Source: Phoronis australis (taxonomy: Eukaryota > Animalia > Phoronida). From it: a stretch of DNA of 64,000 nucleotides. The stretch spans positions 1,079,743 through 1,143,742 of the forward strand of contig NMRA01000066.1 in the NCBI GenBank assembly GCA_002633005.1, read 5' to 3'. A program made the position numbers and the translations under genes. Every line of letters starts with the position of its first letter. Positions within the stretch are counted from its first letter, which is position 1. The notes beneath the pieces are model-generated. The model was not told the origin of the DNA, did no database searches, and was given only the letters and a program-made list of their open reading frames with translations. Shown in pieces: positions 1 to 64,000 of the stretch.

Positions 1-420
1 ATGTATTGAATCACATGGAATTGGTTTTGTGTGGTACCTCGAATGTATGTGCTAGCTCATTTTTGGGGGGTCCTTTTCTTTGGCTTCAGTCTGCCGGACC
101 CATTCCAGAGTGCACTTTGTCTGTCATGGGTCATTCGGTGTTCAGTGCGGTATTATTGTTCGTTTAAAATCAGTTTTGGTTGGTACCTCGAATGTCTAGT
201 CTAGCTCATTTTTTGGGGTCTTTGTAAGGCCCCCAGGGGTCACACCCAGAGTGCAGACAACGGCAGACGTCCATTTTCTGTACATACTGAGGTGGACTTG
301 AAATGCTCCCGTGGTCAGATGTTGGTACCTCGTTCATCTATGCTAAGTGCTCTGGGCTGCCGGTCTATAAGTCAAGATCACATGGAGACCATTTGCAACC
401 TGGTTTCGATTTCAAGTCAC
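1..420. repeat. Partial interspersed element with ~150-bp internal tandem units
   Basis: tggtacctcg recurs at about 33, 181 and 323; the first two copies continue aatgt...ctagctcattttt..gggg. Runs off the window start. Confidence 0.5.
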
Positions 421-1112
421 TGACCGTCTTGCTGCTGCTCGCGATAAAGCCCGGCCAGCTGACAAAATCGAAACCGGGATCATGACCTCTAACCCCCAAC
501 ATGACCTAATTTGTAAAGGTAGATGCTTCCAATATGGCTGACCACTGAAGGAATGTGGAATCGGTGATCGAAGAAAGTGAAAAGTTTTGCGTCCACGAAT
601 GTAAGTATGCCGTAAAAAGTCAATTTCTGATATCCAAACAAAGCTCACTTTACGGGGCTGTGATTTTACGAGAAGAATCATGTGAATAACTAGAGAACTG
701 TCGTTGCGGTTCGTCTTCAGCTTTGGCTTTGCAATGCCAAGCCGAACCACACAAGAGCCAAGGCCAGGCATGAGCATAACCGGGTAGTCATTGATTTGGC
801 ATTTGGATGTCAAGTGTGAAAGTCATGGATTATTTTGATTGGCTCATACAGATTTAATTGATGCACCGTGATTGTTTAACTTTGACCAATAGGTGCCTTA
901 AAATTGTGTCCGTTCAATCGAGCCTCATTTGTCCTGATCCCGCATGGTAATATGGTATACGTCACTGTCAGTGACCATGCACCGCCTATATTGGCCTTAG
1001 AGACGGTGGAGCTCCTGTAGGTGCTTCATATCACCAGAAACGTTTTGGAAAATTAAGCCTGACACTTATTAAAACTTAAAACTCACGTTCTAAGCACCTT
1101 TTGTGCTTAGAG

Positions 1113-2697
1113 TAGGGCGGTCGAAGTCGGCCATTTTGTTTTTGGATGGGTCATTTTCAATGTACCAAGTTCCATTTTCAAAAATTTTATTAGTTAAACT
1201 CCACATTCTTAAGCTACAAAAAGTAAAGTAACAGATTCTCAAATAAACGTTCTAAACGTACAATAAATGAGTCTGACCTCTCTGCCCACTAAAGTGTGAA
1301 ATTCCACCTTTGAATGAAGGTCCAGGTTCAGGAATCCCAGTCTCGTGAAACCGCGGCACCGACAAGTAGGCATTTTTCAGCTCTTTGCGCATGTTGGATT
1401 CACCAGCTGGGGGGGTGCATTAAATGTTTTTATATAAAAGAAAGGTCAAATTTTCACTTTCCGGACGAAGAATTTTTAATTTCGTCCTTAAACATAAAAA
1501 TTTTGTTAAATTTCAACTTTAGAGCAAAATAAATACAAGTTAAATTTTTTTTTTCAAAATTCTTCGTCCGGTTCTTTATAGGCCAACCTCCCCTTAAAAT
1601 ATTGGACTGAACTGCATTCAAGTGTCACATGTCCCCGACGTGCGCAAAAGCGTTATGTGAGTGTATCTAAAACCGCTTTTGAAATATTGGCTGGTGACGT
1701 CACTTCCGCGTGTCGGTGATTTTGCCGTGCTGAACATCAACGTTTAAAAATTTTTAACGCGCGTGAAAATTTAACCTATCAAACAAAACTCACATTAACA
1801 GGTCCAGAAACACTCAGTATACTATCTCCAAATCTTTTCAGGGACTTCATCTGCATTTTCATACTCCACGGGACGTTTAATTTCGACCTTGAGCTCAAAA
1901 TTCACCAACCACCCAAAATGGACGGCATACCGGCAGTGACCTAGTTTGCCCACATAGGATAGTCCTTACGAAGGGGTGTGAAGGTTATTTGTGTGCGAAA
2001 ATATGGTCAAATTTTTGGAATATTGACGAAGAATTTTTATTTTTATTAGAAGTCCTATTTTTTGTAAAATTTAAAANNNNNNNNNNNNNNNNNNNNNNNN
2101 NNNNNNNNNNNNNNNNNNNNNNNNNNNNNNNNNNNNNNNNNNNNNNNNNNNNNNNNNNNNNNNNNNNNNNNNNNNNNNNNNNNNNNNNNNNNNNNNNNNN
2201 NNNNNNNNNNNNNNNNNNNNNNNNNNNNNNNNNNNNNNNNNNNNNNNNNNNNNNNNNNNNNNNNNNNNNNNNNNNNNNNNNNNNNNNNNNNNNNNNNNNN
2301 NNNNNNNNNNNNNNNNNNNNNNNNNNNNNNNNNNNNNNNNNNNNNNNNNNNNNNNNNNNNNNNNNNNNNNNNNNNNNNNNNNNNNNNNNNNNNNNNNNNN
2401 NNNNNNNNNNNNNNNNNNNNNNNNNNNNNNNNNNNNNNNCTAATTTTTAGCGTAAATTATTGGCGAAAATAATTTATACTAAGTTTTAAACTCGTAACTT
2501 ATTCCGCTGTCGTCCAAGATGGCCGAACCGATCCAAACAAGTGACCCAAATTTCGCCACAAAAATTGCAATAACTTTGTACTGCTTGGCTCGATTTTGAT
2601 AATTTTTCGATTTTTATTGAGTAGGATGCATTATCTTCCCGATGATAATCGAGAATTTTTTCAAAACGAAAAAAAAAATTTTGGTTCGACCGCCCTA
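1113..2697. mobile_element. Non-autonomous TIR DNA transposon (TAGGG ends), spans the assembly gap
   Basis: 13-bp perfect TIR tagggcggtcgaa / ttcgaccgcccta. Flanking direct repeat cttagag at 1106-1112 and 2698-2704. Internal inverted repeat ccggacgaagaattt (1461) / aaattcttcgtccgg (to 1571). Confidence 0.8.
2077..2439. other. Assembly gap (N run)
   Basis: 363 consecutive N. Confidence 1.
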
Positions 2698-2855
2698 CTT
2701 AGAGGGAGGGGCACTTTATTAGCAGGCCGTGGATGTCTTTATTCCATCCAACTCGAACAAATACTCTCGCAATCAACTTTTTTTTCGAGCAGTCTTTCAT
2801 TCAGATGTCCAAATCAGCAACTGGGCATTTTTAACACTGTGCGCACCATGAGGTA

Positions 2856-3092
2856 CAGAGGCGGATCTACAGGGGGGGGTTCAGGGGGTTTAAACCCCCC
2901 CTCGGGACAGGATCAAAAATAAAAACTGGAGAAAAAATCGCCAGAAAAACGAAATTAGCTACTAAAAATCCAGAAAAATCTTACACGGGAGGAGGGAAAC
3001 CCTCTCGCGACCTTCCTTCCCCTCGGCGCTACGCGCCTCGGATTCTTTCGAATCCTAAACCCCCCCTTACTGAAATCGTAGATCTGCCACTG
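2856..3092. mobile_element. MITE family A (CAG..CTG ends, 5-bp TSD), copy 1
   Basis: TIR cagaggcggatctac / gtagatctgccactg. TSD AGGTA at 2851-2855 and 3093-3097. Near-full-length homologue at 36578-36809. Confidence 0.9.
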
Positions 3093-3435
3093 AGGTATCA
3101 CGTCATTTCTCCTGGGAGTGTATTCGGCATTGCATGCCTTTAGGTGAAACACTACTGCAATGCAGACTATATTTTTGCAGACATACGATCATGCCTATTG
3201 TAGACCAGTCGATCATTCTTTTTTCAAAACGTCTGTGGCCAAGCAAGGAACTTAACGTCAGCAATAACTTTTTTATCCCTTTTCATGACCACTTTGTTTA
3301 TTTGCTTATGATTATGAATCGCAGGCAAACATTTTGAGATGTGAATGATTTTTGGTTAAAAATAATACATTATCGCGTCACCCCAAATCAAAATTTATGA
3401 TATAGAATTTTAAATGAACTTTGAGATTCTCTTAA

Positions 3436-4350
3436 AGGAGAATGCCACCCGATTTAATTAGTCTTTCTTACCATCTTAATCGGTCTGTATCCACATCGCC
3501 TCGTATACGGTCGATCTTACCATGCCGAGAGGTGTCGCGTTAACCTGTGAGGAAGGTGCGAAACGACACAGTGACGTCAGTGGTTCATTTGCAGAGTGAA
3601 TGCTGCGTTGCATCCTTCCCGCTTGTCCGAACTATGAAGCTGCAATGAAAGCGGGTATATCGTTTTTTCGACTTACTCGAGAATACGAAATGCTTATGAA
3701 GTGGCTCGTGGTAGTGAAGAATGAAAAGTACGCTGTTAATAGCAAGTATGAGGCCGTGAAACATCTCCGTGTCTGCGGCAGTCGTCGACAGTGAGTCTGA
3801 CGAATGCCGGATTACCAAAGAACTATCCGTATGTTCCATTGCCTGTGCATGTTCACGGCGCCTCTCTAGTAGTATTTCTTGATCAGTGTATTACGGTTCA
3901 AACTGATAGCCAGTGAAACTTAACGATCCACCTGCTCTCGTCTAAGTCGGGATTGCGAGTTGCCATGTTGACGTTAATTATTCTGCGTTCTGTTTCAAAA
4001 TTAATTATTCTCACCGTAACCAATGCTTATGGTTATTCAGTGTTTACTGACAGAAAGCTGTTGTGAAACAATAACTCGATTTTATATGCTATGGTCACAT
4101 GTTAGGTGAATCTTTACTTAGATGTACGAATACATTATTTACATCATTGTTAGTGTACAACTTTTGCCCTGACGGTTCTGTAAAAGGGCAACTTGTGTTC
4201 GCGGCCTCTGACAAGTAAGTAGATTTGCAGTTTCGTGGCCAATTTACCAAAATAATTATGTGCACATTATTTCTTTGGCTCACTAGTGTAGTCTTTTTGT
4301 GACTGGAGGTTTACTTTCCAACTTAAGCTGGTTTATGTTCGTGATGTCTG
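3436..4350 (+). mobile_element. Kolobok-type non-autonomous element with THAP-like ORF, truncated at its right end
   Basis: Begins TTAA|aggagaatgccaccc. Collinear with 61719 to about 62710. Contains THAP-like ORF 3600-3794. No right TIR seen. Confidence 0.8.
3600..3794 (+). pseudogene. Transposon-derived THAP zinc-finger-like ORF (64 aa)
   Basis: MLRCILPACPN..GISFFRLTRE...KWL...HLRVCGS has the THAP signature (N-terminal Cx4C, SFFRxP-like, conserved W, RVC) but lacks the canonical CxxH His and the Pro. Confidence 0.65.
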
Positions 4351-7300
4351 CCTGTTTGTTTCAGAAAGACAGAAAGACTATTAAACCTGTATGAACTAAC
4401 AATGTTAACCAGCACGGAAATCATGGAGTTGGAATTTTGTATATTTACGTTTCACTTCGCTCTGCTATGGATGACTGCACATTGTTTACAACTAATCATA
4501 GTTCCACTGCCGTTACTTTTTTTGAACGCACATCAGAAAAAAGCATCCACAGTGTTTTTGTCACATGACATGCAGTGCGTGTACGTAATCTCAAACCTTG
4601 CATGATCAGTGTATTAGTCAAACAAAAAATGCATCTCAGGAAAATGATATCTTAAAACAAACTTAAAAAGTTTCATTTTCTGTATGTACAATTGATGTCT
4701 AAGTAACAGTAAGGGAAATTCTCTTAATTCTAAAAATAGCGTCAATCTTTTTGAGAGTTTAGTATGAGATTAAATCGTAAAAATATCCATACTTGAGGAC
4801 ACAGTTTATTCGTAAATATATGAGAAACTAGATACCAGATATCCTTTAGGTCCAGTTTACACAAATTTTTTCAAGTTCAATTTTTTCTCAATACAGTACT
4901 CAGACTTGCAACATCTTTCCACTTTCAACTTCACTGAAGAGTCCTGTCGGCGTTGTTTCCCCTTTTGGAAATTTAATTGTATATATGTGTTTGCTTCAAG
5001 TATCGTTTTTGATTAATATATTCCAATATGGATCTACATAATGCCAAAATTGTTACTAGTTTTGATAATAACATTTTCCCGTACATAAATGCAAGTTGTG
5101 TTACTCGAAAATTTCAAAATTGTCCTTCGAAGCCCAATAGGTCATAACGTTCAAATTAAAGATCACTGATTGCTAATATTGCAGACATGTACTATGTATA
5201 TGTCATCATCCTTCAACATGTACAAAATATTTACCCTGTTTGAATTTTTATATGTACATATAGTGATTATTTCCTTATGGGCTTAGATGAAGATGCTCTT
5301 AAAGGGGCATTTCACCGTTGTTCAAGTGGCAATGTTGAATACTTCACCACAGAGATTTGGACTTTAAAAAACATTAGCATGCCCATCCGATCTTGAATTG
5401 TTGCCGAATATGTTGGCAACACATATCACAGGCGATGAGTACATAAGCAATCGAATTTATAATTTTGGTATTGGCGAATGCCAGTAGACTCAGAAGTATT
5501 TTCTTGAGTTGCTAATGGTTTTGTTGTTCTTGTCAATAACAGAAATAGATTCCTTTTATGGTAAGGAATATTGCGAGACGAATTTCCTGAGAGTAAAAGG
5601 TCTAATTTGATTTCCTTTTTTGATAACTGTACAGGGCGACATGCAGCTTTAAGATACGAATGATTAATTTTATTGCTGACCCGTTCCCTACAGTAATATA
5701 CCACAATATTACTGTGTTATGTTACCACAATATAGTAGCAAATTGACTTGGGGCCATAAAACTGCAGTCACGTGTCATTGGTCACGGACACCCTGAGAAA
5801 TTGGGAAACCATTTTGTATGCCCTATTTTATTGTTGAAATTAGGCCCGCGTTCAACACATTGACCAGCACAGTATAATCAAATGAAGGGATTGGAGACCA
5901 TGGGCCTAGTGTGCTCGTAGTTGGTAAGCCTGGCATTATACCATGAATAATTTTTTCTAGTGTTCAAGCATGGAATCCGACTGCTTTGTGCTCTTCTTCG
6001 GAATCTGTCCTCAATTGAACTCTCCTCTTTTGTTGATTCAGAGGGAAGGACAATACATTGCCCATCCATCTCTGATATATGCCAATTTTTCTTGGTGTCG
6101 GCTTTGTTGCTTAAATGAAATAATATAGGTTTTCCAACTTTGACCAATCTCACGGAAAACCTTCAGATGTCAAGTGATATGATTGGACAATTTCTTAGTA
6201 TTAAGAAAAGTTAAGTGGTCTCCAGGTTTTGTGTGGCTGGAATTTCTAGAATTATTGTCTTTAAATTCTGCATGCTTGTAATTTATTCAGCTGCATTCCT
6301 TCTCAAAGGAATAATGATTCGAAAGAGACAAGAATGCTTTGTATGGAAATTGCAAGGGATTTTAAGCCACAGTTTAAGGCTTCACCTTGAATCTGAAAAA
6401 CCCATCATGCTAATATCAGTGCCCAGTCATGATATTTATCAGCCCATATACTCAGGTTGTTGCATTTACTTTACTTCATATTTCACTTGATCACAAATAC
6501 CTATAGGTCATCCTGTTCACCTGTCCATGCTTATATTGCGATTGTTATGAAAACTTAATCGAACTTGATCTACTGCTCCTGGGTTAGTTTGGAAACACTA
6601 TCTGAATATTAATCCAGTCCCTGAACTTTCTTACTATGAACAACCTGTAAGGCCTGGATTTGGAAACACTGTGATCATGTCTAGTTTTCTGTGGGACCAG
6701 CTGCCTGTCATCTTAATTTGTATTTTGCCTCCTTTGAAAAGTTTTCAATTGCTTTCAACTTTTGAAATGGCCACGCCAAAGTGAAATTCACTATTCCACC
6801 AGAGTGCAATCGAGTCTTTGATGGACTGGCATTCAGTAACACCTACGAATTTCGTAGAATGCGGACTGGTGTAAAGAACATTTTAATACCTCACCTGCTA
6901 TCATAATGCCAGCAAATTTTCACTGCTATGCAGTGAATGGCTTAGGGAAAAAGGCAAACCTCTTAAAAATTATCCATGGATTAAGGACATCATTTTCCAT
7001 ACTGCAGGGTCCGATTTGGCGAGTACCAGCTCACATTTTGCGAGCTGAAATTGCCTTTGGCGACGTGAACCAGAGCTTGAGGCTTACTCGCCAAATGCGA
7101 TTTCAGTTTTTTGTTTCTCAACTCACCAAAAGCACCCTCAATTTACGACATTGCCGTTCTCACACTTACAAAACCAAGTCGGTCGGGCCAGTTAACACTC
7201 ACTAAAAGAACAGTAATAAAAAACAACCGAATGAAATGTGCTCAACGCCATTCAAATATTGTCGCCATCTCCAGATCTGGTTTATCCACAGGTACTCAGG

Positions 7301-10300
7301 AAATAACAATCTCAAACAACTGCTCCCACAGTGGCGAGTGAGTGACCCTCTAGAGGTCATGAACTATACAATGTACTAATCGTTGACAAAGAGAAAAAAT
7401 GGTTTGAACGGGGTGTGTATGTATGAAAGAATTGAAAATCCATCTTTGAACCGAAGAAGAGGCTTGAGACTCAACCAATAACACTTGGGACAGGATTCTG
7501 ATTAAAGTTTCCAGCCGATTTTCTCCTCTCCGACCGTCATCACAGGCTTGAAAAAGCCAACACATGCTGGCTAAACGTTGCTCTTTCATCTCAAGTAAGT
7601 TCAGTAACGACTCGTAATTTTCTGTACGTTTACATGCATGTTACCTTGATAGATGTGTAGTAGTGGGCATCGTGTTTGTACAAGAAATATCGTACAGTGG
7701 ACATGGTGTGGCAACAACCTGAGAATCTGGCCGTGCCGATAGCAGATAAGCTGCGATAGCTTTTCACACCAAGCTCACAACTGATGTAGTCATGAGCATA
7801 TGATCAAAATGGATCCTAGTTGTATAGCTAAAGCGATATGTGTCTGAGGGATCTTTGACAATTCTAAAAAAAGTGCGGTATTGTAGCATGACTGATTAAA
7901 AAAGTGTTGAATACAACAGAATGATGCGTATGCTTGATAATACAAACATCAGCTGTTAAAGAATAAGCAACAGTGCATTAAAAACTTCACAGTTTCTCTC
8001 TAGCAGTCGCATTTCTTTGCCGTTGTTTTGGCCATGACTTACATGTACTAGACCAAGTACACTGCCACGCAGTAGTGTTAGCATTGCAGTCGGCGACATC
8101 CCAAGCGACACCAAATGGACATCCGTGGTACTAAAAAATTTGGTGATGTCTAATCCGTAATGGATAGCTGAGATTTTATCCAATTCGCCGAGTGTGCGTT
8201 GGGCGTTTTCTTAACATCGGATGCTGCAACGTGAAGAAGAATCTGCGCCCTGCAAAGTCGGTGGCTGCCACTGATAAAACTTGAGAAATTCGATTCCTGC
8301 CGACGTCAAAAAGCTAAATTAAATTGGTGAATTTAACCTTTATCAAACACTGGGAGGGGCTGACAGTGGGGTCTATTCCTCTGTTTTTAGATCAATGAAT
8401 GCGGTTATCTGTGGTGCACTAAATCTTGAGTAGGGATCTAGCGGAATTCACTTTTGCGCTCTCATTACTCTAAAGAGTGATTCCTGTATGAAAAGTCTGC
8501 GATTCCAAGTGTGTAAAAAGTATCTTTTTCATCAATCATATTATATGATGGTTTTTATGCAGTATGTGATGATCATATTATTAATAGCAATGAATAATTC
8601 TGAGAGTATTGCTAAAATTTGTCTTTAAAAACTTTCAAATTTTTAAAGGATTCTAACATGAATGCAACATTATATGCTGGTAGCTGTTGCATAGGTCTTC
8701 TTCATATAATAGGATTGATTTGGTGTTACCTGTCTTTCACAAAAAATGTAAAAGGTGTGTTCCAAATTGGTGTGGTGTTGCTGTGTTAAGGTACTAGGTT
8801 TTGGTACATACTTGTTGTCTTGCTGTCAATCAGTGTTACCTATCAATCTAAAGTTAACCCCACAAGAAACTGAACTTGAGGTTAAAGAGCCATACATGTA
8901 CAAATACCAATTTATTGCCACTATGATTCCAGATGTATAACAGCACAGCACTTTTTAAGTAGCATTTGAGTTTAAAAATAGAAAACCTTGTAAGATTTAT
9001 TATAAAATTGTTTCTTCATGTTGTTCAATTACAACATTTGTGTAAGTTTCATTTGGATCAAATCCAACATTGCCGTCTCAGATTACATGATGATAGAACT
9101 CTCCTTTGTCCCGGAGATTAGAAAGCGCGTGACCTCATTTTGGAAATCAGGCACATTTTCATGTCTCTCATTGATGTTGGGAAGGCGAAGAATTTCATAT
9201 CATTCATCCATGGGTATTTGTCCAGTTTGTCAAACTTTCTCACGTTGAAGTTTGCAGCCCACAGCTCAGCAGTAATACTTCGTTGGCATTGGAAGGACGA
9301 CTAGAGCAATGCGACCAAGAAAAACTTATAAAGAATCAGGCAACAAAAAGTAACATGTTGAAACTCCAGTGGCATGAAAATGAGGCAGCAACTGTGTGTG
9401 ATGGATGTTTACGGCATTGTGGGTAAATACAGCAAAATTCGAGTGTCGCTGTGTAATTTGGGAACGGCCCTATTGATCCATTACAGTCTCCTAAATCCAC
9501 TTGTAGCAATCCACCAGTGACTAGACAACTCTCTGCACTAATGAATTATCTCTAGACAAGCTTTTGGTAACCTATTATCTAGTAAGTACTGGAGTGTGAG
9601 TGTCTGCCAGCAGTGTTGTTGAGATGTCCAGCTCATCACATCACAGTCAGCTGGCAGATGGGTAAGATGGCTTGTACAAATGTTGAAATTTGAGTGGGTT
9701 TCTTGAACATCTGGACATGAAGCTGTCTCTGGGACCAGCTCAGAACTGGAACAATCTTCCTTATTTGTAGTCGGATGGCTAAATCTGCTTTAAAGTAAAC
9801 ACAGTAATAGTCATAGTTTGAAATCATGCATTCCTTAGGTGGATGCAGGTCTGGCATTTTAGCTGAAAATAGTGCTTTATCCATCCCTTGTGGAGGCCTC
9901 GTATTGTTATTGTACTGATTGAAGAATTCTTGGCTAATGCAATATACTGTTTTTTGTGTTTTTTTGGATAAGAAAAGTTTCATTTAATCATTGTTTCCAT
10001 AACTGCCATCAGTGTTTTGAGAATTTGGTGGCATTGGCAGCGCTTCAGAATTGAAAACGATTGTTTTCCACAAATTGACGACATCTTGCAATATGTAGTG
10101 GCCAGGGCTGAGTTCAATAGAACCAACACATCAGCAAACTCTTGGCAGCGAAAAAAAATCTTCGCTTATGGGATGGAAATGGTGGAATAAATACCATGAT
10201 TTAACATTCCAACCTCACTCATCAGTGATTTTTGTTAGCGTAAGCTTGTAAACTGCCAAGGATACTCACTAAAAACTTTCCATGATGTCTTGCCAGAAAT

Positions 10301-10619
10301 TGTTTCTCGTGCTAGAAACAGTCTAAAGGACCACCACCATGAGTGGGTTTTACTGGTCACTGGAGTGGTGTCATGGTTACACACAATATGATAATCCTTC
10401 ACTTGAAGTTTGCACAAAATTGCCATAATGATCATGTTTGTATTTTCCAAAGTCTGTCAAGTTTTGTTGAGAATAGGTTGGTTGCAGCTCCAATCAACAC
10501 ATGAGGGCGCTCTACACCGGCTATGTTTCGCTTGTACCTCCCCACCTTCTGCCATGGCTTGCTCTCTGCGTTTTCCTTTCTGGAGACTAGTTGTTGCAAT
10601 GGTTAGCCTTCACTAAATA

Positions 10620-11028
10620 CCGTAAACGTTCGGGTTAACGCCCATGCTCAGTTAACCGCCTATCCCCTACTTTAGGTGGATTTTCGATTTAACCGTCCAC
10701 TGCTCGGTTAACCGCCCATCTGCGATTTTTGAAGATTTCCAGTTAAGCGCCCACCTCTCAGTTAAGCGCTCATCCCCGACTATTAAAGATTGAAGATTTA
10801 GTGCCCAGTACTACACAAACGCGCGATTCCCCGACATTTAGGTCGATGATCACAACTAGAGTGCCCTGGGCGGTTGTCTGTCGTAATAAGCGCCCATGTT
10901 CAGTTAACCGCCTACCCTGGATTTCTTGAAATTTCATGTTTAAGCGCCCATGTCTGGTTAACCGCCCACCCCCGATTTTTTGGGTTTGCCAATTTAACCG
11001 CTCAGGGCGTTAACCCGAACATTTACGG
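10620..11028. mobile_element. Tc1/mariner/pogo-type MITE
   Basis: 24-bp TIR ccgtaaacgttcgggttaacgccc / gggcgttaacccgaacatttacgg (1 mismatch). TA on both sides (10618-19, 11029-30). Many internal ttaaccgccc/ttaagcgccc motifs. Confidence 0.9.
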
Positions 11029-11193
11029 TAGTTTATTGAGGTTGGTAGAGTTGGTGAGTACTAGTTTCTTTTCTCGCAACCAGAAAGAACATATTTACTC
11101 TTGACAGGTCGAGCTCCTATCAGCAACAATTTTCCAAAGTTATTGGATGCTTGGTGGCGTTGTGATCAGACTGTTCCAAATTTTGGACAACTT

Positions 11194-11378
11194 CAGGGAT
11201 ATTCCTAACCAGGTTTGAACCTGTGCCCCTTGGGCGCACCTGATGATAAAAAGTGCACCTTTTTTCAAAAAGTTATCCCAACTGACTTTGTGTAATTAAA
11301 GTGGTAACATGAAACAGTAGACAGTGTCCACTGTCTCTAGTGCTAATGGCGCAAAGGCGCGGTCCAGGAATATCCCTG
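11194..11378. mobile_element. MITE with CAGGG ends and 6-bp TSD (hAT-like termini)
   Basis: 13-bp perfect TIR cagggatattcct / aggaatatccctg. Direct repeat CAACTT at 11188-11193 and 11379-11384. Confidence 0.85.
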
Positions 11379-13387
11379 CAACTTTCAATGTTTATCATCC
11401 CTGTTCATGACCCGTCCACTATTTCTGACCCAGATTGACTCTCGTATTTGTCTAGATCTTAGATAAATTCAGACTCAACATGGCGAGTATCATCCCAGTT
11501 AATTACGTGATCATGCCCTTGGCATTAATCAACTTTAGTCGCATTTACATGACATTAGTTGGCAAACTGGATCTGCATGAGTCACTTACATGAAGACTAT
11601 CGACGCATGCTCTCATAAATTGCCCTTTCTACTAAAATTTTCGTAATCTTTATTTTTGTTAAGAAATTTGGCAAAATGAATTTTACTTGTCGGCCAGATT
11701 GTTTGCCATGAAGTCGGTACACCTGTTCATGACTAGTGAATGGGGTTGTTGCTTGTCAGTTGCCAATGAGTGCTGACAGTCATGCAAGGTCTGTTAACTA
11801 ACTATATATTTAGACTTAATCTTTTAATGGGGGATTCCACGAAACCTTTTAATGCCAAGGATTTTATGATTGGTTTCTTGGGATATTCTCCCTATCATGT
11901 CGGTATGTTCAAAAATATATACGGTATACAGTACAAGACAAAAGTGGTTGACGAAAATTGTTTCATCATGATGGCCAATTTTGTTAACAGGAAAAAAATG
12001 ACTGGTACTCGCTAATCAAGGTGGCAAAATTCTAATTACACCATGGCGTAGCCTCCTTACTAACTTTCCTGATAATTCCTCTTCGTTCTTAGTTGTAAGG
12101 CTTAGTGACACTCAAGGGGAATTAGGTCATCATGACAGGAAATTCCGGGTCATTTTGTATCAATACTTTTGGCTTCTACTGTAAGTATATACTGGGCATT
12201 TATAAAGGTAAATGGGTCTTGTTAGCCATCTCTGCGGTGTTCTTGTGACTGCTTCTGTGTTTTACAGTGATTTTTTTAAAGTTAAACCTGGAAAGTATTT
12301 TTTGGATATCCATTTGAGAATGTTAGTTTCTTGCTGAAAGTCAACACAATTTCACATTTGCGATTTTCAGCTTTTTGTTAAATTTTTCTCAACATAAGGA
12401 AAAATTTTGAAAATTTTAGTCTGCTGCTGTTTTGGTGTGTACTGTGTAGATTTTTCTTTGCAAGAAATAAGCGAAGAATAACCTCTTATAGAAGTTCTTA
12501 AATTAACTTTGGATCATTTTCTTACCATACTTTTCTGTCAATTTTGTCAGTACTTCAGCGTGACTACTGCACAACAGCAGAGATTTTGCCCCCTGTGGTA
12601 CTTTAAAGCCTCCTAGATGAGTCGCATTGTTGGCCAAAAAGTTGCGAGACACGTCAGGCGACATCAAAATTGTGTGTTTGTACATGCATCGGATGCCAGC
12701 TTTTAGCATTTACTTTGAAATCAATTTCAACCAAATGTCGTCTTGATTACCCTGCTGAAGTTGGTTATCTGAAACAGGCTTTTTAGAATGTTGGGGATGT
12801 ATTGCACTATGCTAATTAACGTGCTGACTTAAAACTGATCCATGTTATCTTGGGTCACACTCTTGGCCTACACACCTTGTTTGCTGGAAGTTACACCAAA
12901 TTGCAGTTGTCGCCAGCTGTTGTGTATGTATGTGTGTTCGCATCATCATGCAAGTTATTATTCTAGCAGATGATTGACCTATTGTATTATAGAATGGCTG
13001 CAGGGCTGTCATGGTAAAATTAGAGTTAAGTAGGCACCCAAAGCTCATCGTATCACCTTGAGCACTGAGGGTTACTTACGGTGCGTAGGCGCTATGTTCA
13101 AATGCCAAAAGGTGGTTGGCTACGCCCCACTACAGCACTGAATGGCTGCGGGACCCTCCAAAGCAGGCAGCGACTGGGACTTGTACGTTATTATTAACAG
13201 GTTTTGCGGTCTACCTAATGCAGTCAAGATGTATAGTCTTTAGTTGTATGACCTGTTTAACACAGAATTTGATGGAAATGTGAAATGTTCGGTTTCTCAA
13301 AAAAGTAAAATTAAAAACCTACATTTAGATTGTTCTTAGTATAGTTTGTGCAATAGGCTAGCCTTATATTTAGTCAAATTATAATCA

Positions 13388-14709
13388 TTTTTATGCGCCC
13401 TCATGTTTATTTGTGGACGCATTATGTCGACATCTCCGTCCGTCTGTCCGTCCGTCTGGCGTCCGTCCATCCGGCGTCCATCCGTCTGGTGTTTGGCATC
13501 AGCTGCTCTATCTCCAAAACGCCTTGACTTATGTTCATGAAATTTTGCTCGTGTTCCGTCCGTGGATGGGATGGCATGAGCGAACTTTCGGACGGATCTG
13601 ACTACTGGTGTGTCCCCTATTGGCAATTTTAGTTTTTTACATTTACCCCTGTATTTTCAAATGTCCTGAACGGATTTTCATAAAGTTGGGTATGTAGGCA
13701 CCTGTTAGTGAGATTACGCTATCCTCTCATGCACAGATGGATTGGACGTAGTTTGCGCTACCTAGTTGCCAATGTTACTGTTTTTGAGTGCAACCCTCTA
13801 TCAACCAAACTGCTCAAAGGATGATTGTAAAAATTGGCATGTATGTTCTTACTATAAAGTGGATGGCTGACGATGATTTTTCGACGACTTCGACTACGTT
13901 GGCGCCTCCTAGTGGCAGTTTTGTTTTTTGCGCCTATGGCTGTATTACCTAAACCGTTCGCAGGATCTTTACTAAATTTGATAAGTGTATTTATATGATG
14001 ATATCAACAAAGGACAACAACTTTCAGACGGATCTGACTACTGGTGTGCCACCTAGTGACAATTTTATTTTTTTACGTCTACCTCCTTATGTTCAAAGGC
14101 CCTCAACGTATTTTCATTAAATTTGGCATACAGGCATCTGTTAATGAGGTGATGCTAGTTGTCCGTTTTCAAATGGATTCGACGTAGTTTGCGCCACCTA
14201 GTGGCTATTTTTACTGTTTTCGAGTCTGTTTTGTGGCGTCCACTCGTCTATCAACCTAACGGCTTTCAGGATAATTGTGAAAATTTGCATGTATGTTTTT
14301 ACTATGAAGTGGACCGTTGAAGACGATTTTCCGACGAGTTTGACTACTGTGGCACCTCCTAGTGGCAGTTTTTTTTGCGCTCATGGCTGTATCTATTAAA
14401 CTGTTTGCAGGATCTTTATTAAATTTAGTAAGTGAATTTATATGAAGATAACAGACGACAACTTTCAGGGGGATGGAACGGACGCTTTGTCCACAAGTGG
14501 CAATTTCATTTTGTTCTGTTTTTTTTCCTTTGTTTTGCAGAAGGTCCTTGACAGATTTTTATGGAATATGGCATGTTCCCGTTTTTGGATGGATTGTACG
14601 TTTTTGTGCCATCTAGTGTCCATTTTTATGATACAAATAAATAACCCTAAAAGCACACCATTTGCGATACATTCGTGGGCGCATTTCAACGCTCTGCGTT
14701 GCTCTTGTT
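13388..14709 (+). mobile_element. Helentron-associated interspersed element (HINE/DINE-like)
   Basis: Starts in a T run. SubTIR atgcgccc (13393-13400) has a nearby inverted copy (ggacgcat) and a distal partner gggcgcat (14677-14684). (GTCC/GTCT)n microsatellite at about 13438-13487. Internal ~437-bp tandem units (aactttc.gacggatctgactactggtgtg at about 13583 and 14020). 3' hairpin caacgc-tct-gcgttg, then cttgtt. Confidence 0.85.
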
Positions 14710-15687
14710 AGTAGTTAAATCACCTGTTGAAAATAGATAAATGACAATTTTTTTGCGAAATAACTAGAGTGTTGTCTGATTAAACTCTATAGAACTTTGT
14801 TAAGCTGTCTGTTAAAGCAGCTTAGTGAATTGTTGATTAAAATTCACAACTAATCAAACATACAGTGACAGGTGCACCACCTATGGGTATTTTCACTTTC
14901 AGGCTTTCATTTGTCGGTTATGAGTTATTTCAAATTGACTCGTTTTACACAATATCAGCAATTATTGTTTCTTCATGCAGCTTTCTAATACAGTTTGCAT
15001 TTAAAATTAGTTACACGTGTGATTACTTTGTCCAATTTTATATGACATGATGAACTAATGGTTTTTATAACATACGTTATGCATGTGATGTGCATGTCCA
15101 ACTATGAGAGGGTTTATGTCTAGCTACCAAGTGACACATACCATAGCTGTTTTGTTTAAATCAGTTTTTGTTTGGTCATTCACCAGTTACCTGCACTTAG
15201 CAACTGCTTAACTTCCACACTGTTCTAGAGTATTACTGCACACAAGGAATGTACAGTGTACCATTTCACTTCAAGAGCAGTGTAGTCTGTGTATAATTGT
15301 TAGTTGCACACTGCAAAAGTTCCCACAATTCATTGCAGTGGCGTAGCTAGATTTACCGCTGCATTGCGTGGAACATTTCTTTGCCCTTGTTTCCTCCACC
15401 ACTACAAATGATCAAATTGTGCACCCTGTCCATGAAAAAGTCAGTTGCTTGTCATGTCTTAATCTGTTGCAGCCCCAAAGTTGAATCATCTTGGCTATAA
15501 TCTTGATATTGTATCTAGTCTTCTTATATGTAGGCTGGTTGAAGATCAGTTTCATTTCTTTCTCCATTTTCGTTCCAGCTGTGTCATCGTTCCGCAGCCA
15601 ATACCACTCGACTTTCGAAGTGTGACTACTTTCGAGCGAACTACTTTCGGGAAGCATCTCGCGCTTCGTCCAATGCTAGGCGAGGCG

Positions 15688-15821
15688 ATGGCGAACGATT
15701 TCGAAGCAAGTCACGAAGCCATGCTGTTCTTCATGGAGATTCTTATGAACAGCAACGACCCGCTGACCATCAGTCAGCTCGCTGGACGATTCGGTAGTAA
15801 ACAGTTTACACAGGAAATGAG
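15688..15821 (+). CDS. Egalitarian-like protein, coding exon 1 (first half of Egl N-terminal domain); alternative in-frame ATG at 15673
   Basis: Translates MANDFEASHEAMLFFMEILMNSNDPLTISQLAGRFGSKQFTQEMR, closely matching the recalled Drosophila Egl N-terminus (LLFFLERLLDKGEPRTVHDLSCQFGNKEFTKEMR). Donor ag|gtaagc at 15822 (phase 2). Strong polypyrimidine acceptor (ttcatttctttctccattttcgttccag) ends at 15578, so the exon probably starts at 15579. Confidence 0.9.
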
Positions 15822-18800
15822 GTAAGCTGTTCTTTGGGTAGGCAACTCTAAATTCTTAGTCTCATTCGTTGCTATTTATTCTTGACCCTTCTAAAGTGGT
15901 ATGGGAATCAGTTTAGAGGTTCTTTCAATGCAGTAAGTTAGCTTTTTTCATTTTCGTAGCATTACTCGATACTATTAAAATTGGCAGGTTGTCATTTTGA
16001 ACCTGTCAAAAATGTCGCGTTGTACTCGTAGAATTCAGGTTCCGGGGTCTAACCTTTTAAATCAAAATCGAATTTGAAAATAATCTTGGCATTTTCCGGT
16101 CTCCTTTAAGAGAAACCCTAGATAATTGTATATTATTCTGTGCTCGAATATAGAATGGATTTTGCAGGTGAGTGTATTCAGTCCAGTTTGCACTTGATGG
16201 CTCCTGGATTTCAGGAACGAACCAGAGATTTTAAATCAAAATTTTGAGTTCAGAATTGAACTTACAGATTTGATCCTGGCACAAAATAGGACTATAATCA
16301 TCTGTGTAAATCATAATGTACTAATATACAGAATAATGTACACTTATCTTGAGTTTGTACTTAAGGTGAGTGGAAAATGTTACAAACAATTTTGAGCAAA
16401 AAGATTAGAACCCAGACCCAGGTCGCACTCGTAAGGCCCATCACATGAAAGTTCCCGTCAGTGTTTTTTGTCGGGTGGAAAATTCTGTTTCTGAACAAAA
16501 GTCTGACCAGTGCTGCGGTGCATACGTAATGTTTATAAATGCACAAAAAATGCACGTATCGCGTGGAAGTCCAAGCAGTAAATTTCTCATTTCTGAATTG
16601 ACTGATGGACGATCTATTTTAGCAACGGCTAATCAGCTCACAAAAACAAGAAAATGGCCATCATTTCAAGTCACGTTTTAAGTTTTTGCCCGTCTTAATT
16701 CTGCTGTCTTGCCAAACCTGTCTGAAAGGCAGGCAAGATCGTCACTGTATAGACCACTGTCCATACTTATCCTGGACTGAAAACACTGGAGGACTGTTAT
16801 GTTATCGCAGTTACTAAAACTGCATTTCAGAATCTAGCCTTGATTTGATTTGTTTTGAATTTGTGATTGTTGGAAAAAATAGGTCAATTTCTTAAATAAG
16901 GCAAGTTTTCACTTCTGGTTATTCATGGTCTTATTTTATCCCGGGAAGAGCTTGATTGTAGTACTTTTAGCGCATTTCCAAAGGAGCCCCATTAGAGGAC
17001 GCGTACCTCACAATAGCGATGGTGAAGTGGTTAGGATGTTCACAGGAATACGCAATCTCTTTCAAACCACCATATTGATAAGAGCTAATCTGCCTGCCAC
17101 CGTTGTCAGTAAACGAAATAACGACTACTTAGTGTTACTAGCATAAAAATTAGCTAAGAATGGTCTTTAAATGAAAAATTCCCCCCACAATTATCTGTTT
17201 ATTTGTATTAACTAACGAGTTCTCGTTCATCCTACCTCACCGTAGTTTGTCATATGACAATTACCAACTTGCACAGCAAAAAGCGGCAAATTTCGGGGGC
17301 GATACGTGGCTTATACTCATTTAGCTTTTGCCTCGTGATCAACATTATTGCTATGCTGCCTTCAGAACCATGGGCACCGCAGTTTTGTCTACGATGCCTG
17401 GCATGTGGTGCTCAGTTATTCACAAATAATGTCTATTAGTGCTGTGTGTCTATCAGTGCCCTCAGAAAACTATGCCGACATTTACATGAGCTACATATGT
17501 TGAGAGATCATTTATAACAGACCTTATGTTTTGATTAATTCTGACTCAGATGGGCGAAGACTGTCAGCTAGTTAGGATTAACATGAGGAGTATTTGTACC
17601 TGAGTAAAATCCGAAGTTTGTCCCTGAAATAAATTTTAATTACCTGGAAAAGCAAATTTGATTTTAATTGAACTTTTGACCGATATTGCCCAAAAGGCAA
17701 GCTGGAACATCTGCTTGGCTGACCTGGCTGTGACTTGAAAGTTGGAAGTTGGAACTAATTAAATAATTGTCGTTTTCACTTACCTGGTGCGTGCTCAGCA
17801 GTGCCGGTCACTTGCGAATGAAATCTTGGTGGGAGATTACCTGCCGTGGTAGGAACACACGGCAGCATTTCAGGGGACATTCTGTGGCTGCGCCAAACGC
17901 AAAAGATACAACTTACTAAGATCACCACTTTTGGTTCTTGGTAAAAATTCCTAAGAATGCCTGGTAAGACATTTTTTTCAGATTCGCATTTCCTGATTTT
18001 TTGTGCGCTCACACCACTGGTGTATTAAAAGCCGTAGTTGCACTTTGTGATGCTTAGGTTCTCTAAACTGCCGGGTTCACTTCGGGCTCTGGTGTGCAAA
18101 CTGCACATGACAGTACTTTTTCTAAGACAAACCCTTCCATTTAATTCATTAAAAATGTCCATTGTGTTAGCATAAATTTACAAGACTTTTCAGGCTCACT
18201 GTGTAATAGATGGGTTCCTTGTCTATAACTTTTGCACGTGTTAGACTTTCATGTGCCCTTGCATATATAGATCCTACACTTGAAATAGTTTTATTTTTTC
18301 AAAAGCTTTCTTTGCTTGAACGATCCACACGCAGGCGACATGCAAAATTTCCAAACCAAAATAAATGACTTCATCACTACTGGTTAATACTATACCATGA
18401 TCTTAGACGAAACGTAAATACTAAATTTTTGAGCATGTGAACAGTTTGATCAGTCATTCTGAAATGACATTATGCTATTTTGGCATTTACTTTTGTACAA
18501 AATGGTAAATAATGTATTTTACTCGATATAAATTTAATATTCTATGAAGCAGCACAAGAATGGGAGTTGGGTATTCTCTGTGCTCCAATTTACTGTTTAC
18601 CATTTTCTGTTTTTTATGCCCAGTAAGTGGGGTCAAATGACCTCGTTGATATCAACACCACGGCATCAAAATGTTACAAGGTAGATCAGAGTTCAAATTC
18701 CTATGGGCTGTATTCTAAAGCTGTAGCTGCCAACAGGGGGCACCGTTAATATTGGTTTATGTTCTAACTCACCGACATACTATTACCGGTAGTGTGTTTT

Positions 18801-20603
18801 TAGTTCTCATTTGTTTAGGAAAACCTGGAAAATATTGGAAATATTTTCAGTGCTTGGAAAAGTCATGGAAAGTGAAAAAAAGTAATAACCCATTCAAAAC
18901 TCATGAACAATCCGCAAGATTAATATAAAATCCTTCTTTATGCGAGTTAGATTAGATAATTGGCCAATTCCACCGCATGCTTTGAATAGATTTACAAATT
19001 TGTCTTAGTGTAATGCAACCTAATTAGTTAATTTTGAAGTCTGAGTCGACCCTGAGCTTGGAGATTAGACTCTGGGTCCTGATATGGTTGGAAAGGATTG
19101 TTTGAAAAAATACATCTTGTCAGCTTTTGTACACGTGATAAACAGTATCTTTTGTTACTGATAATGATATTGATATAGATATCTGTCAGTGTAGCATGAC
19201 TGATGGCTATGGCACTACTTGATATGTTTTCATCTTTTTAACAGTGGAGCATCTAGCTGTAATGGTGACTGCAAGGCTTCAAGTAATGAGGACACTTGTT
19301 TATTTTTTCTATCTGTTATCATTATTATTACTATTATTATTAATATTTCATACATCGAGCTTGACCGCATTTTTGTGTGATATGGTTCTTGCTGAAGGAA
19401 AGTATTATTTATAGCTATGTGGCAATAATGTGCGTCTGTCACTGAATCAAACACACCACTGTTTTTCATGCAAACTAAAGAATCGTTGTACTGGATGTCG
19501 CCATAGTTGCCAACTGTCCCACGTTTGAGGGGTACTACTATCCTGGTTGTTGAAGCTTTGTCCCGCTTTTTGACATGTGTGACGAAATTTTCGTGTTGTG
19601 TATTATGTCTTTTTCCGTTCTATCTACCTGTTTTTCCTGCTCTGTTTTATTCCAGCCACAACTACAAAACACTTTTTGTTTCTTGGTATTGGGCGAACAC
19701 TTGCACTTGCGGTGCATTTTCATTTTCGAATGATATCAATTACACTGACACTTTCTATTTTAAGTTCCCAGCTTGCTGACTCACGCTTTCAGAGTGATTG
19801 GAGAAGGCATGGTTAAGGGTTGTATTCAAAATTGAAGAATATCGTTTGGTGAATGGTGGGCAATGGGGATCACACATCACATCTGGCAGTACACATCACA
19901 TCTGGCAGAGTAGATGGCAAAATTATTGGCAGATGGTTGCTGCCTGGCAGGTCATTAGGCCAAACAAATTAACACAGTTGTTTTGTGTTACCTGCTGGGT
20001 AGCTTGGATAATACTTGTTTGGCCTAATATTTATGTAGCCTGATTGGAGGAGTATAGTTTTTGATAGCCTCACACTGGCAACTGCTGCTGATTAAAACTC
20101 GTGCACATATTGAGAACTGGAAGAAGGCCGTCATGAAGTTTTACCGCTCTTCCCGTGGGCATAAGAATGAGTAAGGTTTATTTTGAGCTGAAAAGTCTAG
20201 TGCAGATATGAAGAAGTGCCTACTTCAGTCTGAGGAACTAGCTAACATTTTCTTGGAAATGCATGACCCGTTATTTTCTCAATTTATTTTTATTGGAAAA
20301 TGAAACCATTAGGTTTGCTGTGTTATGAAGCTTGGTTTTAGTTTTTGAAGTTTTTGGCAAAGTTTCTGCTCCATGAAACATCCTGAAAACCTTTATTAAA
20401 TTTTTAATGTGACACTGAAAGTAGTTTCAGCTCTTTTCTTATGAATCAAAATTGCAAGATCTTTATAGTTGCCTGCTTCTCACTCAACATTTAAATTGTG
20501 TGCGGGAGGTCTGCTTGTAACTTGCATTGCCATCACTATTGTATTTTGCTTCTGAATAGTTTCATCTACTTTGCCATCATGCTGTTGTCGTCTGCTTTTA
20601 CAG

Positions 20604-20787
20604 ACAAGCGGCGGGAGGGAATGAAGAGGGCTTGAAGAAGTTCCTACAGAAGTATCCGTCCCTGTTCAAAGTGACCAGTAACATGGTCAGCATCAACAAT
20701 GATCTCGGACTGTCCGAACCGTCTTCTCCCAAACCCAGTCACAAAAGGTCGAAGTCGCTTGGTGGCAGCAGCGATACGGATGGAAAG
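20604..20787 (+). CDS. Egalitarian-like protein, coding exon 2
   Basis: Acceptor tctgcttttacag| matches phase 2. Continues RQAAGGNEEGLKKFLQKYPSLFKVTSNMVSI (recalled Egl: RQIAGGSQSGLKKFLAQYPAIF). Donor aag|gtttgt at 20788 (phase 0). Confidence 0.92.
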
Positions 20788-23700
20788 GTTTGTTGCATTG
20801 GAGTTTGTAAACGATAGAACAATGTCCAAATGTGGTCACGTTTAGAAAATTATATCTCAGAAATGGCTTATTATTTCATAGCATGCTTTACAAAACGCAT
20901 TTAGGAATTGTTTTTAGAATGCCAAACTGTTGCATAATGGGCTTTTTAAAGCAGGACTTTTATGAATTTCATGAAAAACTCTAAAGTTGCATGAAACTGT
21001 AAGGAAATGGTAGTTTAGACAGCTGTAATGTACCTTTTTGTGGTCTCATTTTGAATGTTTATATTAAGTAAAATTTTATCGTGTTATTGAAACTGTTGCT
21101 TTGCTATCAACATACCTTTCTTTATTGCTATTTTTCTCTAAACGACGTGTTCATGTGACCTAATTAATTGAAGAATGGCAAAGTCAAAAATCAAACGACA
21201 CGGGCTTTATACTTTCAGAAAATGTGTGCTTTTAGTGATTGAAGATCTAAAATAGTTTTGAAGGTATTTGGATAAATGCACAGACGTGTCAACAAAGTCC
21301 TACGCGTACCATAATGCACACCTTTGAATGACTGAGAATATTTTACCTATCGCTCACTATTTGTTGTGGAAAATGGCCAATTCAAACCAAAGTTAAATAA
21401 ATTGTAAATAATATGAGCTGACTTGGTTTTTTCATCTGGGTTTTCAGCATACCAATTGCATTTTTATAAATGGTCACTGGATACTGTCCGGGTTGTTCTG
21501 TTTTTGAAACCAAACCTCATTTCATTTTTTTAGATTTTTGCCAGCTGATAATTTTTTTAAAAGTGATCTCTTATTGAAAGCTACTCATTGAGGAAGGTTG
21601 GTCCATCTGAAGCTCATTTTCTACTCATATCACTACTTGCCTGAATAGTGAGCCAAGCAAATTTGTGTCCTTGTCTGAGCTTTTGCTGTCTACGAGTTGA
21701 TGAGTTGATTGTTGAGTCAGCCAGCTCATGGGCTTCCAACACGTTAACTCTCCAAATGTCAAACACACAGGTTGATGAGGGGAAGTGTTCCCAACACCTG
21801 TGACTGTGTGTCTGTAGTATTGTTTAGACCATAGTGGTGTCAGGAAATTAATCTACGTGTTGAGTCCTAAGTCGAATGACGCCAGAAATCTCAAATGAAA
21901 GAACTCGTCAGCACACTTGTGAACAGGCAAATCTGTGAGTTGTATTTTGAGCGGTGCATGGGACTCGTGTGAACAAAGTACAAGTCTTACCAGCTTAGTT
22001 TTATAAGCGTTGTCCATAATCTTGTAGTGAGGTACATTGCTGCTTGCATTTCAGCTTTGATAGGAAAATGTTGTACTTAGACTTTCTACTTAGTTACCAG
22101 CCATTGCCAAGCACCGTCCGATCATCCCTATTGACTCAATGATTCAATAAATTCAAATGTGTTGCCTGTCCAGGGTGTTATAGTCAACCTGATTTTGGTA
22201 TGAATTCAGTCTTAATTTATTGCTCGTCATGTCTGATGTCAGCCTATCTGGCATTCATCAGACTTTAACAGCAAAGTCACAATACTTTTTGGCCTATGTG
22301 TTGTGCATCTTTTCGGGTGGAAACGTCACTCATCTATTTGTTGTCATTAGTTTGAAATTAGTACCAAAAAAGGCAAGACTTTCAATATTTTGGGCAAAGT
22401 TAGTTATTTCACTGTCCTCAAAATCTCAATTTCGGTGCTACTGCTAGTCTTCGCTTTTATCAAAGTTCTACAAAACTATAGACTTTAACTTTATAAAAAT
22501 GTTCATAAAAAGCCTGTAGATTTAAGGTTTTTAGTTTAACAAAAGCTGTCATTAACTAGGTCAAAAGCTGTCATAAACTAGGTCACATGGCTTTGCCTTT
22601 TAGTAAAATTAGACAAAGATTGAAGGTACAGTGGTAGGGAATTGTGGTATCCATTTCTTTTGGTTGATGAATGTTCAAGATGTCTTTTCAAAGTTGCTGT
22701 TCTAATTTTCTTAATTATTGTCTTGTTTTCGTTTATGCATCATAGCAATGTCAAAAGACCTTTTTGGTTGCACCTCATACTATTTTAGAAACATTTTATA
22801 ATTCCTAACTTCATATTAGAGAGCAGTGTGTAAGACATGGTTTCTGAAAGTTTCCTTTGATTCAAATCAGCTTGAGATATGATGTTCTCCCTAGAGTTAT
22901 TGAAAGCTTTAAGATTCCTAATGACATAATTGTACAAATCTGTCCCTAAATCCATGCCGAACAGCTAGCTGAGTGTTAGATTACTGTTTGTCAGTGTTCA
23001 TACCTGAACAGGTACCCAGTATTCCTGATTCTGCCCCACACGTAACACCATGTTACTGACAGCTGGGAACCATTTAGTAATAAGTAGAAACTCTGCTCAT
23101 GATCGCATCTAATGATGTCTGACTGCCGGATGTTGCTACTGAGTGATAGTGTGCCAGAAAAAGATTTATTGTGTGTACTTTTGATATGATATGATAACTG
23201 TTCTCCTTATGTGATAACAATGCTTTCTTCACACTGGGTTCATCAATCATCAGCCCGCAGTACTAAGGTTGCCTTTTTGCTTTCATCTTTAAGAACGCTT
23301 GGTTCTCAACTCCTAGTCTAACTAAAAAGTGGCAAAACTTTATTTGCATGTATAAAATTTTTTGAAAAATGAAACGGTAAAAATCTTGTGGAAATTTGTC
23401 TTGAGTTGAAAACCTCATGATGCGAGCCATATTGTGAGTTTGCAAAATAATTCAATTATGCTTGGAAGCAAACATTATTTGTCTACCATAGTCATCCAAG
23501 TTTTCAAAAATAGGGTTTTCATAATGGGTATTCCCAGTTTCTCAGGGCGTCCATATCCACAGCATTTCATGGCTCCAAGTCAAATAGGTGTGACAGTATG
23601 GTGTGTTACTGTGGAGATGATAAAATTTCACGGTTTTACCATATTGTAAAATAATTTCTACATTATTTCTGAAATTTAGATTTATAGTTTAGAAATTATG

Positions 23701-23850
23701 TTCTTATATCACCACCTCAAAGCTGTCTTAGGAAGCTACCATACTGTGTTCTAAATTGGAGGCAAATTATTTCTGGTAGATCAGCTGGAGGTAGAAGGTG
23801 TGAATACTGGGTAACACACTGTCATGGTGTACGGTGTTTCTTCAATATAG

Positions 23851-25004
23851 GTTCGAAGTCTGCCCGATGTCAGCACCGAGATGGATGCGGTGAAGTTCTT
23901 TCAGGATCGGCTGGAGCGACGTGACGAAAAGTGGGTACTTATTAAGAGCCTTGCTGGTCACCTGTCACAGGCGTCGCAAGAGATCCGCCAGTGCGTTGGG
24001 CCGCAAACCGAGTTCAAGCGGTTCCTGGTAAAACATCCTCACATCTTTGAGGTGGAGCACGAAATGGTCAGCTTACGCGATCATCCTTTCGAGAAGACAA
24101 AGTCTTCTCCGCGTGATCTCCCTCCTGCCAGTGCTTCCTCTGGCCCTGTTGTTGTGACCACCAATGGTGACAGCTCTGCAGTAAGACGACGACCTAAGCC
24201 ATACGGGGGCAGCAAGAGCATGCCGCGGCCGAAGAGCGAGGGGTTTCTGGATGGGTCGAGTCATCACAAGGCTGGTGGGCGGCCGTGTCCAGTTAGCATG
24301 AGTGCCAATGAATATAAGGCGGTCCAGTTCGTGAAGGGTATTGTGGAAAAGAGCCAAAGGGGGGCAGTCAAGGTGCATAATATCACGAGTCATTTCAGTC
24401 AAGCACCGGACAGTATACGCAATACGGTCGGCTGGACAAAATATGAACTTGAGGAATTTGTGAAGAAGTTTCCAAGTGTATTCCATGTTAGTGAGAATGG
24501 TGATCTGACGTTGAACAAGTCGGACCGTCTCCATGTGATCATCACAGGGTCACGACCTTCGCTCCAGGGCGTGCAGACGCTGACAGGCCGTAAGGGTAAG
24601 ATTTACCATGTAGCAAAGTTATGGGGAATTGTTGACTTGGGGAAACACGAACATGTATTCTTTGATAAGTCGATCATGCCCAAAGACTATGAGGACTTGC
24701 AGAAGCATTTTAAAGTGGGTGAGACATTGTGTTTTAACGCCGTACTAGCACCAAAGAAAAGCCGCGCCAAGTGGCGTGCGACCAAAGTGTGGAAGGATAC
24801 GGAGAGTGAACAGGCAGACACTCTGAGCTCTGGGCGCTCAGCCGACACTGGAAGTGAGTCGTCTGAGAGCTACGAGTCGGAAGTGAGACAAGTGCTGCTA
24901 CGTAGTGACCACGATATGGAGGCTCAAGAGAGCGCCCACGCTGCCGAGATCCTGGAGGAGTTGAACTGTCCCAGTTCAGGCGGAGTAATATGGAACTTCA
25001 ACAG
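23851..25004 (+). CDS. Egalitarian-like protein, coding exon 3 (second and third Egl-type repeats, cold-shock/OB-like domain, acidic Ser-rich linker)
   Basis: 1154-bp open exon containing the 375-aa ORF 23881-25008. Acceptor tttcttcaatatag| (phase 0). Repeats AVKFFQDRL..IKSLAGHLSQASQEIRQCVG..FKRFLVKHPHIF and AVQFVKGIV..VHNITSHFSQAPDSIRNTVG..LEEFVKKFPSVF. Then GKIYHVAKLWGIVDLGKHEHVFFDKS..FKVGETLCFNAV..KWRATKVW. Donor ag|gtagga at 25005 (phase 2). Confidence 0.93.
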
Positions 25005-26386
25005 GTAGGAACTGCCAGACAAATTTCTTTTGTGGAATTTGTGTCAGATTTTTGTATTTTATTTTTGTAAATAGAGAGTTGGTTTGCTGTGATAACAGAA
25101 AATGATCAAAATTGACATTTTTTGTGGAATTCAAGACCCGAGGTCACGCCTAGGCTTGAAAATTGACCAAGAGCATGGCACGCTTTAGGTACTTTACTTA
25201 TATAGATTTGTGCTCTAATCATATCACGTGATTTGTTAGTTTCGAGCCTGAGCCTAAGTTGGGTCTGAATTTGGAAATTAGATTAGTAGTACAATGGTAC
25301 CAAAATTCTCAACTTGATTCTTAATTTTAATTTTGCAAGTAGAATCAATCCAATTTGTAACTTGAGGCCAACTTTGTACTCAATTCAACCCACTGTCACT
25401 TTGCAGCTGAGATTTTGTTCAGTCAGTATTACCAACTGTTAGTAAAAACGTCAAAAAGGACATGCATGCTAGGTATGGTGGCCTTAAAAATGGCACTATG
25501 TTTGATTTTTCTCATCAGCTGTCTTACATTTGATTTTTATTCAAGTCCAATATTCATATATTTATAGTATAAAATGACAGCTTTTTTCATTGCTCCTTTT
25601 AACATTTCTCAAAATTCATTATTTGTGCCCCAAACGTGCGAGCTGTTTTGGACGGCTTCTAATGATTTCAGTTATGCGGCAAGTCTTGATTGGCCCTTTT
25701 CAGACATTTTGAATTTTCATCCCCTTTCCAGTTTTGAACATCAAATTCTCTTGGGTGTGTGGGTCAAATTGCATGAAGTTTTGCTCACTTATTATGTGGT
25801 CCATTGCTGAGAGAAAGTTGTCTCAGATTTTTGATGTTATGTTGAACAACGGGAATATTGGTTGTAATGTGTGAAGACTGATGACAATGTTTTAAAAATG
25901 GACTGTGATGTCTATTATGTATGTTGTTTGAGGGTAGATTAAAAGTTTAAGACATGGTTGTTCTTTACCTCTTGACGATAAGACTACAAGGTTGAAACAC
26001 AAAGTTGTCCAAAGTTTAGGTTCTTTAGATATTCATGTTGATTTCAAAAATAATTATTTTCACAAAAATGGCGTCAAGTGATTATGAACGATTGTGCAGT
26101 GTTTTGGAGCATAAATTAAGGTTTTTAGTCATAGAAGATTCAGGAAATACTTAATGTAGGTTAAAAATGGACAGCTAAATATTGTTGAAACGTGGGAGGA
26201 TGTCACGAAGATTGACAGTTACCTTAAGCACACTGTGTGCTTCGGCAATAGAAAAATCATACGCCAAAAATGGCCATGAGTCCACACTCTTAAGTCATGT
26301 GCATGTAAACAGTCTATAGTTTAAACAGTCTGATGTTATCAATAGGATGTGCCAGCCGTGATCTTATTCTCGGTTTCATCTTTTAG

Positions 26387-26490
26387 TCCGGAAGATTCTG
26401 GATCAGGTGACGACGAGTCAGTGAGAAGTGGGCCGTCCAGAAGAACACTAGCGCCCTCTCCAGATAACTCCTTTATGCAGTATATGTTGG
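26387..26490 (+). CDS. Egalitarian-like protein, coding exon 4 (disordered linker)
   Basis: Acceptor tttcatcttttag| matches phase 2. Reads SPEDSGSGDDESVRSGPSRRTLAPSPDNSFMQYML. Donor g|gtaatt at 26491 (phase 1). GC-richer than its flanks. Confidence 0.8.
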
Positions 26491-27621
26491 GTAATTGCTC
26501 ACTTCTTGTCAGCTGTTTTAAATTGTCATTCAAATGTCTACTTGTCTTATGGCATTTTGAATTTTCTATTCAATACTTAAGTTTCCAAAACACCCACTGC
26601 TCATCAAAAATCAGCAAAATTTTGGAAGTACTTTTTGATATTTTTTAAGGCAGCTGTAAAGCTGTCTTTCATCGTTATGGAATTGGTCTCAAATTGATCT
26701 TTGTCAGTTGAAGATGATTTCAGGACTTCAAAAAGGCTGATAGTTTGTTTAGGCTGCAGTACAAGTTGGCTTGTCGTAGACACGTAACCTGTGTGTAAAT
26801 AACTATTTACAGACGCGCTTGAGATGGTAGTTACACCATGGAACACAAGCTTTCTTATATTTTGCAAATCAAAACGTTACCTGTGGTAGTTGCAAGGCCT
26901 AAATGAACCAAAACACAGCACTGTGTGCTAACGAACACAGAAAAACTCTTGTGATGAAAGAAGTTTTCATAATATGCAGAAATTTGAACATGTTTGTTAC
27001 AAATGTTTAGTCCTCACACCATTTTGTCAACAGTACCTCGGCTCTGCTGTAAAGTTAATGTAATTGTGATTTGAGAAAAGGTGCCAAGTGTTGACCTACT
27101 GACCTAGTTTTTACTTGTATGCCCTTCTGAAACGAAAGTAGTATTCGTTTTGTTTTTTTCTGGCGGAAAAGCAAACAGACGAGAGTCATTTTTAAATGGT
27201 CTGTTTTATTGCAAAGATTTCTTTAACTTTGTATTTCAATTTTTTGCGAAAGACACGTGAACAGAACATAGAATGATTTTTTATATTTTAGGTGTGTTGT
27301 GAAATGGTCATTAAGAATAACAAACTATCAGTTCCTTGGGAACTCAGAAATCACTTCCCTTCTGAGTAAGGAAACTGTTGAGACCAATTTTATAAAAATA
27401 GGTTATACAAATCAAAATTTTGGTTCTTAGACGGAACACGGTTTTGTAGCTGCTTCAAGTGATTTAGTAGTATTTTTTGATTTCCTTCTAGGGTTTTGCC
27501 ATAACTTCTGACAGGAATTGATCAAAAGTTTATAACTGGATTTTCAGAAAAAATGTCAAAATCTTTCCAATCTTTCTTTCAAATGTCATGCATCAACTGT
27601 TCATTTGTTTTCTCTTCACAG

Positions 27622-27806
27622 ATGGTAAAGCGCCCCCTGGCTACATGCTGGTACCCATACCTAAGGTGGGCGATGGAGGAGGGAAGGCAACGAAGTCTGT
27701 TGAAGATTTATCGACAGGGAGAGCTGTTCAGAAGTTTGTCAGTGTTGCTTGTCAGACAGTGTCGACAGGCGACATTATGGCCACAAAACTTTACAGCGAA
27801 GACTAA
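27622..27806 (+). CDS. Egalitarian-like protein, last coding exon with LC8/dynein light chain-binding tail
   Basis: Acceptor ttttctcttcacag| matches phase 1. Ends KFVSVACQTVSTGDIMATKLYSED-TAA, similar to the recalled Egl C-terminus (VDAESQTLSTGDVL). Confidence 0.88.
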
Positions 27807-30800
27807 ACGTCAATGTGTGTGCATGTGTGCAGGGATCAGTAATTTACCCATAGTTCAAAAAATGGCAATAGCTCATTTAAGTTGAAAAGTTTTGGTCACT
27901 TTCCAGTGAAGACTGTAAAAGAAAAACTGATGAAAGTAGTCAATCAGTGGGAGTTTTAAACATTTTTTGAAGTGGAATCTGAGGTCAAAGAACTGAAGGA
28001 AATTTTCAGACAAAGATGGCAGAGAAGTGAAATGAGGAGAGGAAATTTTATTATTTTTTCCGTATAAAGTGGCGCTATGCTTTCATAATACTACGGATAT
28101 TGAGGTCTTAGTTTAAAAAGCCTATTTGTTGTTATACATGGCTGGGCCAAGATTCTAGCTGTACACGACTTGATCTCAGAACTTTGTTTTTGGGCAGAAA
28201 TGATTTGTGGTCAGAATAATGTTATCAATGCCTGTGATCACACGCATGTGCAGCAATTGTTTTTTTTAAGTAGAAGTTGTTTAACGTGTAAACGTGAGAT
28301 GCTGCCGTGCTGGGAAACACCTGTCTATTCTAAATCTGTTCAGATAAAGGAAATAGACCACTTCTTTGTTAGTTCCTGTGCAGAACTTGAACGAAATGCC
28401 GTCGTAACAAAAGTGCTCGTTGAAGTTGCAGTAAAGCTTTCGTGTCGCTTCACCGATGATCCAGCGCCACAGAACTGAGCGTAGTCTTGTGTTACTGGCT
28501 AATATTGTCTTAAGAGAGATCTGATTTGAACCAAGCACAGGGTGAAACTAGAGTTAAAGATACGTTGCCTTGCGCAGTACTTGCCAAAAGTATTCAGACA
28601 GAATGACTTGCCCGTCATGATGGCAGGGCAGACAAACTCGTGAGAATAGTCTCCCCTCATAACTGAGAATGAAGGAGAATTGACGGGAAAGTTAGTAAGG
28701 TGGCTACGTTTATGTGCAATTGGAATTGTGCTTCCATAATAGTCATTACTAGTCATTTTGGCTGTTTTTAGAATTAGCTGTCATCCCGGGAAATGGTATT
28801 TCATCTGGTTGCTTTTGTCTTGTACTGTAATCTCCATGAAACTGCTGACTGGAATTGCATTTTGTATTATTTTTCATATACATTAGTTAGACTTAGGTCA
28901 AGTCGTGAAGAAGTATGTCAAGTGTGTCTTCCAAACTCTGCATTTAATGTTAATCCTAATAATATATTTATTTATTTATTTCCTATCGGCATAATGGTGG
29001 AGTAGCACCTTGTTGTCTTTACAAATTAATTAAGGATGCTGTTTAGTACTCGTCTTACCTGTAAAAAGATCTTTAGTATGCGAGATGCCTGGACTGGTGT
29101 AGTGGGCGACTTTGGAGTAGACGTGACTGATCACGTTGGACTGGATACTAGTGCCTTCTAGAAGACAAGGAGCTCATGTCTAGTGGCATACACTGTAGAA
29201 TGGCCTTTTAGTTGATTGCAGTGAAGAAGTACCTTCTGGTACACCCAGGTGGTGATAAACTTACATGTCCCATGTGATCAGCCCCCATTGTTTTATGAAA
29301 GTCTCCCTATTGTTTTCAGAATTTCCTTATCATCCGTGAGTGTGTTCAGTTTTAAAGTGGCCATAAACCGATGTTCCTTTGTTTGGAAGCAAAATTGATT
29401 TAGGCCACATACTGCTACCAAGTTGGTCTCAAGTTGTTTGTTGCGCAGGCGAGAAGGGATTTCTGGCCCTCCAAGAAACTGCCAGTTTGTTATTTCTGGA
29501 GACCATGCTCACGCGTAAAGTGACAAGCCAATTTAGAGAGCCTAGTTATCACCGATTTCACTACAAAGGAACAATTTGAGACCAATTTCATAACATGGTG
29601 AAGTCTAAATCAAAAGTTGTTTTTTTGTGATGGAAGGTGGGTTTATAGGTAATTGAAAGTTGTTTCTTCTCCCGTTACTGTAGTTTCTAAATTGGGGGAA
29701 TAGCCACGTACAGGGGTCCCACATTTTGGGAACCACTTGAACCTCTGTAATTCAGTGGACAAAGTAGGTTCTCAGAAAGGGGACCTCGGTAAATGACTAT
29801 TACTTTAGGTGGCATGGCTTCGCGTCTCTGTCACAAATTTTTGGGCCTTTCCATTAGTCGTATTTGTTCTGTAATATCAAATTGTTAGCTGTCAGTTCTC
29901 AGTTGGCATAATGTATACACAGTTACAGGACTGTCTACTGGGGATTACTGAAAGAGTCTGTTCCAGGAAAGAGCTCCCACAATGCTGTTTCAGAAATAAA
30001 GGAGTTTTTTGGGACTGGTGTGCATGTCTGACATATATATGTAAAGGGTTGGCATGGTATCATTAATTTCAAGTTTTTAGGCCCTATGGCGTTGAAAAGG
30101 GCTGTTTAAAGTTTTTAAGTTGAGTACTTGTCAACTATTTTTCCTAAAAGATCCCCCTGCAAAATCACTTGAAAATGGAGTTTCTAAAAAGCTCTTGGAG
30201 GGTCTTTCGGAAACCCGGGTATGCTCAGATCCATACAAAAAATTGTCATAACACGGTTAAGAAATTGTGTCTTGCAGTTTCCCATTTAATAAAAATTATA
30301 CAAAACGCCTTGAAGGATAAGAGAACATATTATGTGATTATCAGAGCTAATGTGTACAGTGATTAGATGGTGGGTGTTCTGTAAAAGTTGACACAACTTG
30401 TGTTTGTTCAAGTTGACAAAAAATTGTGTTTGTTCTATTGCAAGACTGGTGCTGGAGCTATCTGAGTATTCTAAATATTCATGTTAAAAGGTCAGTGTGA
30501 CTCAGTATAGTAATCATGTTTGTCATTATCGTATTTTGTATTTTTATATATTCACTCAATGTTATATTTTTATTTAGTGGGTGCTGTTTTGTTTTGTGTG
30601 AATGTCTTAAAATGACTCAGCTCGTTTTTTTTTTTGAAAATGTGCGATTAGTCTGTTGTGTATTTTTCCAAATTTACTTATTCAGGAGCATCTGTTTCAT
30701 GAAATAGATCTCTTTTTTGTCTTTTCTCCAAAAAATCTTGCTTTGATTTGATTATTTGTATTATCTGTGTCATTCTCTGGCTTCCTTGTTATGTAATAAG

Positions 30801-32040
30801 AAACATTTTGGACAGTTCTTTGCAAACATAATTTGTTTTATGCGTTTCTAGTTTCCAACACTCTTCTAACACTACAATAAGTGACTTCACATAGTTAAAT
30901 TAAATCCAGTGTCTTCACCGAGATTAGGTTTGACAAATTGGTGAAGGATTTCTTTTGTTTGGAATGATCACTGAAGAATAACTTACCATTTTATGTTGCC
31001 TTCATTGGATATAAAAAATCCTAATTTACATTCATTTCTGTTACCCTGGCCCTCTGCAACTGTGCATGGAATAATGTGACGTCACTCAGTAAAAGGCCGA
31101 CGCACTATGTCTCCATCGACTCACTCCCTATTGAACAGTTTGTGTTGTAGTTGTGTGTGTTCAATGGTGGCGATTGTTGACACCTGATGGTGGCATTTTG
31201 CAGAGCCCTTCAGGTTATTCTGTTGTTGCATGCGTTGTTGCAGGAGACCTGGAAAATGGTGAATTGGTTCTGTTAAATATCTCCAAGGTAACTAGGAATT
31301 TTTCTTTTACTTCCATTGAAAGTTAACATTCAGTTGTTTGATGAGTATACACGCAGATGTACTTGCACCAGTCTGAACACTGATGCCCATTGTATGGAAG
31401 TGACTTGTGGAATGAGACAAGATTATTTTGAATTTTCTATTTGTGAACAAGCTGAAATTTCCACCATAATATTGCAAGGCGGGGGCACCGTTTGACGTAA
31501 ACTAAACTCCCGCTATTTCCTCCGCATCGCTATCCCTAATGACAGCTGTTATTTGTCCAAAACTGGTTAGTTTTTTAGTTATTGGCTCCCACAAATCGTG
31601 TGAAATACTTTTCAGAGGTTATTTCCGCAAGGTGGCGTCGGTGTTCAGATTGGTTCCAGCAGGTGATTAAACGGCTTGAATGGTGTTTTTTTACGTCAAC
31701 TATTTATCGTGAAACTTTTGAAAGCTCTGTCATAACGGGAGCCATGAGTAACACAAGTATCTAATTTATTTATTAATGATAAAATATATACACCATTCTG
31801 AGGTGAAGTAAACATTTATGCCTATAATAATTATGTACAGTGATGTAATTCAGTATAATAAATATAATTAATGGAGTGCAATACCATAAAAGTGAGCTAT
31901 GTCAATCGTAGGGTGTTTCGAGAATGTACTTTGTACATTTCGTTTGTTGAATTCCCGTTTTTGTTAGTGTCTGTATGATTTGTAATCATGACAAAAATAC
32001 TTATGGTTCAATAAATACATTAGTTATAAAATATTGGATA
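27807..32040 (+). other. Putative long 3' UTR of the Egalitarian-like gene
   Basis: T/GT-rich + strand with no recognisable transposon ends or credible exons. AATAAA near 31857 and at 32010-32015, followed by U/GU-rich tctttttgtt at 32041. The T-rich bias fades after about 32 kb. The true end cannot be proven without RNA data. Confidence 0.45.
32010..32015 (+). promoter_or_regulatory. Candidate polyadenylation signal
   Basis: AATAAA with a downstream U/GU-rich element about 25 nt later. Confidence 0.4.
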
Positions 32041-33829
32041 TCTTTTTGTTCAATTGAGACGCCATTTTTGAGAAGTCTTTGATCAATTTGGCATATTTTA
32101 GTGAGCACAAAACAGAGTTTGAAACGTTATAATCGATTTTTATAGAAATAAACAACTATTCTTAATTTGACACACGATGCAAACACCGTTTGTCATACCG
32201 ACTCAATCGCTGTTGTTATTTTATTGCCCATTTCTGAAATAATTTCTCAATACAAACGGAAAATTTGTATCTACGAAAACTGAGATTGATAATCGATGAC
32301 TAATCTGTTCAACACAGATATCAGAACGGAAAAACGAGAGAACGCTGACATTTCCAGAACTTGCTCTCTACGCCAAAACTTCAGTTTGAATAAATGCATT
32401 TCATCTTTCCCCCCTCAACAGGGTAGGCACGTTTGTCTGCTAGGCGTCGTACAGCCTTCTCAAATTGAGCTCCCTTCGCTTTTCAACAACACCTTGCTGC
32501 GCTATTTGTGCAGCGGGTCAGCTTGATGGAGTTGACACTAACTTCAGGTAAATATAATGCTGTGTCCTGTTTTTCAATGAACGGTCTTAGCGATTCCTGG
32601 CGATCAGCATTGGTGTTTCAGCAGGACGCGTAGATTTCGACCGCCGTAACTGTGCCGACACATTCTCTGGTAAGCGCCAGGTGTCGCTAGTGACTCTTCT
32701 GGCACAACTGACTTGACACTTGACTATCGATGTTTCATCCACCGATGCCGTATTTATCTGCCAGTTCACCCTAATGCCAGTCATATTAGGATTATCATAC
32801 TTAAGACGAAATATTGACCAGCGTTGGCATTGCTTTTAACAGGACATGCATTTGTGAAAGAAGCTGCGCGCTTGTGATTTCATGGAACTAAATATTCTTC
32901 GGTAAGTTTATACATATTAGCTAGTTTGAGGGTTGGTCAATTCCTTGTTGCTTTATCGAAAGGACAATTGGGTAGTATTTTTTGTCTGCCTCGTCCATGC
33001 GAGATAAATATCTCTGGCTAAAAACGGGCCCGGGACATTTGCTATAGCTGTTGACCAGAAATACGAAAGTCGCCTCTTTTTCTTTGAAAAATGGTGACGA
33101 CTTTCTATCAGTCAGGGCCAGATAGAAAAAAACAAACGCAGCTGTCCTTTCCACACCACCGTAATTTTAGCTTGAGCCCGGCGGAAGCGCACTAGGTTTC
33201 TCGTAAAGTACCACTCCACTCTTCACCGTAACATTTGTCGTGTTTTGCACCTTCCTCTACAAGACATGTGTCATGGATATTCGTTGTACGGGACAGCCGT
33301 CCGATTTGTAATTTATGAATTGGGTGACATGTTGAAGTCGACTGCGACATTGATTAGGACCACCTGGGCACCGTAATCAAAGGCCATGGGTATAGTAAGA
33401 CAGTCGTACCTTGATTTTTTATTGGCAGACAATTATTCATTAATGTGGTTTATGAACTGAGATTGTCCTTTAGTTTATACCGAAGAAATTGACGATTGAT
33501 TTGACAATTCCGCCAAGTAAACCGATTTTTGATATTCACTCGACAAACTTTGCAGTGATCTCATTGGCCGATAGATGAGACGCAACAACCTTGTCGGCTA
33601 TATAAATCGAGTTTTTGCTATTCTCCTAACAAACTTTTCGACAAGCCATTACCTTACGTAACATGGCTACGAGTCAAGACCTACATGTATGTTTCGTCAC
33701 GAAAACAGTTTCTCTATCATGGTGAGTGACATGAAGTGACTGATTAGAAAGCGCGCAAGGTTACCAAATTCAAATTAAACGGACACTGTCGGTTTTGACG
33801 GCCAAAAAACGCATTTTGGGATCAGGGTC

Positions 33830-33985
33830 TATCGTTGCATGGGAGAGACTTCTTGAACAACTATTTACTTTGACCAGAGCTATAAAATAACAATATCCGA
33901 TGTTTTTGTGATTTATTGCAAATCGCCAATTCTCGCCGATGTCTGCGAGACATTCTGAAACCAAGGTCTGTGTACTTACTATGTA
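33830..33985. repeat. Degenerate dispersed repeat, second copy at about 37835-37992
   Basis: actttgac.agagct...tttttgtgattta...caattctcg.cgatgt...aa.caagg is shared in direct orientation. Confidence 0.55.
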
Positions 33986-36577
33986 TGAAGCGCCAAACGA
34001 GTAGCTTTCTGCGCTTTGAAATGTGCTTAACCGACACGTAGTTTCAGTGCTGAATCACAACGCCTAGTTTTGCTTAATTTACGCGTAGGCCTACTTTTAA
34101 TTCTTAAACGATCACCGTTCTGCCCTTAATCAACACGCTGAATTAGCTATTTGTTACGTCCCATAAGAGACAAGTTTACATTCAGTACGTAACGGCGCCA
34201 TCGCTCACGTGTACACCTGATAATAATCTACAACATTCTTCGAAAGTTACCTTGCACCCATGTAAAAAGTCTTCCATCATTTTGAGATTTGGGAACACGG
34301 AAGTAATTGGGTTACATGGGCTGATTAAAAGTAGGCGTTGAATAAGCTATTAGGCAATATGTCAAAATGTATCTGATTCAGTTTTAACAGCTTATTATTT
34401 AAAATGACTTATTCTTATTAAAATGACATAGGCAAAAAATTGAATTTCAGGCCTCAAAAGCGAGGCCTCCTATATTAATATAGGGGACCTCGCCGAAATT
34501 CTTGAAAATACAACTACATTGTTTTTAAAACGTTCAAATGGGCTTAAAAACAATGTACTTATATTTCCGGATACTTTAAAACAAATTGCCGTAGAACATT
34601 ACAAATTCAAAGGGTTTTTGTGAAATACATGTAATACACTGGTGGGATAGCAATTTCCGCTGTTTTGCTGTTACGATAATTGACTTAATTTCCTAAGACC
34701 ATATTTCCTCTGGTGACCAATCAAAGCTTAGCTTGACACTTCAAGCAAGTTCCAACAAAAAGTTTAGTTTTCTAAAATTCAAAAGTCTTCGTTAAGCACA
34801 ATCTCAAGTTTATTTTTGAAAAGTCATGAAGTTTCAGATCAACGTTTATGCTTTTAAAGTGAAGGTTTCGTTAAGTTTTGTCCCGGCCCAGCGAAGATTT
34901 GAATTATTTTAACCACACGCAACTGTACATGCAGCGCAGTGCCTACACCAGAAGTTTTTCAAAAAGTGATTCTTGTATTCATGAGATATCAGACTACATA
35001 TGTTCATAAAATGTCAATATGCTAATTTGTGGTTGGTTATCGAACCCTTTCCAAGTGGTGCTCAAACGAGGCAGTGTGGCCTACTTGGAAAAGTGTCCGC
35101 TTCCTTTATTGATGGTCGTGGGTTGGAGTCCCGCTGGGGCACAATGATAAACTCTTGAGTCAGATGCCTAGCTCCTCATCTTAGTTTTAACCATGTATTA
35201 CTATAGCATAAAAATGACTCTATATGATCAGTGTAATGGGCCCACCTCAGTGGCCTGCACACGTCTGGTACAACGTGTACCAAACAGCTTGCAGTTTATA
35301 TAAAAAGCGGTACATGATTCTTACCACGAAAATCAAATCAGGCTATTTCATACTCGCATGCAATTTTGAAGTCAAGCCATCTTCAGTTGGATTTATTGTA
35401 CTTCCATCACAGTACGTGACCATGCAACTATATAGGCCTGGTTCAATAACCTTACCGTACCCGTTTTTGCAGGATTCGTTGTTTAGGCCACAGAAGTCAT
35501 AGTATTTTGTTCTTGTCTGTGTACGTTATGGAAAGTGATGCACTGATGTGACATTTTTAGCTTCTTCTTATTTTTTTTTCAAAAACAAATTAAAGCCTTC
35601 TGATATCACGAAACGTGGCGCGGGAATGTTTGAGTTATTCAGCCTAAACCTTCTTCAGTGAAACAGCGACGTAATTGGCTGTACTGAACGGTAAGCATAA
35701 CATGTTTGCTTGCACCGATAGTGGAGGAGTTGATTGCAAGCGGCGGTAACATAACGAAATGACTCGAAGTGTTGACGAACCATGGTGTTGTGATAGCGAC
35801 GACACGGGAAGGACACTGGTGGTATAAATACGAGTCCATCACGTCAATGGTGTAAACGTTTACTCTCGGTTGCCTATAGTACCCGAAACATAACGTGTGT
35901 GTTACAAACACCATAGTCAAGTCATAATGAAATTTCAAGTTGGTAAAAGGATTAAAAATTGAGAGTTGTACAGTTGCGTTCTAGTGTGTTCGATTGATAA
36001 GCATTTTAAGAAGAACCCGATTAATTAAGATTAGTGTATTAATCTACTATATTCTATTAACGGTCAAATTAAAGTGCCAATTCTTAAACAAAATGTTTCG
36101 TAGGTCTCTTGCCGTTTGAAACAGACGATATAGTGATGTTTCACGTTCATTGAAATCTGCTTTACAATTCTCTCACCCACTTCTGAAGAACAAGGTGGAT
36201 TTTGTCAGTCTCAACCACACGAGTATGACTTCGACAGGTTCAGTCACACCATCAAAAACGAAAAAATATCACAACAGAAATTGTGGATTTGTTAATAAAC
36301 GTTTAATGTAGTTTACTCATCTCATCGGTTCATAAAAGTTACAAAAATATGAAAGATACACCACACATACGTCCACTTGCATTAATGATTACTAACTATG
36401 ACTTTCCCACGGTCAGTGACAAGTTGTTCTCGGTGATTAGTCGACTCCATTTTTTGTTTTCTCCCGAGGAGACTTGGTGAAAACTTTTTTAATCAGTATT
36501 AAGCTTCGGGTATATTTCAATAGCTGTCTTGCGGAGGGAAATGTCTAGCCAAAATCACGTGCTCTCATTGAACATAC

Positions 36578-36809
36578 CAGAGGCTGATCTACAGGGGGGT
36601 CAGGGGGTTCAACCCCCCCTCGGGACAGGATCAAAAATAAAAATTGAAATAAATTTCGCCAGAAAAATGAAATCAGCTACTAAAAACCACAAAAATGTTA
36701 CACGGGGAGGCAGAAACCCCCTCCCGACCTTCCTTCCGCTTGGCGCTACACGCCTCGGATTCACTCGAATCCTAACCCCCCCCTTACAGAAAACGTAGAT
36801 TTGCTACTG
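36578..36809. mobile_element. MITE family A, copy 2
   Basis: TIR cagaggctgatctac / gtagatttgctactg. TSD CATAC at 36573-36577 and 36810-36814. Internal sequence homologous to 2856-3092. Confidence 0.9.
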
Positions 36810-36825
36810 CATACACACCGATTTG

Positions 36826-36970
36826 TTGCGAAATCTCGCGAAGTCTTGCTTTTCCAGCGAGGTCCAAGCGAAATCCCAGCAATATTGAACCCTATCCCGG
36901 TTTGCTTTCGGTATTCTCGCGAATCTTGCGAAAACGCAAGTTCACACAAGACTTCGCAAAATATCACAAC
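36826..36970. repeat. Short inverted-repeat (MITE-like) remnant
   Basis: gttgcgaaatctcgcgaagtcttg pairs imperfectly with caagacttcgcaaaatatcacaac. Confidence 0.5.
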
Positions 36971-38880
36971 ACAGAACAACAAAGCATGATGCGGTCACAT
37001 CAGTTTAGCGAATTTCTTATGTCAACGGAACTCAGCCAAGCAAGTGTTATATTTCTTTGAGGTCTGTAAGACCGCACCATGCTGACTTTCCACGAGCAGG
37101 GCTACAGACATTATGAAATAAAATGGGTATTTTGTCTGTTTTGAAAAGATTTAGAAACCAGCAAGTGGTCTCGGCAGAAAGTCAACCACTTCAATTCTTA
37201 CCACGGGTTTGTCACAAAACGGTTATCGCGTAGTGTTTTTGTGGCGGTGTTCCTGTAAAAATTTTACCCGCCACATGAAAATGCGATAACAAGATTTCTA
37301 TTATGAGAGAAGATCGAGGCGTCGCTTCAGCCATCGATATCCACGCATTTCCGATTTATTGATGAAAGGGTCATATTACGCCGGTTCAGCAGGAATACAA
37401 ACACATGGAGCATATTAATATCTATATATGCATTACAAATGCCAAATTCACGCCCTCAACTTATTTCGTACTTGCCGTTTCCGCGATGCGGGATTTGCAT
37501 AATGAATGAACAAAAGCGATAATACATTAAAGTGTTTTTATTATTTTCCATAGCAAATTACATATCATTAGATGGCATAACTGTGCCATGCTTTTCCTTT
37601 TGAGAGTCGCCAGTCACGCGAGCACCCAAAAATCGTTTGATTTTGGATCGGTTCATCGTAGAAGTTGTCTTAGAATGCCTGATCGAGAAGGTCTTCACAA
37701 AAAATGCCGATTTTCCTGGAACCACATTTCGTGAAGATAGAAAGGATTAAGTTGTTCCCAAATATGAATGGACACTCGTACAAATGAAACTGCGGCATTA
37801 CCAGTTTTATGGCCGATAAAACTATAGTTTGGGAATATTGTTGGATGGGATGGACCTCTTGGAATTGTTAACTTTGACGAGAGCTGTCAATCAACAAGGC
37901 TTGTTGTGCTTTTTGTGATTTAATCAGAAATGGTCAATTCTCGTCGATGTACGTCAGGCATTTGGTGAAATCAAGGCTGGTGACTTTACTAGCTAATGTG
38001 CTAAAACCACTTTGTTATGACAAATGACTAGATTATAAACTTAATTAAACCTTCCTTTATAGACCTGCAGTCGCAATCGTGAACTCAAAACGAGAAAATG
38101 GAGAAAAAGCGACTTTAGTTGAAAGTTTCATAACTCCGCGGACATGTGAGTGACGTATGAACTCACCCAACGCCAGTGCGTCGTGTTCGTCAACACTCGT
38201 ATTTCTTGTACAAACTTGTGCCATATCCGCGCTTCTCTGGTATCCCGCCGGAAAGTGTTTACGCCACAGCGCATTCAAATACTTAGTTGTCACAATCACC
38301 ACAAATGCAACTCCTCAACATTCCTTGTTCTGCCACAAACCGCGGGAAAATGAGCAGCACTATCTGTCAACTTTTCGCACTTAACACACAGGAATGATGA
38401 CTAATGCTGTCCTTGGTTGTCCCGATTCTACGTAATTTGTATCGACCAATGAATTCGCATGACTCGAGATCAGATAATTATGATTTATCGTCAGATAGTG
38501 TTTGCAGGTATTTTAACTTGCCACTTGATCCACTTGTGGTGTTGTTCATCTTGTTGTTTTGATATGGAGTTGGTGCTTTAAGCATTTTAAAATACTCTCA
38601 TTGACATAAGAATCTAATGTCATTAGATTTATAGACTGGGACTTAAAAGCTCCGCCCGTAGAGCGTTTGACTGAGACAGCATGGGGTTCCAAAGTCGATT
38701 CTACAATCAAGTTGATCTCAGATATTACATTTCTCGCTAATAATTTCCATTAGTATACATGAATATGAAAATCGTAAACCGACGTGGAAGTGTAGATCGA
38801 AAACAGGCCAAAGTCTGGTAGTACGCCACCTGTTGGCCACACCACGTTATCTAATGAATAAATAAGTCTTAAAGGTTTCT

Positions 38881-38952
38881 GCCCCAACCGGGACTCGAAC
38901 CCAGGACCTTCTACTAACCGTGTAGACGCTCTAGTCCATTGTCAAATAGAGG
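38881..38952 (-). repeat. tRNA-derived (SINE-like/pseudo-tRNA) sequence
   Basis: Minus strand reads tggactagagcg-tctac-acggtta-gtaga-aggtc-ctgggttcgagtcccgg-ttggggc: A-box-like segment, anticodon-arm-like stem and B-box GGTTCGAGTCC. Poor acceptor stem and non-canonical anticodon loop, so not a functional tRNA. Confidence 0.6.
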
Positions 38953-39209
38953 ATTTCAACTAATGAACGATTCCGAGCTGTCAATTCATTCAATTTCTTC
39001 ATATTTATTTCAAATGATACAAAAATTGGAACTACGAATCGAATCGAAATGAGCCGTGACGTATCGACATTGCAATCGGCCGCTCCCGCACTGCGATTCG
39101 ATTACAATTTGATTGATCGTCTCACCCTTAGTCATTTGGTTATTAATGCGATCGCAAGCTACGTGTCAGTCATCATGAAGATACTCATTATGCTTCACTT
39201 TAGTTAAAA

Positions 39210-39418
39210 ACTTCTTAAAGCGGATTTTAACGCAAGTTGGTTCAGTCAAAACAAATTCAAGCACAAATAATCCCCATTCAACACAACTCCACACATTTTC
39301 AACCTTAACTGAATTTGATATGATTTTTTTAGTTTAGTATGAATTTTTGGTTGTGCACCACCACCTAAAATGACCACCGCAGTGAGTGACAGCTGACTCA
39401 TGCATTATGGGTACTCAC
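39210..39418 (-). repeat. Interspersed repeat, inverted partner of 46549-46740
   Basis: gtgcaccaccacctaaaatgaccaccgcagtgagtgacagctgactcatgcattatgggtactcac is the near reverse complement of 46549-46615. gattttaacgcaagtt pairs with aacttgcgttaaaatc. Confidence 0.75.
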
Positions 39419-42400
39419 TCAACTGCCGCCATATGTAATGAGGTTTCGTGGAAGCTTTGTTCGTCTGCGTTTTAAAAAAATTCGGTAAAAGAAGGCAAAC
39501 AAAACAGGGTTGTTAATTACGACATGTTTATATCTCAGTGATATCTTTTGACTGAGGAAACTCGTCCTGTGTTCTAAATTGGTGAATGAAAAGAAAAGAG
39601 TGCCTTTAACTAAAAATAATACAATCAAATAATGCCGATAGAAGTGAATAAAAAATAATTTATCAGGAAAACTCACTTAGTTACTGAGCTTTTAAGTCCG
39701 ATAAGTGGGCGATTAGTGAGCCCGTCCCGGCACGCGTTATCTGAGTGGCGATCTCTTTAAGCAAGAGAGACATCTTGCTAAATTTAATGCTATTCCACGA
39801 GACCACCAAAATGTCGCCTCTTGGGTCACCTACTGTTGTGTGTTCATACATCGTGGCGAGATATGTTCAAAATGTTTATTTCAAATTTTTGGGTCATTGT
39901 TGTTTAAGTTTGAGCATCATAACTACTTTTCCCAAATAGCCCATTTTGGTTCAAAGCCGTTACGTGAAGCAGTTTTAAGACTGCTTAAGAGTGAAGTACG
40001 GCTCACAGCAGGCAAAAATGCACAGAGGGGTGATAAACCCAATGTCACCGATTCGAACCATACTATGCATTTTAGTTACCTTTGGGATGATAAACAAAAC
40101 AGTAAAGTCCAATNAGTCAGGGGGGTCAGTGTCATCTCACGGACAAAATATAAAGAGAATCTGTGACATAGCGTTTATCACCCTCTGCCTGGTCCATTCG
40201 CGAACAAGCTCTTAAAAACTGAAAAGAAAATGTTTTATAATGTTTATGTACATGTAGACATCTGTGCATTTTGCTCCACTATTTACTTAATTTTTAATCA
40301 TTTTTGAGGTGTTCTGTGGGATGCTGGTGATTTCAAATAACATTTTCCATCTGATTGCTGTTTGACTAAGAAATGTTGTAAGACAGGCGCCTACCTCTGT
40401 CTCCTTTTCATCTTTGGTAACGAGCTTGCGACGCACGTATCATTTATCTACTATTCGGGACATATGTCGATCATGAATTGGATTTTTTGTTTGTTTCCAA
40501 GCAACAGCCGATATAAAGTACACACATTGCGTATTTTACAGTCCTTGACTACGGGCAGTATGTACAGCTGAATCTCGTAAAATTCTCGAAGGGGCTTCTT
40601 TAATTTTTTGAAATGTGTTTCTATGGTGATGAAATCGGTTGACGTCAATTTTTAAATAATTCGATTGCTGCTGGCCCCTCTGGAGGCAGTTTCTCTAATT
40701 TGATTTCTTTGGTGAAATTTCAAAATGTTTCTATTCAGGAAATGGTGGCACATGCATGTTTATGAAAGATTCAAACCTGTGGTGCCTCTTCAGTGACATT
40801 TTTAGCCTTTTGGATACCGTTCATTTGTCTCCCATTAGTTGCTAACTGATGCGCTGTCATGGAAACGTCTACCTTATTATCTGACAATAATTGCTAAAAA
40901 TATTTAAGTAATTTGAGTCTTTTCATTTCCACAGGATGCCAGTCAATTTATTGATTCCACCCGAGACTGATTTTGACACTTATTGTCACACTCCCATTAG
41001 ATATAAATTGCTATCCGTTAAAAATATTAGGTGCATTGGTTTAAAACTTTCATGGTAGCTGAGAGTTATTTCTAGCAAAGTAAATCTGAAGTAATCTAAA
41101 TTCAAATTAAATATATGTATATCAAAATGATTCTAACAACATTTTAACACAATAAGTAACTTAGAATATGGTATAGGAAATTTCAGCAACACAAACAATC
41201 AAAACCCAGTTAAGTATGGAAGTGGACATGCATAACTGTAGTTTTACGGCAATGACGACTGAGTACCATAAAAGCGCCTCTCTTTAAACTAGAACTTGAC
41301 AAGCATGATAACAAAGAACTTGAAGCTTTGAGGCTAAAATATTGGAGTAACCTTTGTACTTCATAATCCAAATGTAGTCTATATCTGTAAAACAATCAAG
41401 ATTCTTCATATTTTGTTGCTTTTATATAATCTAAAGTAGAATGTACCTGTAATTATGCAAAACATAAAGTAAAAGCACAAGTTGTACATAAAATTTAATT
41501 AGAAGAAAATGTCTCGCATAATCATTCCTTGAAGAAAAGTTGACTTAAGTTTATAACAAAAAGAAAGCGCTCGGAGGATCGACACTTGGCGAAATTGACT
41601 GAAAAGACAACGACGTTGGCGAAATTGACATCGATGCGATAACGAGCACACTTTCCAAGTCCGTGACAGGACCAACAACGTCTTCAGTTTTACAACATAC
41701 GCTTGAAAGAAAAGGGAGATCATTCAATTGGAAGCGTACTTGGAGACTGAAATTGGGCGACATGGAATACTGAATAAATGAGAATAAAGTTGATAATGTC
41801 AATGATGACGACAATGATAGTGATGAAGATGACGGTGTCTATGATGAACATGATGACAACAATCATATGATGAATGAAGAAATCAGAAATGAGCAGGAAA
41901 TATAGTCTTGTTCAAACCAACAAAAGTGCAGCAACATTCAGTCACCGAAGGAACGGCGTGATCAGAAAACCTCGAATAATTAAAAAGAGACTTCCTAGCG
42001 AAAAATGGAAAACATCTTCTTAAAGCCCGTTCAAAACTCTACTAAACAAAGTAGTTTCACAAAATTCCACATTTTCGAAAAATTTCTAATTTTGCGTATT
42101 TTGAATTGAAAGTCAACTAACTCAAAAACGGTAAGTATGATAACAAATCTTTATTGTACATTTGAAAGAGTATTCCTTAAAAAATCCACATGCAAAAATT
42201 TACATCAGCACGATTGCAAAGTGATGAAAAATGCGTCAGATCCGCCATTTTGAAAACGGTTAAGGTGGTACTGAACAGTTAGGCTGCGGCCGAGGCCAAT
42301 TTGCCAAAATATTAAAATTTTTGGATAGGCCAAGTTTGGGGGCACTTTGTAGGTAGGCATTGCATGTAGGCTCAGTGAATGTGGTTTGTTTGTATTTGTG

Positions 42401-45400
42401 AACATGCTGAAAATGAAAAAAGCCACTTTCTCGGCTGTAGCTGCACTCTCCTTCAAGATGGTGGCCCCCTGTTGCAATTGTGCATTGCTGTGTAGCAACT
42501 GAGAAATTGGCCGCGATTTCAGGTAGCCCTCAAACAAGCCAAATTTGAAAAAAAAAACTAGTTGGTTGACAGTATTTTTGGACCACATTTCTGGAATCGG
42601 TAGGAAATTTGCTTTCGCAAGCTAATGTTGGCTTTAGTGGAGCATCGGCAGGGAAGTGATGATTTTGGGGTGAAAAGTGCCGATTTTGCATTTTTTTTGC
42701 CCTTATTTTTCTTAGTTCAGCTTGGTTTCCATTGGGAGTGAAAGGGTAAAAAATACAAGAGAGTACAAAGTTTCTGTGCTCATCTGTAGGGCTTGTGATG
42801 TGAAATGACTCAAAACTTTTCTTTATTTGCATGCAGTTTTTGACAGAGTGAATAGTCCATTGACGTGTGTTTTGATAGGCAAATCCCTGTGAGAACGGTT
42901 CAGTGCCTACTAAGCAGCACTTGATAATAGATACTCGTAGGAAACTAACACATGAAAAGCGAAACAATTGATTCTACAATGCGCCCTCTACAGGACAAAA
43001 CGTTTTCGTCCTGAAATCGAGGTGCCCAATCGCATTGGCCGATATTTCCGCTATCTTTAACCGGAAGTTAATGTTTTATGACACATTTGCCAAAATAATC
43101 ATACATATTTTCACATTTGTTCGTAAAAAATGCAGCCTCTATGATCATTTGGAATCCGATCAGGTCGAAAATCATTAGACTTTAAGCTATTCCGGAGATA
43201 AAGGTTGTGTGTGAATTTTGGGGGAATCGGACGAAAAATGCGACCTGTAGAGCGTGAACAAAAAACAAAAAACAAAAATGATGTTGGAGCGAGATACTTG
43301 GCGAAAGAATTTCGGCAAGTAAAATTATTTCAAAGCAAATTAAACTACAGTGCAAGGTCAATTGAATGGGCATTTCATTGTTTTAGCAAAAACACCGGGC
43401 ATTGTACAAAGCTGCTCTTTGTATTAGTTAGTCTACAGATATATCCAGTTAAATCTTCGCTGATGACAAAGTAGCCGTGCGATGTTGATAGTTTTTCATT
43501 TTTGTTCTGCAGACATCTACACCTTTCCTGCGTTGTACGCTTATGTTTTAAAAGCGAAAAATAAACGTTTGGTTCGTGCGCTTCATAGATGTTCCAACCA
43601 TTTATGCGGGAGAACCGCTTATCATTTAAGTACCCTAAATCGCCTTAAAATGGCGCACGAATAAAATATTTCATTAAAATCACATAAATTATTCACGTCA
43701 GCCTTAGAAGTGCCGTTTGTGTCTCTGATCCACGGTCAGTTGTAAACGCTTAATGGCTGAAATGGTGTATGGATATGTCAGGCAGCATTGTCGTCTCTGA
43801 AACGTTGATTCTCATTAAATCTTTCTGCTTGAATCCATTTTAAAATGTAATTGAATAACAAAACATTCGTTCAAAGAGTGTAGAAAAATGCAACTGTGAA
43901 AATTTTCAAAAACAATATATAAAAAGGCCCATTCAAAAGATTTCTTAAATTTGTAAACAGATCCAAAATCTATCCACAAACGTAAAAATCTTTCAATGCC
44001 CACAGTCCTGCAAACTTGCACTTGAGAGGCACCCATTTCCCAGTGTACAAACAGGGTATCTCCCTGTCACGTGATGGATACATCGAAATTATTGGTATCA
44101 ATTTTAGTTAGGAGTCCTTATGCATCACTCGGTAATCCCATTCTTCGTGAAACTTTGAAGGTCTATAGGGAAAAAATTAAACGGCCAAGAAGTCCAAAAT
44201 TGGTGATTTTTGTATCAAAGCCACACTACACAAAGTATAAGCTTAATCTGAAATATGACAACTAGGGTGATTTTTTGATTTCTTTTGATTTTTCTCTTGA
44301 TATGGCTCTTAATAAGCTAAGTCATCGCAAATGACTTGTACTGAAAGTGAGTTAACACTTGACCTTTGAAAACACGTCTTTTGCAAAACAACATGATGGA
44401 GGGAACTGGGATGTCTCGATGGATATTTGCGTTCTATTTTACGACCAATTAAAAACAAGCATGATGTCAGAATCCGGATGACATAAAAAGACTAAAAAGA
44501 CGCTCTAGATGGGTGACGTGTTGTTGGCACAGTGTTAAAGACTTATTAGCACACGTGTGTAACCCATACTGAATGGTTAAAACATGTTATAACGAAACCA
44601 TTAGCGGCATACAGGTTAATCCTAACGAAATCATTAGCCGAAAAATTCATAAAAGTCCTCACTTGTCACGGACCGGAGCGGAGCGATACTTCGCCATTTC
44701 AGATTTGCCGCTAAGTCGGAAGTGAGGTTCACTGATTAAGGAACAGTTGAAGATCGTATATATACTGGACTAAGCGTGTTTTAAATGGAGTAATTTTAAT
44801 TTTAAAACTCGGGTAAACAGTATAAACGTAACGAAGAACACGCAGCAACAGAATAATTTAATAAAATTGCAATACATTAAGAACATTCTGACAACTTTCG
44901 AAAATATTGAAAATAAATTGTTGAATACAGACGGTGGAACAGAGAAAGACATGCTGGAACGTACATGTAGGCCCGGTCACGTGTTGTCTCGTCTTTGACG
45001 GCTAAAATTGTTTTATTGGATAGACATGTACTGTTTACCTTGTTTAGAACTATTGTACGTGTGCAACTGAGTCTAGTTTTCTCCGAAGTGACAGTTTCAT
45101 GTTAGAAGTAAATCAAGACATTCTGTTTGGTCAAGGTATAACGTACTCATAGTTATTCCCAAGTCAGAAATCTCTTCTACATTTATCTCAGCAAAAATAA
45201 TTTGGGACAAGTTTTACACGCATAACTGTAAGTGGTTTGAACCTATTTTCGTAGTCCTGCATGTCTTTTTATTTTTGTTGCCAATTTGAAGACTGTGAAA
45301 AAGTTGCAACAACTAATAGTCATCTGAAACTGTTTTCTTTTTATTTGCAAATCGTTCGCGTAGCTAAGTGTCCTTAACTGCCCCAAATGATACTTCAAAC

Positions 45401-45639
45401 CTGACAACAAAGCTATTTCCGGTCGAGAAATATCATATTTCGTAGGTAGAGGGCGTCACAAACTGCACATTTTCAGCAGTTTTATAAATATCTATGCGGC
45501 AATGAAACATTCCGCCTCCTTTGCATACTTATCATGCAACTCTTGCTTGCGTGCACATGGGTGCTTTAGTGTTTAACAGATTTCTAATATATATTCACAA
45601 GCTTTAATTTCAATTAGAGCACAATCATGTAACTCCTAC

Positions 45640-45794
45640 CAGTGGCGGATTTAGAGGGGGCCAAGGGGGCCATGATCCCCCTAAAACTCTTCCAGATTCC
45701 TTTTGCGGTTCGGGGGTGCGAATGTCTGACGGGCAAAGTCCTGGCTAATACTCTGCCCTGGCCCCCCTAACTCAAAGTGCTGGATCCGCCCCTG
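45640..45794. mobile_element. MITE family B (CAG..CTG ends, 5-bp TSD), copy 1
   Basis: TIR cagtggcggat / atccgcccctg. TSD CCTAC at 45635-45639 and 45795-45799. Homologue at 54675-54835. Confidence 0.9.
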
Positions 45795-46548
45795 CCTACA
45801 GGTTAATTCGTATGTTAGGCTATTTCTTCTGTGCATTGTCCGAGTAGCGAGTTTAGACACAAAATATCTGCGCAAAATCAATATTCACCAGTTGAGAAGT
45901 TACATGAATCACTGAACCTGTATAAGGTAGTACCGAGATGGCTACAAATTTTAATTTTCTCGAAAACTAAAATGCCTCATCACCTAGTCGGCGCGTCAAG
46001 TAATCACTAACTGGAATACTCTAAATACCAGTTTGCTTATAGGTGAAATATAAGGTAAAGCTAGGCATCTCGATAATATCGACAATTCACGTGGCGCAGC
46101 TGGAAAATAATGATGCCCTGCCAATTAGAGGATAGACACGAAATTTGTAGCAAACATCCATGAAAAATTTTTCCTTTCGGAGGGTCTTGCTCTAGGAACA
46201 TCACCCTCTTGTATAAGATTATTCAACCCACGTCTAGGCATTGTTGTAGGAAAAGGCACCATATCGTAAGGAAGTATGGTCACAAAAAGGTCACCCCTCT
46301 AAGCGGCACAACCTCTTCTATAAGAAGATCCTCGGGGTCTAGCGAGAAGTTTTTTAAAGATATTCTTTCCGTTACATTCACTGATTTAGAATACAGGACT
46401 ATTTTCGTTAGTCGAAAGGTATCACAGAAATACAAACTGTTCGTAACTTTCGGGCATGTTTATGTTTGTCTTATTTTACTATATTTTAAGTTTTTTTAAA
46501 AGTGGGCGGGGTTATCGCGGAAATCTCATTGGACACGAAGGCAGGTAT

Positions 46549-46740
46549 GTGAGTACTCATAAGGCGTGAGTCAGCTGTCACTCACTACGGCGGCCATTTT
46601 ATGTGGTGGTGCACCACCTCAACATAATTTAAACTGAAATATTCTTATCAATTAGTCAATTAAATTTGAAAATATATTTGGAGATTTAACGAATAAGCAT
46701 TATCACTAACTTGCGTTAAAATCTGTTTTATAGTGTATGA
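46549..46740 (+). repeat. Interspersed repeat, inverted partner of 39210-39418
   Basis: gtgagtactcataaggcgtgagtcagctgtcactcactacggcggccattttatgtggtggtgcac. Weaker similarity may extend to about 47235 (gggcagaacct). Confidence 0.75.
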
Positions 46741-48919
46741 AGCGGAAAAGTATCTTTAATGCGTTCGGTAACGCGTCTAGTGTAGCATACATGTACATAG
46801 AAAAGGCTTTGTAAAAACAATAACTTTTTCGTACACGTTCCCAATGTGAAATATTCGAAAGAATGCGATCCATTACACGCCAGCGTGAAATTAAAAAGAA
46901 AAACCGAAATGCTTGAAATAGACTGAGCTTATCCGAGACTTCAACGCGCAGTCGCAAATCAATGGCAACACGTTGCAAACTGACATGAAGGGTTCCCTGA
47001 GAGCTCTTAGTGACATACTCTCCAGGGAATGGGGATTGTCTTGTCAGCTTACGCACAAGCGTGTATGATTAAAAGGATCAGGATCGGATCGGGTGTTCTC
47101 GAAGATATTCTAACAAGTCAACAAATAAAAATGCTCTAATCATTTTTGGTAGGAATTCCGTCTTCGATTACCGGAGTTGGCAGGTTGGAATGTATTATCG
47201 CCCGTGTTAGGTAAGTCCTTGGGCAGAACCTATATATGCGTTCCTTGTTAAGTCGATAAATGGCACTGTGAGGGTTCCATTTAATGTCGATTCCTAGCAT
47301 TTATCTACCGATATAATTTATTAATTAAAATTGCTATCGAAGAACTCTGTTTGTCCTGTGAATACACACGGCTCACCATGCAGATTTTATTGTGCGTGTC
47401 AAATGATAACGCTAATGAATATGCTAATCTACTTTTAATGTGCACTTCACACAAACTTTTAAAGTGTTCGAGCATCCGAGCACAAAACTGTTGTATGTTC
47501 TCCATGTTGCAGTAGATGGCTTTGAGGCCTTATGTTTTTTACCTGTTGATGTGTATTTTACCATTTTTTGGCGGTTTCCGTATGAATTAATGATTTATGT
47601 CACCCTGAATGTATGCTGAGACATAAACTAAATGTAGCGCATCTAATCAGCTGTATTGTTGCTGTAGAAAGTCAGCACGGGTTGCTTTCTTTTTCACCAG
47701 TCCTTTCTCTATCAATAGGCTTATTAATTCTATCACATGGGATATAGTTACTAAGTCTGTCGATAGAAATAGTAAGTCTATCTATACAGTAAGTTATCTC
47801 TATCTATAGAATTACTCTCACCATCCATAGATTTAGTACCGCCATCCATAGATGCTCTTATTGGTGACGATGCGCCTATCCGAAACAATGCGTTTATTAA
47901 AGAAAATTGTTTACTCAGGTGTTTTTAATAAATAGACAGATGCCACTAAGTTTTATTTACAAGAACAGGTGGGTGTCCTTTACGCAGGCGCTCACATTGA
48001 TGTGCATACAGGCACATGTATTGTCCACGACAAAAGCGCAAATCTTGCCCATGCGTGCGTGTGAAACACTTTCACGAGACTTACGGGTTTGACAGCGTAT
48101 TTCCTAAATAACAACTCGGATAAAATCACGCTCTGTTAGGCTCACTTGTGAATTTTTATGCTGCTGTTCGTTTCAGTCACTTACGATTGCAATGTTTCAT
48201 ATTCGCAAAGGATGAAAAAGAACATTAATAATTGAACCTAACGTGAATAGTGCATAACGTTCAGAAGAAAGAAATGTTTTGATTAAACTCACCAGTGATA
48301 ATGCCTACAGTTTTCAACTGAAAAACAAAAAAGGTTTAAAATTAAGTTGCCAACTAAGTATATGTATATACAATACGTCTAGGTATATTATGCGACTCAT
48401 GTTATTCATAAGTTTCTTCACTACATACGACGAGTCAAATAGCTGAGAATATTAAAATCAGTGGGGTGCACCTATATCCCAACCGAGCGTCATCCTCAAG
48501 CTTGGTTTTATTACATACTTCGCTCATAGACGCGTGCGCTTCGAATATAGGCGCAATGACCTAAATGAACGCATAGAGTAATATCTTTATTGATAGCCTT
48601 TCTAACTTTATTCGTAGAGTTACTGAACCTTTCGACAGATTTAGGACTGGAGAAAAAATAATCCCGTATTGCCCTCTTACTGCCTTCTACGGTACGTAGT
48701 TCTGGAAAACTGTTCCACGACAATAATCAACAGTGCCGAATAAATAGCGAACACTTAGGGATCCGTATTTCAAACATCTTGCTCTCAAAGACTTGACTGA
48801 CCCAAGGTGAATAAGATGCTACAAGCTACACTGTATGAACTGAGAAAAAGTTAACGAAGACTATGTAATTCAGGTTGTTCTACGGGTACCTGTTACAAAA
48901 GCACAGTCTGCCCTGGCAA

Positions 48920-49495
48920 TAGACAGTGGCCACTGTCTAGCTGGTAGATGGTGTAGCTCCTATAGGAGCTTCATACACCGGAAGCTTTTCGGCAAATTAT
49001 GCCTCACACTGATTATAATATCAAATTCACTTTGTTATACATGTAAGTACCTGCTGCGCATAGAGGGACACCTTAGGAGGCCATTTATGTCTTAACTCCT
49101 TATATCTCGAACAAATACTCCCTTTATCAAACTTTTTGTTCAAGCAGTCCTTCGTTCATTTCCCATTCTCGGAAACTGCGCGAGGCAGGTGGTATGACGC
49201 CATATTCCCTGGAGTACGCAGTGTAAACTGGCCAGTTACCGATTTTGGGAACTGATCGAGGGACTGCTAGAAGAAAAAGTTTGATAACGAGAGCATTTGT
49301 TCGAGTTGGAAGCAGTTAAAGACATTGAATGCCTCCTAATGTGTCTCTCTGTGCCCAAAAGGTATTTATAACAACGTGACTTTCACGATTTAGTTGGTGT
49401 GAGGCATAATTCGCCGAGAAGCTTCCGGCGTGTGAAGCTCCTATAAGAGCTACACCGTCTCTACTGAGCCAGCTAGAGACGATGGTCACTGTTTA
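48920..49495. mobile_element. Foldback (long-TIR) non-autonomous DNA transposon, possibly Academ-type
   Basis: Arms of about 240 bp are imperfect reverse complements (ggtgtagctcctataggagcttca..ccggaagctt..aattatgcctcacac versus gtgtgaggcataatt..aagcttccgg..tgaagctcctataagagctacacc; ctcgaacaaat versus atttgttcgag). Left end tagacagtggccactgtcta. TSD not clean. Confidence 0.8.
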
Positions 49496-51381
49496 CCATT
49501 GGAAATGTTTTTTTCCAAATTAAAGTTTGGTCGAATTTACAATCAAAAGTTTGCCAGTGTAGAGGGGTTTCCAAGCGTGACCAAAGAGTTTGCCAGATTG
49601 TTTGATTGCTAGCAAATATTTGGCATAGTTACTGACGACTGGATGTCAAACTTACCAAATATCAGCAAAGTCCGAGCTCGGTCGTGTTTTCAAGTAACGT
49701 TGCAAATTTGGTGAACCACGTGTCTATTGATTTGCATCCGAGTTATGATCGAATGGCTTCACTGCAAAATCTCCTAAAAATTTGGCCGAAAAATTGTCCA
49801 AAATTTCCTGGGGCTTCTAATTTTTTGTGAACCCCGGCACTATTTCAAACTATTGTCAGAAGGTAAGCGACGCTACAGAGCTCGAAAACGGTAAACCATT
49901 GATTTTTGTGACAAAGAGGGATAATAAAATTCAACATGCTGCTGTAGCATTAAATTTTGTCATCAAATCATTTTTCAACGTTGGAAAATTATCCCGCATA
50001 TCGCGCAAGTAACCTGTGAAATTGTCTGTTCAAAGATGCGTTTAATAGATGCAGATGCAGAGGTCTACTAAAAAACATAGGGCACATAATGCTGTTAGTA
50101 CTTTGAAAATTCGGCTGGAGCTTTCGATTCACTTGGCTTGTTCACGACTTTGTAGAATAATAAACAAAATATAAACATCATGAATTTCTTCCCAATGTAA
50201 GAGGTACAACGCCAATGGATCCAACTCAGAGATTTTTCAAAACATGTGCTATCACAAATGTGTTGACTGAAAACGAAAATTGACGTCTGGATAGAAAGAT
50301 CAATTGGTTTAGATGGGAGTTTAAGTAGCCGAAATTGTCAAGTGGATGAACCCAACACTGAACCGAAACGGCGACGTTCAGTTCATCTTATTTACAGTAT
50401 GAATCCTTACAAGATGCAAACTAAAACGCAATGATGACGTCAGCAATATCACCACTTGTACGTAACGTCAATAATTAATCAACGGTTGTTTGCTAGAAAC
50501 GATTCCTAGTTTTAACTTATAGGTATTATTAGTATTCCACGGTTTTAAAGTTGAAGAATTTCTACCATGTTTACTACGGAAATAAACACAGTTGATATAT
50601 CTTCAGCAATACCTGCTTGATGACTTTGAATAAAATCACTGAATCCAGACTCTTGTAAGTACGTTAGCTTCATTTCATTAGAAGCTACGTTAGCTTCAGT
50701 CACATTTGTCGCACAGGAAGAATACATTTTATTTCAATAACTTTCAATCGACCTAGTTACTGTTGGTGATTTATTGTAATCGTAAAATCTGTAGAAACTG
50801 CCTTTGCAAACCTTTATTTGTAGATTGATGAAGGGCTGTATGCAAGCACTTCCCTGTGTGATATTAAATCAGTGGTCGGAAGAATGATAATTTTTATAGC
50901 AGCTGTGTGTGATATCTATAGATTTGTCAATGAATGCAGGCGCGTGCTATAGGCTAGTTGTAACAGTGATCACTAACCCACCAGTTTATATCACTTTCAT
51001 TATTATTGGAGTTTCCACCTCTGCCTTTACTACCACTGAACATGTAAAAGAAACAGGCTTCGTGAAACACCTACCCCAAAAGACACTACTAACACAGACA
51101 GTTCACGAAAATGCGAAAATACCAGAAAATAGGAATAAGAAGAGAAAATTAGCAGCGAGAAAAAAGCACTACTCAAGCTGTAAACCTGTAGTGAAATAAA
51201 ATCTATATACTTTCTAGTTATGTATTTCTTTATAGCTGTCATTTTAATCATTAATATTTTATACCTCTTGGCCGTCTGCTTTGCTGTTACGCTCTGAACG
51301 ACCGCCAAAGATGCAGAGAGTTTGACAGACTAACATGGAAAATTATTACGAACTTAGGAAACTTTCTATTCACACGCACGT

Positions 51382-51384
<3 letters not shown>

Positions 51385-51434
<50 letters not shown>

Positions 51435-51500
51435 AACACAAATATATGTATGTATGTATGTATGTACATGTATGTATGTATGTATGTTTGTATGTATTTA
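51385..51500. repeat. Compound microsatellite (CA)n + (TATG)n
   Basis: Directly visible. Confidence 0.95.
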
Positions 51501-52539
51501 TTTGTTTATGTGCGTATATAGATATAGAACTTACTGCCAATTAGAATAATACATGACTGCGTCCACGCCACTTCATTCCACTAATTGGATCGTCAGATGA
51601 CAGGAAGACATATCACAGGTAGACTAATTAAGCAACTTGAAAAACACAAATAGGTGAGCTTATTTCTGTCTGGCGTTTGTCTATTGTGTACAGTTTGAAT
51701 GAACTGAATTCGATTATAGGTCTGTAAATTAAAGTGGCGTATTATTTTTTTCTCAGAAAAAACAAAATTCGTGTTAGTTGAATTTTCCGGAAGGAGCTAA
51801 ATACTTCGTTGCTAACCCACGTTTTCAAAAACTCTTCAAAAATACCTATGTTGACCTTTTCAGAGTTTTAAAGCTTGAGTGGTTTGTTTTAATGTTGTTA
51901 CGAGCCATAACAATTAAAGAGTTTCTGTAATACACAAAACGGCAGAAATATTCTCATTTTCATAGCAAAAGTTCATTTTAACCTAAGTTTTCAAAAAAAA
52001 ACTATACTTCATGAGATTTGAAAAAATTGTCGGATTTCCCAGTCAAACTAGATATAAATCCATCGTGTTATCTTAAAACTGAAACGTGTCCGACGAAGCA
52101 AGATGGAGTTTTCTATCAGTTGTGACTACATGTAATACTGTTTGAGCAGCCAAGGTGTGCGCTTGCTATGGAAAAATTTGCAGTATTACCTCGTATGGAA
52201 TCTAATTTCATTGTATTTAAATTTACTTCATCTCATGTCCCGCTCGTAGAATTAGCCAAATTTAAGTCAAATTTATGGAAATAAACATGGAGAATTTTCA
52301 CGTTTATAAAATACAGTCGTTATAACAAAATACATGTTAAACAATTGTATCCTCAAATTGGTCATATGTGGATTCATTAGCTTCCTGTGACCTGAGGCTC
52401 CAATCTCTCATGTGCCAGTGCGGCTCCATTGTTAGAGCTGGCGGCGGTTGACTCGCGGTCTCATGTAGTCACAGTGTAAACAACTCGGCTCTAACATACT
52501 GTACAAAGCTTTAAACCTTGAATTTTCAAAGTTGCTAGT

Positions 52540-52728
52540 ACTTCATTTCTTCACAACCCCCGTCTACCCCTCTGTCCCTCACTCCGTCCTCTATCTTTCC
52601 CTCCTCTCCCTTCCCCTCCTTCTCCCACACGCCCCCTCTCTTTCCTCTTCTCCATACCCCTCTCCCGTCTTTCTCCCTCTCCCTCCCCCTCTCTCGCTTC
52701 CCCCCTTTCCCGCGCCCCCTCTCTCTCT
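52540..52728. repeat. Polypyrimidine/polypurine low-complexity tract
   Basis: Almost entirely C/T on the + strand. Confidence 0.85.
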
Positions 52729-54674
52729 GCAGTTTCTGTGTGGAGTCTTTCTGGCATTTCAGTATGGAGTCAATGAGACTGAAATCCATGTACGTGTATA
52801 CACATTTTTTTCGTAATTCTTCACCTTATTCCAGAAGCTTGACATTTCTGTGTAGGGCTCATTAACATTATAATTGATTATTGAAGCGTACCGCAACTGT
52901 GCTGTATCAGGTCATTGGCCCGCGATTCTCATGCAATAACAAGAATATCATTCATGTTCCACATGTGTTCCGTTTGTTGAAGTGCTTCATTTAAGTTGTG
53001 TAATATTCAAATGTAGCGTCATTACCTTCATAGCTACTAAAAAGTACTACACAGTGTTCCATGGATATCACAGGAGTCTCATATGGAAACAAAATTGCGA
53101 CAACTTGCATAAATTCTGTATTCCAAAATGTTCAAAGGTTACATCATTTGTGCTGCGTATCACTACACGTGTACCACTACAGAAAGGGCAAAAACGTGGC
53201 AAATACGTAAAAACATATTAGATGCCAATACCATATTTCAAAATTTTCAGCTGAGGTCGATGTTTTGGTCTGTTGAGGGCTTACTCAGAAAACAAGCAGC
53301 GTGTGGTTTTGTTACATGTATAAACAACAAATCTGAAATCAACAACTCTAAAAATAATACACCAGATCAAGATCACACAAAAATCATTAATTCAACAGTA
53401 AGTCACATTAACTCTTTTAGTGCATTCGACTCCGCGAATTGATTTTTGTTGCAACTGACAAATAGTAAACGTATCTGTGTGTTTGCTAAACGTGCGTTCT
53501 ACAAATGGGTACATCGACAGGTGACTGAAGTGTATCAATGGATTGCATTTAATCTAAAACATGCCCTTTCCGCTGTCTAATGTGATCTTTTGTACAGTGA
53601 TCAATTTTCGATGTAGTAAAAGGTTAGCCCCTGAGGAAGGCATGAAACACCCGCTTCTTTGTGTACCGTAATAAATACGTCGTACTTTCTAACTACAACG
53701 AATGTTTTTAAATTGATTGCCACATTGAAATAGTTTTGCGTACATACGAAATATGTCAAACGAAGTTGTTTGAACACCATGGCAGTTTTGTCTGTTTGAC
53801 TAATTTTATACAAACTCGCTCAAATTCGTGGGGTATGATCAGTATCGAAATACGTCCCCACTACTGTATTATAGTGTTGTCGCACGTAGTTGTAACACTA
53901 TATAGTCTATTTGCCGGCACAATAGCCCCATGACGAACCCTGCAATGGGCACTACTGCAACTTTTTTTTGAAATATCTGAAATATAATGAGGAGAACAAA
54001 ATGATCTTGGTTGCTCTTTGGTGTAACCTCGAGCATTTTTTTTGCAATCCAAGATGGCGGATGTCGCCATTTTGAATTTCGGCCATGATTTCCTGTAATA
54101 CGAAGTCCATTTCTAATATTATTTTATTAATTCAAGAGACTATAGTGTGCCAAAAATATTTTCCCATAAGTTTCAAGGGTTGTATTGGCACAAGGCATCT
54201 GGCGTAGAACTGTTCACTAACAGTTCAGCGTTAGCTGAATGTCTCCAGTATAACCAACGGAAAGCTTGCGCCATTTCTCTGTGGACATACAGTGTCATCA
54301 CAACCGTGTTGCTACTCAATTTATGCTGAATTGAGGCCAAGACTGATGAAGAACTCATGGTTTACCTGGAGGTGGTTAAGAATCACCCGACCGGGAGGTA
54401 TGAGTAGGTTGCCTTTTTAAGTCAACGCTGCTGTCTCTCATGTTTCTGTCTTCTTCCTTCAACGGCCCTGTCCCAAGGACATATTGGCGTATTTCTTCGC
54501 AGCCTATAGCCACAACTGTGCTCGGTACATGCGCTGGTGTAACAATTTTCAAAATAATGCCAACAACGTTAAAAGTGTTTTCGATTAAAATTCTGTAACG
54601 CCTCGCCAGGTGTCGCTCCGTTGAAGTTGCCGTAATCTTGGCAATTAACTGCGTAAATCCATTCATAAATAAAC

Positions 54675-54835
54675 CAGTTGCGGATTTAGAGGGGGCCAAG
54701 GGGGCCATGGCTCCCTAACATTCTGCATTCTCCATTTGGCAGGTCGGGGGTGCGAATGTCTGACGGGCAAAATCCTGGCTAATACATGTACTATGCTTTG
54801 GCCCCCCCTAACTCAAAATCCTGGATCCTCCCCTG
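54675..54835. mobile_element. MITE family B, copy 2
   Basis: TIR cagttgcggat / atcctcccctg. TSD TAAAC at 54670-54674 and 54836-54840. Confidence 0.9.
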
Positions 54836-54969
54836 TAAACAATTAGCCGCTTGACGCATTAAATCCAATTTATACTCTAACAAAAGCTCTACAAAAACGT
54901 TATTTTATTGCCTATGCAAATTCGTCTAAAGTGCCAAATAATTCTGACAATAAGTTTTATGACAAGTTT

Positions 54970-56410
54970 TGCAGAATCTGGCAGTGTTCCATCGAGTATA
55001 TTTTGAAATTTACTGCGTATTGGCACTCACCCTAGAATGCCAAGAAATATCTATTCAAACTTGCGGACGTCGATCGACACTTGGATGGCAATACCGCAAT
55101 ACCAGCAGGCCACTTCGAAGAAGAGACATCTATCAAACGGATAAAAGGATCAGGGAACTGTATAAAGGGTATTTTAACAATAGCTAATCTAGCGGCCGTG
55201 TGAATGAAGTGTTTGAGTGGGTGTGCCCAGCTTGACACAGCCGTAAAGAACATTTAGAATGAAGGTTGCGAAGAGTAAAAGTCATGTAGTGAAGTAGACA
55301 GGCAAAAGACTACGAACAAGAAGGAAGGGGAGAAAAAAGGGAAAGTGGACGAGGACGCCTGGAAAAAAAACAGCGGAAGAACCGGAGAGGCACAGGCATC
55401 TTATTACTGACTAGCAAACATGTCTTCATAAAGTCTGCAATGGCCAAGTAGCTACACTGTACATGTACAGACATCGTGATTGTTCAGAACGAATTGGATG
55501 TTGGGAAAGAACAAAGCAGTCATCTTTTAGTTTTGCAATGAGTGTTACGAAGCAGTTAAGCAACAGTCAAAAGAATGGAGTTACTAAAAGAAGTCTCTCC
55601 CTGTCAAGGAAAGGCCATCTTTGGCGTTGAGACACGGTTGAGTTGCCTGTTAGTCGTAGGGCAGCAACGTGATAATGACATAGCTGATGCCTTTTATTAT
55701 GAGCTGGGACCCTGATCGACGAATACAGCAGCCTGAGAAAGGATGACAGAGTCATTTTGGTCAAATCTGTCTGTGTTCTTGTAACGAATCATTCTGCTCC
55801 AGACGTGATGTTGATTGATAACAGCATAGCCAGGTTCTGTACCGGGTCATCTGAACTATCCCTGGAACTACAGCTGGTTAAGCTGCAAGCTTGTGTACGT
55901 GACTGGAACCCTATCCTCCCATATAAGCCTACATTGTACTTACTCCAAACACTCATTCTTTGTCAAAAAGTTTTCTCAACAACTTAAAAAACAAAGCTCT
56001 GTTCAACAGCTTTTTATCTGTAGCTCTCTCCTTCCAATCAATATCGAGCTGGCGAAGAACAACTACTGTGTAGTTACTCATGCTGAAGCAGATGTCACAC
56101 GCTGAAAGCAGTAGAAGGCGCCCACATCACCAGAACAGCTCTTTGACAACGCTGACGTCTCCGTGCTCTTATTTCATGGGACATCACAGATGCCAGTTGA
56201 CGCCAAGATTTAAATGGAGGAATGAAACGGTAGTATTCGAAAACAACGGTACAGTTCAGAGACTAGGCTCCAAGTATAGCCACTTCTCGAAATTCATACA
56301 ATGTCAGGTTGAATGCTACACAGTGTTATATCCCTTAGAAAAGGAAAAGATGGCGGCCCTCCTATTCGGACTATCCAGAACTCGACCAGGTATTGGGAAT
56401 GTCTTGTGCT
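54970..56410 (+). pseudogene. Decayed transposon ORF, AcademX-like transposase/XPG(FEN1-like) nuclease fragment
   Basis: Across frameshifts and stops the + strand reads, in order: HFEEETSIKRIKGSGNCIKGI (55111); KKEGEKKGKVDEDAWKK; CLLVVGQQRDNDIADAFYYELGP / LIDEYSSLRKDDRVILVKSV..PDVMLIDN; VTHAEADVT; LFDNADVSVLL; VFENNGTVQRLGSK..ECYTVLYPLEKEKMAAL. These match the recalled YEL..LRK..ID, HEEAD, SDDTDVFVLL and GCDTVSYP.GKGK motifs of XPG-domain transposon proteins. Confidence 0.7.
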
Positions 56411-57492
56411 TGTAATTTTAGTATCCGGCGAAAACACATGATGATGATTTTCTATGCATTGAAGCGGATACCAAGTGCTTATTCTAATGCCTATTTCAGT
56501 AATATAATCAATGGTCATGATGTCATTAATCGTCATTAGAGACATCCATTAGACACAGAATCAGACACAGACCCGAACTCCTTCTGCCTTTCATCTTTTC
56601 TAGGAAACAATCCAATCCAATTAATTCAAACTAGACTGCTGCTGGATTCTATCACAAGCAAATGCATTTTGACCTGCTTCAGTTAATTTAGATTATTTTA
56701 TGATGAAAAGAAATGTGACTTCAAACAGCATTAAAACTTACAAGGGATTACACCAACTTGCATAGAACGCGAAAAACAGAAGAAAGGTTAAAAAGATTTG
56801 GTACGTAACTCTAAAGACAATAAAAAATTAGAACGAATTACAATACCCAGCTTAAAGGAGTTAACAACACTGTTTTCCATGTTACATTTAGTAAAAATTT
56901 AGATCCCTGTTTTAAGCCAGGCTGTTTACGTCACTTTCTATTGGTCCACGGATAGTAAAAACACGTCAAGAGAACAGTCTCTCCAAGATGACCAGGGGCT
57001 TGTACTTTTATTAAAGGTAATGTCTCGAACAGTTGCAATCCCCTTTGTCAGAATAAATATTGCTTGTGTAACTAGCACAGATAGATCCATTATAAGTTTC
57101 CCAAAATTTGTGCATATGTACTTTTAAATCATGGGATTAAACTTGTTGACATGTATTTTAACGTCAAAATCTATTTTGAGATGGTGCTTACAATTTGGTT
57201 CTGGGGTCAAAGCACTCCAGATATTCTAGAAAGTTCTGAAAGCAAATCGTAACATCCAATAATATGATTAAATAAGATCATGTGGTTTTTATTAGCCAAT
57301 TGCTAAATAAGCAGAGTATTATAATTTGGGCTGAAATTAACAGCTACATGTATAGTAATAGAAGTTAAAAGACTTGCTACAGTGTACAGAGGAAATTTTA
57401 CAACAGAGCCATCTCGTGGAAGATTTTAAAGATGATCTTGGCAAGGACAAGAGATAATGAACAGGAAGTTAAGTAAGAGCTCGTCACTTGCA

Positions 57493-57614
57493 TCGTGGGT
57501 AGTAAGATACTGCCTATGCGTGTTACGTCACCAGAGACCGTGACCAGCAAGAAGATTCGTGGGTAGAAGACACTGCCTGCAAGTGTTGCGTCAGCAGAGA
57601 CTGTGACCAGCAAG
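57493..57614. repeat. Two-copy tandem duplication, period 64 bp
   Basis: tcgtgggtag.aaga.actgcct...gtgtt.cgtca.cagagac.gtgaccagcaag at 57493 and 57557. Confidence 0.85.
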
Positions 57615-60059
57615 TACACTGTCGCAATACAGTGAGTGTAGTTCGAAGTTTCAACAACGGTACTGTCATCTAACAAGTGAAGAGTCCTACAGCTTGGATA
57701 GGAGATAAGACATTTGATTATTTTGGTTGAGTGATTGAAGTAATCCTTACAGAGGGCGCTAGCGTAGTTTCTCCTCACAGTGATTACTTGAAAAACATGT
57801 TTCAGTTCTTTAATTAGTGGTTCTCAAATAATAAATCGATTACTAGATTTAATCATCCTCTCTACAGTCTACATACAATCTCAAAGCAAAGGTACTTCTT
57901 AAACAAGCCTACGGTCAATTTCTGACACCCTCTGACTAGAAATCACTGGTACTCTGTTGGGTGCTCCAATGCCCCTGTAGTATCTTATTTAAGAGGACAC
58001 AACCTTGTTTTGGTCTATTCACAGATATTAAAAACGACTTGCCCATCCTGTTCCCTGAAGCATGATCATGCCCTGTAATCCTCGACAACACTCAAAAGTT
58101 TGGAAGAAAATTTGAAAACTCTTTTCAAAGTCTGCTAAGCGGGCAAACGTAACCTAGGCTTTCAGCGATTGTGGTACAAGACCACCCACCAAGGAAAATA
58201 ATGACCAATCTGTGGCATGGGGAGCATGAGTTTTTAGTTGATTTCTTACTTAAACTCGGAAGATTGACGCAAATGATGCTTTAGCAGGTGACAGAGCGAG
58301 AATTAGTTGAAATCATCAAAACAGGGTTAAATGCTCTTTTAAAGTTGCTATGAGCATGTCAGGGCCTTCCGTCAAAACCAACTTTTAATTTAGACCGTTA
58401 TACATTGTTCTCAAATCATTTTATTCTCATTCAAAACTGCTTTTTGGGTGGTTCGGTAATTGTTTGCGAAAAAGCTGGAATAAACTGGCTTGACATGGCG
58501 GTTTCTTTCACAGACCACCATTTCAAGCGATTACAAGCTGCCATGACCTCTCAAGACCATAAATGATTTCTTGTCTGAGTAAGGAGTGCAGACCAGAGGT
58601 TAGTAGTCTGAATGGAAAACTGGTTAAAGGCAGGATCCAACTGGCCTCAAAAATACCCTTTTCGTCCCACAAGACGAAAGAAAAATTCCACTATTCACTT
58701 CACACTGAGGTAGTTACTTGATCGTTGACACTCTACCCGCACTGGACTGAATAAGATTTATTGTGCGACATTCACTTCACTCACTCATATCTCACGAGAT
58801 TTGTTATATCAACTCGAAATGATTCCCAATACCTTGAAACTTAACTGGACGTAGTCTGATCCCGCAAAAACCAGAAATGACGGAGTAGTGTACATATCTT
58901 ATTTGGTTTATGAATTAATAATATTAATCGAATGATTAGCAGAATTTGCATTAAGAAAAACTAATCAATGCCACTAAAGTCCTTCTACGGATCCATCCGG
59001 GAGTGCCACGTCCGTCAATTCAACGTTTCAGTCTCTTTGTTTTGCCCGCTCTTAGCAGCACGTAAACAGAGTGTCTTGGCTGAGAAGACACTTAAGGGCT
59101 AAAATAGATGGGTCGATTAATAAGTGCAAACACGACTGACGTGATAAAGTCAGAAGAACAAGAAGTTCTCTTTGTCAGCCGGAAAAACACTCTTTTTGAT
59201 TCTTACTTTGTAAGTATTCCGAATTACCATCATTATAATTACAGTCATTTTCGTCATCGCCGTTTCAGCTTCTTGTCCCTGTCATAATTTAAAGTTGACC
59301 ACATGAAAACTTACGGTCGAACTACTCACACTTGTCATCAATAGTAAAATATAGCTCAGTTCAATCAATTCAATTGAAAGACATGTCCATATGAACAAGT
59401 CGTTACAAGTAACATTTCCCACGTGGTCTTTACAAGCGCATATTAATAATGTATGCTGCAGTTCTAATAGAAATTTCGACGCAAAACATTTTCTTGTAGG
59501 TATATCATAGTGTGCTATTGTTATAACAAAATCGATAAATATGACCACGAGATCAACAGCACAACACAATATTTCGTTTACAGAAGTCAGTATTCATTTT
59601 CTTAACCAAAATTTTATTTTAAATACAACGTGCCAGATTAATTTAATCATTATTTTAAAAAAGGATTTAACCTTCTCCTCATGTCTTCAAAAACAATCGT
59701 TTTGGAACAGTAAGGTATTAAAAAGACATTCTTTGATAGAACTCGCAAGGATGCAATGATACTCACTACTGCCAATGGACGTCGCCGACGTCAGCATTCA
59801 TTCTTCAGTTGAATTGGGACCGATGTCTGTCGACCAGAATTGCCCAATATACTGTGTGACTAGGCTGCATTCTACAAAGCTAGACTGCAGAAGACACGAC
59901 CCACTTCCTTTCGTGAGAAATTTTCGTTACATCTTCATTTTTATATTTCTATGGATTTGCATCTTCAACATCTCGTATTTTTGAGGTCAACATGTGGCCG
60001 CGTATTTGGAAGTGTCGGTTTAATCTGGTAAAATGGCATCAAGTCATTTTTATCCTTCT

Positions 60060-60650
60060 CCAGCCATCGCCATTTTCATCGTCATCATTGTCATAATTAC
60101 CATCATCATCACCATCATCATCATCATCATCATCAACATCAGCATCATCATCACCACCACCATCATCATCTTCATCATCACCACCATCATCACCACCACC
60201 ATCATCATCAGCATCATCANCATCATCATCATCATCATCATCTGCATCATCACCATCATCAGCATCATCATCATCATCATCGTCATATCCTGAATTCTAT
60301 CCTTCATTGTCATCATCATCACCGTCATCACCTTCATCGTCATCGTCATCACCACGATCATGACCATGATCATCATGATCATCATGATCATGATCATCAT
60401 CATCATCACCATTATCATCGTCATCTCCTGAATTGTATCCTTCATTGTCATCATCATCACCGTCATCACCTTCATCGTCATCGTGATAATCGTCAACAAC
60501 TTCTTTTTCCTCGACATTATTATCATTATCATATTTATCACCGTTACGATTATCGTTGTTATTATTGTCATTTTCGTCGTAGTCATTGTCATCAGCATCT
60601 CCATCTTCGTTTTTACGATCATTGTTTTTGGTCTTGCAACCGTAATCACC
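60060..60650. repeat. Degenerate (CAT/GAT)n trinucleotide tract with 138-bp-period internal duplication
   Basis: Directly visible. tcctgaatt(c/g)tatccttcattgtcatcatcatcaccgtcatcaccttcatcgtcatcgt occurs at 60288 and 60426. Confidence 0.9.
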
Positions 60651-61409
60651 TACCTCTGTATCAGGTCAGCGAAAATTACTAATTATGAAATACAACCATT
60701 GTTCCTCCAGGGTAGGCAATAAAACATCGACTAATGCATGTTTGACGTACGCTGTCGACAACCTTGTCATTGATTGTGTCACTTACTTCAAAATTGCCAC
60801 AATTTTCATTTCGCTTTAAAATATTAGATTGTTTTCTCCCCGTGTCTCTTTATTTTAAATTTGATATTTTGTACATTCGAGTTTAATCGTCTAACAAAAT
60901 TGACGAGACAACGTGCACAAAATTACTATTTTTATATTTTCAAGCTGCGATATATTCAAATAATGACAAGTGTATGTTTAATGGGGAAATTTCTTAAAAG
61001 TGAATATATTTATATCATAGTGGACATTGAATTTTAAAATAAATTCTTGTGCCGTGAAGTATAAACTCACCAGATTGTTGGAGGAACGCATTTCATTTTG
61101 ACCGTTAAAGATTGTCCAGAATATTTATGGATATGATCGCGTCTTCCAAACGTCAAATTTGCAGCGTGAATGCTAAAATCATTTGCGTTGCCCTTTTTAT
61201 AGCAAAGCATACATTGTCTCGTAGAAATATCTTTTGCTGTTTGTCTTAGTACGAAGGTGGTGGTATGCTGGTTCGTTTAATCTATCGTGATTATTGATCA
61301 TGCAGCTTAAACGTTATGTAATTTTTACTCTTTGAAAGGATTAGAGTTTCGGATAGGAACATGCAATACGGCGCTCTTACAGAAAAGGAGGTGAAAACGG
61401 ATTAGGCAC

Positions 61410-61591
61410 AAACACACACACATACATACATACAAGCATGCATACGTACATACATACGTACATACATGTACATACATACAAACATACATACATACATACA
61501 TACATACAAACATACATACATACATACATACATACAAACATACATACATACAAACATTCATACATACATACATACATACATACATACATAC

Positions 61592-61662
<71 letters not shown>
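61410..61662. repeat. Compound microsatellite (ACAT)n + (AT)n
   Basis: Directly visible. Confidence 0.95.
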
Positions 61663-61663
<1 letters not shown>

Positions 61664-61718
61664 GAAGGCTATGAACAAAACTGATCTTATATAATAAATA
61701 ACTAATTAAAATCTTTAT

Positions 61719-63233
61719 AGGAGAATGCCATCCGATTTAAATAGTCTTTTTTACCGTCTTAATTGGTCTATATCCACATTACCTTGTATACCGTAGATCT
61801 TACCTCACCGAGAGGTGTCGCATTAACCTGTGAGGAAGGTGAGAAACGATCGACGCAGCGACGTCAGCGGTTCTTCTGCAGAGTGAGTGCCGCTATGGTG
61901 TGGTGTATCGTTCCCGCTTGTGCGAACAATGAAGCTGCGAGGAATACGGCCTCCTGTTCAGTAACGCTAGGAGCTCACTAAAAAGCAAGACTTCGCGAAA
62001 TTACATGATATATTGCCGTGTATTTTAAATGAGTTCACGTGACTGACTAGATTTTAGCTAGGTCCTAGAGTTTGTCCTAGTGCTACAGAACGCACGCCGG
62101 GTATTAATATCGTTTCTTTCATTTTCTCGAGAGCCCATGATGCTTCGGAAGTGGTTCGCGGTAGTGACAAATGAAAATTACGCCGTTAATACCAAGTATG
62201 AAGCCGTAAAACTTAACCGTGTCTGTCAGAGTGGCCTGTATTTCGTCGAATCCGTTGTTGGTCAGTTTCTGTTTATGGAAAATTGTAGTTGGCCATGAAA
62301 ACAGGAACAATTACAATGAATTCAAGGCGTGAGAACATAACGTTTTATATAACCTTTTTGATGACTGACTCGCCCCTGTGAGCGCATGCTAATTCAGTGT
62401 TTGCTGACAAAAAGCTGTTGTGAAACAATAACTCCATTATATATCCTATGGTCAGATGTTAGGGGAATCTTTATTTAGATATTCATATACATTATTCAAA
62501 TCATTATTACTGCACAACTTTTGCCCTGACGGTTCTAAGGAAGGATAACCCGACTTCACGGCCCCCGACGAGCTAGTAAGTAGATTTGCTGTTTCGCAGG
62601 TAATTCATCTAAACAATCAGCGTGCACTTTTTTCTTTGGTTCACTAGTATAGTCTTTTCGAGACTGGAAGTTTACATTCGTACCTTGGCTGGTTTATGTT
62701 CGTCAGTGATGTCTTCAGTCCGGCCGCAATGGGCCAGAGTGTTCCGAGCCACTGACCGGGATAACAAGCGTTTTGTGTGTTTTGAACTGAAAAATCGCAA
62801 GTCTTAAATTACAGCACACAGCTATGTTCTGCTGTCTGTATTTCACGGACGAATAACTTGAATTTATCACCGAATAGACCCCGCGACCGACCTTGGTAAA
62901 TTGGCCCACCGAACTTTGTAGGCTACGGTACGTTCAAATACCTAAAAATCCGTAACAGCGAAATAAAATAACACGTTTGTTCAATAACTCGATGTATTTG
63001 TAAGGGTTTTACATCGAATTGTGATGATTTATTGGCGTAAAACGATGAATTCAAGCGATAAGCTGACACCAGCTGAACTGCTGAACAGACTGCATTCGAA
63101 CCTCTGACGTCATTGGTTAATTTCAACACCTCCGTCTCCCGTAAGGTGTCAGGTAAAAGAGCTGTACTTGCTGTTATCGAGTGAAACTACTCGATCTAAA
63201 TTGATACATAGGTTTTTTGGGTGGCATTCTCCT
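61719..63233 (+). mobile_element. Kolobok-type non-autonomous element with both ends and a disrupted THAP-like ORF
   Basis: TIR aggagaatgccatcc / gggtggcattctcct. Flanks TTAT (61715-18) and TTAA (63234-37). THAP-like coding MVWCIVPACAN (ATG 61895) ... ISFLSFSRE..RKWF..RVC is split by a nested MITE. TTAA target, AGG..CCT termini and THAP are Kolobok hallmarks. Confidence 0.85.
61945..62103. mobile_element. Small MITE nested in the THAP-like ORF
   Basis: Absent from the homologous position of the 3436 copy. Degenerate TIR tacggcctcctgttcagtaacgctagga / tcctagtgctacagaacgcacgccgggta with TA at both ends. Confidence 0.7.
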
Positions 63234-63297
63234 TTAAGGATATCAGAGGTAACAACTACTAGACTTTATAGGAAGGTATGCGCCGAACGATCCTTAA

Positions 63298-64000
63298 AGG
63301 AGAATGCCACCCAAAAACAACCTATTTTGTATCAATTTAGATCGAGTAGTTCTACTCGATAACGGCACGTTCGATTGCGTTACATGACATCTGACGGCAG
63401 ACGGAGGTGTTGAAATTATCCAATGACGTAATTGGTTTCATACGCAGTCTGTTCAGTAGTTCACAACACGGATTAGTGGTGTCAGCTCATCGCTTGAATT
63501 CATCGTTCAACACCAATAAATCATCAAACTTCGATGTAAAACCCTTAAAAATACACCGAGTTCCAATAAAAACGTGTTTTATTTCGCTATTACGGATTTA
63601 CTGGTATTTTGACACACCGTAGCCTACAAAGTTCGGCAGGCCAATTTACCAAGGTCCGTAGCATGAGTTTGGGGTCTGTTCGGAGATAAATTAGAAGTAT
63701 TCTTCCGTGAAATACAGACAGGAGAACCTAGATCTGTGTTGTTTATACTTGTCATTTTTGAGTTCTAAACACACAAAACGCTAATGTTCTCCCGGCCAGT
63801 GGCTCGGAACCCAATCACTAGGCCCGGCGTCGCGGCCGGACTGACTCTTTACCCCGGCCAGTGGTTCGGAACCCGATCAAAGCCCGTCGAGGCCGCCGGG
63901 ACTGGCACGAACATAAACTAGCATCAGTTAGAAACTAAACCTCCAGTCACGAAAACACTATAATAGTGAGCCAAAGAAATAATGTGCACGTAATTATGTG
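63298..64000 (-). mobile_element. Second Kolobok-type copy in inverted orientation (right end; runs off window)
   Basis: TTAA (63294-97) then aggagaatgccacccaaaaacaacctat. The sequence is the diverged reverse complement of about 62610-63233. Confidence 0.85.

What the first reader, a model, noticed from the sequence alone, without database searches (positions are those of the whole stretch)
15673..27806. Egalitarian-like gene with no exonuclease domain and a cold-shock-like domain instead: candidate second type of dynein mRNA-cargo adaptor
Seen: five phase-matched exons give a ~586-aa protein laid out as Egl repeat 1, repeat 2, repeat 3, CSD/OB-like domain, disordered acidic linker, QT tail. 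No DEDD/EXD1-like coding sequence is visible in the exons or in introns 25005-26386 and 26491-27621. Known: Drosophila Egalitarian links localising mRNAs to dynein through BicD (N-terminus) and LC8/Dlc (C-terminal QT motif) and carries a central 3'-5' exonuclease-like domain; cold-shock domains bind single-stranded RNA. Inference: this paralogue keeps both motor-coupling ends but has a different RNA-recognition module, so it may select ssRNA signals rather than the stem-loops Egl reads. I do not recall this architecture being characterised, but cannot exclude it.
Basis: partly seen in the sequence, partly recalled or inferred. Interest (0 to 1): 0.88.

Follow-up and report, generated by a model that had tools for sequence, protein, structure and literature searches.

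The report
Spiralian Egalitarian with cold-shock domain
This is a real, spliced gene of an already described exonuclease-less Egalitarian-like family of molluscs, worms and flatworms; its central domain, so far called a "unique fold", is predicted to be a cold-shock-type domain, so the protein likely links RNA to microtubule transport, which is untested.

Summary
The gene is real. RNA reads confirm all four introns. The protein has three Egl winged-helix domains, a five-stranded OB barrel, an acidic linker and the Egl dynein-light-chain tail; no exonuclease was found. The architecture is not new: it is the spiralian Egalitarian-like family (planarian egal-1; Miliard 2025, PMC12579938), present in 136 of 159 proteins tested. 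It is probably the spiralian Egl counterpart, not an extra paralogue; no genome was held to test this. What appears new is that the central "unique fold" belongs to the cold-shock lineage, with half-changed RNA motifs (FGF to WGI, FFH to F[F/I]D) and its own invariant surface. Related winged-helix + tandem cold-shock + QT-tail proteins occur in Priapulus and Strigamia, so this design may be ancestral and the fly exonuclease a later swap. RNA, BicD and LC8 binding are inferred only. "ssRNA instead of stem-loops" is too simple, because ED2 keeps the fly's minor-groove residues. The scan had not noted this family before, only a related sea-squirt gene.

The parts
15579..15821 (+). First visible exon. 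Acceptor AG at 15577-15578; coding from ATG 15673 or, more likely, 15688. Holds the first half of ED1.
   Evidence: Pfam WH_Egal E 2.6e-8
20604..20787 (+). Exon with the second half of ED1 and the ED1-ED2 linker
   Evidence: joints; WH_Egal E 1.1e-8
23851..25004 (+). Large exon: ED2, linker, ED3, cold-shock-type domain and start of the acidic linker
26387..26490 (+). Linker exon
   Evidence: joints
27622..27806 (+). Last coding exon with the QT tail and stop codon
15712..20700 (+). ED1 (aa 14-82, split by intron 1), equivalent of the fly BicD-binding domain; fly His31 and Cys35 are Ser34 and Gly38 here
   Evidence: fly roles from PMC13186709
23875..24081 (+). ED2 (aa 120-188); keeps fly Ser127/Gln128 as Ser150/Gln151
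24298..24516 (+). ED3 (aa 261-333)
24577..24798 (+). Cold-shock-type OB domain (aa 354-427), the most conserved part of the family
24799..27734 (+). Acidic, serine-rich, mostly disordered linker (aa 428-568, across introns 3 and 4; 18% D+E, 16% S), with a partly kept family motif near aa 485-494
27735..27797 (+). Egl-type dynein light chain (LC8) motif, aa 569-589; Cys574 and Ser578 align with fly Ser965 and Ser969
27807..30500 (+). 3' UTR, at least 2.7 kb; end not located
   Evidence: continuous stranded RNA depth

Best explanation
The gene encodes a spiralian Egalitarian-like protein with three Egl winged-helix domains, a predicted cold-shock-type domain and an Egl-type QT tail, and it likely works as an LC8-dimerised RNA adaptor for BicD-dynein transport. 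SHOWN: gene structure, expression, family membership, absence of an exonuclease. PREDICTED: the OB fold and its cold-shock ancestry. INFERRED from fly Egl: LC8 binds the QT tail and dimerises the protein; ED1 docks on the BicD coiled coil; ED2 still contacts an RNA minor groove; the basic cold-shock domain takes the place of the ExoHD-XAD module and would grip a neighbouring single-stranded loop or flank. The cargo signal would then be a stem plus an unpaired segment, not the bent stem-loop that fly Egl reads. It is most likely the spiralian counterpart of Egl, not an extra paralogue. Family identity about 0.97; the adaptor mechanism with an RNA-binding cold-shock domain about 0.55.
For: All five parts occur in order in 136 of 159 proteins tested. 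The window's central domain is 57-74% identical to 15 of 15 typed homologue domains, among them Lingula, Owenia and Macrostomum proteins of Miliard's Table S3. ED1 and ED2 match fly Egl. Ser150/Gln151 are kept in 119 of 120 and are the fly's base-contact residues. The QT tail aligns on the fly Dlc site whose mutation abolishes Dlc binding and dimerisation. OB model: VIA Z 9.4 (rmsd 2.4, 74 aligned) to Rrp4 S1, 8.3 (2.6, 72) to the Lin28 CSD; Foldseek's best rows are S1, DBC1, YB-1 and Unr. A broader profile retrieves 30 PDB sequences at E<=1, of which 29 are cold-shock proteins (best Unr 6.3e-4). The domain is basic (16 K/R against 8 D/E) and the best conserved region (mean identity 0.69). Planarian Egal-1 partly colocalises with tubulin, and its RNAi mimics microtubule disruption.
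Against: No binding was tested. The canonical CSD RNA motifs are changed in the whole core family: second Phe of FGF is Ile in 157 of 157, His of FFH is Asp in 157 of 157; CSDs lacking these motifs do not bind RNA on their own (PMC7383231). No Foldseek match reaches E<=1e-3, S1 and CSD rows are nearly tied, and the narrow profile finds no CSD. ED1's base readers are lost (Ser and Gly in 113 of 120). In the fly the Exo-XAD region alone suffices for RNA binding, and XAD deletion cripples it. LC8 often only dimerises proteins, independently of dynein. The BicD-contact residues were not listed in the text that I read, so their conservation was not checked.
Confidence: 0.55

Rival explanations
1. 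The cold-shock-type domain is a pseudo-RNA-binding, protein-docking module (like Unr non-canonical CSDs or the DBC1 S1-like domain). The protein is a dynein adaptor or scaffold whose cargo is a protein, or RNA held by ED2 only.
For: FGF to WGI and FFH to F[F/I]D in 157 of 157; invariant His377, Glu378, His379, Asp373 and Asp383 are specific to this family; DBC1 has the highest sequence identity among the fold matches (25%, Z 8.0), and its entry title concerns a protein interaction with SIRT1.
Against: Trp369, Phe381 and His364 (152 of 157) keep ring side chains at RNA-face positions, with basic Lys367, Arg416 and Lys/Arg418, 420; the model shows no extended beta1-beta2 loop, a mark of non-canonical CSDs; related tandem repeats mostly keep FGF-like motifs (Phe in 72 of 96).
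Confidence: 0.2
2. It is an LC8-dimerised post-transcriptional regulator or granule scaffold (LOTUS- or LIN-66-like) that controls translation or stability of mRNAs without being a dynein cargo adaptor.
For: The ED domains resemble LOTUS domains; LC8 is a general dimeriser; 14 of 120 listed homologues carry a precomputed WHD_lin-66 hit; LIN-66 is a CSD-dependent translation regulator; planarian Egal-1 is spread along fibres with perinuclear foci.
Against: ED1, the BicD-binding domain of the fly, is strongly conserved and closer to fly ED1 than to the other repeats; the planarian phenotype is shared with microtubule drugs.
Confidence: 0.2
3. It is a true paralogue that coexists in the same genome with a canonical exonuclease-bearing Egl and serves a second class of cargo.
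For: Winged-helix + cold-shock + QT proteins exist in two ecdysozoans, a group whose known Egl has the exonuclease, so the two types may coexist there.
Against: 0 of 158 relatives found with exon 3 carry a precomputed exonuclease family; Atlas clusters with WH_Egal + exonuclease are mostly nematode or arthropod; Miliard et al. report the exonuclease in ecdysozoans and this domain in spiralians. My searches were too insensitive to exclude a canonical Egl: fly Egl scores only 28 bits against exon 3.
Confidence: 0.1

Closest known systems
Spiralian Egalitarian-like family (planarian Smed-egal-1, -2, -3; Miliard et al. 2025, PMC12579938)
   Same: Three N-terminal modules, a 67-71 aa conserved central region, a C-terminal Dlc-type motif and no exonuclease; the Lingula, Owenia and Macrostomum proteins of their Table S3 are among my hits.
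   Different: Nothing in architecture. The paper did not identify the central fold ('unique fold' in the review file); here it is assigned to the cold-shock lineage.
Drosophila Egalitarian (PDB 9RVY; PMC13186709)
   Same: ED1-ED3 winged helices, ED2 Ser/Gln base contacts, C-terminal Dlc motif.
   Different: No ExoHD or XAD; ED1 His31/Cys35 replaced by Ser/Gly; a cold-shock-type domain follows ED3 after about 20 residues; 586-591 aa against 1,004.
Cold-shock domains of Unr/CSDE1, YB-1, Lin28 and CspB
   Same: Five-stranded OB barrel; profile link through relatives; aromatic residues at part of the RNA face.
   Different: FGF is WGI and (F/Y)FH is F(F/I)D; no direct Pfam CSD hit; longer beta3-beta4 segment with a short helix.
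Winged-helix + tandem cold-shock (+ QT tail) proteins of Priapulus (XP_014669431) and Strigamia (T1J227); Clavelina winged-helix + ZNF598 RING + cold-shock protein
   Same: WH_Egal domains, homologous cold-shock repeats, and in the two ecdysozoans a QT tail.
   Different: Two to six cold-shock repeats, mostly canonical RNA motifs, no clear ED1; all uncharacterised in their records.
C. elegans LIN-66
   Same: A cold-shock domain together with a winged helix related to WH_Egal (Atlas lead, score 0.79).
   Different: Reported without homologues outside nematodes; the CSD lies at the start of its folded region; no alignment to LIN-66 could be made here.

Membership tests
Spiralian Egalitarian-like (egal-1 family) | Three Egl-type N-terminal modules | tested here: met
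   Pfam WH_Egal on exons 1-3; model
Spiralian Egalitarian-like (egal-1 family) | Conserved 67-71 aa central region, >50% identity among spiralians | tested here: met
   57-74% identity to 15 of 15 homologue domains; definition
Spiralian Egalitarian-like (egal-1 family) | C-terminal Dlc-type motif | tested here: met
Spiralian Egalitarian-like (egal-1 family) | No exonuclease domain | tested here: met
   linker disordered where modelled
Canonical Egalitarian (fly Egl, C. elegans EGAL-1) | ED1-ED3 winged-helix domains | tested here: met
Canonical Egalitarian (fly Egl, C. elegans EGAL-1) | ExoHD-XAD RNA-binding module | tested here: not met
   No such exon in reads or intron frames; 141-aa acidic linker between OB and tail
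Canonical Egalitarian (fly Egl, C. elegans EGAL-1) | ED1 base-reading His31/Cys35 | tested here: not met
   Ser34/Gly38; same in 113 of 120 homologues
Canonical Egalitarian (fly Egl, C. elegans EGAL-1) | ED2 base-reading Ser127/Gln128 | tested here: met
   Ser150/Gln151; 119 of 120 homologues
Canonical Egalitarian (fly Egl, C. elegans EGAL-1) | Binds BicD, LC8 and localising mRNAs | not testable with these tools
Cold-shock domain | Five-stranded OB barrel | tested here: met
Cold-shock domain | Sequence homology to CSDs | tested here: met
   Indirect only: broader profile finds 29 CSD sequences among 30 PDB hits; 7 of 104 scanned distant relatives pass the Pfam CSD cut-off; the window domain alone has no hit
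Cold-shock domain | Canonical RNA motifs FGF and (F/Y)FH | tested here: inconclusive
   WGI and F(F/I)D in 157 of 157: one aromatic of each motif kept, one contact residue of each lost
S1 domain | S1-type OB fold and sequence signature | tested here: inconclusive
   Best Z rows are S1 domains (9.4, 9.3), about 1 above the best CSD (8.3); no S1 sequence among the profile hits
LIN-66 | Homology over the CSD-containing folded region | tested here: inconclusive

The most novel reading that the evidence does not exclude
The ancestral protostome Egalitarian was a winged-helix + cold-shock + LC8-tail RNA adaptor. Spiralians kept it, priapulids and myriapods kept multi-cold-shock versions as an undescribed second class of dynein-linked RNA adaptors, and the exonuclease module of fly and worm Egl is a later swap. 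Planarian Egal-1 would then set regeneration polarity by carrying mRNAs selected through this cold-shock domain.
Probability: 0.3. Interest if true: 0.72.

Novelty: new member of a known kind. Interest (0 to 1): 0.48.

Why it matters
The gene is an ordinary member of a family described in 2025, but that paper left the central domain and the biochemistry open. Naming it a cold-shock-type domain, and naming its invariant residues, gives a direct test of whether spiralian Egal proteins bind RNA, including planarian Egal-1, which is needed for polarised notum expression at wounds. It also points to a candidate dynein mRNA adaptor for spiral-cleaving embryos and large mollusc neurons (my inference). 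The multi-cold-shock relatives in Priapulus and Strigamia suggest that Egl's RNA-reading module was exchanged during evolution while both motor-coupling ends stayed.

Tried and rejected
No genome is held, so a canonical Egl in this animal could not be sought. The profile search for longer relatives covered only 1163-3320 aa and returned 5 known flatworm proteins, so it says nothing about canonical Egl. No RNA holder of the stretch was listed in the run index; the RNA runs came by species label. The narrow domain profile found no CSD or S1 in PDB or Pfam, only DUF7930 at E 0.014 in 3 of 16 members. Atlas hits were all under 0.9, leads only. A complex prediction was not run: no BicD or LC8 sequence was at hand, and the ED1-ED2 contact is weak and RNA-dependent in the fly. 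The tree is the quick version, with the window on a long branch; its grouping with Lingula (support 82) is weak. The upstream exon was not found in 2500-16300. A second Egl-like copy in the window was not found. P0013 is filed under Siedleckia, a protist; I take it for host contamination (inference). An idea that the linker motif explains the invariant barrel surface was dropped: 60 of 158 homologues, including all 35 at P0124-P0158 (flatworm where named), lack a match to my pattern yet keep the surface. Literature searches for a cold-shock assignment found none.
Full report
1. Observation. The five exons join in one frame with GT..AG introns: 591 aa from ATG 15673, or 586 aa from ATG 15688, which has the better context and matches homologue starts. 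Stranded RNA reads from three raw-read runs and one contig set confirm 4 of 4 introns; run X4 gives 17, 29, 18 and 20 reads. Of 12 listed joints only these 4 are GT..AG, and introns 3 and 4 have mean depth under 1 per strand in bins without an exon. Pfam finds three WH_Egal domains. No exonuclease family was hit in 78 plus-strand frames of the introns and downstream DNA or 78 other long frames. Additions: one contig carries 67 bases upstream of an acceptor at 15577-15578 that do not lie in 2500-16300, so another exon or leader exists; coverage runs to at least 30500.

2. Family. Exon 3 finds 220 proteins of 211-672 aa (120 listed) and 38 longer ones; where named they are nemerteans, annelids, a brachiopod, molluscs and flatworms, and 0 of these 158 carry a precomputed exonuclease family. 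With profiles built from the near set, 136 of 159 proteins (window included) have ED1, ED2, ED3, the central domain and the tail in order; the other 23 are partial or divergent. A quick tree of the window protein and 45 of the 158 homologues recovers molluscs (100), nemerteans (100) and a lophotrochozoan group (99) that holds the window protein, as expected of a mostly single-copy gene with local duplications. More distant proteins with the same five parts come from Seison and two acanthocephalans (3 named of 10 looked up), so the family spans Spiralia.

3. It is described. Miliard et al. 2025 (PMC12579938; I saw the abstract, sections 10 and 11, passages, Table S3 with cells cut, and passages of the review file) report three N-terminal modules, a 67-71 aa central spiralian region without an exonuclease site, and the Dlc motif in planarian egal-1 and in molluscs, annelids and brachiopods. 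Their Lingula entry matches P0024 in length and visible sequence. egal-1 RNAi, like microtubule drugs, gives ectopic notum at posterior wounds. The main text and the four supplements held as text do not mention a cold-shock domain; the review file calls the region 'a unique fold'. I could not see Figs S7 and S8, which show its predicted structure. Searches found no paper that makes the assignment; the library lacks most subscription papers.

4. The central domain. It folds with pLDDT above 88 in blocks 241-320 of the exon-3 model and 89.7 alone, as five strands with a short helix. VIA-align gives Z 9.4 (rmsd 2.4, 74 aligned) for Rrp4 S1, 9.3 for PNPase S1, 8.3 for the Lin28 CSD and 8.0 for DBC1; almost all of the top 50 rows are OB folds. 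Foldseek has no row at E<=1e-3, and its best rows mix S1 and CSD. The fold therefore shows OB, not which kind. Sequence points to CSD. The domain profile finds 142 representatives among 1.84 billion. Of the 125 new ones I scanned 104; 17 hit Pfam CSD, 7 above the cut-off, and none hit an exonuclease. A profile of the window domain with 11 of these relatives finds 30 PDB sequences at E<=1, of which 29 are cold-shock proteins (Unr 6.3e-4, CspB 0.004, YB-1 0.005). The link is transitive: the narrow profile finds none. The canonical RNA motifs are FGF and (F/Y)FH (PMC7383231, passages). The core family has WGI and F(F/I)D in 157 of 157, and keeps Trp369, Phe381, His377, His379 and Asp383 in all 157, His364 in 152, and Arg416, Trp419 and Trp425 in all 151 that cover them. 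The domain is basic and the most conserved region. Surface exposure is inferred from the alignment, not measured.

5. The Egl parts. In the fly cryo-EM work (PMC13186709; abstract, sections 6, 7, 11, part of the extended legends, passages), ED1 binds BicD; ED1 (His31, Cys35) and ED2 (Ser127, Gln128) read dsRNA minor grooves; ExoHD and XAD complete the pocket; ED3 is dispensable. The window has Ser34/Gly38 (113 of 120 homologues) and Ser150/Gln151 (119 of 120) at these places. Exo-XAD alone binds the K10 signal (bioRxiv 2025.08.03.668247; abstract, sections 5 and 12), so the fly's stem-loop code cannot carry over whole. The tail aligns on fly 952-982, with Cys574 and Ser578 at Ser965 and Ser969, whose mutation removes Dlc binding and dimerisation (bioRxiv 550277, passages). 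The ED1-ED2 linker is 37 aa here, median 27 in 114 near proteins.

6. Wider family. Among stored proteins 51 have two or more copies of this domain (44 after removing six cluster duplicates and one split model); 21 of the 51 end in a QT-like tail by a loose pattern. Of 10 looked up, 3 are named: Priapulus (3 winged helices, 4 repeats, QT tail), Strigamia (winged helix, 5 repeats, QT tail) and Clavelina (winged helix, ZNF598 RING, 3 repeats). Their repeats mostly keep the second Phe of FGF (72 of 96), and a profile made from them scores the window domain at 70 bits; they were chosen by likeness to it, so this is not independent. The first Priapulus winged helix scores 31 bits against fly ED2, the window's ED2 17 bits, and the Priapulus tail aligns on the fly Dlc site. 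This suggests that winged helix + cold-shock + QT tail predates the split of spiralians and ecdysozoans. The order of events is not shown: no exonuclease-type Egl sequence was available for a tree, and earlier scan notes suggest that winged-helix + exonuclease fusions are old too (unchecked). For LIN-66 I saw passages of PMC11184513 and of bioRxiv 2026.07.07.737059; the link is a lead only. Supplements of the bioRxiv preprints were not seen.

7. Mechanism. Most likely LC8 dimerises the protein, ED1 docks on BicD, and ED2 with the cold-shock domain selects a stem plus single-stranded RNA element for minus-end transport (0.55). Rivals: a protein-binding pseudo-CSD (0.2) or a regulator not coupled to dynein (0.2). 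On a separate question, a paralogue beside a canonical Egl in this genome has about 0.1.

8. Verdict. New member of a known kind. The architecture and a phenotype are published; the cold-shock assignment and the multi-cold-shock relatives appear not to be, and they make the family's open question testable. Interest 0.48.

Noticed in passing
window 15577-15579: Splice acceptor with a pyrimidine tract; one RNA-run contig carries 67 upstream bases that do not lie in 2500-16300. An unlocated upstream exon or leader; the frame is open from the acceptor to the ATG, so an N-terminal extension is possible.
   Followed up: partly
window 27807-30500: 3' UTR of at least 2.7 kb with repeat pieces near 28575-28700 and 29565-29620; AATAAA at 29995, 30288 and 31857-32389; end not located.
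   Followed up: partly
P0218, P0224, P0205, P0208, P0235 and others: Uncharacterised proteins with WH_Egal domains, 2-6 cold-shock-type repeats and often a QT tail; named ones are from Priapulus and Strigamia. Worth a study of their own.
   Followed up: partly
P0246: Clavelina protein with a winged helix, a ZNF598 RING and three of the same cold-shock-type repeats.
   Followed up: partly
window 24966-25000 (aa about 485-494) and homologues: A second conserved short motif in the linker (P-S-x-x-G-V-x-x-W-N-F type), matched in 98 of 158 homologues and not in the flatworm-type set; possibly a docking motif.
   Followed up: partly
Table S3 of PMC12579938: By eye, the Lytechinus exonuclease protein starts with an OB-like stretch before a winged-helix-like stretch, and the Helobdella entry has the cold-shock core without clear Egl repeats in the visible part. 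Not tested.
   Followed up: no
Atlas structure row 8 for P0024: An arthropod cluster of 328-aa proteins (PF29292, under the bar) aligns over residues 113-436; may be another winged-helix + OB protein.
   Followed up: no
window 13760-14710 and 2850-4420: Highly transcribed interspersed repeats with many partly matching reads.
   Followed up: no
window 60030-60720 and 61330-61740: Long CAT/GAT and TA/TATG-type microsatellites that give low-complexity open frames without Pfam hits; an assembly gap lies at 2077-2439.
   Followed up: no
P0006, P0016, P0122, P0134, P0138, P0284: Several family members are annotated 'exonuclease 3'-5' domain-containing protein 1' although no exonuclease family is found in them: likely transferred misannotation.
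   Followed up: partly
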